Assembly: GCA_965222605.1 (NCBI GenBank)
Contig: OZ244960.1
Coordinates: 288,001 to 352,000, forward strand
Length of the DNA stretch: 64,000 nt
Origin: Candidatus Latescibacterota bacterium
GTDB lineage: Bacteria; Latescibacterota; UBA2968
Direction: 5' to 3'
Shown here: one piece after another, positions 1 through 64,000 of the stretch
How positions within the stretch are numbered: position 1 is the stretch's first letter
Layout of the letters: every line of letters begins with the position of its first letter
Notes under the pieces: generated by a model
The model's input: the letters and a program-made list of their open reading frames with translations, nothing else
What the model was told of the DNA's origin: nothing
The model's database searches: none
Program-made: the position numbers and the translations under genes

Positions 1-216
1 CCAAAAACACGTTGTAGCCGCCGACGTAATGGTAATGCCGCGCTCGCGCTCTTGAGCCATCCAGTCCATGGTGGCAGCACCATCGTGCACCTCACCCATT
101 CTGCGTAAAATACCCGTATAATAGAGAATGCGCTCAATTGTCGTGGTTTTGCCTGCGTCAATGTGCGCCATAATTCCGATATTTCGGGTGCGCTCCAGGT
201 CGTATTTTCTCACCAT
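1..216 (-). CDS. fusA: Elongation factor G (N-terminal part; runs off the window edge)
   Basis: Manual translation from ATG at 216 gives [35 protein letters not shown], the EF-G G1 motif; lies directly downstream of rpsG. Confidence 0.97.
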
Positions 217-225
217 CTTATTCAC

Positions 226-693
226 TTACCAACGATAATGTGCAAATGCGCGATTGGCTTCTGCCATGCGGTGCGTTTCTTCACGTCGCTGCATTGCACG
301 TCCTTGCCCGTTTGATGCATCCATAAATTCACCGGCCAAACGCTGAGCCATCGTCTTTTCGCTTCGTTCTCTGGCAAATAAAATCAACCAGCGAATAGAC
401 AACGCAAGGCGTTCATCGGGACGGACTTCTTCGGGCACCTGGTAAGTCGCACCACCAACGCGGCGCGACCTCACCTTGACAACCGGTTTGACATTGTCAA
501 GTGCCTTTTCAAAAATCTCTAAACCGGAATTCTCACTTCGCTCTTCAACCAGATCAAGTGCCTCGTAAAAAATTCGTTCACCCACACTCTTTTTGCCCTT
601 GCGAAACAAGCAGTTGACAAAACGCGTCACCAACAGACTGCTGTATTTGGGATCTGGAGCCAAGTGTCGTTTTTCCGCTCGCCGTTTTCGCAT
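226..693 (-). CDS. rpsG: 30S ribosomal protein S7
   Basis: MRKRRAEKR...[12 protein letters not shown]...[15 protein letters not shown]; start trimmed to ATG at 693. Confidence 0.98.
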
Positions 694-720
694 ATCGGGA
701 TATACCCTCTTTTTACAATA

Positions 721-754
721 AGGGGGATACACCACCAAGGTGGTATCCCCCCCT
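721..754. other. GC-rich hairpin in the rpsL-rpsG spacer
   Basis: AGGGGGATAC-ACCACCAAGGTG-GTATCCCCCCCT inverted repeat. Confidence 0.6.
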
Positions 755-780
755 GTTTATCGAATAATAGGCACTTGAGA

Positions 781-1152
781 TTAACCCGCTTTTTTGGTGC
801 CGTATTTGGAACGACCCTGTTTGCGGTCTTCCACGCCAGTTGTGTCGAGTACGCCCCGAAGAATATGATACCGAACCGAAGGAAGATCCTTGACGCGACC
901 GCCTCGGATGAGTACCACAGAGTGCTCCATGAGATTGTGTCCTTCACCCGGAATATAGGCTGTTACTTCAAGACCATTAGTCAACCTGACACGCGCTACT
1001 TTGCGCAGAGCTGAATTGGGCTTTTTGGGCGTTGTGGTATAAACGCGTGTACAAACACCACGTTTTTGAGGACAGGCTCTCAGAGCAGGTGCAGAAGAGC
1101 GTTTGCGCTTGGCTTTTCGCCCCTTCCGAACCAGCTGATTAATTGTGGGCAA
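781..1152 (-). CDS. rpsL: 30S ribosomal protein S12
   Basis: (M)[11 protein letters not shown]...[25 protein letters not shown]; TTG start at 1152 with AAGGAG Shine-Dalgarno. Confidence 0.98.
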
Positions 1153-1182
1153 CTCAAACTCCTTATTCATTGGGAGACTTAT

Positions 1183-1211
1183 AATATACCAGGTGCAATG
1201 ATAGCTGTCAA
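1183..1211 (-). promoter_or_regulatory. sigma70-type promoter for rpsL-rpsG-fusA
   Basis: TTGACA-N17-TATATT on the minus strand; the -35 box contains the rpoC TGA stop. Confidence 0.75.
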
Positions 1212-4200
1212 GCATTAATTGGAGGTAGTCCAATGCTTTCTGTGCTCTCTTCTGCGAGGGCTTCAAAAACCTGCGATTCTTCCATCACATCTGTATCCAA
1301 ATCGCGGTATTTCAAAGCACCTGTACCGGCGGGAATAAGGTGTCCGATAATCACATTTTCCTTTAATCCCAACAGCGTGTCAACTTTGCCCTGCACTGCT
1401 GCTTCGGTAAGCACTCTTGTAGTTTCCTGAAAAGATGCTGCAGAAATGAAACTCTCGGTCAAAAGAGAGGCTCGAGTAATCCCCAACAAGACGGGATTGT
1501 GAGTTGCGGGATCGCCCCCTTCAGCGAGAATCTTGTCATTTTCATCGAGGAAGCGGAATCGGTCAACGAGTTCGTCTTCGAGAAAATTGGTATCTCCAGG
1601 ATCTGTCACCTGCACTTTCTGCAACATTTGCCGGACGATAGTTTCAATATGCTTGTCATTGATTTTAACACCCTGGAGCCGATAAACCTGCTGAATTTCG
1701 TCAACGAGATACTCCTGGACTTTTCGATCTCCCAAAATAGCCAGAATATCGTGTGGATTTACCGAGCCTTCAGACAGACGATCACCCGCGGTTACGCGAT
1801 CACCTTCCTGTACGCGCAGATGTCGTCCGTAGGGAATGGTGTATTTTTTTTCTTCGCCCTCATCAGCAGTAACCAGGACAATGCGCGAGCCTCTCACCAT
1901 ACCGCCAAAGCGCACCGAGCCGTTGATTTCTGTTACCACAGAGGCCTCTTTGGGCCGACGCGCCTCAAAAAGTTCAGCCACACGCGGCAAACCACCTGTA
2001 ATATCTCGTGTTTTGCTGCGTTCACGCGAAATTTTAGCCAGCGTATCACCAGCTGCTACCTGGTCGCCATCGTGCACTACCAGTCGCGCCCCCAGGGGAA
2101 TGATGTAATGGCCCAGTTCTTCGCCATTTTCATCAACAACCAAAATCTGCGGCGATAAGGTGCGGTCTCGGTGCTCAATCACGACTAATCCGGCAATGCT
2201 GGTGGTTTCATCGATCTCTTCGCGATATGTCACCCCTTCTACGAGATCCACAAACTGAACCCTACCAGCGTTGGGCGATACAATCACATTGTTATAAGGA
2301 TCCCATTCGTAGAGTGCCTGGTCCTCTTCCACATTTTGGCCCTCCTGCACCCGCAACACGGCTCCATGCGGCACATGGTAGTGCCCTCCCCGTACACGGC
2401 CCTGATCATCTTGCACTTCGATTTCGCCATTTCGACCGACCACAACCCACGAACCTGCATCGCGCTGGACAAACTCGAGATGCTTAAAGATAACTATTCC
2501 CGCACGCTTTGCACCAATCTCGGCCTGTTCGGCAATGCGGCTGGAAGTACCCCCAATATGAAAGGTGCGCAATGTCAATTGCGTTCCTGGTTCGCCCACA
2601 CTTTGCGCTGCGATAACACCCACGGCCTCTCCAATATCAACGGGTAGCCCGGTGGCGGGGTTGCGACCATAACAGGCTATACAGACCCCTCGTCGGGTTT
2701 CACACGTCAATACGGACCGCACAAAGACCTGATCTATACCTGCATCGGCAATTTTGTCAGCCAATTTTTCATCCAATAAAACGCCTGCTTCAACAATGCG
2801 GTCCCCCGTAATGGGATCTTCTACATCATCCTGGACCGTGCGTCCTACAATGCGGTCAGACAGCGATTCAACAACTTCTTCGCCTTCTTTCAAAGCTTCC
2901 ATCTCAATGCCCAATATCGTTCCGCAATCAGTTTCAGAAATAACCACATCTTGCGATACATCCACCATACGACGCGTCAAGTAGCCCGCTTCGGCGGTCT
3001 TCAAGGCCGTATCGGCCAGCCCCTTGCGACTGCCGTGCGTCGAAATAAAATACTCAAGCACGGTCAGACCTTCTTTGAGTGACGAAATAATAGGCGTTTC
3101 AATAATTTCGCCAATCGCTCCTGTCAATTTCTTTTGCGGTTTATTCATCAGCCCGCGCATACCGCCGAGTTGCTTGATCTGATCGTCGTTGCCTCGCGCG
3201 CCCGAGTCCTTCATAATCCAGATCGAATTGAAGCCCTCTTCGGCTTTTTCAAATGCACCAATCATGGCCTGGGCAATGTGATTAGTCGTATGCTGCCACA
3301 CATCAATCACTTTGTTGTAGCGTTCGCCCTCAGTAATAGCCCCGATCGCGTGTTGTTCAATAATTTTTTCGACTTCGACCATAGCACCGGTAATCAATTC
3401 TTCCTTTTCGGGAGGCACGACTACATCGCTCACCGCAATCGAAATACCCGACCGAGTCGCATAATCGTATCCCAATTGCTTCAAGCCATCGAGAAAATCT
3501 GTCGTAATGCGGTTGCCATACCGACTGTGAACTTCAGAAGAAACTTTGCGGATACCTTTGTCATCGATCAATTCATTGATAAAAGGCATCATTTCGGGCA
3601 TAATTTCATTAAAAATGACGCGCCCAACCGTGGTTATTAAAAGCTCACCATCAATGCGAACGCGTACGGCTTCGTGCAGGCCAATGCGTTCAAAATCATA
3701 CGCCATGCGAGCTTCACCAGTACTGCTAAAGGTTTTGAGGTTTTCTTCCTTGCCGTGAACAATTTTTGTCAGATAGTACAGACCCAGCGCTATTTCCTGG
3801 GGTTTATCAACCACCACAGGAGACCCATCGGCAGGTTTGAGCAAATTGTTTGAAGACAGCATCAACACCCGCGCTTCAATCTGGGCCTCGAAAGAAAGTG
3901 GCAGGTGCACGGCCATCTGATCGCCGTCAAAATCGGCATTAAATGCTGCACAGACCAGAGGGTGAATGCGAATGGCTTTGCCTTCTACGAGCACAGGCAA
4001 AAATGCCTGAATGCCCAGACGATGCAATGTCGGAGCGCGGTTGAGCAAAACGCAGTGATCCTGGATAATTTCTTCAAGGATATCCCATACTTCGACGCGC
4101 TCGCGTTCGACTAATTTTTTCGCACTTTTAACGGTTTGAACGAGGCCTTTTTCTTCGAGCCGCCGAATAATAAATGGCTTGAATAATTCCAGAGCCATAT

Positions 4201-5299
4201 GTTTGGGCAGCCCGCACTGATAAAGCCTCAAATGAGGATCGACCACAATCACAGAACGGCCTGAATAATCGACGCGTTTACCCAAAAGATTCTGACGGAA
4301 TCGGCCCTGTTTACCCTTGAGCAGATCGGAAAGCGACTTGAGGGATCGGTTGCCATCACCGCGAACAGCGCGAGACCGACGACCATTGTCAAACAGGGCA
4401 TCTACAGCCTCTTGAAGCATACGTTTTTCATTGCGTAAAATGACTTCGGGCGCTTTGATTTCAATCAGTTTTTTTAGCCGATTATTTCTATTGATCACGC
4501 GGCGATACAAATCATTGAGATCCGACGTTGCAAACCGCCCGCCCTCTAAGGGTACAAGAGGACGCAAGTCGGGAGGGATGACGGGAATCACATCGAGAAT
4601 CATCCAATCGGGCTGATTATCCGATTGACGGAAAGCTTCAACGACCTTGAGGCGTTTGAGCGCCTCTTGTTTGCGCTGCACCGAAGTCTCGAAACGAGCT
4701 TGCGTTCGCAGTTCAGCAGATAGATCCTCAATATCGATCGCCGCCAACAGTTTTTTGATAGCGCCAGCCCCCATATCGACCTCGAATGAATACCCTTCAT
4801 CTTCGAGATCAATCACCTCATCTTCAGTGAGCAAATCCTTGGATTTGAGATCGGGCGCATCGCCGGGATCGAGCACCACATAAGATTCGTAGTAAATGAT
4901 CCGTTCGAGATTGCGAACGGAAAGATTGAGCAAATATCCCATGCGAGATGGCAGAGACTTAAAAAACCAGATATGTGTCACTGGAACAGCCAATTCGATG
5001 TGCCCCAGACGTTCTCGTCTGACCTTCGATTGGGTCACTTCTACCCCACACCGATCGCACACCACCCCCCGGTATCGAATGCGCTTGTATTTACCGCAAT
5101 GGCACTCCCAGTCTTTGACAGGACCAAAAGTGCATTCACAAAATAATCCGTCGCGCTCGGGCTTAAAAGACCGGTAATTGATGGTTTCAGGTTTGGTAAC
5201 CTCGCCGCGTGACCACCCGCGGATGGTATCTGGCGAAGCCAGTTGAATACGAATAGAATTAAAGTCTAAGGGTTGATTGGCAAAATTGGTATTGGCCAC
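1208..5299 (-). CDS. rpoC: DNA-directed RNA polymerase beta' subunit
   Basis: 1363 aa; [12 protein letters not shown] catalytic motif, N-terminal zinc finger, [19 protein letters not shown]. Confidence 0.99.
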
Positions 5300-5329
5300 G
5301 AGAGAACCCCCTTTTCAAATCTTATGTCG

Positions 5330-8300
5330 TCAGTCAATTTGCGCGTTTTCGAGTACCACGTCCAAACACAGGCTTTGCAATTCTTTAACCAGAACATTAA
5401 ATGATTCTGGCACGCCGGGTTCGGGTGGGTTTTCTCCCTTCACAATGGTCTCGTAAATTTTGGATCTGCCCGCTACATCGTCGGATTTGACAGTGAGCAT
5501 TTCCTGTAACATGTGTGCAGCACCATAAGCTTCGAGTGCCCAAACTTCCATTTCTCCAAAGCGCTGTCCGCCAAACTGGGCTTTGCCACCCAAAGGTTGC
5601 TGTGTGACCAGTGAATAGGGTCCAATCGAACGCGCGTGAATCTTATCGCTGACCAGATGCGACAGTTTCAACATATAAATGATGCCGACCATCACTTCTT
5701 TATCAAATGGTTCCCCTGTTTTGCCATCGTAAAGAAGCGTTTTTCCGTTTTCGGGCAAACCAGCTTTTCGCAACATATCCTGGACATCGTCCATGCTCGC
5801 GCCATCAAACACAGGGGTCGCAAAGTGAAGGTCCAGTTTGTGGGCTGCCCAACCCAAATGGGTTTCGAGGATTTGGCCGAGATTCATGCGAGAGGGAACA
5901 CCGAGTGGATTCAAAACCAGATCAATAGGTGTACCATCGGGCAAATAGGGCATATCTTCTTCGGGCACGATAATCGAAATCACACCCTTGTTGCCGTGTC
6001 GTCCGGCCATTTTATCCCCTACCATCAGCTTTCTTTTTCGGGCGACATAGACCTTGACCAGTTGCACAATGCCCGGCGGGAGTTCATCTCCACGCGCGAT
6101 TTTTTCAAGCTCTCGCTCGCGTTCTTCTTCTGCCTGCTGCATCACGTGGGCGGCCAGTTCAATCAATCGATCCACCCTTTGGCTTGTCGCTGGACTGTCA
6201 CACCAATCCCCGTCGGGTATCACTGTGCCCAAGTCAAAATTTTCCAGTGACCTTTCATTCAACGCCGTGCCAGCTTTTACAACCACCTCGCCGTCTTCAT
6301 CGCGCAGGGTATTGACTCTGCGGTTCTTGAGAAGAGCCAGGACCTGCTGATCGCGGCTTTGTTTTAATGACTCAATCTTGGAGGAAATGCGTTTCCTGGC
6401 CGATCTGGTCTTTTCCTTGTCTTCATTTCGCGTCTTTTCGTCGCGTTCTTTGCGAGAAAAAACTTTGCGATCCATTACCACGCCATCCATTCCCGGGGGG
6501 GCTTTGAGCGATGCATCGCGTACATCGCCGGCCTTTTCGCCAAAAATCGCACGCAACAAACGCTCTTCGGGCGACAATTCAGTTTCGCCCTTTGGGGTCA
6601 CCTTCCCAACGAGAATATCGCCCTGATTGACTTCTGCCCCCACGCGAATAATGCCGTGCTCATCGAGATTGCGAACAGCCTGCTCACTCACGTTGGGAAT
6701 TTCACGCGTAATTTCTTCTGTGCCGCGTTTGGTATCGCGAACCTGGAGCTCAAACTCTTCAATACTAATTGACGTGAAAATATCCTTTTTAATGAGCCGC
6801 TCAGAGACAATAATGGCATCTTCGAAATTGTACCCATGCCACGACATAAACGCCACGAGCACATTGGCACCGAGCGCGAGATCTCCTCGATCTGTGGCAC
6901 AACCATCGGCCAATAACTGCCCCTTTTCAACTTTATCACCAACCTTTACAACTGGACGCTGGTTGATACAAAAATCTTGATTAGATCGCTTGAATTTGGT
7001 CAGGTCGTAAATGTCTTCATCAGACAGCGAAATGGTTTCAATACTGCGACTCTTTCTGCGCTTAACAACAATTTTGTTGGCACTGACATATGTCACAACA
7101 CCGGCGTTTTTCGCAATGATCACAGCTTTTGAATCAACGGCAACTTTGTGCTCGAGACCTGTTCCAACACGCGGGGCATCCGTAATTAAGAGAGGCACAC
7201 CTTGCCGCTGCATATTAGACCCCATCAACGCTCGGTTGGCCTCATCGTGCTCAAGGAAAGGAATGAGTCCGGCGGCGGCACTCACAAGCTGGACGGGTGA
7301 AACGTCCATATAGTCAATCGCTTTGGGACCGATCACGGGAAAATCGCCACGCCGCCTCGCCTGCACGACATTATTTTGAAACTCGCCCTTGTCATCAAGA
7401 GCCAGATTGGCCTGTGCAATGGTATGGCGATCTTCTTCGTCGGCAGGCAAATACACAATATCCTGTGTAACTTTGCCATCTTTGACCTTCCGATAGGGCG
7501 TCTCGAGAAAGCCAAAGGGATTGACCTTGGCATAAGTTGCCACAGACACAATCAGGCCGATATTTGGACCTTCAGGCGTTTCGATGGGACAAATGCGGCC
7601 GTAGTGCGTGTGATGTACATCGCGCACCTCAAACCCCGCCCGATCGCGCGTTAATCCTCCCGGCCCTAATGCCGACAAACGGCGTTTGTGGGTCAGTTCG
7701 TCAAGCGGATTGATTTGCTGCAAAAACTGCGACAATTGGCTGCTGCCAAAAAAGGCTTGAACCACAGTAGATACAGTCCGCGCGTTGACCAGATCATGGG
7801 GGGTAAGTTGCTCAGAATCACGCAAACTCATACGCTCTCTAATCGTGCGCGCCATGCGTGCCAAACCAATACTAAATTGCTTGGAGAGCAGCTCGCCAAC
7901 AGAGCGCACCCGCCGATTGCCCAAATGATCGATATCATCGGTAAACCCTCCCCCCATAGCCAGGCTGAGTAGATAGCCAATGACTTTAATAAAGTCATCA
8001 ATACACAGCATGGTGAAGTCAAGCGGAATATTATCGACCATATCCAAACGCTGGTTAATGCGATAGCGCCCAACAGTACCCAGATTATAACGTCTGGGAC
8101 TAAAAAAATGTCGCTCAAGCAATCCGCGAGCAGTTTCAATATTGGGTGGATCGCCTGGGCGCAGCAGGCTATAAATCCGCGAGAGTGCTTCTTCCTCATT
8201 GTCACACGGATCTTTGTCCAGCGTATTGGTAATAATCCCGCCATCGTTTTCGGGATCGATATCCATTGCGGTAATTTTGCCGATCTGATTTTCCTGAAGC

Positions 8301-9103
8301 GCAACGATATGCTCTTCCGTCAACGTGGTATATGCTTCTACTATCACTTCTCCTGTCTTTTTATTTACCACATCTTTAGTAACAACGCAATCGACGAGTT
8401 CTTCAGTAACTTTAACTGTGGCATCGCCGTGAAAAATGCCCAAAATTTCCTCGGACTTGTCAAACCCCAAAGCTCTCAATAAAGTCGTGACTGGCAATTT
8501 GCGTTTGCGGTCGATATGAACGTACATAATATCGTTGATATCGAGACTAAATTCGAGCCATGCTCCGTTGTCGGGAATAATTCTGGCGGAAAATAAACGC
8601 TTGCCATTTGGATGAATAGAATCGTCAAAAAATACGCCCGGGGACCGGTGTAATTGGCTGACGATCACGCGCTCTGAACCGTTGATGACAAATGTACCTT
8701 CATCGGTCATCAACGGCAGTTCGCCTAAGAATACCGTCTGCTCGACGATATCTTTAACGCGAAATTTGCTATTTCCCTGTTTTTCTCGAGAAATCAGACG
8801 AAGCGTTGAACGCAGAGGCACGGCATAAGTCGTACCGCGTTCGAGACATTCTTGCACATCGTATTTGGGAGTTCCAACGGAATAATCTACAAACTCTAAA
8901 GAATAGAGATTGTGGGCGTCTGTGATCGGGAAGATACCGTGGAAGACCGCCTGGAGGCCCTGTTTCTCGCGTGCTCCAGGCGGTGTATCCTTCTGTAAAA
9001 ACCAGTCATAAGAATCGAGCTGGATATCCAGCAGATTCGGCATTTCGATTGCAGACGTGAGAGTTCCATACGATTTCCGGTCAATAAATCCTCTATCTGC
9101 CAA
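5330..9103 (-). CDS. rpoB: DNA-directed RNA polymerase beta subunit
   Basis: 1257 aa; [30 protein letters not shown], rifampicin region [10 protein letters not shown]...[12 protein letters not shown]. Confidence 0.99.
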
Positions 9104-9175
9104 GGGCTCACGCTCCTGTGCTGGAAGGCTAACGGTCAGTTACGGATTTGTACACTGCACAAACTTACGACAACC

Positions 9176-9550
9176 CTATTTGAGTTCCACCACCGCACCG
9201 GCTTCTTCCAGTTCTGCCTTAACCTGTTCAGCTTCTTCTTTTTCTACGCCTTCTCTGACGGTATTGGGGGCCCCATCAACCAGAGCTTTGGCTTCTTTAA
9301 GGCCCAACGAGGTAATGCTGCGAACAACCTTGATCACCTGAATTTTTTTGTCTCCAGGAGAAGACAAAATCACATCAAATTCTGTCTGCTCTTCAACAGC
9401 GGGAGCAGCATCACCGCCACCGCCGCCAGGTGCTGCAACAACAGCTGCCTGTGCAGTCACGCCAAACTTTTCCTCAAGTGCTTTGACCAATTCAGCCAAC
9501 TCGAGCACCGAGAGTTTTTCAATTTCGCTAATAATGGATTCAACAGCCAT
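9176..9550 (-). CDS. rplL: 50S ribosomal protein L7/L12
   Basis: [19 protein letters not shown]...[10 protein letters not shown]...[10 protein letters not shown]; GGAGG Shine-Dalgarno before ATG 9550. Confidence 0.98.
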
Positions 9551-9595
9551 GAACATACCTCCGTCCAGCAATGAATTGGGTGTGTGATAAGCGGT

Positions 9596-10129
9596 CTATT
9601 CGCCGCCTTCTTCCTTTTTTTTCTCAGCAACAGCTTGAAGTGTACCAACGAGTTTTTGCAAAATGCCATTCAGCGTAAAAGCAAGGCCACTTATCGGGCT
9701 TTGTATTGCAGATACCATCTGGCCCAGCAGAACATCGCGCGAAGGTATTTGAGCCAGTCTCTCGATCTGGTCTGCGACAAATATCTCGCCATCAATATAC
9801 CCGGCTTTAATCGTGGGCTTGCCATCGGTTTCTTCAGCGAATTTGGTCAGCACGCGGGCCGGTGCTATGGGGTCTTCGTCGGCGCAAACAAGCCCCGTGG
9901 GACCGAGGAATACATCGTCGAGCCCTTCGACTCCGGCTTGTTTAATAGCCAATTTAGCCAACCGATTTTTTATTACGCGGTAGGAGACCGATTCTTCGCG
10001 AAGTTGCTTTCGCAACAGGGTAATTGAAGGAACGTCTAACCCCGTAAAATCAGTTAGATACAACCCTTTGGCCCGTTTTAAGATATCTGTCAATTCTGCG
10101 ACAGTAGCCTCTTTTTGAGCAGTTGGCAT
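9596..10129 (-). CDS. rplJ: 50S ribosomal protein L10
   Basis: DFTGLDV...LRKQLR...VIKNRLAKLA; lies between rplA and rplL. Confidence 0.96.
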   Translation of the reverse strand: MPTAQKEATVAELTDILKRAKGLYLTDFTGLDVPSITLLRKQLREESVSYRVIKNRLAKLAIKQAGVEGLDDVFLGPTGLVCADEDPIAPARVLTKFAEETDGKPTIKAGYIDGEIFVADQIERLAQIPSRDVLLGQMVSAIQSPISGLAFTLNGILQKLVGTLQAVAEKKKEEGGE

Positions 10130-10146
10130 TTCTGTACCTTTCTCAA

Positions 10147-10848
10147 TCAATTGGCCGCCAGCGCCGTGCGGTCCAGGCGAATACCCGGCCCCATAGTAGT
10201 CGATAATGTGACCGAACGCATGTATTGTCCTTTTGTAGCAGATGGACGCGCTCTGATAATTGCATCGATCAATACCTGAGCATTTTCCTGAAGGCGCTGT
10301 GCATCAAAAGACGCTTTGCCCACAGGCGTATGTACATTGGACGTTCTATCGACCCGATATTCTACGCGCCCCGCTTTGGCTTCCCGCACCGCACGCGCCG
10401 CATCGGGCGTCACTGTGCCACTCTTGGGATTGGGCATCAGGCCTCGAGGTCCAAGAATGCGTCCCAATCGTCCGACCTGTCCCATCATGTCGGGCGTGGC
10501 AACAGCCACATCGAAATCCGTCCAGCCGCCATTGATCTTTTCCACCAGGTCTTCGGCTCCTACAAAATCTGCACCCGCCGCTTCGGCAGCAGTAGCGGGC
10601 TCGCCCCTGGCAAAAACTGCAACGCTCACGGATTTGCCCAGCCCGTGTGGCAAGACGACTGTGCCGCGCACGAGTTGGTCGGCTTGCCGCGGATCAATGC
10701 CCAGCCGAAACGAGAGCTCAACCGTTTCGTCAAATTTCCGAATAGGCATTTTTTTTAAGATGTCAATAGCGTCGGCCAGACCGTAATGCGTTTGGCGGTC
10801 AAAAAGTGCAGCCGCTTGTTTATAGCGTTTGGATTGCCCTCGTGCCAT
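10147..10848 (-). CDS. rplA: 50S ribosomal protein L1
   Basis: KFDETVEL...LPHGLGK...[19 protein letters not shown]...STTMGPG. Confidence 0.98.
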
Positions 10849-10860
10849 ACATACCTCCGG

Positions 10861-11286
10861 TCAATTGTTGACGGTCAGCCCCATACTACGAGCTGTTCCC
10901 GCAATCATGCGCTTGGCAGCCTCGATGCTGGCCGCATTGAGGTCTTGAACTTTCATTTCTGCAATTTCCTGAAGTTGGGCATCGGTCACGGACCCCACTT
11001 TGTCTCGGTTGGATTCTGGCGACCCTTTGACAATCCCCGCTGCCCTCTTGAGCAATACGGCCGCAGGTGGACTCTTCAACTCAAAAGAAAAACTCCTGTC
11101 CGCGTAAACCGTGATAATTGCGGGAATTATCAAACCCTGTTTATCCTGAGTTTGTGCATTAAAAGCTTTGCAAAATTCCATAATATTGACGCCGTGCTGT
11201 CCCAAAGCTGGACCAACCGGTGGTGTGGGCGTCGCCTGCCCAGCGGGAATTTGCAACTTGATTGTTGTGAGAATTTTTCTGGCCAT
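10861..11286 (-). CDS. rplK: 50S ribosomal protein L11
   Basis: [35 protein letters not shown]...GTARSMG. Confidence 0.98.
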
Positions 11287-11298
11287 TGATACCTCTTG

Positions 11299-11835
11299 TT
11301 ATCGCGATTCGATAGCTTCTTCAACCTGCAAGACATCTAATTCCACGGGTGTGTTGCGCCCAAAGATGCTAACCATCACTTTGATTTTGCTCTTTTCTGG
11401 ATTGATGTCGTCAACCAGCCCAATAAAATCGCTGAAAGGTCCATCGATCACCTTGACCCGATCGCCTACTTGATAGGGAACATCAGAGGTTTCCTCGACC
11501 GGACGACGCTCAATTTGCCCCAAAATGCGGTTCACCTCTTCTTCTCGCAGAGGTTGTGGTCTTCGGCCTGGACCGACAAAGCTCGTCACACCCGGTACAC
11601 TGGTGACAAAATAGAGAGACTCTTTGTCCATATCCAGTTCAACCAAAAGGTAACTGGGCAAAAATTTCTTGAGGGAGGTCGTTTTCCGTCCATCCTTCAT
11701 CTCGACGACTTCCTCAGTTGGCACAATCACCCGACCAATTTTGTCGCCAACATCGATGTTTTCTTTGGCGGCCTCAATATAGCTCTTGACCTTATTTTCG
11801 TGCCCAGAATAGGTGTGGACAACGTACCATTTCAT
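11299..11835 (-). CDS. nusG: Transcription termination/antitermination factor NusG
   Basis: KWYVVHTYSGHENKV NGN domain and KOW motif (VKVIDGPFSDF...VSIFGRNTPVEL). Confidence 0.97.
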   Translation of the reverse strand: MKWYVVHTYSGHENKVKSYIEAAKENIDVGDKIGRVIVPTEEVVEMKDGRKTTSLKKFLPSYLLVELDMDKESLYFVTSVPGVTSFVGPGRRPQPLREEEVNRILGQIERRPVEETSDVPYQVGDRVKVIDGPFSDFIGLVDDINPEKSKIKVMVSIFGRNTPVELDVLQVEEAIESR

Positions 11836-11865
11836 CGGTCGAAAACTCCCTGACAAAAAATCCCG

Positions 11866-12051
11866 TTAAATCAGGATAAACGCCATAATACTCGCCAAAA
11901 AAGTATCTACAATATAAATGAATCCGGCCAGTACAAGTGACAATATAAGTACAATTATAGTCGATGATTTGAGTTCGTCACGAGTAGGCCAGGTGACCTT
12001 TCCCATTTCAACGTGCACTTCGCCGAGAAATTGACTGATTTTATCAAACAT
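11866..12051 (-). CDS. secE: Preprotein translocase subunit SecE
   Basis: FLGEVHVEMGKVTWPTRDEL followed by one TM helix; canonical position upstream of nusG. Confidence 0.93.
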   Translation of the reverse strand: MFDKISQFLGEVHVEMGKVTWPTRDELKSSTIIVLILSLVLAGFIYIVDTFLASIMAFILI

Positions 12052-12066
12052 AAGAAAATATAAAAA

Positions 12067-12142
12067 TGGCAGGCCAGGCAGGACTTGAACCCGCAACCGT
12101 CGGTTTTGGAGACCGATGCTCTACCAGTTGAGCTACTGACCT
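12067..12142 (-). tRNA. tRNA-Trp (CCA)
   Basis: AGGTCAGTAGCTCAACTGGTAGAGCATCGGTCTCCAAAACCGACGGTTGCGGGTTCAAGTCCTGCCTGGCCTGCCA; cloverleaf with encoded CCA end. Confidence 0.96.
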
Positions 12143-12154
12143 ACCCAAAAATAA

Positions 12155-12230
<76 letters not shown>

Positions 12231-12255
12231 GTTGGGAATTCCCCACTTGAGGTTC

Positions 12256-12332
12256 TGGAGCGGGAAACGGGACTCGAACCCGCGACCCTCAGCTTGGAAG
12301 GCTGACGCTCTGGCCAACTGAGCTATTCCCGC
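12256..12332 (-). tRNA. tRNA-Gly (TCC)
   Basis: GCGGGAATAGCTCAGTTGGCCAGAGCGTCAGCCTTCCAAGCTGAGGGTCGCGGGTTCGAGTCCCGTTTCCCGCTCCA. Confidence 0.96.
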
Positions 12333-12344
12333 CCGGCTATGTAT

Positions 12345-12375
12345 AAAAAACAACCCTTTTCTGCAAAAGGGATCG
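12345..12375 (-). terminator. Intrinsic terminator-like hairpin just upstream of tRNA-Gly
   Basis: Minus strand CGATCCCTTTT-GCAG-AAAAGGGTTG followed by TTTTTT. Confidence 0.6.
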
Positions 12376-12408
12376 GTATTGCCAAAAAATATTCTTCCGA
12401 GAATTAGC

Positions 12409-12437
12409 AAGATATGGAAAATACGGTCTAAGGTCAA
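12409..12437 (-). promoter_or_regulatory. sigma70-type promoter between tRNA-Tyr and tRNA-Gly
   Basis: TTGACC-N17-TATCTT on the minus strand. Confidence 0.6.
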
Positions 12438-12557
12438 GAGAATTTTGTATAAACTCAAACCTGTGATAGATCAACCCAAAATGGTAAGTCGGCATCTTTA
12501 ATAATGTAGGCAGGGCACGCCTGCTTTGGTATTGGAGGAAGAAACTATTGGAGATTT

Positions 12558-12643
12558 TGGTGGGGGGTGGCGGATTCGAACCACCGAAGGCATAAGCCAG
12601 CAGATTTACAGTCTGCCCCAGTTGGCCGCTTTGGTAACCCCCC
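12558..12643 (-). tRNA. tRNA-Tyr (GTA)
   Basis: GGGGGGTTACCAAAGCGGCCAACTGGGGCAGACTGTAAATCTGCTGGCTTATGCCTTCGGTGGTTCGAATCCGCCACCCCCCACCA; long variable arm. Confidence 0.96.
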
Positions 12644-12661
12644 AAATTGTACAGGCTTCGA

Positions 12662-12690
12662 AAAATACCAGAAGATATTTCGATAGTCAA
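12662..12690 (-). promoter_or_regulatory. sigma70-type promoter of tRNA-Tyr
   Basis: TTGACT-N17-TATTTT on the minus strand. Confidence 0.65.
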
Positions 12691-12719
12691 GACCAAAATC
12701 ACTCAGCGCCAATTGCAGA

Positions 12720-12748
12720 TTGACAAATCTGCCTACCTTTGCTATTTT
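12720..12748 (+). promoter_or_regulatory. sigma70-type promoter of the divergent isomerase gene
   Basis: TTGACA-N17-TATTTT. Confidence 0.65.
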
Positions 12749-12809
12749 CCGAGTTCAATTTTCCGCAGTTAATCTTCTCTTGTCAGATGCCTGTTGCGAA
12801 AGGAGCAAA

Positions 12810-13724
12810 ATGACCGACCCCATTCAAAACTATGCGCGTATTGGTATTGTTCACTTTATGGCCTATAAAGCCTGCATTGGCGGCGAGGGGCCCATTTTGG
12901 AAACCCTGGAAAAAATCGCCCTTGACCCCTATTTTCAGGTCGTTGAAGTCACCCACATGAAAGACCCGCAAGTGCGCGCACAAGCACGCGACTTGCTCAC
13001 CGCTGCCCACATGGATGTGGCTTTTGGAGCGCAACCCATTTTGCTCGGCAACCAGCTCAATATCAATGCCCCCGATATCGCCCACCGTCAAAGTGCTGTT
13101 GACGCCGTCAAAGCGGGAATTGACCAGGCCGAAGAACTTGGTGCCCCAGGGTGTGCCCTGCTTTCAGGCGTAGATCCAGGTCCCGAAGGCCGCGAAGAAG
13201 GTCTCGACCTGCTGGTAGATTCTTTGAGCCAACTCTGCGAGTATGCCGGCGAAAAAAATATGGACATTGTACTTGAAACCTTTGACCGTGTACCTTACGG
13301 GAAAAATTGTATTGTGGGACCTAACGCTCTCGCCGTTGAAGTCTCAAACCGCCTCAGACGCCAGTATCCCAATTTTGGCCTGATGCTCGATTTGAGCCAT
13401 TTCCCACTTCAGGATGAAGGCACAGTTTACGCCATCAACATCGCACGGGATCACATCGTCCACATGCATGTTGGCAATTGCGTGATGTCCAACCCCGATC
13501 ATCCGGCCTATGGCGATAACCATCCCCGCTTTGGCTGCGAAGATGGCGAAAACGATGTACCCGAAGTTGTAGAATTTCTCCGCGAACTGCTCAATATCGG
13601 TTATCTCGACCCCGATAAGCGTCCCATCCTGAGCTTTGAAGTCTCTCCGATGGAAGGAGAATCTTCGGAAATCATTATTGCCAATGCCAAGCGCGTGCTC
13701 GACGAGGCCTGGGCGCAAGTCTAA
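12810..13724 (+). CDS. Sugar phosphate isomerase/epimerase (xylose-isomerase-like TIM barrel)
   Basis: Metal-ligand pattern LETFD...LDLSH...HMHVGN...HP...SFEV; AGGAG Shine-Dalgarno before ATG 12810. Confidence 0.8.
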   Translation: MTDPIQNYARIGIVHFMAYKACIGGEGPILETLEKIALDPYFQVVEVTHMKDPQVRAQARDLLTAAHMDVAFGAQPILLGNQLNINAPDIAHRQSAVDAVKAGIDQAEELGAPGCALLSGVDPGPEGREEGLDLLVDSLSQLCEYAGEKNMDIVLETFDRVPYGKNCIVGPNALAVEVSNRLRRQYPNFGLMLDLSHFPLQDEGTVYAINIARDHIVHMHVGNCVMSNPDHPAYGDNHPRFGCEDGENDVPEVVEFLRELLNIGYLDPDKRPILSFEVSPMEGESSEIIIANAKRVLDEAWAQV

Positions 13725-13742
13725 ACGCGCGCTCAAACTACA

Positions 13743-13783
13743 ATAGCCGGACATTTCCTTTTCGGAAAGCCCGGCTATTTTTT
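13743..13783 (+). terminator. Intrinsic terminator between convergent genes
   Basis: ATAGCCGG...CCGGCTAT stem followed by a T tract. Confidence 0.75.
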
Positions 13784-13799
13784 ATTAACCACGAGACGT

Positions 13800-14558
13800 T
13801 CAATTCCAATATTCACTTTGTGCAGGTGGTCCAGACCTTAATGCACTGCGAATCAACAGGCCCAAAACCCGGGTAAACACCACCATCAAAAAAAAATTAA
13901 ACATCGAAGCCAGCACCAAACCCACCCAGGACAAATGTCCCAATATCAAACTGCCGAGCAGAGATATCCCAAACAGACCAAAACACGCTTGAACGTAGTC
14001 TGCCCGAAAAATCTGGCGCAAATCCCGCCAAACAGGCCCCGGCTCAAATGCCATCCACACACGCCCGTTGGCGGCAAATCGCGTAAATACAATGGGGAAA
14101 AAACCGTGAAAAAAGATGACCATAAGTGTAAACAACAGCAACAGAGGCCCGGCTTCTTCTACAGAACTCGGTATCAAACCCAATACCGAAATCACCATTG
14201 AAAAACTCGCAAATCCAATGACGCTATATCCCAGGACAATGAGGAACAACCAAAATCCCGCTAATCCATAAGCCCACCAATTGCCCCACGAAGGCAAGTT
14301 CAGCGATTCAGTACCGTTGAGCGCATCGACAAAAATCCGGTATAAGTAACCCCAGGTAATGAACAAAAGTCCAAAGGTTACAATCAACAACACGATCCCC
14401 ATCTCAAGCCCAATTTGCCCAGTGAGAATCAGACTCAGCACCAGCGCGGGTAGCAAATTTAATACACCGCCAGGGACAATTTTTTGCCACCAGCCAGGCG
14501 CCTGAAACACAGTTCGGAGTGTGTTAAATAAAATAATGCCAAACATAGCTTTCCACAT
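13800..14558 (-). CDS. Multi-pass membrane protein, DUF4013-like
   Basis: About 6 hydrophobic segments with the WGY..RI...LPSWGNW...G pattern; ATG 1 nt after the metB stop. Confidence 0.6.
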   Translation of the reverse strand: MWKAMFGIILFNTLRTVFQAPGWWQKIVPGGVLNLLPALVLSLILTGQIGLEMGIVLLIVTFGLLFITWGYLYRIFVDALNGTESLNLPSWGNWWAYGLAGFWLFLIVLGYSVIGFASFSMVISVLGLIPSSVEEAGPLLLLFTLMVIFFHGFFPIVFTRFAANGRVWMAFEPGPVWRDLRQIFRADYVQACFGLFGISLLGSLILGHLSWVGLVLASMFNFFLMVVFTRVLGLLIRSALRSGPPAQSEYWN

Positions 14559-14559
14559 G

Positions 14560-15753
14560 TTAGACTGCGTCGAGCGCCCGTCCAACATCGGCGACAATAT
14601 CCTCAGCGTCTTCAATTCCCACGGCATAGCGCACCAACTCATCGGCAATGCCAATTGCCAATCGATCTTCGCGCGTCAACTCGTAATACGAAATAGATGC
14701 GGGATGCGAAACGAGGCTCTCTACACCTCCCAGACTGGCCCCGATACACGGGATTTGCAAGCGGTCAATAAAATCCAGGGTACCCGCCTCATCCGCATCT
14801 AAATCAAAACTCACCAGCCCACCAAATCCACGCATCTGCGCTTTGGCAACACTGTTGTGTGGATGGCTTTCCAAACCGGGATAATACACGCGCTTTACCC
14901 GATCGTGCTTTTCCAAAAACCGCGCCAACATTAGCGCCGTTTCATTTTGCTTACCCATTCGCAGTGGAAAAGTCTTGATCCCCCGGATCAGCAAATAAGC
15001 ACAATGCGGATCAATCACCCCTCCCAAAATACCTCGATAGTCTCGAATCGCATCAACAAGGGGCGCATTACCCAGCACAGCGCCAGCCATCAAATCGTTG
15101 TGCCCTCCCAAATACTTGGTCGCCGAATGAATGACCAGATCGACGCCAAATTCGAGCGGGCGCTGGTTTAAGGGCGTGGCAAATGTGCTGTCAATAATCG
15201 TCTTTACCCGATGCCTTTTTCCAATGTCAACCAGCTTTTCGAGATCGATCACATTGAGATGTGGATTTGTCGGAGATTCGGAAATAATCACCCGCGTGTT
15301 ATCCTTGATCGCGCCTTCCAATTCGGCGTAATCACCTGCGTGAACAAATGTGGTTTCAATGCCAAATTTTTTTAACACCATCTGGCAAAATTGTGCGGTC
15401 TTGCGATAGCAGTCGTCCATAATCACCGCGTGGTGCCCGGTTGACAGCATACCCAGAAGCGTGGTTGTCACAGCACTCATACCCGACGAAAATAAAATAG
15501 CGGCCTCTGCGCCTTCCAATTCTGCCAGCTTGGATTCTGCGGCATGCTGTGTTGGATTGCCGTAGCGCCCATAGTCAATCTGTGGGTTTTTGCCCGCCAC
15601 AAACGCTTTAACCGCTTGCGTATCTTCAAATACATAAGTCGATGTCTGCACAATGGGCACTGTCAGAGATTTTCCCCAGTGTCCTCTTTCTTCACCTGCA
15701 TGTACAGCCCGTGTCCCGGAACAGGGCGCGTGCGTTTCGCACTTTTCAGACAT
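14560..15753 (-). CDS. metB: Cystathionine gamma-synthase (plant-type trans-sulfuration PLP enzyme)
   Basis: YGRYGNPT, ESPTNP, IDSTFATP, HSATKYLGGHND (PLP lysine), SLGGVESLV; GGAG Shine-Dalgarno. Confidence 0.85.
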   Translation of the reverse strand: MSEKCETHAPCSGTRAVHAGEERGHWGKSLTVPIVQTSTYVFEDTQAVKAFVAGKNPQIDYGRYGNPTQHAAESKLAELEGAEAAILFSSGMSAVTTTLLGMLSTGHHAVIMDDCYRKTAQFCQMVLKKFGIETTFVHAGDYAELEGAIKDNTRVIISESPTNPHLNVIDLEKLVDIGKRHRVKTIIDSTFATPLNQRPLEFGVDLVIHSATKYLGGHNDLMAGAVLGNAPLVDAIRDYRGILGGVIDPHCAYLLIRGIKTFPLRMGKQNETALMLARFLEKHDRVKRVYYPGLESHPHNSVAKAQMRGFGGLVSFDLDADEAGTLDFIDRLQIPCIGASLGGVESLVSHPASISYYELTREDRLAIGIADELVRYAVGIEDAEDIVADVGRALDAV

Positions 15754-15764
15754 GCGCCATCTCC

Positions 15765-15793
15765 AAAAAAAAGCGGAGCCACAAAAGCTCCGC
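15765..15793 (-). terminator. Second terminator hairpin of the metB leader
   Basis: GCGGAGC-TTTTGTG-GCTCCGC followed by T8, directly abutting the GGAG ribosome-binding site. Confidence 0.75.
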
Positions 15794-15802
15794 GCAGTAC
15801 GC

Positions 15803-15827
15803 AAAAAAACCGGACTAAAAAGCCCGG
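15803..15827 (-). terminator. First terminator hairpin of the metB leader
   Basis: CCGGGCT-TTTT-AGTCCGG followed by T7. Confidence 0.75.
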
Positions 15828-15840
15828 AATTTGGAATAAC

Positions 15841-15890
15841 TTTTTAGCGACTTGTTTAAAGTGGCTGCAATATGCCGCAAATCACCACTC
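15841..15890 (-). ncRNA. SAM-II (SAM_alpha-type) riboswitch
   Basis: GAGTGGTGATTTGCGGCATATTGCAGCCACTTTAAACAAGTCGCTAAAAA matches the SAM-II pattern GTGG-TGATTTG...TTGCAG-CCAC...TAAACAAGTCGCTAAA and sits upstream of a methionine biosynthesis gene. Confidence 0.9.
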
Positions 15891-15909
15891 GCCATAGCTG
15901 TGTTTGAGA

Positions 15910-15938
15910 AATATAACCAAAACTCCCAACCCTGTCAA
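15910..15938 (-). promoter_or_regulatory. sigma70 promoter of the riboswitch-metB transcript
   Basis: TTGACA-N17-TATATT immediately after the thrC stop. Confidence 0.8.
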
Positions 15939-17303
15939 CTATCGGTTGCCTTCAATCCGGTCGAGAATCGCCTTTTTGACAGCATCAACTTTGGGCGGCA
16001 ACACAACGGGTTCATTGCAGTAATGCGGACTTACGCCCCAGTCCTGTAACTGATCTCGATGATACCCGAGCTTAAACTCGGTAAACTTCAATCCGTGAGC
16101 CGTTGAAATCACAACCACGCGATCGCTTTTCTGAATCACACCCCTGTCAGCCAACTTGAACAATGCCGCGAAAGCCACCCCTGTGTGCGGGCATGCAAAC
16201 AAACCCGTGCGATCGGCACGCGCAGCCGCATCGGCCAATTCTTGCTCACTGGCTTGCTCTACGACGCCGCCAAATATTTTGAGCGTTTTGATCGCTTTTT
16301 CCCGACTCACCGGATTGCCAATTTGGATCGCACTGGCCAATGTGGGCTGTGCCTGAATCGGTTCAAAACTATCGAAATTCTTTTCAAAACTACGGTAGAG
16401 CGGATTTGCCATATTGGTCTGTGCGACTACAATACGCGGCAGCCGATCAATTAGCCCAAGTGCTTCCATTTCGAGAAAACCCTTGCCGAGCGCACTCACA
16501 TTGCCCAGATTTCCGCCGGGAATCACAACCCAATCGGGCACTTCCCAATCAAATTGCTGTACCAACTCGATGCTGATTGTTTTTTGCCCCTCTACCCGCA
16601 GTGAATTCATCGAATTGGCCAAATAGATATTTTCCTCGTGGCAAATCTCCTGCACGAGTCTCATACATCCATCAAAGTCGGTCTCCAAACTCAGCACCAG
16701 CGCACCATTGGCCAAGGGCTGCAAAAGTTGTGCAGTCGAAATTTTGTCCCTCGGCAAAAAGACCACCGACTGTATGCCCGCCGCCGCACAATACGCAGCC
16801 AATGCCGCCGAGGTGTCTCCAGTAGATGCACAGGCAACCGCAGGAATACGCGCCCCCTCAAACAGCATCTGTTTCACCATCGACACCAGCACGGTCATGC
16901 CCAAATCTTTGAATGATCCCGTATGGCTATTGCCGCATTGCTTAACCCACAAATCCTCAACCCCAATTTCTCTGCCCAAACGCTCGGCCCAAAACAGATT
17001 GCTTCCCCCTTCGTACATCGACACCACATTGTCTTCGTGAACTACGGGACAGACCAGTTCTTTTTTTCCCCATACAGAACTGCCATAAGGCCATCTCGTA
17101 GTCATATAACGCTTATCAAATAACCCGCGCCAATAACTGCTCGACTTGCGTTTGAGCACCTCCATATCGTGCGCCACTTCGAGCAACTCCCCGCACTTTG
17201 GACATGCGTAAATCACATCTGTCAACGCATATCGCCCCTCACACCCGCGAAAACACCGAAACCACGCATTGTAAGTTGTATCATTCATATTTTCGTTACG
17301 CAT
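15939..17303 (-). CDS. thrC: Threonine synthase (plant-like clade)
   Basis: [10 protein letters not shown] (PLP lysine), [39 protein letters not shown]; start may be 17303 or 17288. Confidence 0.92.
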
Positions 17304-17361
17304 TATGACAAAACCCAGCACAAATGCACCAAACTCGCCAACACTACCACATATCACAGAG

Positions 17362-17622
17362 TTATTCTAATGGAGCTATTTTGCCTGGATCCTCTAAATC
17401 TTGTACTCTTTCCCAGGCTACCCGCAATTCCGCTTGATGCAAAGACGCCCAGCGAAGCACAAGTCGTTGCTCTCTTGTCGGTAAGAATCCTTTTAGTATT
17501 TCAAGAGTTTCAATTCCGATAACAGCCTGATTACCACCATACAGTGCGTGAAAATGCGCTGGCGGATGTTCTCTAAAATGAATTTGGATAATAATTCCGT
17601 AAAAGCGACAAAGTTCAGGCAT
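17362..17622 (-). CDS. DUF4160 family protein (putative toxin)
   Basis: [12 protein letters not shown]...EHPPAHFHA...GFLP...WASLHQAEL...W...KIAPL. Confidence 0.85.
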
Positions 17623-17899
17623 TCTCAATCGCAACTTGTGCGCCCGGCATCACTTCGTCCACAGACTTGCCCGTGAGTTCCATATATAGCGCGTCAGAAC
17701 AAATATCCAGATCATCGCCCCAAGCTATTGCACCTCCTTCTGCCACTCGCACAGCTTCGAAGAATGCGCGGTCATTCCAGGCTGCAAACACGCCACGTCC
17801 AGCCATATCTGATAAGTCTATCTGACCCTCAATTCCATCCGAATAGCGCACCCAGATGCAATAACCATCACGCGGTTCCACTGCAATTGGTCGTATCAT
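17615..17899 (-). CDS. DUF2442 family protein (putative antitoxin)
   Basis: VEPRDGYCIWVRYSDGIEGQIDL...GVF...F..V...GAIAWGDDLDICSDALY. Confidence 0.85.
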   Translation of the reverse strand: MIRPIAVEPRDGYCIWVRYSDGIEGQIDLSDMAGRGVFAAWNDRAFFEAVRVAEGGAIAWGDDLDICSDALYMELTGKSVDEVMPGAQVAIENA

Positions 17900-17935
17900 T
17901 GCACTTCTCCTTTTGCTACCGTGTCAATTATCCCA

Positions 17936-17974
17936 ACAAACAAAAGTGTAGCAACAACGCGATTTTGTCAACCG
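17936..17974 (-). repeat. 39-bp duplicated promoter-like block, copy 1
   Basis: ACAAACAAAAGTGTAGCAACAACGCGATTTTGTCAACCG; 38/39 identical to 18677-18715; contains TTGACA on the minus strand. Confidence 0.9.
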
Positions 17975-18050
17975 CATCAAACGTTTTTTTGTAATTGGTC
18001 ACCTCGCACAGAGTTGTCCATGCACTTAACCAATGGTTACAAGGTTTCTC

Positions 18051-18302
18051 CTATTTATGCCACATTTCTTTTCGGACTTCAGCTATATATCGAGCGGTTA
18101 TTGGCGTTATCTGATCCCACAGGCCTTCGGGATTAAAGAGCTTGCCTTGATCAGATTCAGACGAACCTGGTGCATTTGCCATAGGAACGAGTTGAAAGGC
18201 CGAACCATCTTCCTGCGTAATAACCACTTTCTCCCCATTGGCCGCTTCTTTGACCAATGCAGCAAGACAGTTTTCCGCTTCTGTAAGATCAATTTTGTGC
18301 AT
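18051..18302 (-). CDS. Phd/YefM-like antitoxin with no adjacent toxin
   Basis: MHKIDLTEAENCLAALVKEAANGEKVVIT, a Phd-type N-terminus. Confidence 0.7.
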   Translation of the reverse strand: MHKIDLTEAENCLAALVKEAANGEKVVITQEDGSAFQLVPMANAPGSSESDQGKLFNPEGLWDQITPITARYIAEVRKEMWHK

Positions 18303-18380
18303 GTTTTTCGCCCCTTTGGTGTTCATTATTGCTTCTAACGACTGAGCGCAGTTCTCATGTGATTTTAGCAGAGGGGATGA

Positions 18381-18641
18381 CTATAGATTCCTGGCACTGG
18401 AAATATCCTTTGCCAATTCTTCTGCAGTAAGATTGATAGGGGATGCCTGGTAGGACTTTAAAGCATCTAAGAACACAACGCGCTCCATGCCCGCAAACCG
18501 AGCCGCCTGGCCCGATGACAAACGTCCGAGTTCAAACAGTTTGACGGCGATGAGCATTCGGCCTTGTTCGGCGAATTGTTCAGGCGTTTCACTGAGGGTC
18601 TGCAGAATATCATCTGGACATTCAAATGTGACTTTTAACAT
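18381..18641 (-). CDS. UPF0175 family protein (putative antitoxin)
   Basis: AVKLFELGRLSSGQAARFAGMERVVFL...EELAKD. Confidence 0.85.
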   Translation of the reverse strand: MLKVTFECPDDILQTLSETPEQFAEQGRMLIAVKLFELGRLSSGQAARFAGMERVVFLDALKSYQASPINLTAEELAKDISSARNL

Positions 18642-18676
18642 GTGCGCTCCGTTCTATCCATATTTGAATTACCCTT

Positions 18677-18715
18677 ACAAACAAAAGTGTAGCAACAACG
18701 CCATTTTGTCAACCG
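18677..18715 (-). repeat. 39-bp duplicated promoter-like block, copy 2
   Basis: ACAAACAAAAGTGTAGCAACAACGCCATTTTGTCAACCG. Confidence 0.9.
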
Positions 18716-18820
18716 GATTTCAAAACATTATCAGGATGTGCAGAGCCTGCACTGGAAGGATTTTATCCAGTGATGTAAGGATAGACAGCCCACCCGCCCA
18801 GGCCCCCCAGCCGAAACCCT

Positions 18821-19046
18821 TGTCAGAATCAGGATGGGCAGGATGTAAGGATGGGCAGGATACCCGCCCGCCCCCCAAGCCACCCATTCAAAACCCATCC
18901 CACACATGCTGTCACAGCCTTGCCCTTTTTATAGCAAAACACCCTGCCCTCAAACTTGCAAACACAGCGAGTCAAAGCACCGCCTTTCATCCTGTTCATC
19001 TTCTCATCCTGTTCATCTTCTCATCCTGTAAATCCTGATTCAGACA
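18821..19046. repeat. MITE/REP-like element with 15-bp terminal inverted repeats and internal (C)AGGATG/CATCCTG repeats
   Basis: TGTCAGAATCAGGAT at 18821-18835 and ATCCTGATTCAGACA at 19032-19046 (14/15 match); internal 18-bp tandem units. Confidence 0.75.
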
Positions 19047-19084
19047 GTGGTTACCCATTCGTAAGCCGGTCAGCTATTGCCATT

Positions 19085-20008
19085 TCACCGCAGTTTAAGA
19101 ATCGTTTGAATAAGGGCAAAAAGCCGATGAAAGAGATAATCGACATGTTCACTTCTGGCGAGTCGCTCTTGATTCCTTTCGGAATGGCGTATTTGAAAGT
19201 GATTGCCTATCCTCGTTAGTTCGTTGGCCTCCCTCTCCAATGCTTCTCGGAACTTAGGAGAGGATGAGCCAGCAGTTTGGTCAAGAAGAGACTTGATTTG
19301 CGTCTTCTTATCTGACCCATCGCCCAACGTCTTTAGTCTCTCCCACGCATCCCACAGGGAGTCTAAGGCTTCGCGCCGTATCGCCTCGTTGGGATTGATA
19401 AATTTGCACCGCGCTGTTTCTAACATACGATCAAGGTCGGCATCGCCTGTGTGAGACTGAGCCGAAGCAAGTTCCTCACGTAGTTCTATAGGCACAAGTC
19501 GTTCGATATGACCGTGCTCTGTCAGTTCGTAGGCGAGACCGTTACAGCGAAATATCCGATTGATATCATCTCGAAATACGTCTTGGCCTGCCTCGATATC
19601 GAAGTCCAGATGCTGGTGTTTAAAATGCTTGTGATATTCTTGTCGAATGGGCTTGCCAATACACCGCCAGCAGAACTCAATCATGTCGAGGATATCCAGG
19701 GTTCGCTGCGGCTTTTCGTTCCAAGGATGGTACTCCTGCTCCTGCAAATTTGGGATATCGGCTCGCATGGCCTGTTCAAACGCACCCTCATTGGTGCCTG
19801 TGATTCCTCCACCGTCAGGGCAGATTGTTGGATAGCTTGTACCAAATGAACCGTCACCAATCCGTGCCTGAATAAGTGCTTGGATACCGCCCCATGCATT
19901 GTCGCCGATTTCCTCGTTCTCTCGGGAAATTTCCCCCTCTTCTCGCTCACTAAAATATGTCATGGGGGTAGGCTCCTTTATCCCGAATATATCCTTAAAT
20001 TTAGGCAT
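19085..20008 (-). CDS. AbiJ-related putative abortive-infection protein with a HEPN-like C-terminus
   Basis: YFSERE...W.GI N-terminal domain; C-terminal LWDAWERLKT...LTRIGNHFQIRHSE. Confidence 0.6.
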   Translation of the reverse strand: MPKFKDIFGIKEPTPMTYFSEREEGEISRENEEIGDNAWGGIQALIQARIGDGSFGTSYPTICPDGGGITGTNEGAFEQAMRADIPNLQEQEYHPWNEKPQRTLDILDMIEFCWRCIGKPIRQEYHKHFKHQHLDFDIEAGQDVFRDDINRIFRCNGLAYELTEHGHIERLVPIELREELASAQSHTGDADLDRMLETARCKFINPNEAIRREALDSLWDAWERLKTLGDGSDKKTQIKSLLDQTAGSSSPKFREALEREANELTRIGNHFQIRHSERNQERLARSEHVDYLFHRLFALIQTILKLR

Positions 20009-20083
20009 GATATTATCATCCTCGTTGATCTGTTTTCTGCAATAACACTGTGAACAATTTTAGATGTCACCAAGAGGCACGAT

Positions 20084-21122
20084 CTATGTCCCTTCCTTAC
20101 CGAAGTTGCTGGCAAAGATCAGAGAATCGCCGATTCCAATGGTGTTATCGCCATCCAGATCATACCGTGCGTCATATCCTTTATCACCTTGACTTAACCC
20201 GAACTGTGCTACAAATAGCAAAAAATCGGTAATATTAACAGTACCATCGCCATTAAAGTCGGGATTAGGGGTTTGACGTTTGGTATAAGACGACATATCC
20301 CACATAATAATCGTACCATTCCCATCCCAAGACCCTGCCCCCGAAGCAAGGGTTGTCCCATCGGGCGAAAATGACACAAAAAAGATAGGCTGAGCATGAC
20401 CAGAGGGTTGATCGGCAATCCAAGGACTATCATAGGTTGAAGAAATATTATCTATGTGTCTATAGGTCGCGATATTTTGTCCTGTCGCCACGTCCCACAG
20501 CTTGACTGCGTTATCCCATGACCCTGAGACATTATCCTCTGCCCCAGAAACAAGGACTGCCCCATCGGGTGAAAATGCCACTGAACGGACCGAAGACCTA
20601 TGTCCCTCAAACGTGGCGATATTTGTTCGCGTCGCTACATCCCACAGAATGACCGTTTCATCATCTGACCCAGAGGCGAGCGTTTTACCATCAGGTGAAA
20701 ATACCACAGAGTTGACACGCCCATTATGTCCCTCAAGTGTAGCTATGATCTCTCTTGTCGCTACATCCCACAACCTAACCGCGGCTGCATCCACTGAACT
20801 ATTTCCACCCCATGATCCCGTTGCAAGGGTCTTGCCATTGGGCGAGAATGCAACCGACTCAACCCAGTGCTCATGTGCAAATGTGGCGATATTTGTTTGC
20901 GTCGCCACATCCCACAACTTAACCTCCCCAAATGAACACGAAGCGAGGGTCATCCCATCTGGTGAGAACGCCACCGAACTTACAAAATGCCTATGCCCTG
21001 AAAGTGCAATGATATCGCGTCCTGTCGCCACATCCCACAGCTTAACCGCTCTATCATTCGATCCTGCAGCGAGTATGTTGCCATCGGGTGAAAATGCCAT
21101 TGTGCTATCCTGTGCCCCTGAA
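20084..21122 (-). pseudogene. WD40-repeat protein with a C-terminal dockerin/EF-hand-like module; N-terminus truncated
   Basis: About 6 repeats of V.SVAFSPDG.TLASG..D..VKLWDV; C-terminal DFNGDGTVNITDFLLF...DLDGDNTIGIGD; starts mid-repeat (ASGAQD) with no signal peptide. Confidence 0.75.
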
Positions 21123-21249
21123 GCATAACAATTTGTGTGCTTAACACACTTGAAGGTGTGAAACGAAGAATGGGGGGGTTCATTCGTATTGTGCTCCTTA
21201 TCAACGAAGTATAGCGTCTCAGCTACTGCGTTACACCTGCTTATTATGT
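21123..21249 (-). other. Degenerate integron attC-like site
   Basis: ACATAAT immediately after the upstream stop codon and GTTATGC 127 bp later; inner arms only partly complementary. Confidence 0.35.
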
Positions 21250-21921
21250 CTATTTATCGACATGCTCAAGAATCATCTCTTCCGTGAATTCAATGGTAGT
21301 CTTAAGGTCGTTATCATCAAATTCATCCCACTGAGCGTGAGTAGCCTTGTTACGAACATCTGCAGCGACACGCGCCCTCTTCGCCTTAGTCGTCGAAAGG
21401 ACATTAGATTTAGCCAACAGGCTAATCAGTTCGTCGAGTTTCTCCCCACTTTCTGAAATGCTGTGCTTACGACATACTCGCCGCATAGTGTCTTCAAATA
21501 CAACTCCTGCGATCACCCCGGCTTCATTCTTACGCCCATTATTCATATATGATTTGGCATGATCCAAGAAGTCATCAAAGACCTCCGCCCGTACCTGATC
21601 TGCCACAGACGACAATAGTCCAGACTGGCTGTCCCTGATGAGATTCACGAGAATCGCGGCGACCTCTCCGACTGCGTTATCAATTGCGTTTCCGTGATCT
21701 GCCTCTGCAATCTTTTCGACACTCTTTCGATACCCCGCCTCTGAATTTGGGAGTACTATCTGGACTATGTTTACTGCTGCGGCGAGCCAGCCGCGACACT
21801 TCTGAGCTTGTGCATCCCAATGCCTCTCATCGTAATCATCGTCCTCATCGTATTGGCTTAATACTGAGGCCTCTACAACCAACTCATTGAGTCTTGCGAC
21901 GATTGATTCTTCAATAGACAT
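21250..21921 (-). CDS. DUF4145/HEPN-domain protein
   Basis: AGVIAGVVFEDTMRR...VRNKATHA (R-x4-H HEPN motif); GGAGG Shine-Dalgarno. Confidence 0.7.
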   Translation of the reverse strand: MSIEESIVARLNELVVEASVLSQYDEDDDYDERHWDAQAQKCRGWLAAAVNIVQIVLPNSEAGYRKSVEKIAEADHGNAIDNAVGEVAAILVNLIRDSQSGLLSSVADQVRAEVFDDFLDHAKSYMNNGRKNEAGVIAGVVFEDTMRRVCRKHSISESGEKLDELISLLAKSNVLSTTKAKRARVAADVRNKATHAQWDEFDDNDLKTTIEFTEEMILEHVDK

Positions 21922-21985
21922 CTCAGATACCTCCGGCCAAAAGGGTTTTATTTAGTGCATATGCTAATATATGTTGGTCAGTACA

Positions 21986-22741
21986 TCATCTTCTGAATTT
22001 TCTTTCTCCCCAAGCATGCATAACATCAGTTGGGGATATACTACTCTCAAGAAGTCCACAGATCGCAGATGACCATTTGACCGCGTCATAGGCAGTCTGA
22101 CGAAGAGCTGGCTTTGAACCATGGGTATCGCCCATAGTGCGACGAAGTACTTGGAGAGCCTGTGCTGCATGGTTAGATGCCTTCTTCATTTGGTCAATAA
22201 GTTCAGATGCATCGTCGGGTTTCATACCAATATCCACAAACTCCTGTTTCAGGTTCTCGAATACGCGCAACTGTCTGAAGGCAGTATTCACCTTGGTTTG
22301 GAATGAAGCGTGTCCCGGATTGCCCAGATTATGATTTTCATAAATAGCTTGCGTCACCAAGTCCACTGCACCGCAGGCCGATGTGATGGAACCACTGTAG
22401 TCACCTTCGATAAGCCGAGACATTGCTCGACCAATCTCAGTTGCAGCAGATGGTGGGATAAACTGGGCTTCCCTTGCATCGAGTTCCTGAACGGGGACGA
22501 AGTTGCCATCTATAAACTGATAACCATGACGGCCCAGAATATCTTTGGTACTGGCTTCCAATTCAGAATTGTGCTCTATAAGCCGCTCAGCCAGAATACG
22601 TAATGCTGTCTCTTGAGCAGATTCGCTCATCTGTCCAAACAACCGATCCACGGCTGGCATCACCTCGGCTCTACTCCCAAGACCGCTACGTGCTTCGGCT
22701 TTGGCTGTGATCTGAGAGACATCAAACCCTGCTGCAGCGGT
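21986..22741 (-). pseudogene. Abortive-infection family (Abi_C-like) protein, N-terminus removed by IS256
   Basis: GDYSGSITSAC...LRRTMGDTHG matches the R-x3-GDxHG motif; the frame runs into the IS end at 22742. Confidence 0.65.
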
Positions 22742-24202
22742 CAAGTCCTATTTTTAGTTGAAATAATCGAGGCCGGTGGTTTCAATCAGCAGCAAGCGCG
22801 TCTTGCCAGTCCGTATCTATCTTCAAGTCCTTTTGAAGCGCGCGCCTGAGCGTGGGCAGGCTTCGGAAGCCTTTAACCCTTCGCAAGCGCGGTTCAATAT
22901 CCAACAGCGCAGTGGCCAACCAGCGTGTGCGTTGATTCGAGTTTGTCCATCGCTTCACATGAACGTGTCTGGAAAGCGACACGTTGTACACCATCCCTGG
23001 TGATTTGTGCCACCATTGAGTTAAGGGACTCAATGCAGTTGGTAGTACGAAAGGACTGCTTCAACTGCGGCATGAGTCCCAAGCGATGTAAGCTCAGGGT
23101 TTCTTCAAGACCTTCTTCAAGGCTTTTTGTCGCGTCTTCGTTGATCAAAGTCAATTCAGGTTTAAGGGCATCAAGAGCAGCTTTAGCTTCCCGATAGGTG
23201 GGCAGATCGTAGGCATTTTGGAGGGCCTTTTTGATCTCATCTTGTTTGCCTTTGGGCAGATAGGAAGTGACGTTCTCGCGTTTGTGCCACTCTTTACGTT
23301 GAATAACCACATAGCCAGAAAGTGCCTTTGTAAGGGCAGCATACAAGCCTTTCGAGCCGTCAATAAGACACAGCAGGCCCTTGTGATAGACCAGATCACG
23401 CTTTAGGAGAGACCGTATAAACTGCCGACAGACGCGCTCGTTCTCGGTGGCGGCCTGGATAAAGCCGAGTGGGATTTTGTCTCCTTTTATGGTCACGCCA
23501 AGGGCAATGATCATCTCCTCGTCTGCAAAGGTCTTGCCATCTATAAACAGGGCGACGAGGTCATACTGTGCTAAAGACCGATTTTGAAACTGCTTCAACT
23601 TTTGTGCCGACGCCTTGATAAAGCGTCTCGATACGGTAGATGAGGAGAGCCCAAAGGCTTCGGGTATCGCCTCAGCACAGGCTTGATAAGCGCGTGTGGC
23701 AATGCCTTTTATCATACGAAGGAGCAGCCCTTCATCCATATGTCGGGGACGCTGAAGATGATGATAGGTCTGTAAGGAGACTTCCTCCTCGGTCACGACA
23801 TTACGTACCCTGGGAACAGGTATGGGCACTTTCTGATCGCTTAGATACACCGAGCCTTGTTGACTGCCCCACCGACGATTGGGGTTTTGGGTGTCTTTGC
23901 GTGTGTATCTGTGACCTGCCAAGCGGGTCACTTCTTCTTGCAATTCTTCTGCCACGGCGTCTAATCCGAGTGGAATCAAGGCCTGGATCAACGCGATGCG
24001 TGTATCCCGTGCGCCCAGTTCTTCTTCAAGGGGGGTCTCTGGCGTTGCATCGTCTTTGTGGATGGCCTTGACTTTGGGGGCGTTGTGCGATACTTTTTTC
24101 ATCACGGGCTCCTTTGGTTGAGGACACAGCGTTTTCTGCGGTGAATTTGCTGTATCCAATTTACATTGGAGCCTCTACTATTTCAACTAAGATAGGCACA
24201 TC
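22742..24202 (-). mobile_element. IS256-family insertion sequence (inactive)
   Basis: Imperfect terminal inverted repeats CAAGTCCTATTTTTAGTTGAAATA / TATTTCAACTAAGATAGGCACATC; no target-site duplication. Confidence 0.88.
22782..24102 (-). pseudogene. IS256 transposase, frameshifted near the C-terminus
   Basis: VPRVR, LFIDG, LIDGSKGL, TTNCIESLN; the C-terminus VKRWTNSNQRTRW...RRVKGFR is in another frame after a 34-bp insertion at 22962-22995. Confidence 0.88.
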
Positions 24203-24330
24203 GTCTGTTTTTCTGCACCATCGTCAATAGAAAAATCGTGATGTTGCACAGCTTCGTCAAGAAGTCTCAAAAAACCCCTAAAAGAGACCTCAATATTGCC
24301 ATCCAAAGAATGAGGGAAATCAAACAATGA
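24202..24330 (+). pseudogene. C-terminal remnant of a RelE/HigB (Gp49-like) toxin
   Basis: Manual translation RLFFCTIVNRKIVMLHSFVKKSQKTPKRDLNIAIQRMREIKQ*; ATGA overlap with the HTH gene; 5' half replaced by the IS. Confidence 0.8.
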
Positions 24331-24620
24331 TGACACACAAAGAACTAAAAATGAAGGCACTCGCAGACCCTGAAACCAGAGCCGAGTATGAAGCTCAAAA
24401 ACCTGAGTTTGAGTTGCTCGACAAGCTGTTAGAAGCCCGAAAACGCGCTGGTTTGACGCAGGATCAGGTCGCCGAGAAGATGGGCACCAAAGCAACGGCG
24501 ATCACCCGCTTAGAGTCTGCGAATAGCAATCACTCGCCATCTGTTCACACGCTGCAAAAATTCGCCAAAGCTGTCGGATGTCAGCTCAAAATCGAACTGA
24601 TTCCCCAGAGTACGCGATAA
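24327..24620 (+). CDS. XRE-family HTH antitoxin (HigA-like)
   Basis: ARKRAGLTQDQVAEKMGTKATAITRLES...PSVHTLQKFAKAVG. Confidence 0.88.
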   Translation: MMTHKELKMKALADPETRAEYEAQKPEFELLDKLLEARKRAGLTQDQVAEKMGTKATAITRLESANSNHSPSVHTLQKFAKAVGCQLKIELIPQSTR

Positions 24621-24698
24621 GCGGTTTACAACTGCACACGCGCAGCACAACGTCAGTATAGCAGTTCAATATGGCCTTTGGTGTCGTTCCGTGAGATT

Positions 24699-25073
24699 CT
24701 ACCACACAGCGTGCTTAAAGTGGGTTAAAATTGTTTGATCTTTGGTTACGAGTATATTGTCGTTCAATGCCGCCTGCGCCACGATGATGCGATCAAAGGG
24801 ATCGCGTGTCCATGAATACTGTTGGGCACACTGGACAATTTGAAAGAAATTTTTATCACACACGTTCAGCCCTATTGCCTCTGATAACGCGGAAATAACC
24901 GTTTGTGGTCTTGGGGTGATGCGTTTGATCTCGAACAGATATTGCAATTCTAAACTGGCTATTGGCGAGATATAGATGTCGTTGTCATTGATGCAATATC
25001 TGGCCTTTTCGCTCAATTTCTCGGTTTGACCAGCATATAACCACACCACAACATGGGTATCAAGGTAGATCAA
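24699..25073 (-). CDS. vapC: VapC PIN-domain toxin
   Basis: YLDTHVVVW...SPIASLEL...DPFDRIIVAQA...LVTKD. Confidence 0.9.
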   Translation of the reverse strand: MIYLDTHVVVWLYAGQTEKLSEKARYCINDNDIYISPIASLELQYLFEIKRITPRPQTVISALSEAIGLNVCDKNFFQIVQCAQQYSWTRDPFDRIIVAQAALNDNILVTKDQTILTHFKHAVW

Positions 25074-25296
25074 GATTCACCTCCTTGTCCCAGGTGATGT
25101 GGACCAGATCCTCGGGATCGCCTTTAATCACATGCTTCCTTCTTCGCAAGTTCTGAAGTTTGTCTATACTTTCGATCGGGGCGATAATGAGTTTTCGATC
25201 TCCTTTATTGATTTTCACGGGAACCCCCGTATTCAAGATCTCATCCAATATCTGGTAGATATTCCCCCGCAATTCGGTTGGCGTGATTGTTTTCAT
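25060..25296 (-). CDS. Phd/YefM-family antitoxin
   Basis: MKTITPTELRGNIYQILDEILNTGVPVKI; overlaps the vapC start. Confidence 0.85.
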   Translation of the reverse strand: MKTITPTELRGNIYQILDEILNTGVPVKINKGDRKLIIAPIESIDKLQNLRRRKHVIKGDPEDLVHITWDKEVNLDLP

Positions 25297-25345
25297 GTCA
25301 ATTCCCCCATGCAAATAGACCGCTTCACGACAGGCTGTGAAAGTC

Positions 25346-25391
25346 AAAATAAACAAAAAAACGTACGTGTCAAGATTTAACACGTACGTTT
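25346..25391 (-). promoter_or_regulatory. TA promoter with a palindromic operator
   Basis: TTGACA-N16-TATTTT overlapped by the inverted repeat AAACGTACGTGT-N9-ACACGTACGTTT. Confidence 0.7.
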
Positions 25392-25472
25392 TGGGCTGAG
25401 TGCTCGGTTGCCCCGTATTTCAAAACATATCTCGCATTGCGTGCCAATCACAAGCCAACCAACAAAATCCCT

Positions 25473-25487
25473 TGTCAGAATCAGGAT
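25473..25487 (+). repeat. Solo left end of the MITE-like element
   Basis: CCCTTGTCAGAATCAGGATG (25469-25488) is identical to 18817-18836. Confidence 0.75.
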
Positions 25488-25604
25488 GCTCATTTTTCCA
25501 GTTAAACTCAGCTTGGTCACGACAATAGCGACATCCGAACCAGACGTTCGACCTTCTACGAGATATTTCCACTCGCCTGTTCGATAGTCTTTCTGCCTTT
25601 CGAC
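25488..25604 (-). pseudogene. DUF4258-like toxin remnant
   Basis: VERQKDYRTGEWKYLVEGRT...VVTKLSLTGK; lacks an N-terminus and is cut at the repeat end. Confidence 0.55.
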
Positions 25605-25625
25605 ACCAGAAAAATTTAGCACCGC

Positions 25626-26261
25626 TCAATAAGCCACGCCCGCTGGCTCATCCCACGACTGCTCTATGACGATTTGTCTCAATACGCCTTCCATAGGCAC
25701 CAACACAGCATTCACCGCTGAGACTGCCGGATTCAAGATGCCATCCTGATATGACGGGTGTCCCATTTTGACCATCTCGCGCTTCAAACTCCCCTTGCTC
25801 ACTCTCAACCGCGTGGACCGAGGTGACTTCGCCTTCAATATCTCAAGGGCTGCATCTGCCAGACCGATGCACAGGTCTTGCAGGTGTGCTTCATTCATTA
25901 CCTCCCCCCAACGGGGTGAATCGAGCAGGTCCTCATACACCGAGTTCGCAATTATGTACCGGAACCAATTCTCCCATGTCCGCTCCGCAGTCGTAATCCA
26001 GAACCGAGACTCGGGAATCTCGTCCGCTTCAGAATGGTACTCATCTTCCTCAGACTCACCAGATATACCGGAACGCAAGAGGGTATGCCAAATGATCCCG
26101 GTTACGAGGCCAGCAATCATAGATAGCAGGGCACCCTCGAACAGAGAGAAGGGTAGGAAAAGCGTCAAGAGCCAGCCGATCAGAAGAAAAATGCCGAGGA
26201 CAAGGGCAAGACTGATAATAATCAGGACAACCGTCAGAAGACCTGGAAGAATGGCACCCAT
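25626..26261 (-). CDS. Hypothetical membrane protein (2 N-terminal TM helices)
   Basis: 211-aa ORF with AAGGA Shine-Dalgarno and a hydrophobic N-terminus. Confidence 0.6.
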   Translation of the reverse strand: MGAILPGLLTVVLIIISLALVLGIFLLIGWLLTLFLPFSLFEGALLSMIAGLVTGIIWHTLLRSGISGESEEDEYHSEADEIPESRFWITTAERTWENWFRYIIANSVYEDLLDSPRWGEVMNEAHLQDLCIGLADAALEILKAKSPRSTRLRVSKGSLKREMVKMGHPSYQDGILNPAVSAVNAVLVPMEGVLRQIVIEQSWDEPAGVAY

Positions 26262-26324
26262 AACTCTATATCCTTCACCAAAACGTGTTCTACGTCAAAA
26301 ATGGTTAGAAAGATTATCTCCATC

Positions 26325-27083
26325 TCAAATCCGCTCCAACGCCTGCGCCTCTATCCAGCCGCCCAGGCCCGAGTGCAGGCGCACCAGCAACCACCCGCCT
26401 TCAACGCGCTCAATCTCGACCTTGGTGCCTTCGTGGAGCGTGAACACCTGTAAAAAATCGGGGCCAGGTCCGCTGCGGCCAATGGCCTCATCCACCAAAA
26501 TGATAGCTTTGGAAATGCTGTGTTGATGCGCCTTAAACGCCAGCATAGCCGCACTGCCCAAAAATCCGCCCACAAAAACCACCAGCAACCCCCCCCACAG
26601 CAAGCGACGGACGGGCAAATAAATCCAACACACCACCACACCGCCCACACAAAAAACAAACACACAAACCATAACTGCCAGCGCGTCGAGAGTAAAAAAT
26701 GCAAAAACCGATTGCAAAACCCGCGTCAAAATATTGACCTCATCTTCGCTTTCTCGATCTATCTTTTGGGCATTGGCAAATTGCAAATTCCCCAGAACAT
26801 CCCGATCGTCCGGCATCAAATTCAACGCGCGTTCATAAGATAAAATCGCACGCCCGAGCTGCGCGTTTTTGAAATACGCATTGCCCAGATTATAATACAC
26901 CTCACCGTTGTTCAGCCCCTGTGCGATAACGCGCTCATAAGCCGAAATCGCCGCATCAAAATCCCCTGCGCGATAGTGTTCATTGCCCCGATTGTACAGC
27001 GCGACGAGAGCTTCTGAGGCGAATACTGCATCCACGCCAAGTATCGCAACCGCGACAATGGGGTATAACAGCCGTTTGATCAT
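26325..27083 (-). CDS. batE: BatE-like TPR + TM + SH3 protein
   Basis: YYNLGNAYFK...GRAILSYERAL TPR; RSGPG...LHEGTKV...GWI SH3b domain. Confidence 0.85.
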   Translation of the reverse strand: MIKRLLYPIVAVAILGVDAVFASEALVALYNRGNEHYRAGDFDAAISAYERVIAQGLNNGEVYYNLGNAYFKNAQLGRAILSYERALNLMPDDRDVLGNLQFANAQKIDRESEDEVNILTRVLQSVFAFFTLDALAVMVCVFVFCVGGVVVCWIYLPVRRLLWGGLLVVFVGGFLGSAAMLAFKAHQHSISKAIILVDEAIGRSGPGPDFLQVFTLHEGTKVEIERVEGGWLLVRLHSGLGGWIEAQALERI

Positions 27084-27092
27084 CACCCCAAC

Positions 27093-27119
27093 GGGCGGGC
27101 ACAGGGGCACCGCCCCTAC
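27093..27119 (-). repeat. GTAG-family REP palindrome
   Basis: Minus strand GTAGGGGCGGTGCCCCTGTGCCCGCCC in the batD-batE spacer. Confidence 0.65.
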
Positions 27120-27167
27120 ATTGTACAGCCGCGATAGCTGATCAATCAACACCCTCATAACTTTGCC

Positions 27168-29015
27168 TTAAATACACCGCTCCAGCGCACCGATCAAATC
27201 TTCGGTCTGCGCGAACAACGCCTGCATCTGCTCTTCCGAAATCTGCCCTGGCGCAAACCGCGCCTGATCGCATTGACCAAATACGTCTTGAACGCCTACA
27301 ATCACCTGTGCATCTACACCGTAATCCACCAGCACAGCACCAATATGATCCGCCGTCAAACCCGCCGCCGCGAGATTGATTCGATCTGCGACAAACTGCG
27401 ACAAAGACCTGTGAACTTCACCGTGAAAACCCGCGCTATCGCCCGCCTCCATTAACCCTTTGGCCTTGCCCAAACGCCGCTGTGCTTCCGAGCGCGAACG
27501 CCTTCTGCGCGCATAGGCCACATCGCCTTCTAAACGCACGCGATGACGCCGATAAGCATAAGCACCAGCCACCCCCAAAACAGGAACCAACTGCAAAAGC
27601 CAAAACCCACTGCGCTGATAGAGCAACAAGCTCTGATCTCCTAAATGGATTCGGTCGGGCTTGATATACCGAATATCGCTCCCCAGCGCACGCACTTCTT
27701 CGCCCCTCAAACCGTCAACCGGATGTGGTGCCAGTTCACCCGGCGTCACGTGCAACGCAATAGGTTTGGTCTGCACGGTTTTATACCTCCCCTGCCCAGG
27801 ATCAAAATAGGCCAGTGTAAAAGGCGGCAATATCACCTGCCCTGCTTTTTGAGGAATCGCCACATACTCAAAAGTTTTTTGTCCACTTATGCGCGTGCCT
27901 TGCTTTCGTGTTTCCAAATTCGTCTTGGGATCGTAAAACTTAAAACCCGACCGCTCAGGGCGAGTAGGTTCTGCAATCGCATGCAAATTTCCCTCACCCT
28001 GCACCACCACCTTCACAGCAACGGGATCGCCGGCTTTCACCGTACCTGGAATCGCCTCTGCGCGCATCTCAAATTGTCCAACAGCACCGCCAAAACCCTT
28101 CGGTGCACCAGCAGGCAATGGTTTCACCTCAATTTCAATCTCTCCCGACCGCACCGTTACCTGCTGCGTATCAAACGCACCAAATGGATCAAAACCGAAC
28201 AGACTGCGCGACCGCCGCCCCGCAACAATTTCGCAATTCACCTCGAGTTGCTCCAGAGCGTGCTTGCCCGCGGTTGTCGGAAACAGTGCCAAACGCTTGA
28301 GCAACGCCGTATTAAACGCGCGCCCATCGACGACCTCCCGCTGCATATTCAAACGCTGGGCATCAAAAACAGTCTCTGCCCAAAACCCCGTAAATGTCGG
28401 CACATGGCCGTATTGCACATTTCGCAAATCATAGCGCGTAAACAATTTATAGGTCACGTCCATCTGTTCACCCACATAAACCACTCGCTTTTCGGGAATC
28501 GCCTGCAAAAACAAATTTTGTTCAATCTCTCGAATCTCTGATCGTCCCATTGACCGCCCTGTTGATGGCGCAGGGCGCGTCTGCGGGCGACCACTCCTTT
28601 TCACCACCTCAACGCGCACCTGATCGGACCGAATCGTCTTACCTTCATGGGTCAACTGTGCCGGACCGAGCACATAAGTACCCGCTCGCTGTGCGCGAAA
28701 AGAGAAAACATACGCCGTCGTGCGCTTTGTTGTCATCGCGCCATTGACAATATTGACGGACATCGACGTAGAGGACGTACTCCCCGTCAATTGCAACCCA
28801 TCCGGCGTGGGGACCTGAGGGGCAGATACACTCCCCATCTGCGCTGCCTCCACCTCCACAGTGAACTGAATCAGATCGCCAACTTCTACCCGAGTGCGAT
28901 CCACTGAAGCCTGCACCGTCACATCCTGTGCATCAGCCCCCTGTGCCCATAACAGACATATACAGATAGCAAGCAAAATACTGCACAAAAATATCCATAC
29001 TTCCCTACCACGCAT
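27168..29015 (-). CDS. batD: BatD family protein
   Basis: Signal peptide; VYVGEQ, PTFTGFW, GAVGQF, GEGNL, YFDP, DIRYIK; C-terminal TM and ARFAP. Confidence 0.9.
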   Translation of the reverse strand: MRGREVWIFLCSILLAICICLLWAQGADAQDVTVQASVDRTRVEVGDLIQFTVEVEAAQMGSVSAPQVPTPDGLQLTGSTSSTSMSVNIVNGAMTTKRTTAYVFSFRAQRAGTYVLGPAQLTHEGKTIRSDQVRVEVVKRSGRPQTRPAPSTGRSMGRSEIREIEQNLFLQAIPEKRVVYVGEQMDVTYKLFTRYDLRNVQYGHVPTFTGFWAETVFDAQRLNMQREVVDGRAFNTALLKRLALFPTTAGKHALEQLEVNCEIVAGRRSRSLFGFDPFGAFDTQQVTVRSGEIEIEVKPLPAGAPKGFGGAVGQFEMRAEAIPGTVKAGDPVAVKVVVQGEGNLHAIAEPTRPERSGFKFYDPKTNLETRKQGTRISGQKTFEYVAIPQKAGQVILPPFTLAYFDPGQGRYKTVQTKPIALHVTPGELAPHPVDGLRGEEVRALGSDIRYIKPDRIHLGDQSLLLYQRSGFWLLQLVPVLGVAGAYAYRRHRVRLEGDVAYARRRRSRSEAQRRLGKAKGLMEAGDSAGFHGEVHRSLSQFVADRINLAAAGLTADHIGAVLVDYGVDAQVIVGVQDVFGQCDQARFAPGQISEEQMQALFAQTEDLIGALERCI

Positions 29016-29781
29016 TGCCATCATATCTCCTGCCCCGCAACTTCAATTTGCGTCGCTTCTGGGATTCTTCCTCTCGCGCCTTCATCGCATTGAGAATCCG
29101 AGCCGCCTCCTCAGGCGTCATCTCTACAGGGTCGGGCTGCTGCCCCTGCTGTTGCTGTTGCTCATCTCGCTGATCCTGCCCATCCTGCTGATTCTGACCT
29201 TGCTGATTCTGTTGATCCTGCTCATCCTGATTCTGATTTTGACTTTGATCTTGCTTATCCTGCTGATCCTGTTGATCCTGTTGATCCTGTTGATCCTGTT
29301 GATCCTGCTGATCCTGCTGATCCTGCTGATCCTGCTGATCCTGCTGATCCTGCTGATCCTGATTTAGTTTTTCCAACGCCAATTCCAAATTAATTTTGGC
29401 GTCTATATCATCCGGCTTCAGTTCCAGTGATTTTTTATAAGCCCCCACAGCCTCCTGGAACTTCCCCTGCTGAAACAGGGCATTGCCCAAATTGTAATGG
29501 GTAGCAGCGGACATATCCGGATGTGTGCCTTCGGCGGCACGACCCATTTCCTGCATAGCCTCGGCATATTTGCCCTGCTTGTAGAGTGCATCGCCAGCAT
29601 TAAAATGCAACTCCGGTCGCGTCCGCCCCTCTTGTTGCGCTTCCAAATACCGACGCAATGCCGCTTCGTACTCCCCCTTCTCAAATAGCGCATTGCCCTC
29701 TTCATTCTTTTTTGCCACGGGATCGAGAAATGTCCATCCCAAAAATGGCAACACCAGCAAAACATATAAAAATCGCGTCAT
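29005..29781 (-). CDS. batC: BatC-like TPR protein with a Q/D-rich linker
   Basis: HYNLGNALFQ...YKKSLELKPDDIDAKINLELA; EAARILNAM...W C-terminus. Confidence 0.85.
   Translation of the reverse strand: MTRFLYVLLVLPFLGWTFLDPVAKKNEEGNALFEKGEYEAALRRYLEAQQEGRTRPELHFNAGDALYKQGKYAEAMQEMGRAAEGTHPDMSAATHYNLGNALFQQGKFQEAVGAYKKSLELKPDDIDAKINLELALEKLNQDQQDQQDQQDQQDQQDQQDQQDQQDQQDQQDQQDKQDQSQNQNQDEQDQQNQQGQNQQDGQDQRDEQQQQQGQQPDPVEMTPEEAARILNAMKAREEESQKRRKLKLRGRRYDGNAW
29260..29358 (-). repeat. 9-bp tandem repeat x11 (GATCARCAG, encoding DQQ)
   Basis: 11 contiguous CTGYTGATC units inside batC. Confidence 0.95.
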
Positions 29782-29798
29782 AATCTCACGTCCATAAT

Positions 29799-30824
29799 CT
29801 ATGTCTCAAATCGCCCTCGCCACACTTCTTCACTGCGCCGCCGATCCGATAACAGGGCTTCGCCCAAAAAACACAACAGCGCGAAAGCCAACGGCCATTG
29901 GAACCTGTGAATATACTGTGCATAACGCTGCGTACCCAAATCGCGCTTCTCCATCTCTGCAATCCGTTCATGCACCGCCTGCAACCCAATCCCGCCGCCG
30001 CTGGCGCGCACATATAACCCATCGGTCACACGCGCAATCTCCTTCAAAGTTGCTTCATCCAACCGCGTCTTGACAATCTTGCCCTCAGCATCCTTCAAAT
30101 AATCTACCCTATCGCCATCGCGGATCGGGATCAACTCACCTTCCGCAGTCCCCACACCCACAGCAAAAATTCTCATATCTTCTTCCGCTGCCGCTCGCGC
30201 TGCTGCAATGGGATCACCCCCGTGATTTTCACCATCCGTAATCAAAATGAGCGCTTTGTATTTCCCATTGCGCGACCCAAATCCTCGAATGGCCGCGCGA
30301 ATCGCTTCGGCAACTGCCGTACCCTGCTCTGAAATCAATGTGACATCGGCCTGTCCCAAAAACATCTTTGCCGCGCCATAATCCAACGTAAGCGGACAGA
30401 GTACATGGCTATAACCGGCAAAAGCTACTAAACCGATGCGGTCGCCTTCGAGACGATCAATCAACCCTTCAATTTCAAAACGCGCGCGATCCAGCCTATT
30501 GGGCTTAATATCCTCGGCCAACATACTCAACGACGTATCCAGAACAATCACCAGATCCACGCCCCGGCGATGAATCAATTCCAATTCGGTACCAAACTGC
30601 GGTTGCACCAGTGCCAGAATTAAAAAAACAAACCCGACACACATCAGCGCAGATTTTATGCCCTGCCGCATGCGACTGACACCCGAAGCGAGTTTATCCA
30701 TCAACCCGGGAGCGCCAAACGCATATAGTGCCCTGCGCTTGCGCCGAAATGACCACCAGTAAAAAAGCGCGAAAACCGGCACGCAGAAAAGAAAATAAAA
30801 AGCCTGCGGATCGCCAAATTTCAT
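29799..30824 (-). CDS. batB: BatB-like vWA domain protein
   Basis: MIDAS DTSLSM, DIKPNRL, PLTLDY, ITDGENH. Confidence 0.88.
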   Translation of the reverse strand: MKFGDPQAFYFLFCVPVFALFYWWSFRRKRRALYAFGAPGLMDKLASGVSRMRQGIKSALMCVGFVFLILALVQPQFGTELELIHRRGVDLVIVLDTSLSMLAEDIKPNRLDRARFEIEGLIDRLEGDRIGLVAFAGYSHVLCPLTLDYGAAKMFLGQADVTLISEQGTAVAEAIRAAIRGFGSRNGKYKALILITDGENHGGDPIAAARAAAEEDMRIFAVGVGTAEGELIPIRDGDRVDYLKDAEGKIVKTRLDEATLKEIARVTDGLYVRASGGGIGLQAVHERIAEMEKRDLGTQRYAQYIHRFQWPLAFALLCFLGEALLSDRRRSEEVWRGRFET

Positions 30825-31820
30825 CTAAGGCAACCTCCGAAATCGCGTATTGCCCAGCACCAATTCCAATGATAGCAGTGCCAAACCCGGATAGAGAAAC
30901 AGGTGAAACAACTCGCGATAATCCACATACTCGCGCACTTTGATCTCGGTCTTTTCCATTTCGCCAATCTCGGCGTATATCTCTTCCAGCTTTTCTTCAC
31001 TCGTCGCTCTGAAATATTTACCACCTGTTGCATCGGCCACTTTTTTTAGCGTCTCTTCATCAATCTCAACTTTGACAGGCACAAATCGCTTTCCAAAAAT
31101 CCCGTCAACCTCCTGCATAATCGTTCCCCTGCTACCCGCACCAATCGCATAAATGCGGATACCCACAGCCTCTGCTGCGCGCGCTGCGGTCATCGGATCG
31201 ATCTCACCGCGATTATTTTTCCCATCCGTCAACAAAATAATCACCTTGCTCTTGGCCTCAGATTCGCGCAAGCGATTTACCGCAGTTGCGATCCCCAAAC
31301 CAATCGCAGTGCCATCCCAGTCTTTGCCGGCAATTTCAACACCATCGAGAAAACTCAAAAACACGCCGTAATCCAGCGTGAGCGGGCATTGTGTATAGGC
31401 TTCTGCGGCAAAAACCACAAGCCCCAAACGATCATTGGCGCGCCCCTGTGCAAATTGCGCCACCACCTCTTTACACACTTCCAATCGAGTCTTGCGCTGG
31501 TCCGCCAGGTCTTTGGCCTCCATACTGCTCGACACGTCAATCGCCAGCGCAATATCAATGCCCTGACTTAAAATTTCGCGCCCTTCGCGCCCCGACTGCG
31601 GCCGCGCCATCGCCGCAATGAGCAAGGCCAGAGCCACACAGCGAAACGCGATCAAGCTGTGCCGCAACTTCAGCGAAAAGGACGGAGCAATACGCCGAAA
31701 AAGGCGCGTATCGGAAAACCGAATACGCCCCGACTTGCGCTTTTCGCGCCCAATATAGCGATAGATGAGCACCGGAATAAACAACAGGAGCAGCAACCAC
31801 TCCGGATTGGCAAAACGCAT
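30825..31820 (-). CDS. batA: BatA-like vWA domain protein
   Basis: MRFANPEW, MARPQ, MIDAS DVSSSM, DGTAIG, LLTDGKNN, IDEETLKKVA. Confidence 0.9.
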   Translation of the reverse strand: MRFANPEWLLLLLFIPVLIYRYIGREKRKSGRIRFSDTRLFRRIAPSFSLKLRHSLIAFRCVALALLIAAMARPQSGREGREILSQGIDIALAIDVSSSMEAKDLADQRKTRLEVCKEVVAQFAQGRANDRLGLVVFAAEAYTQCPLTLDYGVFLSFLDGVEIAGKDWDGTAIGLGIATAVNRLRESEAKSKVIILLTDGKNNRGEIDPMTAARAAEAVGIRIYAIGAGSRGTIMQEVDGIFGKRFVPVKVEIDEETLKKVADATGGKYFRATSEEKLEEIYAEIGEMEKTEIKVREYVDYRELFHLFLYPGLALLSLELVLGNTRFRRLP

Positions 31821-32737
31821 CACTGGACTGTCTCCTGCGTCACAGAAGGTGTAACCAGAGTGCTCACAATGCCGCGCACGCCATCCATCGCCTCGCGCGC
31901 CATGTAATCACGCGGTGCAAATTTGGCAAATTTGACCCGATCCGCTTCATTCAAAAAGCCTTCGATAGCCATCGCCAATTGATCGTCAAACGCATGAGCA
32001 CGCAAATCTCGCCCAATCTCAAACGTCGTGCGCTCCACCGCATGCACGGGGGTTTTGGCTTCCAAACACCGCCTCAAAACAGCCGATAATAGGGAATAAT
32101 ACTGTCGGTAGTTTTCCCGCTCTATCAGCCCCAACTGCCCCACTCTGTCCAATTCCTCTAACCAGTTGACAGGCGGCGGTGGCAACTCGGACATGGGGCG
32201 ACGCCTGCGTCGATAAACATACCAGACCAATCCTGCAAGCAATAGAATCAGCCCGCCAACCGCCAGCCAAAACCACACGGGAATCTGTGCCACCACCACC
32301 ATCGGAGGCTTCACATCGCGAATATCTGTTGTGCCTTCTGGCCTGACACTCCGCACCAATACATCAATGGGTTGCGACGCGATTTTTCCAGAATCGCCCT
32401 CTGCATTGACAAAATGCACGGAAACGGTGGGCACGCGAAACGCGCCCACCTGATAAATCGCCAGCACGAGGTCTTGCGTTTCCCGCACACGTCCATTTTC
32501 GAGTTGCTCTGTTTCAACTACGCCCGTGTGTCGAATCTCGAATGGATGAGGAAACTCTTTCCCATACGCAATTTCCGCCTTATCATCAGCCCCGCGATGG
32601 ACGCGCAGGCGCAAAACAAAAGGGTCGCCAATTGTAATTGTATCGCGGTCAACCCCTGTCAGAAATTCTACCGCTGCATCGGTCGGAACGGTTTGTATCC
32701 CGATCCACATTGTGAAGAAAAAATAAATCGCACGCAT
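31820..32737 (-). CDS. Bat-operon-associated membrane protein
   Basis: Signal peptide; IRDVKPP + TM + RRRRR; ERTTFEI; ADRVKFAK; TGATG overlap with batA. Confidence 0.75.
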   Translation of the reverse strand: MRAIYFFFTMWIGIQTVPTDAAVEFLTGVDRDTITIGDPFVLRLRVHRGADDKAEIAYGKEFPHPFEIRHTGVVETEQLENGRVRETQDLVLAIYQVGAFRVPTVSVHFVNAEGDSGKIASQPIDVLVRSVRPEGTTDIRDVKPPMVVVAQIPVWFWLAVGGLILLLAGLVWYVYRRRRRPMSELPPPPVNWLEELDRVGQLGLIERENYRQYYSLLSAVLRRCLEAKTPVHAVERTTFEIGRDLRAHAFDDQLAMAIEGFLNEADRVKFAKFAPRDYMAREAMDGVRGIVSTLVTPSVTQETVQ

Positions 32738-32746
32738 TGCTGTCCA

Positions 32747-34114
32747 TTATGCTCCTTTTTGCATCGCGTCCAAAGACCAATTGAGTTGCAACCACGACAT
32801 CACCGAATACGGCAACACAACCACCTCGCGACGCGTTTTGGCCGTGCCGTACCAAAAATTGTTGGCCTGCCCGATAATCAGCTCTTGCACCAGTGTTTCG
32901 CCCCGCCACAGAGAAATCGTCAATACGGGGTCATTCAAACTATCTGCGGCAGATTTATCCACTTGATCGGGAAACTCGGCAACGACCAGATTGTGAACGC
33001 GATCAATCAAATCTTCAACGCTGGTATCTCCTTCTACAACGCGCCCATCCCCCATCACCACCTGCCACGAGCCATCGCCATCCTTCGCGCAATTCACCAC
33101 ACTGTCTCGATAGGCCAAACGCACGCGGTCAACACCCGTGCGATCAAACTCAAAAACGCGCTTGTAACGCAACCGGGTCAATGGAATATCCAGGGATTCT
33201 GAGAGAAGCTGATCTACGATAAACACCTGTGGCTGACTCATTACACGCCCATACCACAGTTTCTGCCGTTCATTGGGCACGCGCTTGCCCAGCAACAGCG
33301 TATTGGCCGCTTCATTGTCTTTTAGATACAACACGACTTTGTAATCTGGATCGTCGAACCCGTAAACTGTAGGATCATCCACCGCCTCTTTGTGAAAGGA
33401 TTCGACGCGCGCGTCTTTCAAATGCCCCAACAACGACAAAACCTCACGCGCGTCAGCCCGCTCTTTTATCGGCTGCACGAGATGCCACTTCAGCCCATCC
33501 CGCACGACTTCATAAGCACCTCCGGGCGCTTGAAAATACGCACGCGTAATCAGATCCAGGTCAAAGGCGAACGCACGCGTGTCGCGCAATGCCATCAGTG
33601 GACGATTAAACCGCGCGCGATATTGTTTTCTGGTCAACACGACCTTGTTCCCGCCCGACCAGGTTAGATAGCACGCCTGCTTCGAGGGAATATCATCGCC
33701 AAAAAACAACCATACAGGATCGCCCGATACCGGTTCAAATCGCACCTCAACCACGGGTGGATCCAGCCCAAAATTGGCGAGAGCAACCCCTGCGTAATCG
33801 CCTTCATCAACCACAACCCGACCGCGTTCAACAATCTGCGCGATCTCGATCATACCCTCAAATTCTATCCAATCGGCGGGTACTTTCAGCGGCGCGATCA
33901 GCATCCACTCATTGCCGTGCTTCTCAGCGACAAAGTGCCCGTATTCATTGGTCAACGTCAATCGCGCAACGCGATGTCGCTGAACTTCAATAAACGCATT
34001 CTTCGCCTCAATCTCGCGTTGTTCCTCTGCCATGCGAGGACGTTCATATAAAAAGACAAACCCCACCAACCCCAAAAGCAGAACCGCCAAAATCGCTGTC
34101 ACCTTAATACCCAC
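32747..34114 (-). CDS. DUF4340 domain protein
   Basis: N-terminal TM; repeated W.L..P....AD and FGLDPP/YGFDDP motifs; follows GldG. Confidence 0.8.
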   Translation of the reverse strand: MGIKVTAILAVLLLGLVGFVFLYERPRMAEEQREIEAKNAFIEVQRHRVARLTLTNEYGHFVAEKHGNEWMLIAPLKVPADWIEFEGMIEIAQIVERGRVVVDEGDYAGVALANFGLDPPVVEVRFEPVSGDPVWLFFGDDIPSKQACYLTWSGGNKVVLTRKQYRARFNRPLMALRDTRAFAFDLDLITRAYFQAPGGAYEVVRDGLKWHLVQPIKERADAREVLSLLGHLKDARVESFHKEAVDDPTVYGFDDPDYKVVLYLKDNEAANTLLLGKRVPNERQKLWYGRVMSQPQVFIVDQLLSESLDIPLTRLRYKRVFEFDRTGVDRVRLAYRDSVVNCAKDGDGSWQVVMGDGRVVEGDTSVEDLIDRVHNLVVAEFPDQVDKSAADSLNDPVLTISLWRGETLVQELIIGQANNFWYGTAKTRREVVVLPYSVMSWLQLNWSLDAMQKGA

Positions 34115-34148
34115 AATTTTTTCCTCAGTAGTCAGTAGTCAGTCCGCC

Positions 34149-35537
34149 TCAACGTCTGCGCCACCAGACCAGCACACCCGCGATAATCGAAACGCTCGGC
34201 AACACCAGCCAATATACCCACCGAATCCAAAATCCATCGCTCTGGTTTAATGTCAACGGGCGAAATCGCGTGCTCTTGGGCCGAATCGTAATTTTATCGC
34301 GCGCCCTGAGCAACCAATTCGCTGCATTCATAAACAAATCGCCATTGCCCGCCACCTCCACAAAGCGATTGCTCGCAAAATCCGAATCGCCAAAGACCAC
34401 AATCCGCGCCCGCGCGCCACGCTGATCATCACCAGCTTTTGCAGCAATAGTGGCCGGGCCTTCCACGACCATCGCCAGCCACAGTGGCCCCGGGCGGTCT
34501 GCCCCGGATGTGTATTCCACCGCCTCTTTGTCTTTAGCGAAAACAGCGTTCAAATTGGTCTCACTCCAACTGTTTGGCGAAGACAGCACCAGGGAAGAAA
34601 CATCAGCACCTGGCAATGACCTCACGCGTTCCATTGAGCGCGTCAGCGGATAGAACGTCTGCAATCCCGAGTGCTTATCCGTAATGGGATGTTTGCTATA
34701 ATGCGTCGTAACGGGAACCGAAAAATCTGCGCCCGGCAGCACCTGGCTTTTATCGACCACAAAATCATTTCGCAGGCCAATAGACCACTTTCGCAACAGC
34801 GGCTCGATCCCCGTATCGATGAGGGGATCCAACAAGAAGAACGCCGCCCCCCCCTGATTGAGATACGTCGCTACAATATCGATCTCTGCTGGCAAAAACG
34901 GGCGTTTAGGTCCTGCGACAATCAGCGCATTACAATCTTTGGGCACGCGCTGTGATTGCGCCAGTACCAGGGATGGGCGCACATCGTGGTTGCCTTCGAT
35001 GAGCAACTGCTTGATCCCGGAAAATCCCTGCTCTGATTGATCGTCGGGATGCGCCTCATCGTGTCCACCCACAAAATAGACCACCTGCCGCTCTTCGCTC
35101 ATCAAACGCGCAATGCCATTGGTCAATGCCTTTTCTGACGTTTCCTGAATGCGCTCTTCCCGATTGCCGTATTCGATCACCGAAACACCATATCGCGTCA
35201 CAGTATATCGCCTGGCCTCAATCGGCTCTCTGTCGGGATCGACAAACCGATAAGCAAAACGCCTCGAATGATAGGCGTATTGTTTGAGCAAATGCTCGTA
35301 ATCGCGCTGTTCTACTTCGCGGAAAAACGCCACAACATTGACATCTTCAGACATATTTTCCAAAATAGAAATTGTTTGAGGCGACAGCGTATAAAGACCG
35401 CGAGCCGTCAGGTCAAAGCGCGCGTGATACCGCGTGGTCAAAAAATTAACTGCCGCCAGAATACCCAGCGCAATCAACACTGCCGCAAGAGCATTAGACC
35501 CGTATTTCAATATTCGATGCGATAAAAATTTGGGCAT
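34149..35537 (-). CDS. GldG family / ABC-transporter auxiliary component
   Basis: FDLTARGLYTLSPQT, VYFVGGHDE, LIVAGP, VFGDSDF, NGDLFMNAANWL, C-terminal TM with WWRRR. Confidence 0.85.
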   Translation of the reverse strand: MPKFLSHRILKYGSNALAAVLIALGILAAVNFLTTRYHARFDLTARGLYTLSPQTISILENMSEDVNVVAFFREVEQRDYEHLLKQYAYHSRRFAYRFVDPDREPIEARRYTVTRYGVSVIEYGNREERIQETSEKALTNGIARLMSEERQVVYFVGGHDEAHPDDQSEQGFSGIKQLLIEGNHDVRPSLVLAQSQRVPKDCNALIVAGPKRPFLPAEIDIVATYLNQGGAAFFLLDPLIDTGIEPLLRKWSIGLRNDFVVDKSQVLPGADFSVPVTTHYSKHPITDKHSGLQTFYPLTRSMERVRSLPGADVSSLVLSSPNSWSETNLNAVFAKDKEAVEYTSGADRPGPLWLAMVVEGPATIAAKAGDDQRGARARIVVFGDSDFASNRFVEVAGNGDLFMNAANWLLRARDKITIRPKSTRFRPLTLNQSDGFWIRWVYWLVLPSVSIIAGVLVWWRRR

Positions 35538-35548
35538 AGATCTATCCC

Positions 35549-36670
35549 TTATTTCTCACCCGAGTAATGGCGCACCGCATCCCAATCGAGTTCTACACCG
35601 AGGCCCGGCCCTGTGGGAATGGTGAGCAATCCGTCTTCATCCAGTGAAAACTGCGTGGTGACAATATCTTCGATATAAGGCGATGGGGTAATATATTCGA
35701 CCCAGCGCGCAATGGGGTGTGCGGCGGCCAGGTGGAGATCTGCGAGGAAGCCAATAGCGGTGTTCCAGCCATGTGTGACGACCAGAACATTGTGGTCATA
35801 CGCATACCATATCAGGCGGCGCACTTCAGAAATGCCTCCCACCTTTGTAACATCGGGCTGGATAATATCATACGCACCGCGCTCAATCCACGGCATAAAA
35901 CTCTGGCGGCGAGTGAAAACTTCTCCGCCGGCAATGCGGACAGGGGAATATTCTCGCAACCTGATATGGCCCTCAATATCGTCGGGAGGGAGGGCTTCTT
36001 CAAACCAGGTGACATCGTAATCGCCGAGCATGCGGGCGGTTTCAATCGCCCATTTGTAATTGTGAGGCCAAAAGGCATCGCTGCCGCCTGCATCGACCAT
36101 GAGTTCCACATCGGGACCACAGGTATCCCGGGCGATTTTGATGAGGTGTTCATCCATGTAGCGGTCAACGCGCCCAAAAGCTCCCCAGCCGAGTTTAAGT
36201 GCTCTAAAACCGCGGTCGAGCGCGTCTTGCAAGCTGTGGGGAAATGTTTTGGGGTCTTCAAAGAGAATCGATCCGTATGGTTTAATTTTCTCGCGATAAT
36301 ACCCGCCGAGCAAACGACCAACAGGTTGCCCAACCGCTTTGCCAAAAACATCCCACAACGCGATATCAATACCGCTGATCGCATGCGTAACAGCCCCCCC
36401 GCGCCCCTGCCAGAAGCTCATCTGGTGAAGCTTTTCAGATACGCGCTCGGGCTCCAGTGCGTTTTCTCCAATGATATTGGATCGCAACAGTCCCATCGCA
36501 CCATCAACTAAAGCTTTGCTGGTAAAAACACTTCCCATACCGCTCACACCTTCATCCGTCTGAACTTCGACCAACGTATGCATATTTTCATCTGGCCCAG
36601 GCTCAACCGTCCAGCCCGTCATAGGCGTTTCCCCAAAGAGCGGAATCGTGCGAATTTCGGTGATTTTCAT
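35549..36670 (-). CDS. Mandelate racemase/muconate lactonizing enzyme family protein (probable acid-sugar dehydratase)
   Basis: AISGIDIALWD; metal ligands VDAG/WFEE/GGE; IIQPD; THGW. Confidence 0.88.
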   Translation of the reverse strand: MKITEIRTIPLFGETPMTGWTVEPGPDENMHTLVEVQTDEGVSGMGSVFTSKALVDGAMGLLRSNIIGENALEPERVSEKLHQMSFWQGRGGAVTHAISGIDIALWDVFGKAVGQPVGRLLGGYYREKIKPYGSILFEDPKTFPHSLQDALDRGFRALKLGWGAFGRVDRYMDEHLIKIARDTCGPDVELMVDAGGSDAFWPHNYKWAIETARMLGDYDVTWFEEALPPDDIEGHIRLREYSPVRIAGGEVFTRRQSFMPWIERGAYDIIQPDVTKVGGISEVRRLIWYAYDHNVLVVTHGWNTAIGFLADLHLAAAHPIARWVEYITPSPYIEDIVTTQFSLDEDGLLTIPTGPGLGVELDWDAVRHYSGEK

Positions 36671-37857
36671 TTGTGTTCCTTCAAGTATTCGGCTACTGCG
36701 CGTGCGACAATAAATTCTTCGTCGGTTTGGACAATCAGAACGGCGACCGCACTGTTAGATGCCGAGATCATCCCATCTGTGGGAGGATTGGCATTTGCGA
36801 CCTCGTCGAGATAAACGCCTAAGTATTCGAGACCAGTGCAGACGCGCTGGCGCACATTTGCCCCGCGTTCGCCAATTCCCCCGGCAAAAGCAATCGCATC
36901 CAGACCGCCCAGTGCGGCAGAACAAGCACCGATTTCTCTTTTGATCCCATAACAAAATGCCTCCAGAGCGAGACGCGCGCGTGTGTGCCCCTTTTGAGCA
37001 GCTTCTTCGAGATCGCGCACATCACCGCTAATACCCGAAATGCCGAGCAAACCGCTTTCTTCAGACAGGACGCGGCTAATTTCGCCTGTCGATAGATTTT
37101 CGCGGTCCATGATATAGGGAATAATGAACGGATCAATAGTTCCAATGCGCGTACTGTTGATGATGCCTGTTTGAGGCGAGAAGCCCATCGAGGTATCCAC
37201 GGATTGACCATTGCGAACCGCGCACAAAGAGGCACTTCCGCCGAGATGGCAGGATACCATGCGGAGATCTTCCCGGTCGAGTATTTGCGCCGTGCGTTGC
37301 GAAACGTAGCGGTGGGACGCGCCGTGGAAACCGTATTTGCGAACCCCGTATTTTTCATACCATTCGTAGGGCACACTATAGATATAGGCATAATCGGGTA
37401 TATTGGCGTGAAAAGCGGCTTCAAAGAGACCGATCAGGGGCAGGTTGGAATCGCATTGCGCGAAAATGCGAATCGTCTGGATATATGGCGGATTGTGGGC
37501 AGGCGCAAGGCTATTGTAGTCTGCCATGCGCTGCAAAATATCTTCCGTGAGAAGATATGTACCCGCTTTTCCGCGCATGTGAACAGTTTTGAATCCAACG
37601 GCATTGAGATCAGACAAGTCGGAGATTACGCCGGTGTGCGTATCTGTCAGACGCGCAATAACATCGCGTACAGCAGATGGATAATCCGGCAAGTGTTGTT
37701 CGGTCTCAACAGCGTATTCGCCAATCTGGTGGGCAACAGGTGAAGATGGATCGCCGATGCGCTCGAGACGACCTTCGGCGAGCACCGCTTCATCGGTCAT
37801 ATCAAATAAGCGATATTTGAACGAAGTAGAGCCTGCATTTGCAATGAGGATTTTCAT
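36667..37857 (-). CDS. ackA: Acetate/propionate kinase
   Basis: ILIANAGSTSFKY, LAPAHNPP, RKYGFHGASH, CHLGGSAS, DTSMGFSP, FAGGIGE, TDEE. Confidence 0.92.
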   Translation of the reverse strand: MKILIANAGSTSFKYRLFDMTDEAVLAEGRLERIGDPSSPVAHQIGEYAVETEQHLPDYPSAVRDVIARLTDTHTGVISDLSDLNAVGFKTVHMRGKAGTYLLTEDILQRMADYNSLAPAHNPPYIQTIRIFAQCDSNLPLIGLFEAAFHANIPDYAYIYSVPYEWYEKYGVRKYGFHGASHRYVSQRTAQILDREDLRMVSCHLGGSASLCAVRNGQSVDTSMGFSPQTGIINSTRIGTIDPFIIPYIMDRENLSTGEISRVLSEESGLLGISGISGDVRDLEEAAQKGHTRARLALEAFCYGIKREIGACSAALGGLDAIAFAGGIGERGANVRQRVCTGLEYLGVYLDEVANANPPTDGMISASNSAVAVLIVQTDEEFIVARAVAEYLKEHK

Positions 37858-39059
37858 GGTCTAACTATTTCAAGCCTCTGCATGGGTTTATCGGCAATGG
37901 GCAGATGAATAAGCGATGAAGCCAGGCTCAGGAGAATCGCGGCAATCCAAATAATATCGTAAGACCCCGTCGCATCATACATCCGCCCAGCCAGCCACAC
38001 GCCTAAAAAACTGCCAATCTGATGGCTGAAGAAGACAATGCCATACAGGGTGGAGAGATAGCGCGAACCAAAGATCTGCGCGACAGTGCCACTGGTTAAT
38101 GGAACGGTTGCAAGCCATAAGAATCCGATCAAGCTGCCAAACACAAGGGCCGACGTATTTGTAACGGGTACGAATAGGAATCCACTAATGACAAGGGCGC
38201 GGCCCAAATAGAGCCAACTCAAGAGATATTTTTTGCGATATCGGTCGCCGAGTTGCCCCGAAAGATAAGATCCAAAAATATTAAAAAGTCCAATTAGGGA
38301 TAACGCTGTTGCACCGACCATTTTTGAAAGGCCGTGATCCGTCAGAAATGCGGGCAGATGCGTGGCGATAAATGCGACGTGAAATCCACACACAAAAAAT
38401 CCCGCATTGAGCAACCAGTACCCTGAATGACCTCGCGCTTGAAGAAGTGCTCGAAGCAGGCTGCCATTATCGGGTTCGATGGTATTTGGAGACACCTTTC
38501 GCCCGCGCTGAGGAAACCCAATAGCGAGCAAGGCACTCGCGCCCGCGATCAGGGCGATGAAAGCGAATGAAGATTGCCAGCCCACGCCCGAGAGAAGCCA
38601 TTGCACACCTGATACGAGTGCAAAAGTACCAAAAGAACCCGCGGCAGTAATAAGCCCAAAGAACGAGGCGCGTTTTTCCGGTGCAACAACCTGAGCGACC
38701 GCACCGAGGACCACCACATAGGAGATGCTGCTGAGTGCGATGCCCATGAGTACACCGAGCACGGTGTACAGACCAAGAGGCGTGCTGACAGAAGATAATA
38801 GAAAAAAACAGACGGCATAGATCAACGCGCCGCCAGCAACAACCCATCGCGGTCCAAAATGGTCTGCGACAATGCCCACTACAGGCAAACCAAAAATGAG
38901 GTTTTGCCATGCGATGGCCAGGCTAAAGACTTCTCGTCCAATGCCGAGGTCTCGGCTGATCGGTGACAAAAAAAGGCCAAAGGATTGGCGAATGCCCATG
39001 CTGACAAACACAATCAGGGCACTGCAAAATATGACAATAGTCGCTTTGCGATTGGGCAT
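37854..39059 (-). CDS. MFS transporter
   Basis: 12 hydrophobic segments; ADHFGPR; GFFVCGFHVAFIATHLP; HQIGSFLG. Confidence 0.9.
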   Translation of the reverse strand: MPNRKATIVIFCSALIVFVSMGIRQSFGLFLSPISRDLGIGREVFSLAIAWQNLIFGLPVVGIVADHFGPRWVVAGGALIYAVCFFLLSSVSTPLGLYTVLGVLMGIALSSISYVVVLGAVAQVVAPEKRASFFGLITAAGSFGTFALVSGVQWLLSGVGWQSSFAFIALIAGASALLAIGFPQRGRKVSPNTIEPDNGSLLRALLQARGHSGYWLLNAGFFVCGFHVAFIATHLPAFLTDHGLSKMVGATALSLIGLFNIFGSYLSGQLGDRYRKKYLLSWLYLGRALVISGFLFVPVTNTSALVFGSLIGFLWLATVPLTSGTVAQIFGSRYLSTLYGIVFFSHQIGSFLGVWLAGRMYDATGSYDIIWIAAILLSLASSLIHLPIADKPMQRLEIVRP

Positions 39060-39089
39060 TTATGAAATTCCGACATTTCTTTTTTTACC

Positions 39090-40382
39090 TCACCCCTGAA
39101 CGACCGTCCCGTATTCATTGGGAATCGGCCCGTCGTACTCCCAGGTTTTCCAGGGCGTATCTCGATGCGATTCCCGAACGATGGTTCGAATTTCTGAAAC
39201 AATATCTGGATATTCGGCTGCGAGGTCATTTTGTTCGCCGATATCCGTTGCTAAATCGTAGAGTTCAACAACGCCTTCGGGATTGGCATGGCCTTCGGGT
39301 AAATATGCTTTCCAATCACCCAGGCGAACAGCACTGACACCGCGCCGCTCCCAATAGAGAAATTCGTGAGCTTGTTGGGTATCGCGGTCCAGGAGTGCAG
39401 GCAACATAGAAATGCCATCAACCGGTTCCGGGATAGACACACCGGTCAATTCGCAGAACGTGGGCAACATATCCTGGAAACCCGAATAATGTGCGCTCAC
39501 AGTACCGGGTTGAATCGTTCCCGGCCACCGAGCGACAAAGGGCACGCGGATGCCACCTTCATAGAGACTCCCCTTTTTTCCGCGAAGTGGTCCAGCCGCG
39601 TTGAAGTGTTCAAGCGTATGGCCACTGCCGTGGGGGCCATTATCGCTCGTGAAGATAACAAGAGTATTTTCGGCAATACCAAGTTCGTCGAGCATATCCA
39701 AAAGCGTGCCAATATCGCGGTCCATGCGCGCAATCATAGCCGCCTGCGTCTTCTGATCTTCCGTCCAGGGCTTGTCTTTGTAAATATCGAGAGATGGAAT
39801 TTCGAATTTGGTGTGTGGAATGGTGTAGGCCAAATAGAGAAAAAAGGGATTGGATTGCTGTTCGCACACAAATTGCAAAGCTTCAGCCGTGAGTAGATCG
39901 TGTGAATACGATTTGCCGTAGAGCATGATTTTCTGATCGTTCCGCCAGAGGTGCTGAGGATAATAAGTGTGGGCTTCGCGCTGGCAATTGTACCCAAAAA
40001 AGTGATCGAAACCCTGATTGTTGGGATCGCCTTCCGATCCCGGATACCCCAATCCCCATTTGCCAATGCAGGCAGTGGCATAACCGCTCTTTTTGAGCAA
40101 TTTGGCGACCGTCTGCGTGTCGCCAGGGATGGGCACATTGCCCTCAATGGACAAAGCGCGATTGTCCCGCACATAACAATGCCCCGTGTGCAGACCCGTC
40201 ATAAGCACACACCTCGAGGGCGCACATACCGAAGACCCGGCATAGTGATCCGTAAACCGAATGCCCTCTGCTGCAATGCGGTCAATATTGGGCGTATAAA
40301 TAAACTCCTGCCCAAAACAACCCAGATCGCCGTAGCCGAGATCATCCGAGAGGATGTAGATAATATTGGGCATTGTTTTCAT
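39090..40382 (-). CDS. Arylsulfatase (formylglycine-dependent, S1 family), no signal peptide
   Basis: PNIIYILSDDLGYGD, CAPSR (CxPxR), LMTGLH, GKWGLG, TSDNGP, YEGGIRVP; TAATG overlap with the aldolase stop. Confidence 0.92.
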   Translation of the reverse strand: MKTMPNIIYILSDDLGYGDLGCFGQEFIYTPNIDRIAAEGIRFTDHYAGSSVCAPSRCVLMTGLHTGHCYVRDNRALSIEGNVPIPGDTQTVAKLLKKSGYATACIGKWGLGYPGSEGDPNNQGFDHFFGYNCQREAHTYYPQHLWRNDQKIMLYGKSYSHDLLTAEALQFVCEQQSNPFFLYLAYTIPHTKFEIPSLDIYKDKPWTEDQKTQAAMIARMDRDIGTLLDMLDELGIAENTLVIFTSDNGPHGSGHTLEHFNAAGPLRGKKGSLYEGGIRVPFVARWPGTIQPGTVSAHYSGFQDMLPTFCELTGVSIPEPVDGISMLPALLDRDTQQAHEFLYWERRGVSAVRLGDWKAYLPEGHANPEGVVELYDLATDIGEQNDLAAEYPDIVSEIRTIVRESHRDTPWKTWEYDGPIPNEYGTVVQG

Positions 40383-41185
40383 TATTTTAACTCTTCCATA
40401 ACCCTGCGAGTAATTTCCGCAACGAGATCGTCTTGGGAAGTTTGGGCAGGGGCTGTACCGCCAGCGCTCAACGTGCGAATTGTGGGAATGTGGGTAGTGG
40501 ATTGAGTTGTGGGTGCATCGGGTATATCGCATGCCGGATCGGGGCCGCGAAGGCCCATGCGGTTGCGAATAGCGACCAGTTTAGCCACCTGTTCCGCATT
40601 GAGTTCGTTATACCCGCCGAGTTGGTTTGCCACAAAAAGTATTTTCGCAAAATGCTCCATCGTTTCCATCTTGTAATAGGCATTCATCACATCGGTGCCG
40701 ATCGTAGTCGCACCGTGATTTTCGAGCAAATAGGCGTCGTAATCCACGACGTATTGCCTGATCGGTTCAGAAATCTCTGGTCCCCCCGGCGTACCGTATT
40801 CCACAATGGGTATGGCGCCGAGTGTGATAATCACCTCGGGCAAAACACATGCAGTGAGCGAAACGCCTGCAACCGCAAAACCAGTAGCAGTTGGCGGATG
40901 CGCGTGTACAACAGCGCGCACATCGGGACGCTCGCGATAAAGAAAAATATGCATGCCAATTTCCGACGAAGGCCGCTTTTGCCCACTCACAAGCGTGCCA
41001 TCCATGTCCGTAATACAGAGATCTTCGACCTTGAGAAATCCCTTGGACATCCCCGTTGGCGTCGTGAGAATGCGGTCTTCTTCAATTCGGCAAGAAATAT
41101 TGCCATCGTTGGAAGCGACAAAGCCGCGATCGTACACGCGACGCCCGGCTTCAATAATATCGAGTTTGGCCTGATGGAGATTCAT
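40382..41185 (-). CDS. Class II aldolase/adducin family protein (fuculose/rhamnulose-phosphate aldolase-like) with a C-terminal encapsulation peptide
   Basis: DGNIS, TPTG, PSSE..MH, VVHAHPP, LENHG; tail QDDLVAEITRRVMEELK. Confidence 0.9.
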   Translation of the reverse strand: MNLHQAKLDIIEAGRRVYDRGFVASNDGNISCRIEEDRILTTPTGMSKGFLKVEDLCITDMDGTLVSGQKRPSSEIGMHIFLYRERPDVRAVVHAHPPTATGFAVAGVSLTACVLPEVIITLGAIPIVEYGTPGGPEISEPIRQYVVDYDAYLLENHGATTIGTDVMNAYYKMETMEHFAKILFVANQLGGYNELNAEQVAKLVAIRNRMGLRGPDPACDIPDAPTTQSTTHIPTIRTLSAGGTAPAQTSQDDLVAEITRRVMEELK

Positions 41186-41193
41186 TTTACGTC

Positions 41194-41466
41194 TCACCTT
41201 TTGATATCAATATCGTCAACGACGCCGACGATAACGGAACGTACAGCAGGCAATTCCACATTGAGAACGAGACCTGCTGCGACACCCTGACGAATTACGA
41301 GGACAATCTCGCCGCGACCAACGCCTGTGGCATCAACTGCGAGCGCCGATGCGCCATCATCTTTGCCATCGGGAGTAATGGGCTGCACGACCATGAGTTT
41401 AGCGCTGTTATAATCGCTGTGTTTAATAGTCGATGTGACGCTGCCGAGTACGCGAGCCAGGAACAT
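41194..41466 (-). CDS. BMC pentamer shell protein (EutN/CcmL, BMC-P)
   Basis: MFLARVLGSVTSTIKH...AVDATGVGRGEIVL...IVGVVD. Confidence 0.92.
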   Translation of the reverse strand: MFLARVLGSVTSTIKHSDYNSAKLMVVQPITPDGKDDGASALAVDATGVGRGEIVLVIRQGVAAGLVLNVELPAVRSVIVGVVDDIDIKR

Positions 41467-41542
41467 ATAGAATTTGGGATTCGGGATTTAGCTGCTTTCT
41501 CCCCTTCTCGTCTGGGGAGCCGGAGGGTAGGTCGCCTCACAA

Positions 41543-41806
41543 TCAGACATTGACCTGATCGACAATGCCAACAACTGCCGCGTCAACCGGGCCGTATTTA
41601 TCGGGCAGGGCATTGGGAGCCTCTCGTGAACCGACCCAGTAGATGGTCTCGCCATCGCTGGCATTGACCACATCAACCGCGACAAACGCATCCCCTGCTT
41701 TTTTGTGCTCGTGATCAATAGGTTCAACGACAAGCAGTCTAAAACCTTTGAGCGAGGCATCTTTACGCGTCGCCCAAATTTTGCCAATGACACGGCCGAG
41801 GAACAT
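41543..41806 (-). CDS. BMC pentamer shell protein (EutN/CcmL, BMC-P)
   Basis: MFLGRVIGKIWATRKD...VAVDVV...PVDAAVVGIVD. Confidence 0.92.
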   Translation of the reverse strand: MFLGRVIGKIWATRKDASLKGFRLLVVEPIDHEHKKAGDAFVAVDVVNASDGETIYWVGSREAPNALPDKYGPVDAAVVGIVDQVNV

Positions 41807-41829
41807 TTTTACCTCGCGAGATGCGGGAC

Positions 41830-43266
41830 TTATACAATTCTAAAATAGTCGATAAGGGCACAGCGGCGCTGGCGGGTAAATGTGCGAGCAGACGTGCAGC
41901 CTTCGCCGGTGGGTGTGGCAATAGAGAAAGACGTATAGCCTTCACCACCTGCGCCCAATCCCGCAGATGACGCGCCGTTTTTCACAAAAATCGCACACTT
42001 ACATTGGCGAGCCATAACCGTCATATTCTCGACATTCTTCGAGTGCATGACCGCCGTGTGGCGATACCCCTGTTCGGCTCGAATAGCCCAGTCAATTGCC
42101 CTGTGTACATCGGGTGTGCGAACAATGGGAACAAACGGCATCATCTGCTCGTGTTGAACAAAATCGTGCTCATTTTCAACCTCGCCAATTAAAAGCTCTG
42201 TATCGGGCGAAATATTGAGGCCAATTTGAGCAGCAAGCACATGCGCGCTGCGACCGACGAGATCTCGATTGAGCATCCAATCGCCTTTTTCGTCGCGGGG
42301 AAACGCGATTTTAGTCAGCGCATCAATTTGTGAACGATCGAGTTCTACACAATTATTTCCCTTCAAGTGGCGCATCAGTTCGTCGGCCACGGATTGAACG
42401 ACAAAAACTTCCTTTTCACCAATGCACAAAATATTATTGTCAAAACCGCCGCCTTCAATAATGCTGAGGGCGGCCTTTTCGATATCGGCGGTCTCATCCA
42501 CCACCACAGGTGGATTGCCAGGCCCGGCTGCGATCACGCGCTTGGGTGCTTGCATGGCCGCTTTGACAACGCCACCGCCACCAGTGACGAGAACGAGATC
42601 GACGCTGGGATGCACAAAAAGGCTCTGCGCCGTTTCTATGGAGGGTTCACGCACAGCAACGAGCAAATTTGGTGGGCCGCTCGCACCGGCAATGGCGCGA
42701 TTGAGCATTTGAAGGCCCAGAGCCGAAACATTTTTCGCGCTCGGATGGGGCGCAAAAACCGCGCTATTGCCCGCAGCGATAAAGCTAATTGCATTGTTGA
42801 CCATCGTGGGCACCGGATGCGTGGATGGCGTAACAGCGGCAATCACGCCAAAGGGTGCCATTTCAACAACCGTCAAACCATTGTCGCCCGTCCACGCCGT
42901 GGGCTGCAAATCTTCAACGCCAGGCGTGTGCTGTGCAACAACCTCGAATTTGCGAATTTTGTGCGGCACCTTGCCCATGCCGGTTTCTTCAACGGTTTTT
43001 TGCGCGATACCCTTTGAATGCGCCATAGATTCGCGGCGGATCGCAGAAATAAGCTCGCGGCGGTGCTCCAGGCTCATCGCTTCAAGGGCACGCTGGGCTT
43101 CTGAAGCCGCGGCTATAGCTTCTTCGAGGTCGTTAAAAAGGCCATCGTCGCCTTTGTTTTCATAGCGAGCGGGCGGTGCAATGACCGCAGGAGCTTCGCG
43201 CTCAGCCACAAGGCGACGCACAACCTGCTCAACCACTGATCGGATTTGGATTTCGTCTAAGTTCAT
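41830..43266 (-). CDS. Acylating aldehyde dehydrogenase (EutE/PduP-like) with an N-terminal encapsulation peptide
   Basis: LDEIQIRSVVEQVVRRL; PFGVI; TGGGGVV; AGPGNPPVVVDETAD; FDNNILCIGEK (catalytic Cys); TPTGEG.TSARTF. Confidence 0.93.
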   Translation of the reverse strand: MNLDEIQIRSVVEQVVRRLVAEREAPAVIAPPARYENKGDDGLFNDLEEAIAAASEAQRALEAMSLEHRRELISAIRRESMAHSKGIAQKTVEETGMGKVPHKIRKFEVVAQHTPGVEDLQPTAWTGDNGLTVVEMAPFGVIAAVTPSTHPVPTMVNNAISFIAAGNSAVFAPHPSAKNVSALGLQMLNRAIAGASGPPNLLVAVREPSIETAQSLFVHPSVDLVLVTGGGGVVKAAMQAPKRVIAAGPGNPPVVVDETADIEKAALSIIEGGGFDNNILCIGEKEVFVVQSVADELMRHLKGNNCVELDRSQIDALTKIAFPRDEKGDWMLNRDLVGRSAHVLAAQIGLNISPDTELLIGEVENEHDFVQHEQMMPFVPIVRTPDVHRAIDWAIRAEQGYRHTAVMHSKNVENMTVMARQCKCAIFVKNGASSAGLGAGGEGYTSFSIATPTGEGCTSARTFTRQRRCALIDYFRIV

Positions 43267-43282
43267 AAGCAATAGAAGCTTT

Positions 43283-43315
43283 CAGCGATCAGCTGTCTGC
43301 TGACCGCTGATCGCT
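43283..43315. repeat. Short heptamer-based inverted repeat
   Basis: CAGCGATCAGC-TGTCT-GCTGACCGCTGATCGCT in the BMC-P/AldDH spacer. Confidence 0.5.
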
Positions 43316-43604
43316 ATTTCTGATAAACTGCTTCGCCTTCGATTTCTGCCGTGTCAATAATAGCGACAATCACAGCATCGACAGGGCGATTTTCAGTCGC
43401 ACTCGTCATACGGGCGGAACTCCCACTACAACAGAGCACGACTTCGCCATCGCCTGCACCAACAGCATCTACGGCGACCAAAAAACTTTCTTTTAGTTCG
43501 AATGCGGACAAATCGAGCGTTTGGACGATCTGGAGCTTAAAACCCGCCAGGCCGCTGTCTTTTTGGGTGGCAACCACCGTTCCCACCACCTTGCCGAGGG
43601 TCAT
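43314..43604 (-). CDS. BMC pentamer shell protein (EutN/CcmL, BMC-P)
   Basis: GKVVGTVVATQKD...VAVDAVGAGDGEVVL..SGSSAR...PVDAVIVAIID. Confidence 0.93.
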   Translation of the reverse strand: MTLGKVVGTVVATQKDSGLAGFKLQIVQTLDLSAFELKESFLVAVDAVGAGDGEVVLCCSGSSARMTSATENRPVDAVIVAIIDTAEIEGEAVYQK

Positions 43605-43607
43605 AGT

Positions 43608-43892
43608 TTAGTCGTCTGAAGAGCCGATAGGCAGAATATCTTCGAGGCTACCATGCGGTCGCGGAATGACGTGTACGGAAATGAGTTCGCCAATTTTGCC
43701 AGCAGCAGCAGCGCCAGCTTCAGTTGCAGCTTTAACGGCTGCCACATCGCCGCGCACCATGGCAGTGACATATCCCGCGCCAATGCGTTCCCAATTGACA
43801 AATTGGACATTGGCGGCTTTGACCATCGCATCTGCCGCCTCAATCATAGCTACGAGACCTTTGGTTTCAATCATGCCGAGGGCTTCACCCAT
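43608..43892 (-). CDS. BMC hexamer shell protein (BMC-H, EutM/PduA-like)
   Basis: [26 protein letters not shown]...[11 protein letters not shown]...HVIPRPH. Confidence 0.96.
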
Positions 43893-43916
43893 GTTGCAAT
43901 TCCTCCTGAAAAATGA

Positions 43917-44189
43917 TCATTGTGTACTAAAAATAACCGCATCTACTTGTGGATCGAGATTTGGGATAACGTGAGCGGCAACGAGATCCCCAACGCGCTC
44001 GGCAGCTTCTGTTCCCGCTTCGATAGCTGCACGAACCGCGCCCACATCGCCGCGCACCAGTGTGGTGGTATATCCCGCACCGATTTTTTCGTACTTTTCA
44101 ATCGTGACGAGAGCCGTCTTAACCATCGCATCGGCAGCTTCTGTTGTGCCAATAACGCCGAGTGTTTCAATCATACCGAGTGCAGTCAT
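43917..44189 (-). CDS. BMC hexamer shell protein (BMC-H)
   Basis: ALGMIETLG...EAADAMVK...KIGAGY...RGDVGAVRAA...HVIP. Confidence 0.94.
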   Translation of the reverse strand: MTALGMIETLGVIGTTEAADAMVKTALVTIEKYEKIGAGYTTTLVRGDVGAVRAAIEAGTEAAERVGDLVAAHVIPNLDPQVDAVIFSTQ

Positions 44190-44228
44190 AAAGTTGGAGA
44201 CTAGCAGGAACAAGCCCCTGGCCCCTTC

Positions 44229-44936
44229 TCATTTTATCATAAATGCCATATCTCCACAGACGAGATCGGCCGCGTTGGCATCGTCGGTATCCAAATGGAG
44301 TTCGGGCAAATAACTTTCGTCAATTTTGAGGTGCACATTGTCATATATAACGCCTTTTTCGCCTCCCACGCGCACCCTGACAGATTCCCGTCCTTGAAAG
44401 CCATAGTCCATTACATCAGACGGGCGCAGGTGAATGTGGCGCGCCGCGCGAATGGCTGCGTTGACTGTGACCGAACCCTTGGGACCGATGAAAGTAACAG
44501 GCGGCGCATCTCTCAGATCTCCCGAATCCCTCACAGGCGGGTCAACGCCGATATAGATGGCATCGGTTCGGGCGAGTTCGACCTGATTATAGTCGCGGCT
44601 GGGACCGAGAATCCGCACGCGCTCAATCGCGCGCAACCGGGGGCCAACAACAGAGATGACTTCCTCGGCGGCAAAAGCGCCCGGTTGGTAGAGCTCGCGA
44701 TAAGGCGTTAAGGTGTGACCCGCGCCAAAAAGAATCTCCAGGGTTTCATCATCAACATGTGCATGCCGAGCGGATACACCTACAGAAATGGGAATTTCTT
44801 CGCCATCTCCACCGCGGATCTGGCGCACGACTTCTTGCGCAATGCGGTCAATCGCATCGCCTTCCCCATTATTTTGCCCGAAAGCGCAAAGACCGCAATC
44901 ATCGCACACAGAGGCATTTTTTCGCATTGGAAGCAT
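44229..44936 (-). CDS. pduL: PduL-type phosphate acyltransferase with an N-terminal encapsulation peptide
   Basis: VGVSARHAH, QPGAFAAEE, VRILGP, RDSGDL, ARHIH, LHLDTDDANA; DAIDRIAQEVVRQIR; start may be 44936 or 44927. Confidence 0.92.
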   Translation of the reverse strand: MLPMRKNASVCDDCGLCAFGQNNGEGDAIDRIAQEVVRQIRGGDGEEIPISVGVSARHAHVDDETLEILFGAGHTLTPYRELYQPGAFAAEEVISVVGPRLRAIERVRILGPSRDYNQVELARTDAIYIGVDPPVRDSGDLRDAPPVTFIGPKGSVTVNAAIRAARHIHLRPSDVMDYGFQGRESVRVRVGGEKGVIYDNVHLKIDESYLPELHLDTDDANAADLVCGDMAFMIK

Positions 44937-44975
44937 CGTCAAAATGTAGTATCGAGTGCTGTTTACAAAGGGCGA

Positions 44976-45004
44976 AAAATAGCTCATGACTGCTGTAAAG
45001 TCAA
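44976..45004 (-). promoter_or_regulatory. sigma70-type promoter of the BMC operon
   Basis: TTGACT-N17-TATTTT on the minus strand. Confidence 0.6.
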
Positions 45005-45093
45005 GGGCTAAACACGCCGTAAAAAGCGCGATGCTTGACAAGTACCGAGCTTTGAACCAAATTCAGAGAGACTGTTTATTTTTTCTAACCATC

Positions 45094-46707
45094 ATGAGAA
45101 ATATACACTTGCTACTTAGATTACTCATGTGCATCCTGCTGTTTTTTTGTATAGCCAGTCCGGTAATCAGCGAAGATGCCTCGCCCGATATCCCACTGTA
45201 TCATCCCGTGTATCCCCTGTTGGATCGCCTGAATACGCGAGGTTGGGTCGCCGTGCCCGATACGCGCCCCTTGACCCGGACACAAGTTGCGCAGATGCTT
45301 TCCGCCGTGTCCAGTCAATCTATGTCGGCAACCGAGCGTGGCCTCATCAACCGATATATTGCAGAATTGGAAAATCGCGTGGCCTTTGCACGCGAACCCC
45401 GATGGATCTGGCACGACTCCACGGCGTCCGTCACCCTCGAACCGCTGGCTCGGCAACAGGTGATTGCACGCAGGGGCGATGGATTTTTGAACGAGACCAC
45501 ATCGCAAACCTATATTGGCGGTTCTGTGCGCGGGCGATTCCACACATTGGGATTTTACGCACGCCACTTTGAGGCCCGCGAGTGGAGCAACCAACCGCGC
45601 CTTCGCCGAAAAGATGTGCTGGCCCGCCCCATTGAAGATGTGCAACTCAAGGGCAAAAAGGCAGATTTTCGGGAAAGCGCGTTTCAACTGGCCTGGGCAA
45701 ATTCATGGATACGTATAGATGCCGGCAAAGGAAGCCTCAGTTGGGGGCCTGGACGCACGGGAAATTTATTGCTCTCCAACAATGCGCCATCTTATGGCTT
45801 GTTCCGGTTGCGTACATCACACGGGCGATTGCGCTATACCCATATCGCTTCATCACTGCGCGCACGCCCGGGATTAATCGACACAACGCGACGGTGGATT
45901 GACAATGGGCATGTGCGTATTTTTTTAAGGCAAAAGCGACTTGCCGCGCACCGCCTGGACATTGAGTTCTCAAAAGTGAGAATTGGATTGCACGAGGCAG
46001 TGGTATATGGCGACCGGGGATTTGAGCTACTCTACGTTTTGCCAGTCGCCGTATTTGCGGGAACGCAAAATCACCTGGGAAATCGCGACAATCTCGTAAT
46101 TGGAGCCGATATATCAGCTCACATCCTGACGGGACTGACACTTTATGGCGCGTGGTTTTTCGACGATATGGTCAAATTCGATCCCAATGCGTTTTCCAAT
46201 CAATTTGCCTTTCAAGTGGGCGCGTTCTGGGTCGATCCCCTGGGCTTGCGAGATACCGATGTGCGCGCCGAATATGTGCGCGTGGAGCCTTATGTGTACG
46301 CGCACAATTTCCACATCAATACGTATGAACACTACGACACGCTTTTGGGCTATCCAACCGGACCAAATGCAGACCGCTATTTTGCACAAGTGACGCACCG
46401 CTTTTCGCCAAGTCTGAATGCGTCTTTAACTTTCGAAAGAGAGCGACAAGGTGAAAATCCAGTAAATCCAGATGGAACAATTGTCAATGTGGGCGGCAAT
46501 GCACAACTGGGACGTCGGTTAGAGGACCCAACCACGCGAAATTTTATGTCGGGCAATATAGAGACACTGAAAAAAATACGCGGCCGCATAGTATTTGCAC
46601 CTGTGAGAAATTGGACTTTACAGGTACAGTATCATCGCACTATAACCCAACAAAGCCGGGCAACGGGACATGAGTGGACAGCGACGATAGATGTGAACTT
46701 TTATTAA
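45094..46707 (+). CDS. Capsule assembly Wzi-family outer-membrane protein
   Basis: Signal peptide; WGPGRTGNLLLSNNAP; AAHRL; EY.RVEPYVY; LGYPTGPNAD; aromatic C-terminus. Confidence 0.75.
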   Translation: MRNIHLLLRLLMCILLFFCIASPVISEDASPDIPLYHPVYPLLDRLNTRGWVAVPDTRPLTRTQVAQMLSAVSSQSMSATERGLINRYIAELENRVAFAREPRWIWHDSTASVTLEPLARQQVIARRGDGFLNETTSQTYIGGSVRGRFHTLGFYARHFEAREWSNQPRLRRKDVLARPIEDVQLKGKKADFRESAFQLAWANSWIRIDAGKGSLSWGPGRTGNLLLSNNAPSYGLFRLRTSHGRLRYTHIASSLRARPGLIDTTRRWIDNGHVRIFLRQKRLAAHRLDIEFSKVRIGLHEAVVYGDRGFELLYVLPVAVFAGTQNHLGNRDNLVIGADISAHILTGLTLYGAWFFDDMVKFDPNAFSNQFAFQVGAFWVDPLGLRDTDVRAEYVRVEPYVYAHNFHINTYEHYDTLLGYPTGPNADRYFAQVTHRFSPSLNASLTFERERQGENPVNPDGTIVNVGGNAQLGRRLEDPTTRNFMSGNIETLKKIRGRIVFAPVRNWTLQVQYHRTITQQSRATGHEWTATIDVNFY

Positions 46708-46720
46708 ATGGAAATCGGAA

Positions 46721-47881
46721 ATGAGTCATCGCCAGAGCCTGTGGGGCCTGCTCGCATTCGCATTGTTATTGCGCGTATGCTTTGGGTTGATGCAATCCAA
46801 TTTGACAAATGCGTCTGATGAAGTGCATTGGGACCGCCTGGGGCAGGCTTATGTCGCACTGGGCGTTTTGCATCCCGATACAGGGATGTACCGCCCCCCG
46901 TTATACGGGTTATTTCTCGCGAGCCTGTATCACACCTTTGGTCACAGCCCCGCCCTGGTGCAAATTGTCCAGGCTGTCCTGGGCACAATCACCTGCTATC
47001 TCATCTATATTCTGGGATGTAGAATGGGCAACATACAGGTTGGGCTGGTCGCTGCGGGTATATTTGCTATTTATCCATTATTTGTATTTTTTTGCGGCGT
47101 GTTGATGGCCGAAACCCTCCTGGTGCTGCTGACGACTATGAGCTTTTTGTGTTGTATGCATTTTTGGCAAAAGAGCACCCACACGATGGCGGTGATATTT
47201 GGCGGGATTGTGGGTCTATCCGCACTTTGCAAACCCGTTTTATTGCCCTGGTTACCCCTTGCCCTCTTTTTTTGGTGGCGAAAATCGCGCCTGACACCTG
47301 TAGAAAAAACATCGCGTGTGCTAACTGTAGCCGGCGCACTCTGCCTGATTATTTTGCCGTGGACAGCGCGCAATCATAAAATTTCTGGCGAATTTGTTCC
47401 CATCTCGACCAATTTGGGGATCAACTTGCTGGTGGGGGCACACCCCGAAGGGCGCGGCGTTTACGACAATCACATCGATTATCTGGCACTTTATCACACA
47501 CTGGCCAACACATCTCAAGGCGCAGCGGCCGACCACCGCGTCGCGGGCATTGTGTTGGGATGGATAATCGCAGAACCACTGCACTATCTGAGCTTGAGCG
47601 TTTTCAAACTGCTCTATTTTTGGTGTCCCTGGGTTCCGGGAGAGCCGCCATTGTACAACGCAATTGCCGCGCTTTCCTGTACCCCACTGCTGTTCCTGGG
47701 GTTTGTCGGCACATTTATGCAACGCCACAGACCCGAAGGACTGGCACTTATTCTATTGATAATTAGCATGTCAATATTGCACATGGTATTTTTTGCCCAC
47801 ACGCGTTTTCGGCTACCCATTGACGCGATTTTATGCGCGCCTGCTGCGTGGGTATGTGTGCAGTGGGTCAATCGAAAGTGA
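46721..47881 (+). CDS. GT-C (ArnT/PMT_2, family 39-like) membrane glycosyltransferase
   Basis: DE motif, YRPPLY, ETL, LPWTARN, RFRLP; many TM segments. Confidence 0.8.
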   Translation: MSHRQSLWGLLAFALLLRVCFGLMQSNLTNASDEVHWDRLGQAYVALGVLHPDTGMYRPPLYGLFLASLYHTFGHSPALVQIVQAVLGTITCYLIYILGCRMGNIQVGLVAAGIFAIYPLFVFFCGVLMAETLLVLLTTMSFLCCMHFWQKSTHTMAVIFGGIVGLSALCKPVLLPWLPLALFFWWRKSRLTPVEKTSRVLTVAGALCLIILPWTARNHKISGEFVPISTNLGINLLVGAHPEGRGVYDNHIDYLALYHTLANTSQGAAADHRVAGIVLGWIIAEPLHYLSLSVFKLLYFWCPWVPGEPPLYNAIAALSCTPLLFLGFVGTFMQRHRPEGLALILLIISMSILHMVFFAHTRFRLPIDAILCAPAAWVCVQWVNRK

Positions 47882-48014
47882 TGGTTCGACGTAATCCTCG
47901 TCGCTAAAACGAGGAGGTGAACCGCTACGGCTCATATCCCAACGCAGAAAGGGGTTACCGGCTGGTTGTTCACGCTGTTGGGTCACGAGCTTTCTGGTAA
48001 ATTTTTATTAAGTG

Positions 48015-48809
48015 ATGCGTATGTCTCTTATTCAATTTTGTCGGGGCGCGTTGCCTGTCTGTTTTTATCCATTTGTCAAATCTATTCATCGAAGTGGACT
48101 ACAATTTTTTTATTGGGGTAGGCGACGGGTATGTCCTTGCTGTGGTGGTCACTTTCGCAAGTTCCGGGCATTTGGGACCCCATTGCGCATTGATGCCTTG
48201 TGTCCTGTATGTGGTTCATTGGAACGCCAGCGATTATTATGGCTTTTTTTAAAAAACAGCACACCGTTTTTTGACTCGGCTCTGTCTGTTCTCCACGTTG
48301 CTCCCTCCGCTGTTTTAAAGCGTGCGTTTCAGAAACTGCCCCATCGCTATATAACGGTTGATCTGGTTTCTCCATTGGCTCAAATACGCAGCGATGTCAC
48401 ATGCTTGGCATTTGGGGCAGATTATTTTGACGCGATCCTGTGCAATCACGTTTTGGAGCACGTGTTTGATGATCGAGCCGCTATGGCTGAATTATGGCGG
48501 GTACTAAAACCGGGCGGCTGGGCAATTCTTCAAGTACCTATAGACCTGCAACGCGCAGAGACTCTCGAAGTTGAAAACTTAGATGCTTTATCTTTTAAAG
48601 ACCGTTTGCGGCTTTTTGGGCAAGCCGATCATGTGCGACAGTACGGTTGTGATTATGCTACGCGACTGTGCGAAGCGGGCTTTGATGTGCAAGTCATTGA
48701 TTTTACAAAAGTACTGGGCCAAGAAAATATCATACGGTATGGTTTGATGTCAGATGAGCAGATTTTTTTCTGTAAAAAACCCGTTATTGGAAAGCGTGAT
48801 TTGGTATGA
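48015..48809 (+). CDS. Class I SAM-dependent methyltransferase with N-terminal CxxC pairs
   Basis: CPCC...CPVCGSLERQR, VLHVAP, CNHVLEHV, RVLKPGG, FGQADHVRQYG. Confidence 0.85.
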   Translation: MRMSLIQFCRGALPVCFYPFVKSIHRSGLQFFYWGRRRVCPCCGGHFRKFRAFGTPLRIDALCPVCGSLERQRLLWLFLKNSTPFFDSALSVLHVAPSAVLKRAFQKLPHRYITVDLVSPLAQIRSDVTCLAFGADYFDAILCNHVLEHVFDDRAAMAELWRVLKPGGWAILQVPIDLQRAETLEVENLDALSFKDRLRLFGQADHVRQYGCDYATRLCEAGFDVQVIDFTKVLGQENIIRYGLMSDEQIFFCKKPVIGKRDLV

Positions 48810-50200
48810 CGCTTCGAGCAAATTTTTTTGATCCTGCAAAACTCCACCTATTGGTTCTGGTGTGTTTGGGGCAGGTCTTGTTAATTGCACTGCCGTTTTT
48901 GGTAAATAACGCGCTTGCGGCGATTCTTGTTTTGAGCTTGTTGTCGATAATCGCGCTTTTTGGCTCTCTCACGCTGTCTGTGCTCTATTTGTGTTTTACT
49001 GCCGCAGTTGTGCCTTCCTGGTTTTATGAAGACTATCTGCTATTGCCTCTGGACTTCAAATTCTATGAAGGTCTTCTCGCAGTGGTGATGGGCATTGCCT
49101 GGCTCAACTATTTGTTAGAAGGCCGATGGAATTGGCGACGGCATACGTTTTTGGATCAACCGATGTACGTATTGCTGGGGCTGGTCGTATTTTCCTGCTT
49201 GTTGGGGTTGATCTATGGACAGTCGATCTCGCAAATGTTGCGCGACGTGCGCTATCCATTGTATTACACGCTGTTTTTCGTGGTAACGTGGTTTTTTGAT
49301 GTGCGGCGGTTCTCCACATTCCTGCATTTATTTCTCTTCATCGCCGCAATTGTCGGCATCGAGTACTTGCTTGAATTTCTTTTACAGGTGGATACGGACA
49401 TTGCGGGCGGTTTTGTTCGGGTCGCACGACTCGAAGGCATTGTGTTGCCGATGGGCATGCTCATTATTGCCGCCATTTTGTTATTTGAAGCACGGGCATA
49501 CAGACGAGCATGGGCGTGGGGCGCGATATTGCCTATCGGGCTGGCCCTAATTTTGACAATGGGCCGGGGCATGTGGATTTCGCTATTCGTAGGGCTGGGC
49601 AGCCTTGCCGCGTTGACCGTGCTGGACAAGCAGGCCACGCCCCGACGCATGTCGCGTCTTTTTGTCGTGGCACTGGTCCCCCTGTTGCTACTGGCGATGG
49701 GTTATGTTTTTCAGCAACAAACCCGCGCTGCCGTTAGTGACATCGCATTGGACCGCGTGACGCGTAGCGTCGAAGCCGTAAGTGGGCGGTTGATATCTTA
49801 TGGCAATGCACTGGAAAAAATTCGCCAGCGCCCTTTGCTCGGCGGCGGACACGGTGAAACCGTGACGTCTCTGGTGACATTTCCGCCACCGCCACAGATA
49901 TTGACAGTAGGTGCAGTTGACAATGTTTATTTGACGATTGGGATGCGAATGGGGCTGGTTGGCGTCGCGGCATTTTTGTGGGTCTTCGGCTTTGCCCTGT
50001 GGCGAGCATATCTATTATTCCAGCAAAGTTCTGACACCCGCGTGCGTCTATTTTGCGCGGCATTTATCGCCATTTACGCAGCACTCCTCGTCTATGGCAT
50101 GGCAGATGCAACCCTCTTTGCCAATCGGTTGATCTTCATCCATGCAACATTTTTGGGGCTCATTGCGCGGCTGGTAGCAGAGGAAAAAAATAATGCCTGA
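48806..50200 (+). CDS. O-antigen ligase/polymerase family protein
   Basis: Many TM segments; TMGRGMW; PLLGGGHG; DNVYL...GLVG. Confidence 0.8.
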   Translation: MTLRANFFDPAKLHLLVLVCLGQVLLIALPFLVNNALAAILVLSLLSIIALFGSLTLSVLYLCFTAAVVPSWFYEDYLLLPLDFKFYEGLLAVVMGIAWLNYLLEGRWNWRRHTFLDQPMYVLLGLVVFSCLLGLIYGQSISQMLRDVRYPLYYTLFFVVTWFFDVRRFSTFLHLFLFIAAIVGIEYLLEFLLQVDTDIAGGFVRVARLEGIVLPMGMLIIAAILLFEARAYRRAWAWGAILPIGLALILTMGRGMWISLFVGLGSLAALTVLDKQATPRRMSRLFVVALVPLLLLAMGYVFQQQTRAAVSDIALDRVTRSVEAVSGRLISYGNALEKIRQRPLLGGGHGETVTSLVTFPPPPQILTVGAVDNVYLTIGMRMGLVGVAAFLWVFGFALWRAYLLFQQSSDTRVRLFCAAFIAIYAALLVYGMADATLFANRLIFIHATFLGLIARLVAEEKNNA

Positions 50201-51113
50201 GCGCGTGACAGCAATAGTGGTCAATTGGAATGCCGGAGAAAATCTGGCACAGTGCATTGCCGCATTAATCAATCAGCGTGGAACAGATCTCGATGTGGTC
50301 GTAGTCGATAACGCATCGTCGGACAACAGTCTGGAGGCATTGGAAACTTATGGCGACCGCGTGCGCGTGATTCAAACCGGCGAAAATCTGGGTTTTGGGC
50401 GCGCAGTGAACCGCGGTGTGGCTGTCTCGCATAGCGCAATTGTCGTAGCCATGAATCCCGATGTTGTGTTGCAACCAGATACTGTGAATACGATGGTCGA
50501 ATTCTTGAACACACACGCAACTGTGGGTATGTTGGGGCCGAAGTTGAAAGACGCGGATGGACAGGTACTGGCCTCATGCGGCGAAGCACCCAGACTCAGA
50601 GACGAAATTTGTCGTAAATTCCTATTGCATCTAATATTTCCATTGCTTAAATTTCGGCGACGAAGCCCCTCCAAACCCGAAGCTGTGGCCTGGGTAACCG
50701 GGGCGTGTTTCGCTGTTCGCCGTCGCGTTCTGGACGCTGTAAACGGGTTGGACGAGGCCATTTTTATGTATTACGAAGATGTAGATCTCGGCTTGAGCAT
50801 CAACCGTGCTGGCTGGCAGGTCATGTATTTGCCCCACGCCGAAGGCATACATATTGGGGGCGAAAGTTCCAAACAGGCATTGACGCGGATGCTCGTGGTC
50901 AGTGAAGCGTCTTATGCCTATTTTATTGCCAAACATCTGGGGCAATGGGCCGCGCGCTTGCTCCGGCTCCTGCGTCCCATCGAAATGACATTGCGAACAT
51001 TGCTCTGGGGAAGTGTGTTTTTACTCGCCCACAGCCGTCGCACAGAAGCGCGAGCGCGTTTGCGGGCTTACTGGTTTATCTTAACTCACGGTGCCGTGGA
51101 GGAAGGTCCATGA
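50193..51113 (+). CDS. Glycosyltransferase family 2
   Basis: IVVNWN, VVDNASSD, NLGFGRAVN, MNPD, VTGACF, MYYEDVD. Confidence 0.9.
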   Translation: MPERVTAIVVNWNAGENLAQCIAALINQRGTDLDVVVVDNASSDNSLEALETYGDRVRVIQTGENLGFGRAVNRGVAVSHSAIVVAMNPDVVLQPDTVNTMVEFLNTHATVGMLGPKLKDADGQVLASCGEAPRLRDEICRKFLLHLIFPLLKFRRRSPSKPEAVAWVTGACFAVRRRVLDAVNGLDEAIFMYYEDVDLGLSINRAGWQVMYLPHAEGIHIGGESSKQALTRMLVVSEASYAYFIAKHLGQWAARLLRLLRPIEMTLRTLLWGSVFLLAHSRRTEARARLRAYWFILTHGAVEEGP

Positions 51114-52222
51114 TTCCCATTTTTCGTCCCTGGTTTGACAATACAGAAGTCGAAGCTGTCCGCGAGGTATTGATGTCCGGTTGGGTTGGGCCTGGGGAAA
51201 AGGTCGAAGAATTCGAAGCGCGATTTGCCCGTTATGTAGGGGCACAACACGCAGTGTCTCTCAACTCGTGCTCTGCGGCACTGCTGTTGGCCTTGAAAAC
51301 ACTGGATATAGAAGGGGGAGAGGTCATTACCACACCGCTGACCTTTGTATCGACCAATCACGCAATTTTGCAAAATGGAGCCACGCCGGTGTTTTGCGAC
51401 ATAGATTCCGAAACACTCAATATCGATCCAAAAGCAATTGCCGTTAAAATCACGCCGCGCACCCGAGCGATTATGGTCGTGCATTTTGCCGGACACCCCT
51501 GCGACATGGATGAGATTCTATCCATTGCAAACCAGCACGGGATTCCGGTTGTAGAAGACGCTGCACATGCCAGCGGCGCGCGTTACAAAGATCGGATGAT
51601 CGGCGGGGTAGGCACAGTGACATGTTTTAGCTTTGACGCGCGCAAAAATTTGTCAACCTGTGACGGTGGAATGTTAACCACCAACAATTCAGACCTCGCC
51701 GAACGCGCGCGAAAATTGCGCTGGATGGGTATCTCGCGTGGCACTTATGATCGGTTTCGGAAAAATGGCGCGGAGCGCCGATGGGAATACGAAGTGGGCG
51801 AACTCGGCTATAAATGCTATATGAACGATCTCAATGCGGCAATTGGACTGGTGCAATTGGGAAAATTGGAATCAGCTAATGCACAACGCCGAGAGATTTT
51901 TTTGGAATACGGACGTTCATTTGCCACCCTCAACTGGATGCAAACACCCGTAGAAAAACCCCATGTTCGCAGTGCTATGCACGCTTATGTGGCGCGCGTA
52001 TCCCAGCGCAATAAATTGATCGATCATCTGGGACAGCACAATATCGATGCGGGCGTACACTACAAACCCTGCCATTTATTTGAAGTGTACAAACCCTATC
52101 GCACAGACTTGCCCGTCACCGATGCCGTGTGGCGCGATTTGATCACGCTCCCACTATTTCCAAGTCTGACCGAGCGCGAAATTGGACAAGTCATCGAAGC
52201 CGTGCGCGACTTTCAACCCTAA
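51110..52222 (+). CDS. DegT/DnrJ/EryC1/StrS aminotransferase
   Basis: TPLTFVST, VHFAG, EDAAHA, FSFDARKNL..CDGG, VHY, LPLFP. Confidence 0.93.
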   Translation: MIPIFRPWFDNTEVEAVREVLMSGWVGPGEKVEEFEARFARYVGAQHAVSLNSCSAALLLALKTLDIEGGEVITTPLTFVSTNHAILQNGATPVFCDIDSETLNIDPKAIAVKITPRTRAIMVVHFAGHPCDMDEILSIANQHGIPVVEDAAHASGARYKDRMIGGVGTVTCFSFDARKNLSTCDGGMLTTNNSDLAERARKLRWMGISRGTYDRFRKNGAERRWEYEVGELGYKCYMNDLNAAIGLVQLGKLESANAQRREIFLEYGRSFATLNWMQTPVEKPHVRSAMHAYVARVSQRNKLIDHLGQHNIDAGVHYKPCHLFEVYKPYRTDLPVTDAVWRDLITLPLFPSLTEREIGQVIEAVRDFQP

Positions 52223-52230
52223 GGTATATT

Positions 52231-53835
52231 TTGACGCCTGTTATCTTATTTGGTATTACCGCGATTTCGGCGGCTTTGTTCACAGCGGTTGCGCGCCTGA
52301 TAGCACGCCGTTTTGATGCGCCCGACGCGCCTGTTTCAACTCTGGGCGGTACAGCTTTGCTGGCCGCTCTTTTTTTTGGCTTTTGGTTCTTGCCCCAATC
52401 GCTCCCTTTGGGTCTCCTTATCGGTGCCGTGGGAATGGCAGTCATCGGCATTTTAGACGACTGGAAGCCTTTTGTGCCGTTGTACAAATTTGCGTTGACC
52501 CTTGCGATTGCAGGCATTGCCGCATGGCTCGGTCCGCGTATCTATATCACAAATATTATCTGGATAGATGGCCCATTGACCGCGTTGTGGATGGTCTGGA
52601 TGTGCCATGCGTTCAATGTTCTGGACATGGAAGACGGTCTTTCGGCGGGCAGTGGAACCATTGCTTCGCTGAGTTTGTGGCTGATAAGCGCGGGCGATTG
52701 GGCACTCGTTACAGCGGGCGTACTCATGGGATATTTGCTACACAATTTTCATCCCGCCCGCATCCTGATGGGCGACACCGGAAGCCTGTTAATTGGCTTT
52801 CTGCTCAGTAGTATGGCTATTTCTGTCGCAAATCATATTGGCGGTCTCATGGGCGTCATCGGACCTTTGATCGCCCTGGGCCTACCCATCTTTGAGGCAG
52901 TATTTATCAGCGCAATTCGATTTGCCAAAGGCCGCTCCATTGTCCGAGCCAGCCGGGATCACGTTGCACAGCGGTTGGTGCAATGGGGGCTACCAGTGCG
53001 TGCAGCAGTTGCTCTGATGTGGTTGACAGGCGTTGTTTTGGGTGGTCTGGCCCTCGTATTCGCATTGGGGCACTGGATCAGTTTGGTTGGCGTTGCGTGT
53101 TTCGCCATCGGTGCGTGGAGGGGATTGTCGCGCGTGGATATGGAAGGCGATGGGTGCGATGGACGCCCGATTGGCCTATTTGGCAAAAACTGGTTGATAC
53201 ACCGCGCGATGCGTCAGACAATGGACGAAGTAAAAGGCCTTGTGAATGGAAAATTGCTGGATGCGGGATGTGGCAACAAGCCCTATGCCAGCATTTTTCA
53301 GGCGCGGGTGCAGCAATACATCGGCATGGAAAAAGGGCGTACGCGATATAAACACGCCGACGTATGGGGAGATGTGCTGGCACTCCCCTTTCGCGATGGG
53401 ACCTGCGATACCGTGTTGTGCAATCAGGTCTTAGAACATGTGCCGCAGCCCCAATTGGCGATTGACGAAATGGCGCGCGTATTGCGACCGGGTGGTTATT
53501 TGATTCTCACCGCACCCCATATTTGGGGCTTGCACGAAGTCCCCCACGATTATTTTCGCTTTACGCCTTATGGATTGCGCCATCTCGCTGAGGAATCGGG
53601 CCTGACCGTCCATACAACGCGCGCGCTTGCGGGATTTTGGATCACAGCCGGGGCGCGATTCTGTTATTATCTGGCGCGTTTTGAACGCGGTCCGCTAATC
53701 CCTTTTGTGCGCATTGGATTTTTTGCCATCCAACTCAGTGCCCTGCTTTTGGATCGCTTGCACCGCGTGGAGAGCGAAGCGTGGAATTTTCTGCTCATCG
53801 CACAAAAACGCGCAAAGAATTTATCCCATGAGTAA
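52231..53835 (+). CDS. WecA/MraY-like (GT4) phosphotransferase fused to a class I SAM methyltransferase
   Basis: GILDD, FNVLDMEDGL, HNFHPARILMGDTGS, RDH; then LLDAGCGNKPY, QVLEHV, RVLRPGG, PHDYFRFT; probable TTG start at 52231. Confidence 0.8.
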   Translation: MTPVILFGITAISAALFTAVARLIARRFDAPDAPVSTLGGTALLAALFFGFWFLPQSLPLGLLIGAVGMAVIGILDDWKPFVPLYKFALTLAIAGIAAWLGPRIYITNIIWIDGPLTALWMVWMCHAFNVLDMEDGLSAGSGTIASLSLWLISAGDWALVTAGVLMGYLLHNFHPARILMGDTGSLLIGFLLSSMAISVANHIGGLMGVIGPLIALGLPIFEAVFISAIRFAKGRSIVRASRDHVAQRLVQWGLPVRAAVALMWLTGVVLGGLALVFALGHWISLVGVACFAIGAWRGLSRVDMEGDGCDGRPIGLFGKNWLIHRAMRQTMDEVKGLVNGKLLDAGCGNKPYASIFQARVQQYIGMEKGRTRYKHADVWGDVLALPFRDGTCDTVLCNQVLEHVPQPQLAIDEMARVLRPGGYLILTAPHIWGLHEVPHDYFRFTPYGLRHLAEESGLTVHTTRALAGFWITAGARFCYYLARFERGPLIPFVRIGFFAIQLSALLLDRLHRVESEAWNFLLIAQKRAKNLSHE

Positions 53836-56002
53836 TTTTGTCGCGTCCATTAAAGCCGATTTTAATAATCGGTACCCAAGTATCCACCATGCGATTGTGA
53901 AGCACTATTTCACTTCTATCACTATCCTGGTCATCTTCTTTGCCTTTGTCCTTCGATATTTCCAATTAAACATCGGTTTGCCCTATTTGTATTTCTGGGA
54001 TGAACCGCTTACGGCCAGCAACGCGCTTCAGATGATGAAAACGGGGGATTACAACCCCCATTTTTTTAAGTACGGTTCTCTGATGATTTATTTAAATCTG
54101 TTAGTTGATCAGTTATACCGTATTTATCTCTCACTCGCAGGCGGGTTGGCAAGCGTGGAAAATATACGCATTGAAGCCGATACGGGTTGGCATTGGACAA
54201 TTTCTCACCCGAGCTTTTATTTTTGGAATCGTTTTTTGACCGCCACAATGGGCACCGCAACAGTATTTATCACCTATTTAATCAGCAGGTCGATATGCAA
54301 CAGATGGACCGGAATCATATCGGCCTTTTTCTTAGCTGTTCTCCCGATCCACATTGTTCATTCGGGTTTTGTAACAATGGACGCGCCAGTCGCCCTATTT
54401 GTCGCGCTTGTCGCCCTATTCTCCATTTTGTTTATCGACCAAAAAAAAGTCATCTATTTCATATTGAGTTTAATATGTGTCGGGTTTGCCACAGCGACAA
54501 AATACAATTCGGGCCTGGCAATTTTACTCCCCATCGCATCGCTAATTTGGATGTCTTATCAAGATGAAATCCCGCGTCAAAAATTTTATTGGCTCGCGGT
54601 CCCATGCCTGCCAGCGGTGACTTTCTTTCTCATCATGCCCTACGCAATTCTCGACTTCCCAACTTTTATCAAAGACATTTTACATCAAATTACATACTAC
54701 AAAACCACGGGACACCCCGGCGCAACAATCAGCCCCGGATGGGATTATCTTGTGTTTCAGATACGAGAATTTTACCAAAACATCGGACTGACAGGCACCA
54801 TCCTGTTTGCAATCGGTCTGGCGGGGACAATTTCCCGACCTGTATTGCTCCTGATCTTATTATTTCCTGTGAGCTATCTTTTATTTATGAGCGGCATGAT
54901 CGTTAACTTTCACAGAAATTTTATACAGGTGTACCCATTTATCGCCGTCTTTGCAGGTATTGCGTTTTACAATCTGCATGCAGCATCGGCGCACTTTTAC
55001 CCAAAGCTCAAAAAGCCAATTCCGATTATATGTCTCGCAGCAGCACTCGTTTTACTGCCGCGCGCTTATGACGCTTATCAAACGGGCATAGTATTGCACA
55101 ACACCCGAGATACCAGAAGCGCGGTCATAGATACTCTCAACGCGATGGAAGATGTGCAAAAAGTCGTCTTTGCCAGAGAACTGCGTGTTCACAAACAAGA
55201 CCTCAATAGATTAAAATGCGACTATTCGGTACAACCTATTGGAATAATGAGCGCGGAACAAAATAAAGGCCGCACACACTATGTCTTGCCAGTCGAAATA
55301 TCTCAGATTTACACTTATCACCATGAGGAAATACAGATCAAACAAGCAATCATCGACAAAATTCACAGCGAGCATATTCTGCAATACATCGACAACAATT
55401 ACATAGAACAAAATATTGGAAAGAATTACATCAAACAAAATGCCGCAACCATGCTCGATGTATTTTCCACAAGCCCCTCGCTGATAATCGCAAATCAGAT
55501 ACCTCCTGAACCTTTGTATCCCGGCGTTATTGCATTTGATACCTGCAAGCTATCTCCCACAGGCGTGCAAATCAACATCCGCAATACCGCAACACTCCGC
55601 GATGGCGTCATAACAACCCCGGCTTACGACTTAGAACCCGGAAAATACCTGTTCACATTTCAAGCAAAAAAATCTGCAACATCAGAACGGTCACAAAGCT
55701 TTGTCTTTGGAGAATACGAAACGAGAATCACAGTAAAACGCCTGAGCGCATTCCGCGAACATGCGAGCATCGTGGTTTCCATCTTTGCGGACCAGACGCA
55801 CTTAACACAACAAATATTCATCCCAACCGAGAACTTCGCTCAAATGGACGCCTTTTTTTTACTTCCAAAGAACCAGCGCGTTTCGGTCCAAATAGAAAAT
55901 CTCCATGATATATCCGACCCCCTTTTACCTGTGAAAACAACAGTCAAACAACTAAGAATAGAGACAGTAAAAGATAATAAGGTAAGAAAGCCTGCCCCGT
56001 AG
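53828..56002 (+). CDS. GT-C (family 39-like) membrane glycosyltransferase with a large C-terminal soluble domain
   Basis: GLPYLYFWDEP, NPHFFKYGSL, ATATKYN, many TM segments; AT-richer than neighbours. Confidence 0.75.
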   Translation: MSNFVASIKADFNNRYPSIHHAIVKHYFTSITILVIFFAFVLRYFQLNIGLPYLYFWDEPLTASNALQMMKTGDYNPHFFKYGSLMIYLNLLVDQLYRIYLSLAGGLASVENIRIEADTGWHWTISHPSFYFWNRFLTATMGTATVFITYLISRSICNRWTGIISAFFLAVLPIHIVHSGFVTMDAPVALFVALVALFSILFIDQKKVIYFILSLICVGFATATKYNSGLAILLPIASLIWMSYQDEIPRQKFYWLAVPCLPAVTFFLIMPYAILDFPTFIKDILHQITYYKTTGHPGATISPGWDYLVFQIREFYQNIGLTGTILFAIGLAGTISRPVLLLILLFPVSYLLFMSGMIVNFHRNFIQVYPFIAVFAGIAFYNLHAASAHFYPKLKKPIPIICLAAALVLLPRAYDAYQTGIVLHNTRDTRSAVIDTLNAMEDVQKVVFARELRVHKQDLNRLKCDYSVQPIGIMSAEQNKGRTHYVLPVEISQIYTYHHEEIQIKQAIIDKIHSEHILQYIDNNYIEQNIGKNYIKQNAATMLDVFSTSPSLIIANQIPPEPLYPGVIAFDTCKLSPTGVQINIRNTATLRDGVITTPAYDLEPGKYLFTFQAKKSATSERSQSFVFGEYETRITVKRLSAFREHASIVVSIFADQTHLTQQIFIPTENFAQMDAFFLLPKNQRVSVQIENLHDISDPLLPVKTTVKQLRIETVKDNKVRKPAP

Positions 56003-56128
56003 TGCTTTTATATGGGGACCACCCTACCCCCTCTCACGTCTCACCGCCTCTCAAACTGTTGTAAAAATTCACACCTGTGCCATCGCGTCACATATCCCGT
56101 TTCCCCTCCTATTTTATATCCCATTGTA

Positions 56129-56141
56129 ATTCAATAACTTA
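56129..56141 (+). promoter_or_regulatory. IHF-like binding site
   Basis: ATTCAATAACTTA, one mismatch to WATCAANNNNTTR, just upstream of the -24 box. Confidence 0.6.
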
Positions 56142-56158
56142 AAATAATTCACCCCAAT

Positions 56159-56174
56159 TGGCACGCCTTTTGCA
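56159..56174 (+). promoter_or_regulatory. sigma54 (-24/-12) promoter
   Basis: TGGCACG-CCTT-TTGCA, an exact match to TGGCACG-N4-TTGCW. Confidence 0.85.
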
Positions 56175-56218
56175 TAATACTTTTATCGCAGACAAAAATC
56201 TCAACGGAGAAATGTGCG

Positions 56219-57577
56219 GTGAAACCTATTTACTACATAGTGCTTCTGATAGCGGTCTCTTTACACGGCTGCACTACCTATTCTCACTTTTCAGGCGACT
56301 TTCGCACGAGCCTGCGTGCGCGAAATTACGAAGACGCCCGTACAAAAATCAAAAAGTCGAGAAAAAGAGGCAACCAATTGCTCTATCTTCTCGAAAATGG
56401 CCTCCTCACCCACTATCAAGGCCACTACGAAACGTCCAACCGCTATTTTGCCGAAGCCGAGAGACTGTCAGATCGACTCTATACCCGCTCTGTTTCCCGA
56501 GAAGCCGCCGCATTTGTGACCAACGACGCCATACGCAACTACCGCGGCGACAGCTTTGAAATGGTTGCCGTTCACTACTATCGGGCACTGAATTACTGGT
56601 ATCTGGGCCTCCCTGAAGACGCCCTTGTCGAATGCCGCAAAGCCAATTTGAAACTCGACCAATACGCCATACACAATGGACAGACGAGTTACAAAAATGA
56701 CGCCTTCATTCACTACATCACCGGCCTATTTTACGAAGCCACCGGCGAATTCAACGACGCCCGCGTCTCCTATCAACACGCTCAAGACGCCTACTCACAC
56801 TACGAAAAAAAGTTCCACACCGCCCCACCTCAAACCGTCGCTAAAGATCTCGAACATGTAAATAACGTGCTCAACGGCGAAGGAACCGACATGCGTTTTG
56901 CTTCGCTCACCATCCCGCCCTTTGTACCGCCTGCAGGCAATGGCGAACTCGTGATCTTTTCTGAAATCGGTTTTATCCCCCGCAAAGTGCAAGAGGAAAT
57001 TGATCTGCCCATTTACGAAGAGGACATCAAACGTGGCAAGGACGACAAAATATCTTCCGTAGCCACCAAAATCTCACGCCGCCGTCACCGCGTATATCCC
57101 ATTCGCGATGTCGATTATTGGTTGCGCGTCACCCTTCCCAAATACGAAGTCATTGCCCCGCGCACAAAGCGCATTTTCATCCGCGCCGGAGATCGCATCG
57201 TTCAAACGCAGATCGCCCAAAATTATGCCGCGATTGCAAAAACATCGCTCAGTGATAACTACCCGAGGATTATGATTAGAACAATTGCGCGAGGATTTGC
57301 AAAATACCTGGCCCACCTCAAGGCCAAAGATGAAAATGAAGTCCTCGGTTTTTTCGTCAACCTGTTCAACATCTCAACCGAAATCGCCGACACGCGCAGT
57401 TGGGTCTCATTGCCACACAATATTCAAATCGGCCGCCTCGAACTGCCGCCCGGCACCCACACCATCACACTCGAAGCACTCGACATCAACGGGCGTATTA
57501 TCGAAACCAAAACATTTACCAACATCGAAATCAAACCCGGCCAACGCACGTTCTTGAATCACAGGATCTATCAATGA
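56219..57577 (+). CDS. COG3014-family TPR lipoprotein
   Basis: Lipobox SLHGC; YLLENG, NY.G..FE, DA.VECRK, ADTRSWVSLP. Confidence 0.8.
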   Translation: MKPIYYIVLLIAVSLHGCTTYSHFSGDFRTSLRARNYEDARTKIKKSRKRGNQLLYLLENGLLTHYQGHYETSNRYFAEAERLSDRLYTRSVSREAAAFVTNDAIRNYRGDSFEMVAVHYYRALNYWYLGLPEDALVECRKANLKLDQYAIHNGQTSYKNDAFIHYITGLFYEATGEFNDARVSYQHAQDAYSHYEKKFHTAPPQTVAKDLEHVNNVLNGEGTDMRFASLTIPPFVPPAGNGELVIFSEIGFIPRKVQEEIDLPIYEEDIKRGKDDKISSVATKISRRRHRVYPIRDVDYWLRVTLPKYEVIAPRTKRIFIRAGDRIVQTQIAQNYAAIAKTSLSDNYPRIMIRTIARGFAKYLAHLKAKDENEVLGFFVNLFNISTEIADTRSWVSLPHNIQIGRLELPPGTHTITLEALDINGRIIETKTFTNIEIKPGQRTFLNHRIYQ

Positions 57578-57611
57578 TACGCAATCATCTCTATCCACAA
57601 GGAGGAACACA

Positions 57612-58424
57612 ATGAAACTTTTACACCGAAGCCTTTTGTTGCTGGTCCTTTTCAGCCTGTTGGTTTCAACAGCAAGCGCGGGGAAATCAGACCTGCCACC
57701 CACGCGGGGCATTGTCGTCAACCTCGTCGAATGGGACGGCGGGGAATTGCCCGCGGTTTATGAACGCACGGACCAACTCCCCTTCACCCGTGAGGACCTG
57801 TTGCAATTGGTACAAAGCGACTTTAAACCCGATCAAATCGCACAGATGATTTCCGAGCGACGCTATGCGGGCGATGCATCTGCCGAAGGACTGATCGCGC
57901 TCAAAAAAGCCGGTCTCGCGTCCGTCGTCATACAGGCCATCTCCAAACACGCGCTCGCACCCAATCAATCGCTCAACCTCACCATTTACTTGACCTTTGA
58001 CGGCAATTCCAAAACGGCGCGCCATCGCTTTCTCTACGTCATCATTCCCGACGGCGAGATCCAGCGCGTCTTCACCGCCGACTTAAACACAGTACTCGTC
58101 GGACAGTGGAAACAGGACACCCTGATCGATGCCACAGACCCATTGCTCCCGCGAAAAATTCGGCGCGTCACCTTCTCGGGAACAATTCCACTCAAAACAC
58201 ACGGCAGCAAAACCGTTCGGATTTTCACATCTTCGCGCCCGGGAATCCATCAAATCGATGAGATACCAGAAATAGACCTCTCACGGGTTCAAATATATCA
58301 AATGGATTATCCAGTCAGTTCACCCATTCAAGACTGCCGCGCCTACATTCGCTACAAACAGGATGTCGTGCTACCGGACAAATGGCACATGATTGACACG
58401 CGGATGGAATGCGAGTGGCGGTAA
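57612..58424 (+). CDS. Hypothetical exported protein
   Basis: Signal peptide (ASA cleavage site) and AGGAGG Shine-Dalgarno. Confidence 0.7.
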   Translation: MKLLHRSLLLLVLFSLLVSTASAGKSDLPPTRGIVVNLVEWDGGELPAVYERTDQLPFTREDLLQLVQSDFKPDQIAQMISERRYAGDASAEGLIALKKAGLASVVIQAISKHALAPNQSLNLTIYLTFDGNSKTARHRFLYVIIPDGEIQRVFTADLNTVLVGQWKQDTLIDATDPLLPRKIRRVTFSGTIPLKTHGSKTVRIFTSSRPGIHQIDEIPEIDLSRVQIYQMDYPVSSPIQDCRAYIRYKQDVVLPDKWHMIDTRMECEWR

Positions 58425-58459
58425 GACACGCCTTTCACCTCTCATCAAGGAGCTACGCC

Positions 58460-59047
58460 ATGAAATTCATCACCTGGACAGCAATCGCCCTGATCGGTAT
58501 CACAACCGGATGCGTTGGTCCCAGAGCCTTTACAAAAGGGACGTATGAAGATCCCAAAACCATCGCCCTGCTCGACGACCGCTTTAACGAAAACGACATG
58601 CAACTCATCGCCAAAAAAGTCGTCGATTCAATCCTCGACGCACCATTGAATAGACTCGAACCCGCCATCATGCTCGGCAAAATGCGCAATCGCACCACCG
58701 AACACATCGACATGGTGGCTCTCTCCGACAAAATCAAAACCGCATTGATCCAGAGCGGCAAAGTGCGCTTTGTCGATGTCACCAACCGCAAAGACATCGC
58801 CATAGAATACGACTATCAACAATCGGGCTATGTCGATCCCACACAGGCCAAAGCACCGGGCAAACAGACCGGCTCAGACATGATCCTCACGGGCACACTC
58901 AGCGCGAATGTGCAGGAAGTGGGCAAAGACAAACTCATCTACTACAAAGCCACCTTCCAACTGACGGACCTGCTCACATCAGAAATTATATGGACCGATG
59001 AAAAAGAAATCCGCAAAGCCTACAAAAAGCGCAGCATTGGATTGTAA
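58460..59047 (+). CDS. lpoB: Penicillin-binding protein activator LpoB family lipoprotein
   Basis: Lipobox TTGC; NRTTEHID, SGKVRFVD, EIIW.DEKEIRK. Confidence 0.8.
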   Translation: MKFITWTAIALIGITTGCVGPRAFTKGTYEDPKTIALLDDRFNENDMQLIAKKVVDSILDAPLNRLEPAIMLGKMRNRTTEHIDMVALSDKIKTALIQSGKVRFVDVTNRKDIAIEYDYQQSGYVDPTQAKAPGKQTGSDMILTGTLSANVQEVGKDKLIYYKATFQLTDLLTSEIIWTDEKEIRKAYKKRSIGL

Positions 59048-59116
59048 TTGCGCAGGAGACCTGAGATTATTAGGTTGGAAGTTACGGATAGTTCTGATCG
59101 AGAAAGGAGCAAAACC

Positions 59117-59662
59117 ATGAAACATCTGTTATTCACACTCGCAATCGCCTTGCTTTTGGGCAGCAATGCCAGCGCGCAAACGGGTCGAACTGATGGAGCA
59201 GAAGAAAGCGAATTTGGCAAAGGGGGATACCCTTTTAGTGGCTCGAGCCATCGCGTCTATCTCAACACCGCCTTTGGCTCTGGCTTTTTCGACCTGACGG
59301 ACGTCAACAAAACGCGTACGGGATTTCTCTACGGCGTTGAACTCGGCGTCGAAATGGACCAGTGGCTCGGCATTCAGGCGGGCTATAATTATCTTTCCGA
59401 CCGCGATATGTCCATCTTCAGCCTCGGCTCGCGTTTCGCCTACGCCTTTGACCCCTTTGTGTACCACGTCTCCCTCAACGCCGGGCTATACGCGCCCAAT
59501 GAGGGCAGTCGCAACTTTGGCTTGGCACCCGGCGCTGGCATAGACATCGTCCTTCACAAAAGGGTGCGTATCGGACTCGACTACAAACACGACTTTATCT
59601 TCACCGACAACCGCATCACCGACATGGATCGGATTTATGCGGGCCTCAAATTCTTCTTTTGA
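59117..59662 (+). CDS. Small outer-membrane beta-barrel protein
   Basis: Signal peptide, alternating beta strands, C-terminal YAGLKFFF. Confidence 0.75.
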   Translation: MKHLLFTLAIALLLGSNASAQTGRTDGAEESEFGKGGYPFSGSSHRVYLNTAFGSGFFDLTDVNKTRTGFLYGVELGVEMDQWLGIQAGYNYLSDRDMSIFSLGSRFAYAFDPFVYHVSLNAGLYAPNEGSRNFGLAPGAGIDIVLHKRVRIGLDYKHDFIFTDNRITDMDRIYAGLKFFF

Positions 59663-59664
59663 GC

Positions 59665-59710
59665 AAAAAAAGCAAGAGGCGAGAGAGCCAATTAGTCCCT
59701 CGCCTCTTGC
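59665..59710 (-). terminator. Intrinsic terminator between convergent genes
   Basis: GCAAGAGGCGAG...CTCGCCTCTTGC stem with A7 on the plus strand (U tract on the minus strand). Confidence 0.75.
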
Positions 59711-59752
59711 ATCTTAGCCATAGATTACAGCTCCGCGCGATCTCGCGATCAC

Positions 59753-60775
59753 CTATCCAAACACCTCACTCGCGACAAAAGCCATACCCAGCGCAGCGGC
59801 AGAATCGCCCGCGCGCGCCCATTCAAATCGCGTTGAAACAGCCTGAGAATCAAAGGGATTTTTGAGATAGATCGGCCACGACCCCTCCTCAAATCCCTCA
59901 ATCACCCACGCCATATACCGATCGCGAAAAGACGTTTCTGAAAGCCCCCCACCGATTACCACAAGCCCAGGATCGAATAACCGCACCCAATTCGCTATCG
60001 CATAACCCAGAATAAATGCCTGCTCCTTAAAAAGCGACACCGCGAGCGGATCTTCTCTTTCCGCGTAATCGCGGAGTTGATACGCCTTTTCTTCAATTGA
60101 AGCATCAGAAGCATTCAGCGCGTGATCTCTCCATTTATCTCCCGCCAATTCAATCTCAAGCCTGCGTCGCAGTGCCATAAGCGACACCCAGGCCTCCGCG
60201 CATCCCGTCAGACCACACGAACAATCTGGTAACTCCCCATCGGCCTCTCGAAATGGAACCGGAGCATGCCCCACTTCCAGCGCGAGACCATTTGATCCCT
60301 CGTAAATCTGCCCACCAGGCAAAACCAATCCGCCGCCCAGACCCGTTCCAGGCGCGATAAGCAAAAGCCCCGAGTCGCAATCCGGTCGCGTAGCATATTC
60401 ACCCGCCGCCGCTGCATTGCCATCATTTGTCATATACACGGGCACACCCGCACGCGCAGAAAACTTGCCGCGAATATTCGACCCCACCCAATTCGCACCC
60501 AGATTGGCCTGCACCCAAATCACACCGCTGCTGCTCGGCGCGGGCACATCCAGTCCAATACCCGCGATATCCGATTGCCTCATCCCAGCGCGATCCGTCA
60601 ATAACAACAGCGCTTCTTCAAGCTGTTCAAACGTAGCCTCATACCCATCTTTGACGCGGCTCGCCACCTCCACCATATCGCCCAATAAATTGCCAGAAGC
60701 ATCGACGAGAATAGACTTCACGCTCGTCCCCCCGATGTCCAAACCCGCAAAACAGCGCGTATCGCTCGCTCTCAT
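59753..60775 (-). CDS. ROK family sugar kinase
   Basis: GLDIGGT, NDGNAAA.GE, GTGLGGG, EVGH, CSCG..GCAE. Confidence 0.9.
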   Translation of the reverse strand: MRASDTRCFAGLDIGGTSVKSILVDASGNLLGDMVEVASRVKDGYEATFEQLEEALLLLTDRAGMRQSDIAGIGLDVPAPSSSGVIWVQANLGANWVGSNIRGKFSARAGVPVYMTNDGNAAAAGEYATRPDCDSGLLLIAPGTGLGGGLVLPGGQIYEGSNGLALEVGHAPVPFREADGELPDCSCGLTGCAEAWVSLMALRRRLEIELAGDKWRDHALNASDASIEEKAYQLRDYAEREDPLAVSLFKEQAFILGYAIANWVRLFDPGLVVIGGGLSETSFRDRYMAWVIEGFEEGSWPIYLKNPFDSQAVSTRFEWARAGDSAAALGMAFVASEVFG

Positions 60776-60785
60776 AACACCTTCC

Positions 60786-61964
60786 TTATCGCCGTGTAAT
60801 CACAAATAACTGGCGCGTCCCATCCCTGGAAATCGATGGAAAAAGCACCTGATCACTCGTGCGATTCCAGCAGGGCGCGGGATCGCTCCTCAAATCCCCC
60901 GATATCCACTTCCCCTGATCGTATCGCCGAGTTCGCGCCCATGCTCCGTCAGCCATGCGATACATCACATAAACCGTTCCGCGCTTTGGTCCCGAACCAT
61001 TTATGATCCATTGTCCATCTGGTGAAAACGCATTATCTCCGCCAGGCTCTGGAAAAACAGACTGATCCCCCAGAGTCCTCACAATTTTCTGCTCATCGGT
61101 ATCGTACACCACCAGATCATCGGCATTGTGACCGAGAATCTCATGTCCTTCCAACCACTCGGGATGACCGCCAATAAAAATCTTCTGTATTGTCAAATCG
61201 CTGCCATCGGGATTCACGGTAAAAGGCACATTGAGCCGCGCTTCGCGTTTGTTGAACTTGCCCCGCGCATAAAAATAAATTCGATCACCATCCCGGTTCC
61301 ACAGCGTATGGTTGATAAACATCGCCTTGCTTTCAACCCCCGGATGGTAGTCTCGCAGCGCGTCTCCCAATTGGGCGAAAGATACAATTAGCTCTTTTTC
61401 TCCCGTATTCACATCAACCTTAAAAATCCCATCGTCCTCGGGATGCACAACCCCTTCGGTCCAATCCGTCGCGCCGAGATACCCCGTCACCAACCGCAGA
61501 CGCGCCATGCGCGCGTAATTTAATCCCAGAAAATAACCGCCATTTTGCGCCACGCCACTGTTGCCAAAGGAGGTATCCTCATAGCGATATTCGCGAATTC
61601 TTTCGCCTTTGGAAATATCGAATAAGACCGTGAAAACCTTCTGAGTATCCGGATCGCGATCATTAAAGAAAAACTGCGTTTCTGGTGATTCGGGATTCCA
61701 GTAAAACATCGTACCCTGCTGGGGATTCCACCCCTGCGACTGGTCAACCACCTGGATCTCATGATCATTCTCAGTATCGATCAAAATCACATCCGCCGCC
61801 TCGCCAGGCCCGGGCATGCGATCCTGAAAATCATTCCGCAATGCGACGATATAACGACCGCTCTGGTTCCATGGAATGGTCTGCGATTGACCGATATACC
61901 CAAAAAAGTGATGTTTGGGACCATACGTAATCTGCTCAACCCCAAGCCCAAATGAATCTGCCAA
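60786..61964 (-). CDS. Beta-propeller protein (oligogalacturonate lyase/TolB-like), function unknown
   Basis: HHFFGY, WNPQQG, FINH, GHPEW, FSPDG, DPAPCWN; TTG start with GAGGAG Shine-Dalgarno. Confidence 0.65.
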   Translation of the reverse strand: MADSFGLGVEQITYGPKHHFFGYIGQSQTIPWNQSGRYIVALRNDFQDRMPGPGEAADVILIDTENDHEIQVVDQSQGWNPQQGTMFYWNPESPETQFFFNDRDPDTQKVFTVLFDISKGERIREYRYEDTSFGNSGVAQNGGYFLGLNYARMARLRLVTGYLGATDWTEGVVHPEDDGIFKVDVNTGEKELIVSFAQLGDALRDYHPGVESKAMFINHTLWNRDGDRIYFYARGKFNKREARLNVPFTVNPDGSDLTIQKIFIGGHPEWLEGHEILGHNADDLVVYDTDEQKIVRTLGDQSVFPEPGGDNAFSPDGQWIINGSGPKRGTVYVMYRMADGAWARTRRYDQGKWISGDLRSDPAPCWNRTSDQVLFPSISRDGTRQLFVITRR

Positions 61965-61990
61965 TTTATTCTCCTCGTGAATTTTACGGG

Positions 61991-63616
61991 TTAAACCCCT
62001 ATCGCATACCCATCGCGCCTCGGATCTGCGCCGCCCATCAGCGCGCCCGATTCTGCATCCACCACAATACCCTGTGCGCCTCCACAAACGGGGGAATAAT
62101 CGGGCAACACCTTCACATCGTGCCCACGCGCCCTCAGTGCGCGCCGAACAGACTTCGGCATCCGCCTTTCAATCGACACCTGTGTACCCGCAGTTTCTAT
62201 GCGGAACCGAGGTGCTTCAATCGCCGCCTGTATGTTCATGCCGTAATCCAGCACATTGGTCAAAAACTGCACCGATGTTTGTTGAATCCCCCAGCTTCCC
62301 GGTGTACCCAGCGCAGAAAAAAGCGCGCCATCTCGAAATACCAGCATCGGCGACAGGCACATATCCACTTTTTTGTGGGGCGCAATACAATTTGGGCTAT
62401 CGGGCACAAGATCGCCCCATCGAATAAAATTGTTCAAAAACATGCCCGTATTGCCCATCATCACCCCCGACCCAAAACCCGATCCCAAACTCTGAGTAAT
62501 AGCAACCGCATTGCCATCGCCATCGACCACATCGAAATGCGTCGTGCATTCATTGAGCCAGGCCGTTGGATCGCCCGGTTCAATCTCGCCCGGCAATTTC
62601 GTCGCCGGATACCACTCGCCCCGATGCACACCCGCCCGATTTCCGATCATCTTTCGGCGTTCTGCCGCATAGCCCTTGGCAAGCAATCCTTCGACCGGAG
62701 CTTGCGGGACGGCCGCGTATTCTATCCGATCCGCATTGCCCAACTTCACGGCTTCAATGAACAGGTGAAGCGCCTGCTCCGAGTGGTGTTCCATCTCCGC
62801 CAGATCGTATCCCTCCAACATATTGAGCGTCTCGAGAATCTGAAACCCTGCGCTCGGTGGCGGCGGACAAAATACCTCATAGCCGCGATAAGTCGTCACC
62901 AATGGATCGACCCATTCGGGTTCAAAATCCGCCAGATCGCGCTCGGACAACCAGCCCCCTTCTCCCTGAATATATCCCGCCATTTCGCGCGCGAGATCGC
63001 CCCGATAAAAAACCTCCGCTCCCCCTTCAGCAACCCGCCGAAATGTTCGCGCCAAATCCTTTTGAATTAGAATTTCACCCGGCAGAGGTCCGCGCCCACG
63101 CGACAGAATAACGCGTTCAGCCCTGTCGTTCATCTTCCCACCACTGGTCATCGATTGACTATTCTTCACCGTCACAGCATACCCGTTCTCCGCCAGTTCA
63201 ATCGCAGGTGCAAATACTTGTGCTGGTGCCATCGTGCCATAGCGTTCCAACAATTCCAACCAGCCACCACAAGCACCCGGGGTCAAACACGAACGCGGCC
63301 CAGCATCTTTATCCGCCGGACTATCAAACAACTCGGCACGCGCTTGATACGGTGTTCGCCCACAATAATCCAGGACGCGCCTGTGGTCGTTTTTTGCATC
63401 GTACACAATCGCATAGCCCACCCCCGCAATACCAGACATATAGGGTTCAACAACATTGAGCGCGGCAGCAACCGCAACCGCAGCATCAAACGCATTGCCC
63501 CCTTCAAGCAACATCCGCACGCCGGATAGCGCAGCCTGCGGATGTGCGCACGCAACCATACCGCGCGTGCCCGTAACCGTTGGTCTGTGTGTCACACCAT
63601 GTGTTGAAAAAGCCAT
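61991..63616 (-). CDS. ggt: Gamma-glutamyltransferase family protein
   Basis: GGNAFDAAVA, EPYMSG, CTTHFDVVD (nucleophile Thr), GTPG, GADPRRDG. Confidence 0.92.
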   Translation of the reverse strand: MAFSTHGVTHRPTVTGTRGMVACAHPQAALSGVRMLLEGGNAFDAAVAVAAALNVVEPYMSGIAGVGYAIVYDAKNDHRRVLDYCGRTPYQARAELFDSPADKDAGPRSCLTPGACGGWLELLERYGTMAPAQVFAPAIELAENGYAVTVKNSQSMTSGGKMNDRAERVILSRGRGPLPGEILIQKDLARTFRRVAEGGAEVFYRGDLAREMAGYIQGEGGWLSERDLADFEPEWVDPLVTTYRGYEVFCPPPPSAGFQILETLNMLEGYDLAEMEHHSEQALHLFIEAVKLGNADRIEYAAVPQAPVEGLLAKGYAAERRKMIGNRAGVHRGEWYPATKLPGEIEPGDPTAWLNECTTHFDVVDGDGNAVAITQSLGSGFGSGVMMGNTGMFLNNFIRWGDLVPDSPNCIAPHKKVDMCLSPMLVFRDGALFSALGTPGSWGIQQTSVQFLTNVLDYGMNIQAAIEAPRFRIETAGTQVSIERRMPKSVRRALRARGHDVKVLPDYSPVCGGAQGIVVDAESGALMGGADPRRDGYAIGV

Positions 63617-63737
63617 AAAACTGCTCCTGAAGGTTTGATTACCGCACTCAATAGGCCGAATTAAGATCGGAATAATCTACATCCAGCAGGATAAATTGGC
63701 AACCATAGAGTCATAGCGATTGTCGTTGCAGAATCTA

Positions 63738-63766
63738 TTGCTCCATTTATCGCACCAACGTATATT
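63738..63766 (+). promoter_or_regulatory. sigma70-type promoter
   Basis: TTGCTC-N17-TATATT upstream of the M20 gene. Confidence 0.5.
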
Positions 63767-63821
63767 GCGCTATCCGCTATCACATTCATCCATGTTCGAA
63801 TCAAATCTGGGAAGACACCTT

Positions 63822-64000
63822 ATGGACCCTGTACAACTCACGCGCGAATTTGTATCCTTCAACTCGACCAGCTATTTGAGCAATGTCGATTGCTCAAACG
63901 CCATGGCAGAAAGAATGCGCGAAGCCGGTCTCACGGTAGAACACATTCCCTACACAGACCCCAATGGCGTACCCAAACTGAATCTCGTCGGGAAAAAAGG
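63822..64000 (+). CDS. M20 family metallopeptidase (ArgE-like), partial
   Basis: Manual translation MDPVQLTREFVSFNSTSYLSN...YTDPNGVPKLNLVGKK; runs off the window edge. Confidence 0.7.
   Translation, partial: MDPVQLTREFVSFNSTSYLSNVDCSNAMAERMREAGLTVEHIPYTDPNGVPKLNLVGKK

What the first reader, a model, noticed from the sequence alone, without database searches (positions are those of the whole stretch)
15754..15938. SAM-II riboswitch with two tandem terminators, each complementary to a different part of the aptamer
Seen: promoter, then the SAM-II aptamer (15841-15890), terminator 1, terminator 2, GGAG and ATG. The aptamer 3' tail GCTAAAAAGTT can pair over 11 nt (three G-U pairs) with GGCTTTTTAGT spanning the loop and stem of terminator 1. 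The P1 3' strand AGCCAC can pair with GTGGCT in the loop and 3' arm of terminator 2. Known: SAM-II is mainly proteobacterial and usually acts by hiding the ribosome-binding site. Inference: one aptamer gates two terminators in series, giving tighter repression, in a probable FCB-lineage host.
Basis: partly seen in the sequence, partly recalled or inferred. Interest (0 to 1): 0.8.

Follow-up and report, generated by a model that had tools for sequence, protein, structure and literature searches.

The report
SAM-II riboswitch with two serial terminators
This is a genuine SAM-sensing RNA switch in front of a methionine-pathway gene of an uncultured Latescibacterota bacterium, unusual only in having two transcription stop signals in a row, both of which look matched to the same moving strand of the sensor.

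Summary
The feature is real and lies on the minus strand. It runs: promoter (15938-15910), SAM-II aptamer (RF00521, 44.5 bits against a gathering score of 36), terminator T1 (15827-15810 plus U7), terminator T2 (15793-15773 plus U8), GGAG, then ATG 15753 of a Cys/Met PLP enzyme. The host is Candidatus Latescibacterota, which is in the FCB group.

The pairing of the aptamer's 3' tail GCUAAAAAGUU with the T1 apex is conserved. 52 of 65 related leaders hold at least 9 contiguous pairs. The tail nucleotides G-N-N also form the covarying pseudoknot, so the pseudoknot and the antiterminator exclude each other. This is an ordinary transcriptional OFF switch, as already described for SAM-II in 2005 and 2007.

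T2 is conserved in 20 of 21 species of the genus. Tandem terminators recur in eight genera, yet only 4 pairs occur among 984 terminator-like sites genome-wide.

The claimed pairing of T2 with P1 (GUGGCU:AGCCAC) is at chance level (p about 0.1). It is lost in 3 of 20 genomes and has an ensemble probability of at most 0.002. T2 fits the same tail better. Whether T2 is gated at all remains untested.

The parts
15933..15938 (-). -35 box TTGACA; it abuts the TAG stop codon (15941..15939) of the upstream thrC gene
   Evidence: 11 of 12 positions match the sigma-70 consensus. TTGACA is kept in all g1 leaders and in 9 of the 10 leaders printed from other genera (not L007).
15910..15915 (-). -10 box TATATT (TACATT in most relatives), with a 17-nt spacer. 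The transcription start is predicted near 15903.
   Evidence: One contig from an RNA library (X19, 505 nt) ends at 15901. This is only a weak hint.
15823..15898 (-). SAM-II aptamer (extent of the Rfam RF00521 match)
   Evidence: 44.5 bits against a gathering score of 36. The next best riboswitch family is RF01726 at 20 bits against 44.
15884..15889 (-). P1 5' strand AGUGGU
   Evidence: helix 1 is paired in 99.4% of cells. Its closing pair is AU in 43 sequences, CG in 6, GU in 2 and GC in 1.
15860..15865 (-). P1 3' strand GCCACU.
15869..15876 (-). Pseudoknot 5' strand inside the P1 loop. GGC (15876..74) pairs with GUU (15840..38). UU (15870..69) pairs with AA (15844..43).
   Evidence: all three pairs of helix 2 change on both sides, and 95.6% of cells are paired. 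0 of 500 shuffles reach the observed covariation score.
15838..15852 (-). Switching 3' tail AGUCGCUAAAAAGUU. It forms the pseudoknot 3' strand when SAM is bound. When free, it is complementary to the T1 apex and to the T2 5' arm, loop and start of the 3' arm.
15810..15827 (-). Terminator 1 hairpin: 7 bp, loop UUUU, dG -10.4 kcal/mol
   Evidence: Present in 21 of 21 genomes of the genus.
15803..15809 (-). U7 tract of T1
15773..15793 (-). Terminator 2 hairpin: 8 bp, loop of 5, dG -14.3 kcal/mol
   Evidence: Present in 20 of 21 genomes of the genus and degenerate in G018. Only one-sided changes occur in the stem (A-U or G-U; G-C or G-U).
15765..15772 (-). U8 tract of T2
15751..15764 (-). Shine-Dalgarno GGAG (15764..61), a 7-nt spacer, and start codon ATG (15753..51)
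   Evidence: read directly from the sequence. The ATG at 15760 is out of frame.
14560..15753 (-). Regulated gene: a 397-aa Cys/Met-metabolism PLP enzyme of the cystathionine gamma-synthase/sulfhydrylase family
   Evidence: PF01053, 438.8 bits; the best NCBIfam model is NF006097 at 403 bits, below its cut-off of 600, so the exact activity is not assigned.
15939..17357 (-). Upstream gene for threonine synthase. No terminator lies between it and the riboswitch promoter.
   Evidence: (TIGR00260, 221.9 bits against a cut-off of 167.1)

Best explanation
This is a SAM-II riboswitch that switches transcription off, with two intrinsic terminators in series in front of a methionine-pathway PLP enzyme gene.

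Shown by sequence and comparison:
- The aptamer has the SAM-II P1 stem and an H-type pseudoknot.
- The pseudoknot's 3' strand is the tail ...GCUAAAAAG-U-U.
- The same tail nucleotides are complementary to the 5' arm, loop and start of the 3' arm of T1. The pseudoknot and the antiterminator therefore exclude each other.

Inferred mechanism:
- With SAM bound, the tail is locked in the pseudoknot, T1 folds and RNA polymerase stops at U7.
- Without SAM, the free tail captures the T1 5' half as it emerges, and the polymerase passes.
- T2 is a second real terminator that acts on transcripts which escape T1.
- T2's most likely antiterminator partner is the same tail: AGUCGC pairs with GUGGCU and AAAAGUU pairs with AGCUUUU.
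- The tail would be released when T1 finally folds behind the polymerase and would be handed over to T2. One ligand decision would then be read twice, and the two ON/OFF ratios would multiply.

My odds: about 0.9 for the SAM-II aptamer plus a tail-gated T1. About 0.9 that T2 is a functional terminator. About 0.5 that T2 is gated by the tail rather than ungated.
For: Aptamer:
- RF00521 scores 44.5 bits against a gathering score of 36.
- P1 and the pseudoknot pair in 98.5% of cells across 53 distinct relatives. 4 pairs change on both sides, and 0 of 500 shuffles reach the covariation score.

Gene context:
- The downstream gene is a Cys/Met PLP enzyme.
- A Myxococcales homologue of this gene carries a SAM-I riboswitch instead (L041).

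T1 gating:
- In 41 distinct tail/terminator combinations, the 11-bp core pairs as follows: p1 41 of 41, n1 39 of 41, p3 32, p2 31, n2 29.
- 52 of 65 leaders hold at least 9 contiguous pairs, although the terminator stems differ between genera.
- In nascent-transcript ensembles the tail:T1 helix reaches P 0.91 just before the T1 3' arm is out. It then gives way to T1.

T2 as a real feature:
- It has an 8-bp stem followed by U8.
- It is present in 20 of 21 genus members.
- It is not a repeat element.
- Tandem terminators are rare in this genome: 4 pairs among 984 sites. They nevertheless recur in SAM-II leaders of eight genera: g1, g6, g9, g11, g17, g19 and g20 clearly, and g8 only through one doubtful call (L137, weak U tract).

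T2 and the tail:
- The T2:tail duplex is -11.3 kcal/mol, as strong as T1's -11.2, with p 0.02-0.04.
- GCUUUU occurs in only 26 of 984 terminator-like hairpins of this genome. Both T1 and T2 have it.
- All three apex variants in the genus keep 9-10 contiguous pairs to the tail.
- Downstream terminators of other tandem lineages also fit the tail: g6 p<=0.0005, g9 0.0075, the second g6 leader 0.009, g11 0.034, g17 0.03-0.05, g19 0.07.
- The tail:T2 helix reaches P 0.6-0.9 at transcript lengths just before T2 is complete.

Transcripts: RNA-library contigs bridge the leader and the coding region (X19 15401-15901; X18 15736-15887).
Against: - No experiment has been done. SAM binding and termination are inferred.
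- At equilibrium both T1 and T2 form with P>0.9 whether or not the tail is blocked. Any gating must therefore be kinetic. The antiterminator states are less stable than the terminators here (ddG +2.0 for T1, +5.8 for T2).
- Within the genus the T2:tail fit is weak by the hairpin-preserving null: p 0.04-0.24.
- The longest contiguous T2:tail helix in the window (7 bp with G-U) is reached by 22-61% of shuffles.
- T2 looks like a diverged copy of T1. Shared GCUUUU could therefore be inherited rather than selected.
- One tandem lineage (g20, L148) has a downstream terminator with no fit to the tail (p 0.92).
- In g17 the upstream hairpin is the one that does not fit (p 0.27-0.43).
- The free tail is also complementary to T1's U tract plus GCGUAC. 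That helix is in the lowest-energy fold of the full leader and would compete with a hand-over.
- With the tail blocked, a small local hairpin (UUUUGCGU/GCGCGGAG) also covers the T2 5' arm transiently. Both states therefore have a competitor for T2.
- One species (G018) has lost T2, so T2 is dispensable.
- The relatives are not independent, so the counts overstate the support.
Confidence: 0.5

Rival explanations
1. The aptamer and the tail-gated T1 are as in the best explanation, but T2 is not gated. T2 would be a constitutive or fail-safe terminator. It would catch polymerases that leak through T1, cap maximal expression, and perhaps define a stable leader RNA.
For: - T2 forms with P>0.9 in both states at equilibrium.
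- T2 is 5.8 kcal/mol more stable than the tail:T2 state.
- The T2:tail complementarity in the window is only marginally beyond chance.
- The g20 tandem leader has a downstream terminator that does not fit the tail.
- There is precedent. S. meliloti metA has a validated terminator downstream of its SAM-II aptamer for which no SAM-driven antiterminator could be predicted, and it limits expression in both media (PMC9373788, passages read). In the c-di-GMP riboswitch Bc1 the second terminator stays folded when the ligand binds (PMC11218506, abstract read).
Against: - A perfect 8-bp GC-rich stem with U8 placed 8 nt before the Shine-Dalgarno would throttle a biosynthetic gene under all conditions.
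- Downstream terminators in six or seven other tandem lineages fit the tail better than hairpin-preserving shuffles. This includes g6, whose T2 is not a sequence copy of T1 (p<=0.0005).
- GCUUUU is rare in this genome's terminators, at 2.6%.
Confidence: 0.33
2. T2 is antiterminated by the P1 3' strand AGCCAC pairing with GUGGCU in the T2 loop and 3' arm, so that two different parts of the aptamer gate two terminators.
For: A perfect 6-nt Watson-Crick complement exists. It is kept in 17 of the 20 genus members that have T2.
Against: - 9-18% of control hairpins have a Watson-Crick match of 6 nt or more to the aptamer. The duplex energy of -10.6 gives p about 0.10.
- In G003, G009 and G016 the match falls to 4 nt while P1 is invariant.
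- Its ensemble probability is at most 0.002 at every nascent length, even without forcing P1.
- It targets the last-made arm of T2 rather than the first-made arm.
- P1 is not the ligand-dependent element. The 3' end folding into the pseudoknot is (PMC3326309, abstract and passages read).
- GUGGCU pairs equally well with the tail's AGUCGC, contiguous with the AAAAGUU:AGCUUUU helix.
Confidence: 0.04
3. T2 is not primarily a terminator. The 7-bp inverted repeat GCGGAGC-N7-GCUCCGC would instead be a protein operator, or an RNA hairpin that modulates translation or stability. Its arms contain GGAG and CUCC, which look like a Shine-Dalgarno and an anti-Shine-Dalgarno.
For: - It has inverted-repeat geometry.
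- CUCC in the 3' arm could pair with the real GGAG 10 nt downstream.
- Zur binds the dual-terminator DNA of Bc1 (PMC11218506, abstract read).
Against: - The hairpin is followed directly by U8 in all 20 genomes that have it.
- In g6 a different sequence occupies the same place and keeps hairpin-plus-U-tract features but not the repeat sequence.
- CUCC:GGAG would be a 4-bp helix with a 10-nt loop.
- No regulator gene is adjacent.
Confidence: 0.05

Closest known systems
SAM-II (metA element, Rfam RF00521) riboswitches of alpha-proteobacteria, e.g. Agrobacterium tumefaciens metA (Corbino et al. 2005, PMC1273637)
   Same: - The same covariance-model family, with a P1 stem plus pseudoknot.
- A near-consensus promoter a few nucleotides before P1.
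- A putative intrinsic terminator between P2 and the ORF.
- Methionine-pathway genes downstream, with OFF logic.
   Different: - The host phylum is Latescibacterota rather than Proteobacteria or Bacteroides.
- The P1 loop is short (GCGGCAUAUUGCA) and P2a has only 3 bp.
- There are two terminators instead of one.
Sinorhizobium meliloti metZ and metA SAM-II riboswitches (Scheuer et al. 2022, PMC9373788)
   Same: - metZ: SAM binding is predicted to form a Rho-independent terminator.
- metA: a further validated terminator lies downstream of the aptamer and strongly limits expression.
   Different: - In metA the aptamer controls a Shine-Dalgarno, and the extra terminator has no predicted link to the aptamer.
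- Here both hairpins sit between the aptamer and the Shine-Dalgarno, and both are complementary to the aptamer tail.
- Their Fig. S1 (supplement) could not be seen.
c-di-GMP-I riboswitch Bc1 of the Bacillus cereus group, with a dual terminator (Liu et al. 2024, PMC11218506)
   Same: One aptamer is followed by two typical intrinsic terminators a few tens of nt apart (28 bp there, 16 nt here).
   Different: - It is a different ligand class.
- There the ligand unfolds T1, while T2 stays folded and masks the response.
- Here the ligand should favour both terminators.
Sargasso Sea metX SAM-II (the structurally studied, compact, translational form; described in PMC3326309 and PMC9373788)
   Same: The same fold. 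The 3' strand of the pseudoknot is the ligand-dependent element.
   Different: - There the 3' strand carries the Shine-Dalgarno.
- Here it carries the antiterminator strand, and the Shine-Dalgarno is about 75 nt further on.
- Shine-Dalgarno-overlapping forms do exist in other Latescibacterota (L155-L157).

Membership tests
SAM-II riboswitch (Rfam RF00521 SAM_alpha) | Covariance-model score at or above the curated gathering score | tested here: met
   44.5 bits against 36, covering model positions 1-79 of 79
SAM-II riboswitch (Rfam RF00521 SAM_alpha) | P1 stem supported across relatives | tested here: met
   6 pairs, 99.4% of cells paired. The closing pair is AU in 43 sequences, CG in 6, GU in 2 and GC in 1.
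SAM-II riboswitch (Rfam RF00521 SAM_alpha) | H-type pseudoknot between the P1 loop and the 3' tail | tested here: met
   the 3 P2a pairs all change on both sides, and 95.6% of cells are paired. The 2 U-A pairs are invariant. Slid controls pair in 22-69% of cells, against 98.5% for the tested structure.
SAM-II riboswitch (Rfam RF00521 SAM_alpha) | Location in the 5' leader of a methionine or SAM pathway gene | tested here: met
   The downstream gene is PF01053, a Cys/Met PLP enzyme
SAM-II riboswitch (Rfam RF00521 SAM_alpha) | Selective binding of S-adenosylmethionine | not testable with these tools
   Needs in-line probing, ITC or a structure
Intrinsic (Rho-independent) terminator: T1 and T2 | GC-rich hairpin immediately followed by a U tract | tested here: met
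   T1 has 7 pairs (5 GC) plus U7. T2 has 8 pairs (6 GC) plus U8. Fold energies are -10.4 and -14.3 kcal/mol.
Intrinsic (Rho-independent) terminator: T1 and T2 | Transcripts actually end at the U tract | not testable with these tools
   Only assembled contigs of RNA libraries were available. These cannot show 3' ends.
Transcriptional OFF riboswitch expression platform | An aptamer strand that is sequestered by ligand is complementary to the terminator's 5' half | tested here: met
   This holds for T1. There are 11 pairs, and the tail nucleotides are shared with the pseudoknot. At least 9 contiguous pairs occur in 52 of 65 leaders.
Transcriptional OFF riboswitch expression platform | The same complementarity for the second terminator T2 | tested here: inconclusive
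   The duplex is -11.3 kcal/mol, with p 0.02-0.04 in the window and 0.04-0.24 over genus variants. Other lineages give stronger values, but g20 gives 0.92.
   p is about 0.1-0.18. The match is lost in 3 of 20 genomes without compensation. P is at most 0.002.

The most novel reading that the evidence does not exclude
A single ligand-dependent strand is used twice. The SAM-II tail first blocks T1. It is then released when T1 folds behind the polymerase, and it blocks T2. Two terminators in series would thus read the same aptamer state and multiply the switch's dynamic range. Such a serial, hand-over expression platform would have arisen repeatedly in Latescibacterota by duplication of the terminator.
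Probability: 0.4. Interest if true: 0.6.

Novelty: new variant of a known kind. Interest (0 to 1): 0.4.

Why it matters
The aptamer class and the terminator mechanism are textbook, so the core finding is ordinary.

What is new is modest:
- SAM-II is common in one class of the uncultured phylum Latescibacterota. It was found in 60 of 151 genomes sampled and in all 29 other sampled genomes of the window's family. My search found no paper that mentions SAM-II together with this phylum.
- Its expression platform repeatedly carries two terminators, both matched to the same switching strand.

If the second terminator is really gated, this is a simple natural way to sharpen a single-aptamer riboswitch without a second aptamer. 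That would be useful as a design idea and testable with standard termination assays.

If it is not gated, it joins S. meliloti metA and Bc1 as a case where a constitutive terminator caps a riboswitch-controlled gene.

Tried and rejected
1. A leader peptide. An ATG at 15895 opens a 26-codon frame that ends in the T1 loop. The ATG is not conserved in the genus, so I rejected it.

2. A helix between the 5' flank (UGGCGA) and the tail, seen in lowest-energy folds. The flank varies without compensation, so I rejected it as a conserved element.

3. A relay in which the freed T1 3' arm pairs with the T2 5' arm. In this genus it gives only 4 to 6 bp by hand inspection. It looks possible in g9 and g11, where T1 and T2 are near-identical repeats. 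I did not pursue it.

4. RNAduplex of whole terminators against the whole aptamer. This was uninformative because large interior loops let shuffles score as well as the real sequences.

5. My first two terminator callers mis-called sites. I replaced them with the caller. That caller still mis-assigns L114 and L146, calls a hairpin inside the L131 coding region, and calls a weak-U-tract hairpin in L137.

6. RNA evidence. Only assembled contigs of four metatranscriptome runs could be laid, so no 3' ends, strand or expression levels can be read. No contig at 88% likeness or more covered 15902-16056; this is a hole and nothing should be concluded from it. One contig of a relative runs upstream through a -10 box, so DNA carry-over in these libraries cannot be excluded.

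7. A SAM-II look-alike found by regular expression in an Entotheonella MAG (L050) did not reach the Rfam gathering score, so I dropped it.

8. A kinetic co-transcriptional simulation was not run, because no suitable program was on hand.

These include Corbino 2005's full alignment and Scheuer 2022's Fig. S1. They might already show tandem terminators or the same antiterminator design in Proteobacteria.

10. Literature searches. 'SAM-II' plus 'Latescibacter' returned 0 papers. 'riboswitch' plus 'tandem terminators' returned 3 papers, none of which, by its listing, is about a riboswitch platform.

Full report
**What is there**

The feature lies on the minus strand. Reading 5' to 3' it consists of:
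- a near-consensus promoter, TTGACA-17-TATATT, at 15938..15910 (11 of 12 positions), whose -35 box abuts the stop codon of an upstream threonine synthase gene;
- an Rfam RF00521 (SAM_alpha, SAM-II) match at 15898..15823, at 44.5 bits against a gathering score of 36;
- hairpin T1 (15827..15810, 7 bp, -10.4 kcal/mol) followed by U7;
- a 13-nt spacer;
- hairpin T2 (15793..15773, 8 bp, -14.3 kcal/mol) followed by U8;
- GGAG, a 7-nt spacer, and ATG at 15753.

The ATG opens a 397-aa Cys/Met-metabolism PLP enzyme (PF01053, 438.8 bits). Its best NCBIfam models are cystathionine gamma-synthase and sulfhydrylase types, all below their cut-offs.

This is the only SAM-II match in the 6.3-Mb genome.

**Host**

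The closest named records for the regulated gene are MAGs titled Candidatus Latescibacterota, the best at 96% identity. NCBI taxonomy places this phylum in the FCB group.

SAM-II was found in 57 of 61 close relatives and in 60 of 151 genomes sampled over the phylum. The hits are concentrated in four families: f1 29/29, f2 18/19, f4 2/2 and f3 10/64. None was found in the 36 genomes of ten other families. These figures are for the genomes searched, not for the whole phylum.

**Membership in SAM-II**

I aligned 53 distinct aptamers from these genomes and tested P1 plus the loop-to-tail pseudoknot.
- 98.5% of cells form pairs.
- Four pairs change on both sides: the P1 closing pair and all three P2a pairs.
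- 0 of 500 shuffles reach the observed covariation score.
- Slid controls pair in only 22-69% of cells.

The family's sequence-level defining features are therefore met. SAM binding itself cannot be tested with these tools.

**T1 is gated by the tail**

The tail nucleotides that form P2a (G15840, U15839, U15838) and the A run are the same ones that pair with GGCUUUUUAGU of T1. The pseudoknot and the antiterminator therefore exclude each other.

In the window the match is 8 Watson-Crick pairs, or 11 with G-U. That is reached by 0.4-7% of control hairpins.

I collected 65 leaders from 17 genera. The terminator stems differ between genera, but the apex keeps GCUUUUU(A/G)G.
- 52 of 65 leaders have at least 9 contiguous pairs to the tail. 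Two more were mis-called by my script.
- The 11-bp core pairs in 29-41 of 41 distinct combinations, depending on the position.
- Covariation is mostly one-sided, because the tail is fixed by the aptamer.

In ensembles of nascent transcripts the tail:T1 helix reaches P 0.91 just before the T1 3' arm emerges. It then yields to T1.

This is the standard OFF design and is not new. Corbino et al. [quoted passage not shown] Scheuer et al. 2022 predicted the same for S. meliloti metZ. I read passages of these papers.

**T2 is real and selected**

- It is present in 20 of 21 species of the genus. In G018 it is degenerate, while T1 is kept in all 21.
- Its stem shows only one-sided changes.
- It is not a repeated element.
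- A rule-based scan of the whole genome found 984 terminator-like sites and only 4 same-strand pairs 5-45 nt apart. One of these is this leader.
- Among 71 SAM-II leaders run through my caller, 33 have two such hairpins before the start codon. I count two of these as doubtful. The 33 fall in genera g1, g6, g8, g9, g11, g17, g19 and g20. The doubtful L137 is the only support for g8.
- Relatives are not independent, but tandem terminators are clearly a recurrent trait of these leaders.

**What gates T2, if anything**

- 9-18% of control hairpins match the aptamer as well, and the duplex energy gives p about 0.10.
- It shrinks to 4 nt in G003, G009 and G016 while P1 is invariant.
- Its probability is at most 0.002 at every transcript length, even when P1 is not enforced.
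- It addresses the last-made arm of T2 and a strand that is not the ligand-dependent one. The pseudoknot forms only after metabolite binding (PMC3326309).

The same GUGGCU pairs with AGUCGC of the tail, next to AAAAGUU:AGCUUUU. Evidence for this pairing:
- The T2:tail duplex is -11.3 kcal/mol, as strong as T1's -11.2, with p 0.02-0.04 in the window and 0.04-0.24 over genus variants.
- The three apex variants that lose the P1 match gain contiguous tail pairing of 9-10 bp.
- GCUUUU is present in only 26 of 984 terminator-like hairpins of this genome, and both T1 and T2 have it.
- Downstream terminators of other tandem lineages fit the tail: g6 p<=0.0005 (with a sequence unlike T1), g9 0.0075, a second g6 leader 0.009, g11 0.034, g17 0.03-0.05 and g19 0.07. 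The g20 terminator does not fit (p 0.92).
- With T1 folded, the tail:T2 helix reaches P 0.6-0.9 just before T2 is complete.

Evidence against gating:
- Both terminators win at equilibrium in either state.
- The antiterminator states are 2.0 (T1) and 5.8 (T2) kcal/mol less stable.
- The free tail can also pair with T1's U tract plus GCGUAC.
- A small local hairpin competes for the T2 5' arm when the tail is blocked.
- T2 may simply be a diverged copy of T1.

**Verdict on mechanism**

I commit to a SAM-II OFF switch whose tail gates T1 (about 0.9), followed by a second functional terminator (about 0.9). I rate T2 as about even odds to be gated by the same tail through a hand-over after T1 folds. 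The main rival is an ungated fail-safe or attenuating terminator (about 0.33). Published precedents for that rival are S. meliloti metA (PMC9373788) and the dual terminator of the c-di-GMP riboswitch Bc1 (PMC11218506, abstract).

**Expression**

Contigs from RNA libraries bridge the leader and the coding region. One is a 505-nt contig of a 93%-like relative at 15401-15901, ending 2 nt from the predicted start. Another is a 152-nt contig at 15736-15887. Contigs cannot show ends or expression levels, and DNA carry-over is possible, so this is only a weak hint that read-through transcripts exist.

**Novelty**

The class and the mechanism are known. The new points are the phylum, the recurrent two-terminator platform, and the fit of both terminators to one switching strand. 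No paper in the searched library mentions SAM-II together with Latescibacteria.

Noticed in passing
L010 318-1454 (-); also L006, L137, L141, L144, L145 (leaders): In several Latescibacterota a second SAM-II riboswitch precedes an L-threonine 3-dehydrogenase gene (NF003808, 412.5 bits against a cut-off of 380). This is an unusual member of a SAM regulon. It may link threonine-derived glycine and one-carbon supply to SAM. Only the L010 protein was scanned; the others were judged from the similar N-terminal sequence in the leader printout. The window's own genome has no such copy.
   Followed up: partly
L150 151-227 and 316-392 (+) (G103): Two SAM-II aptamers lie in tandem, both above the gathering score (48.2 and 42.3 bits). 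The first is followed by a terminator. In the second, the tail runs into GAGGGAG plus ATG, which suggests ribosome-binding-site control. Transcriptional and translational SAM-II would then act in series in one leader.
   Followed up: partly
L155, L156, L157 (G135, G117): These are SAM-II-like aptamers just below the gathering score (about 35 bits). The tail reads GCUAAAAGGAG followed by ATG or ACG about 8 nt later. This is the classical form in which the Shine-Dalgarno sits in the pseudoknot strand, so both control modes occur in this phylum.
   Followed up: no
L041 837-943 (+) (Myxococcales MAG): The homologue of the regulated PLP enzyme (62% identity) is preceded by a SAM-I riboswitch (RF00162, 59.6 bits). 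The same gene is thus under different SAM riboswitch classes in different phyla.
   Followed up: no
window 15803-15809 plus 15796-15802, with 15841-15853: The free tail AGUCGCUAAAAAG is also complementary to T1's U tract plus GCGUAC, giving 12 pairs with two bulges. This helix encloses T1 in the lowest-energy fold of the full leader. UUUUUUUGCGUA after T1 is shared by genera g1 and g6. Its role is unknown. It could extend T1 or compete with the tail:T2 pairing.
   Followed up: partly
window 12070-12332 (-): Three tRNA genes lie in a row (67.8-72.2 bits), about 2.2 kb downstream of the regulated gene.
   Followed up: no
window 13800-14654 (-): The ORF after the regulated gene holds a DUF4013 domain (60.9 bits) and matches no NCBIfam model. 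Its listed start overlaps the end of the PLP enzyme gene by 95 nt, so the true start is probably later.
   Followed up: no
genome C1 6155686-6155757 (+), outside the window: One of the four tandem terminator pairs in the genome is an exact direct repeat of a 31-nt hairpin-plus-U-tract unit.
   Followed up: no
upstream flanks of the g1 leaders: In about half of the distinct genus leaders printed, the sequence upstream of the conserved promoter is not thrC. Synteny upstream therefore varies, while the promoter, riboswitch and gene travel together.
   Followed up: no
loose ends at 15840: Metatranscriptome runs labelled as sponge and coral metagenomes hold SAM-II leaders of other Latescibacterota genera (g7- and g9-type spacers). 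These match the window only over the conserved aptamer.
   Followed up: no

Follow-up and report, generated by a model that had tools for sequence, protein, structure and literature searches.

A PVM-like microcompartment operon of a sponge-associated Latescibacterota bacterium, with sulfatase, MFS and enolase-superfamily genes added in one genus

The locus described here is the 5' main part of an aldolase-type (PVM-like) metabolosome operon, and the set of sulfatase, MFS and enolase-superfamily genes that accompanies it is a genus-level accretion onto an already known type of BMC. The window, that is, the whole stretch of 64,000 nucleotides that was analysed, comes from a sponge-associated MAG of Candidatus Latescibacterota. 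The gene string proposed in the earlier note, from pduL to the enolase-superfamily gene, is present and lies entirely on the minus strand, as judged from Pfam matches and coordinates (Table 1), and its aldolase-type metabolosome gene set supports the PVM-like typing made in that note. The core, including ackA, is conserved throughout the order.

Table 1. Genes of the metabolosome locus, with window positions and the matches that identify them.
Feature	Position	Strand	Evidence and remarks
PduL-type phosphotransacylase	44229-44936	minus	PF06130 (PduL/PTAC) E 7.9e-61; NF011652 210 bits
BMC-H shell protein 1	43917-44213	minus	PF00936 E 4.2e-25; likely start ATG at 44189
BMC-H shell protein 2	43608-43892	minus	PF00936 E 3.5e-30
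BMC-P pentamer protein 1	43314-43604	minus	PF03319 (EutN_CcmL) E 4.6e-29
AldDH, CoA-acylating	41830-43272	minus	PF00171 match; NF011927 648 bits, cut-off 403
BMC-P pentamer protein 2	41543-41806	minus	PF03319 (EutN_CcmL) E 2.7e-27
BMC-P pentamer protein 3	41194-41466	minus	PF03319 (EutN_CcmL) E 7.4e-20
Class II aldolase (signature enzyme)	40382-41197	minus	PF00596 E 1.1e-47; likely start ATG at 41185
Cys-type S1 sulfatase, S1_20-like	39090-40382	minus	PF00884 E 2.9e-61
MFS transporter, oxalate-formate / monocarboxylate-carrier-like	37854-39059	minus	PF07690 (MFS_1)
Acetate/propionate-family kinase ackA	36667-37857	minus	PF00871 E 4.6e-113; TIGR00016 381 bits
Enolase-superfamily (MR/MLE) enzyme	35549-36670	minus	PF13378 + PF02746 (MR_MLE_C, MR_MLE_N)

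The TAA of the aldolase and the ATG of the sulfatase share one base (TAATG), and 4-nt overlaps (ATGA) occur at both the MFS/ackA and the ackA/enolase junctions. These overlaps, claimed before, are confirmed in the sequence and the coordinates, and the placement of the sulfatase, MFS and enolase genes in one tightly packed string with the BMC core is likewise supported. The tight spacing extends past 35549, with gaps of at most 34 nt through GldG-like, DUF4340 and Bat-type genes to 26325. Neither a DeoR nor a lactate/malate dehydrogenase gene was found among the genes Pfam-scanned at the locus. This absence, which had been presented as a departure from known PVM loci, is real but not special, since both genes are missing at every Latescibacterota locus with scanned neighbours, including three outside the genus.

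As had been proposed, PduL, AldDH and the aldolase carry amphipathic terminal segments, seen outside the Pfam domains, of the kind expected of encapsulation peptides. In PduL the helix is N-terminal (AIDRIAQEVVRQIR, the domain beginning at residue 52), as it is in AldDH (QIRSVVEQVVRRLV, domain from residue 47); the aldolase segment is C-terminal (DLVAEITRRVMEEL) and is preceded by a linker rich in Pro, Thr and Ala. All eight aldolase sequences compared from the order keep EITRRVMxEL at the C-terminus and begin with MNLHQAK, and the PduL orthologs align across the full 235 aa. No encapsulation peptide was seen in the ackA product. Among the shell genes, that of BMC-H 2 is the most conserved, with 82-91% identity even when compared with loci of the same layout from other genera (L069-L094, L096, L098, L101, L102).

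Comparison across the order distinguishes what is ancestral from what was added. The ancestral layout reads aldolase-ackA-RegProp-BMC-H-unk115-(HtrA)-sigma, and at 26 of the 34 loci outside the genus the gene immediately behind the aldolase is ackA. The earlier note had counted ackA among the added genes; given this position, and its status as a standard PVM ancillary gene in the accessible part of Axen 2014, it belongs to the core and lies outside the novelty. A sulfatase, MFS or enolase gene occurs at none of these 34 loci, six of which have less than 3 kb of sequence beyond the aldolase; in the genus, a sulfatase lies directly or nearby downstream of the aldolase in all 21 genomes. Above the genus level, relatives thus keep the core without the three accessory genes, the pattern that the earlier note had itself named as speaking against its reading. 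The distal half of the ancestral locus, comprising the beta-propeller protein, the third BMC-H, the 115-aa protein and a sigma factor, is found in this genome at 2.897-2.905 Mb of G000, 2.6 Mb from the operon.

Within the genus the aldolase-sulfatase junction is variable. The TAATG overlap is present in 9 of the 21 genomes and is confined to a crown clade of the locus tree; in the remaining 12 the two genes are separated by 60 to about 215 nt or by inserted DNA of 0.85-6.1 kb. Within this DNA lie IS transposases, methylase-HNH, AbiJ or PIN genes, small ORFs that by eye resemble DUF433 and HicB (toxin-antitoxin) and, in three genomes, GH113-like glycoside hydrolase genes. At least nine insertion events have occurred, yet no lineage seen has the sulfatase away from BMC-operon genes, and in the one split locus (G016) it remains with the BMC core. 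The sulfatase, MFS and enolase proteins share 84-90% identity with those of the deep subclade, compared with 79-96% for the core genes; accessory genes that are as conserved as the core indicate purifying selection. A metagenome contig from a relative (L109) carries sulfatase-ackA-enolase, with no MFS between sulfatase and ackA, followed by a 331-aa ORF that is GFO/IDH/MocA-like by size and position only, as judged by eye, an arrangement in which the non-phosphorylative branch suggested earlier may have a place. The aldolase/sulfatase junction is covered by a 206-nt contig of an RNA library that may contain carried-over DNA. The retained linkage, L109, the conservation, the GH113-like genes and the RNA contig fit selection for co-regulation, which would bind these genes to the compartment more closely in function than loose accretion does.

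The sulfatase carries the CxPxR motif reported for it, as CAPSR in the translation. Its best solved-structure relatives are 7ANA (E 1.2e-111) and 7AN1 (E 3.4e-97), with other subfamilies at 3.8e-73 or weaker, and in its motif CQREAHTYYP 9 of 10 residues agree with the published S1_20 consensus. To judge from these matches, the enzyme is S1_20-like, with a Gln/His dyad predicted to read O6 and O4 of Gal, and this points to 3-sulfo-galactose rather than to sulfated 6-deoxyhexoses. A signal peptide would not fit at the conserved start MKTMPNIIY, and extending the frame upstream adds no hydrophobic stretch. The enzyme is therefore signal-less, as stated earlier, but this is the norm of the genome and not a distinctive trait: 138 of 149 sulfatase N-termini are signal-less (109 without room, 29 with room but with neither a hydrophobic nor a Tat segment) and the remaining 11 resemble signal peptides, by a procedure that was correct for 6/6 and 2/2 controls. 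The genome has about 150 sulfatase genes and 19 FGE-domain matches. The closest homologs outside the phylum (60-67% identity) belong to Planctomycetota and have Sec or Tat signal peptides.

The MFS protein resembles monocarboxylate and oxalate/formate carriers and no known type of sugar importer, the role first assigned to it. Its best NCBIfam model is SfMCT, at 100 bits and under the cut-off of 320, and oxalate/formate antiporters are also among the best models. The sequence search returned three solved relatives, all monocarboxylate carriers: the L-lactate transporter SfMCT (6G9X, E 1.1e-21) and, near threshold, two sequences of human monocarboxylate transporter 2 (MCT2, E ~2e-4). Homologs with 63-70% identity in other phyla are annotated simply as "MFS transporter". 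In the genus the gene is broken in two genomes, by a frameshift in G011 and an internal deletion in G017, and in the split G016 locus it is apart from the sulfatase and stays with ackA. None of the 20 genomes outside the genus has it at the BMC locus; the sole ortholog among them, in G021, lies elsewhere in the genome and adjoins PrpD/MmgE and PEP-mutase/ICL-family (organic-acid) genes.

In the enolase-superfamily protein, alignment to 5OLC and 3SJN shows that it is the second Lys of the KxK motif that is missing, not the first as had been read: the protein has K-L-G where 5OLC has K-M-K, and the closest structure, 3SJN (E 3e-57), carries the same K-x-G. No NCBIfam equivalog cut-off was reached, including those of the rhamnonate and fuconate dehydratase models. 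The gene was not found in 6 of 20 genus relatives at E<=1e-80, five of these six being at least 95% complete, and the six fall at no fewer than four places on the locus tree; it has been lost repeatedly within the genus, at least four times. Orthologs in other genera (71-83% identity) lie far from the BMC and beside a GFO/IDH/MocA oxidoreductase, a partner that in this genome is 4.6 Mb from the enolase gene. There are 41 enolase-superfamily matches (HSPs) in the genome.

We lean, with moderate confidence, towards an ordinary PVM-like operon whose 3' part was remodelled in one genus by loose, regulon-level accretion, with no new metabolosome chemistry. By analogy with the PVM system already characterised, the aldolase, which its C-terminal peptide would keep in the shell, would cleave L-rhamnulose-1-phosphate or L-fuculose-1-phosphate to DHAP and lactaldehyde; the encapsulated AldDH would then form lactyl-CoA, PduL would form lactyl-phosphate, and the non-encapsulated AckA would yield lactate and ATP. 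Genome-wide searches found RhaA (597 bits), 5 FGGY kinases and 8 GH29 fucosidase matches. In the genus, a sulfatase gene was inserted behind the aldolase and an MFS gene ahead of ackA, and the enolase-superfamily gene was relocated behind ackA. Since their products lack encapsulation peptides, they would act in the cytoplasm or at the membrane, and probable read-through from the BMC promoter would cause them to be co-expressed with the compartment during use of sulfated glycans. The sulfatase would be an exo 3-sulfo-galactoside-type member of a mostly cytoplasmic arsenal.

It appears unlikely that the locus instead encodes one integrated pathway, in which a sulfated deoxyhexose enters through the MFS protein and is freed of its sulfate by the cytoplasmic sulfatase, and lactaldehyde, formed from the free sugar by isomerase, kinase and aldolase or oxidatively via the enolase-type dehydratase, is detoxified in the compartment. 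Such a pathway would be in keeping with the retention of the sulfatase throughout the genus and its translational overlap in nine genomes, with the fucosidase matches and RhaA, and with the ties between microcompartments and the use of sulfated fucose- or rhamnose-containing glycans given for other phyla in the accessible literature. The enolase gene and the GFO/IDH/MocA-like ORF of L109, the latter recognised by eye, would supply the dehydratase and the dehydrogenase that an oxidative sugar route calls for. However, the S1_20-like sulfatase retains the Gln responsible for reading O6 of Gal, the transporter resembles lactate and oxalate/formate carriers, is absent on L109 and is broken in two genomes, the enolase falls below the rhamnonate and fuconate dehydratase cut-offs, has been lost repeatedly and has its GFO partner far away, and none of the accessory genes occurs at the loci outside the genus.

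The resemblance of the MFS protein to SfMCT and, weakly, to human MCT2, the oxalate/formate antiporters among its top models, its overlap and, in G016, continued linkage with ackA and the organic-acid neighbours of its G021 ortholog would also accord with a role in product handling, the transporter moving lactate made by PduL and AckA, or another small organic anion, across the membrane, with the sulfatase and enolase as unrelated passengers. We consider this distinctly unlikely: the SfMCT score is far from its cut-off, the alignment has Ser and Trp in place of an Arg and a Tyr of SfMCT that we take to be carboxylate-binding, the operon runs without this MFS gene outside the genus, and two members of the genus have pseudogenised theirs. 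Neutral adjacency, in which rearrangement of a genome rich in repeats and IS elements put the accessory genes here with no functional or regulatory tie to the compartment, is very improbable. With so many sulfatase genes and enolase-superfamily HSPs such neighbours are common, mobile and toxin-antitoxin elements cluster at the junction, and equally tight spacing joins the enolase to unrelated GldG-like and Bat genes; but each of the 21 genus genomes, and L109 too, has the sulfatase linked to BMC-operon genes, and the 1-nt overlap in nine genomes leaves no space in which the sulfatase could have a separate promoter.

The predicted substrate, fucose or rhamnose via lactaldehyde, is that of the PVM metabolosome of Planctomycetes and Verrucomicrobia as set out in the available portions of Axen 2014 and in papers citing Erbilgin 2014. 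Compared with the system described there, the Latescibacterota locus has no DeoR and no lactate/malate dehydrogenase-type gene, its ancestral form has a 487-aa beta-propeller protein, a third BMC-H of 144 aa and a 115-aa protein, a 494-aa protein that matches no Pfam family is present in many genera, and the sulfatase, MFS and enolase genes are additions of this genus. Verrucomicrobiota and Planctomycetota with BMC loci that lie together with genes for the use of fucoidan and sulfated glycans, or are co-expressed with them (PMC8857213, PMC11685898), similarly combine sulfatases and a fucose/rhamnose microcompartment in the same diet, and in Planctomycetota strain 892 the fucoidan loci and the BMC share a genomic region. 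In the accessible text of these papers the sulfatases are placed in separate polysaccharide utilisation loci and are not described inside the BMC operon, whereas in the present operon the gene for a sulfatase without signal peptide shares a base with the aldolase stop codon. The S1_20 enzymes BT1636 and BT1622 of Bacteroides thetaiotaomicron, as far as they are described in the available part of bioRxiv 10.1101/2020.11.20.392076, have the Cys-type active site and the Gln/His dyad in common with this sulfatase, which differs in lacking a signal peptide, in its marine symbiont setting, in having Ser at the N334/E334 position and in the deletion, in the alignment, of the C357/R353 loop. Residue offsets suggest that 7ANA is BT1622. 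Within the phylum, a fucose/rhamnose microcompartment fed by sulfated algal glycans was already proposed from Latescibacteria single-cell genomes (Youssef 2015, PMC4454575). From what is accessible of that paper and of Axen 2014, where the type is called "SPU-like", those genomes combine separate sulfatases and an anaerobic maturase with a locus that contains PduS and RpiB-like genes; the present genome, in contrast, has the PVM-type set, FGE-domain matches and a sulfatase gene inside the operon.

Pfam and NCBIfam scans identified the gene string listed in the table below. Together with the coordinates they confirmed what an earlier note had read from the DNA, namely the order of the genes, the TAATG that serves as both the aldolase stop and the sulfatase start, and the 4-nt overlaps of the ATGA type at the MFS/ackA and ackA/enolase junctions.

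Genes of the microcompartment string in the window, in the direction of reading
Gene	Position	Strand	Basis
PduL	44229-44936	-	Pfam/NCBIfam scans
BMC-H	43917-44213	-	PF00936
BMC-H	43608-43892	-	PF00936
BMC-P	43314-43604	-	PF03319
Acylating AldDH	41830-43272	-	NF011927, 648 bits
BMC-P	41543-41806	-	PF03319
BMC-P	41194-41466	-	PF03319
Class II aldolase	40382-41197	-	PF00596, E 1.1e-47
Sulfatase	39090-40382	-	PF00884; CAPSR in translation
MFS_1 transporter	37854-39059	-	Pfam/NCBIfam scans
Acetate/propionate kinase (ackA)	36667-37857	-	Pfam/NCBIfam scans
MR/MLE enolase-superfamily protein	35549-36670	-	Pfam/NCBIfam scans

The junctions had been taken as translational coupling of the last four genes to the compartment. 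This argument is weakened because equally tight spacing runs on well past them. Twenty genes lie on one strand from 44936 to 26325, with gaps of -20 to 76 nt, and beyond the enolase-superfamily gene gaps of at most 34 nt lead into a GldG-like gene (11 nt after the enolase gene), a DUF4340 gene and Bat-type VWA/TPR genes, none of which anybody would assign to the compartment. A scan of 29000-45300 for promoter and terminator consensus sequences gave 17 against 15.3 expected and 19 against 19.2; these counts are no higher than in shuffled sequence and the scan is therefore silent on operon boundaries. Within 26325-35537, the GldG-like ABC-auxiliary and DUF4340 genes stand without adjacent ABC transporter genes, and a Bat-type cluster (VWA, TPR, BatD) follows the two on the same strand with minimal gaps. 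A TPR protein at 29005-29781 carries a long (Q-D-Q) repeat run in its C-terminal half, the opposite-strand frame of which consists of Leu/Ile repeats. At 22894-25383, a 421-aa ORF that looks transposase-like by eye adjoins a small HTH-like ORF and a PIN/antitoxin-like pair.

The core of the locus is that of a PVM-like metabolosome. The class II aldolase (PF00596), the PVM signature enzyme, ends behind a linker in EITRRVMxEL, an encapsulation-peptide-like segment that is kept in 8/8 sequences of the order, and PduL and AldDH have amphipathic N-terminal segments ahead of their Pfam domains. A hydrophobic-moment scan was discarded as a test of such peptides, since ordinary internal helices, including those of the sulfatase, reached equal scores; the peptides were called instead from their location beyond the Pfam domains and their conservation. 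BMC-P genes outnumber BMC-H genes at the locus (three PF03319 against two PF00936), a third BMC-H of the window's genome, G000, lying at a satellite site at 2.90 Mb, and the metabolosome pair of acylating AldDH and PduL is accompanied by an ancillary acetate kinase. In its account of PVM loci, Axen 2014 counts acetate kinase and DeoR as ancillary and takes the alcohol dehydrogenase to be a lactate/malate dehydrogenase. No DeoR-family regulator was found among the 20 window genes scanned or among the neighbors in three non-genus loci (L034, L037, L038), and no lactate/malate dehydrogenase-type domain, the expected NAD+-recycling enzyme of a PVM locus, at the locus or in the three non-genus loci scanned, so that the description of a PVM-like core without these two genes is borne out. 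Five Fe-ADH matches lie elsewhere in G000.

The host is an uncultured MAG, and a role of the compartment in sugar use, which in PVM systems is growth on L-fucose and L-rhamnose, is supported by the content of its genome: RhaA (597 bits), five FGGY kinases, eight GH29 fucosidase matches, the Fe-ADH matches and 19 matches to the FGE domain PF03781. The FucI match is weak (35 bits) and a fucose isomerase route is therefore not established. PF17389, the GH78 six-hairpin rhamnosidase family, had no match, a search of one family that says nothing on rhamnosidases generally. Away from the BMC, G000:C1:2080263-2093130 may hold an oxidative fucose cluster: the gene of an enolase-superfamily paralog (2084095-2085141) stands immediately 5' of that of a GH29 fucosidase (2085241-2086284), and sulfatase genes are close by.

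Loci were fetched from 20 same-genus genomes and 12 from other genera, and 52 more from one-genome-per-species contigs. Outside the genus, the 5' half reads Wzi-like (divergent)/PduL-(494-aa protein without a Pfam match)-BMC-H-BMC-P-AldDH-BMC-P-BMC-P-aldolase, and the aldolase is followed by AckA, a 487-aa Reg_prop beta-propeller protein, a 144-aa BMC-H, a 115-aa protein, HtrA, a sigma factor and a TMEM260-like protein. AckA, which the earlier note had named among the genes coupled to the compartment, stands directly 3' of the aldolase in 26/34 non-genus loci and is therefore core, in agreement with the ancillary list cited above. In G000 the distal half, made up of the Reg_prop protein, the third BMC-H, the 115-aa protein, the sigma factor and the TMEM260-like protein, is found at 2.897-2.905 Mb, 2.6 Mb off. 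The 494-aa protein lies between PduL and BMC-H in many genera, the 144-aa BMC-H has a C-terminal extension, and the 115-aa protein has no Pfam match; distal-half sites were seen at G000:C1:2897987-2904821 (locus L047) and in fetched loci L033-L044 and L070-L102. The Reg_prop, 144-aa BMC-H, 115-aa and 494-aa proteins are conserved BMC partners across the order, whose usual PVM-like metabolosome is what the locus represents.

The sulfatase, MFS and enolase genes are a different matter. None was found in the 34 non-genus loci (E<=1e-8, >=40% coverage), six of which have less than 3 kb after the aldolase. Within the genus (21 genomes with G000 counted in, each with a G number) the sulfatase lies 3' of the aldolase in 21/21, at 87-95% identity, the G012 locus being ended by a contig edge. 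The synteny of relatives is thus divided, in that the sulfatase is retained throughout the genus but the core stands without the accessory genes outside it.

Even within the genus, the junction varies. TAATG and the sulfatase N-terminus could be read directly in 9/21 genomes (G000, G002, G004, G005, G006, G009, G011, G013, G015); elsewhere, the spacing is 60 nt (G019), about 210 nt (G012, G016) or 0.85-6.1 kb (the remainder). The inserts hold methylase-HNH, DDE transposase, AbiJ and PIN genes (G018), an IS4/5 transposase (G020), a small nucleotidyltransferase-like ORF (G007, G014, G017) or GH113-like glycoside hydrolase genes (G001, G003, G008), and small ORFs adjoining the aldolase resemble, by eye, DUF433 and HicB antitoxins. 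The GH113-like TIM-barrel genes lie at 8414-9979 of L013, 7869-9407 of L015 and 7129-8670 of L020; one of the three has a dockerin domain, and the G001 and G008 copies are only 58% identical. A quick ML tree built on the DNA from AldDH to aldolase of the genus loci confines the overlap to the crown of one of two subclades; the overlap is missing in the deep subclade (G001, G010, G016, G018) and in G019.

The MFS gene has a frameshift in G011 and an internal deletion in G017, and in G016 the MFS, ackA and enolase genes lie together at another site, the sulfatase having stayed with the core. The enolase gene was not found at E<=1e-80 in G005, G007, G008, G011, G012 and G020, genomes that are 95-98% complete (five) or 91% complete (G012), and these absences are scattered over at least four places on the tree. 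Together, the sulfatase, MFS and enolase genes form a young and unstable addition to the compartment locus, restricted to the genus and in part decaying.

The added sulfatase has the PF00884 fold and the formylglycine motif C-x-P-x-R, here CAPSR, and the FGE-domain matches provide the genome with candidate maturases. Among solved structures it matches 7ANA/7ANB (E 1.2e-111) and 7AN1 (E 3.4e-97) best, other subfamilies matching at 3.8e-73 or weaker; the top two solved matches come from the BT1622/BT1636 study and lead every other subfamily by roughly 80 bits or more. The residues CQREAHTYYP of this S1_20-like enzyme agree with 9/10 positions of the S1_20 motif, with Glu at position 4. The nearest homologs outside the phylum are arylsulfatases of Planctomycetota/Phycisphaerae (445-475 aa, 60-67% identity), and six of the seven non-phylum homologs inspected have a clear Sec or Tat leader, the 436-aa P0146 having none. 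The best paralog in G000 is only 47-49% identical. These observations suggest that the gene was acquired from outside, or represents a separate old lineage, and that the leader was subsequently lost.

The earlier note was correct that the leader is missing, as the protein begins directly at the first beta-strand (MKTMPNIIY), but this is the habit of the genome. In a start-codon-aware tally, which classified 6/6 secreted and 2/2 leaderless controls correctly, 109/149 G000 sulfatases have, whichever start codon is used, under 18 residues ahead of the first strand, 29/149 have room but no hydrophobic or Tat segment, and 11/149 are signal-peptide-like. Thus 138 of about 149 (93%) lack either the space for a signal peptide or any trace of one, and the signal-less state does not mark the locus sulfatase as special. 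Judged by these N-termini, the sulfatase arsenal of G000 is overwhelmingly cytoplasmic in appearance, and this genome-wide habit is the more unusual observation.

The MFS protein scored 100 bits against the SfMCT L-lactate model, for which the cut-off is 320, with oxalate/formate models next, and its solved relatives are SfMCT and, weakly, MCT2. Where 6G9X (SfMCT) has its carboxylate-binding Arg and Tyr, the aligned residues here are Ser and Trp. Homologs of 63-70% identity in other phyla bear generic names only. One of 20 non-genus genomes, G021, has an ortholog (66% identity), which adjoins PhyH, GFO, PrpD/MmgE and PEP-mutase-family genes and not the BMC.

No curated equivalog model (galactonate, rhamnonate, mannonate, talarate and others) reached its cut-off with the enolase-superfamily protein; the best was galactonate dehydratase (163 bits against 311), and L-rhamnonate dehydratase gave 120 against 393. 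At the end of the second barrel strand K-L-G aligns with the K-M-K of 5OLC, so that a Lys of the KxK motif is indeed missing, but it is the second and not, as had been stated, the first; the nearest structure, 3SJN, has K-F-G and likewise no second Lys. Everything else in the original observation was judged sound. A link to carrageenan or agar, raised by 5OLC (presumably an anhydro-galactonate cycloisomerase) and 5XD7 among the matches, was dropped for low identity. G000 has 41 enolase-superfamily matches (HSPs).

Orthologs of the enolase gene (71-83% identity) occur in five other genera, distant from the BMC. In L103, L104 and L106, the three loci with scanned neighbors, the ortholog adjoins an ORF of about 330 aa; that of L104, when scanned, proved to be a GFO/IDH/MocA oxidoreductase, the G000 ortholog of which lies at 4.97 Mb. 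The metagenome contig L109 (6008 nt), from a relative, carries a sulfatase 84% identical to that of the locus, followed by ackA, enolase and a 331-aa ORF that is like the GFO partner in size and position only; it has no MFS, and the end of a histidine-kinase gene takes the place of the aldolase upstream.

G000 is a single 6.34-Mb contig. The window stretch was found in DNA runs from the coded organisms C, D and E, and smaller shares of it in RNA runs, which bear the label sponge metagenome or the codes of organisms A and B. One study's RNA libraries, in three runs, yielded contigs 95-100% alike on parts of pduL, shell, AldDH, aldolase, sulfatase, MFS, ackA and enolase, including one of 206 nt (40219-40424) that crosses the aldolase/sulfatase junction. 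These are a weak hint of expression, being assembled contigs without a DNA control, from which level, strand and transcript ends cannot be read; equally, parts of the locus without contig cover in runs X1-X3 are not to be taken as silent. In run X4, from a relative 90-95% alike, one contig joins 39069 to 39553, skipping 483 nt that take in the sulfatase 3' end; on this single low-likeness contig, the sulfatase of that strain may be truncated.

Microcompartments have been tied to the use of sulfated fucose/rhamnose glycans in passages on Verrucomicrobiota (PMC8857213) and Planctomycetota (PMC11685898), BMC together with sulfatases have been predicted for Latescibacteria (PMC4454575), and sulfatases are described as enriched in PAUC34f and Poribacteria (PMC7081726). 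Passages of the BMC catalog (Sutter 2021, PMC8217296) mention neither sulfatase nor Latescibacteria. None of the literature searched describes a BMC operon that contains a sulfatase; the supplementary locus tables of Sutter 2021 may already include the locus type. One could propose that in a sponge-associated genus the BMC operon captured a sulfatase whose kin elsewhere are secreted, and that the enzyme, now leaderless and translationally coupled to the aldolase, would desulfate an imported sugar in the cytoplasm under co-regulation with the compartment, an enolase/GFO oxidative branch (compare L109) also yielding lactaldehyde. We regard this scheme as unlikely. If it were true, a sulfatase step would here be part of a BMC operon for the first time. 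If the coupling were functional, BMC operons could take up enzymes that "pre-process" sulfated glycans of marine or host origin, and a substrate class would be indicated for the uncharacterized Latescibacterota symbionts of sponges. At present the analysis is of value mainly as a correction: the compartment is the usual one of its order, the added genes are recent and unstable, and the leaderless sulfatase follows the habit of its genome. Compared with PVM, the locus is missing DeoR and the lactate/malate dehydrogenase-type gene; the aldolase, shell, AldDH, PduL and acetate kinase are all present.
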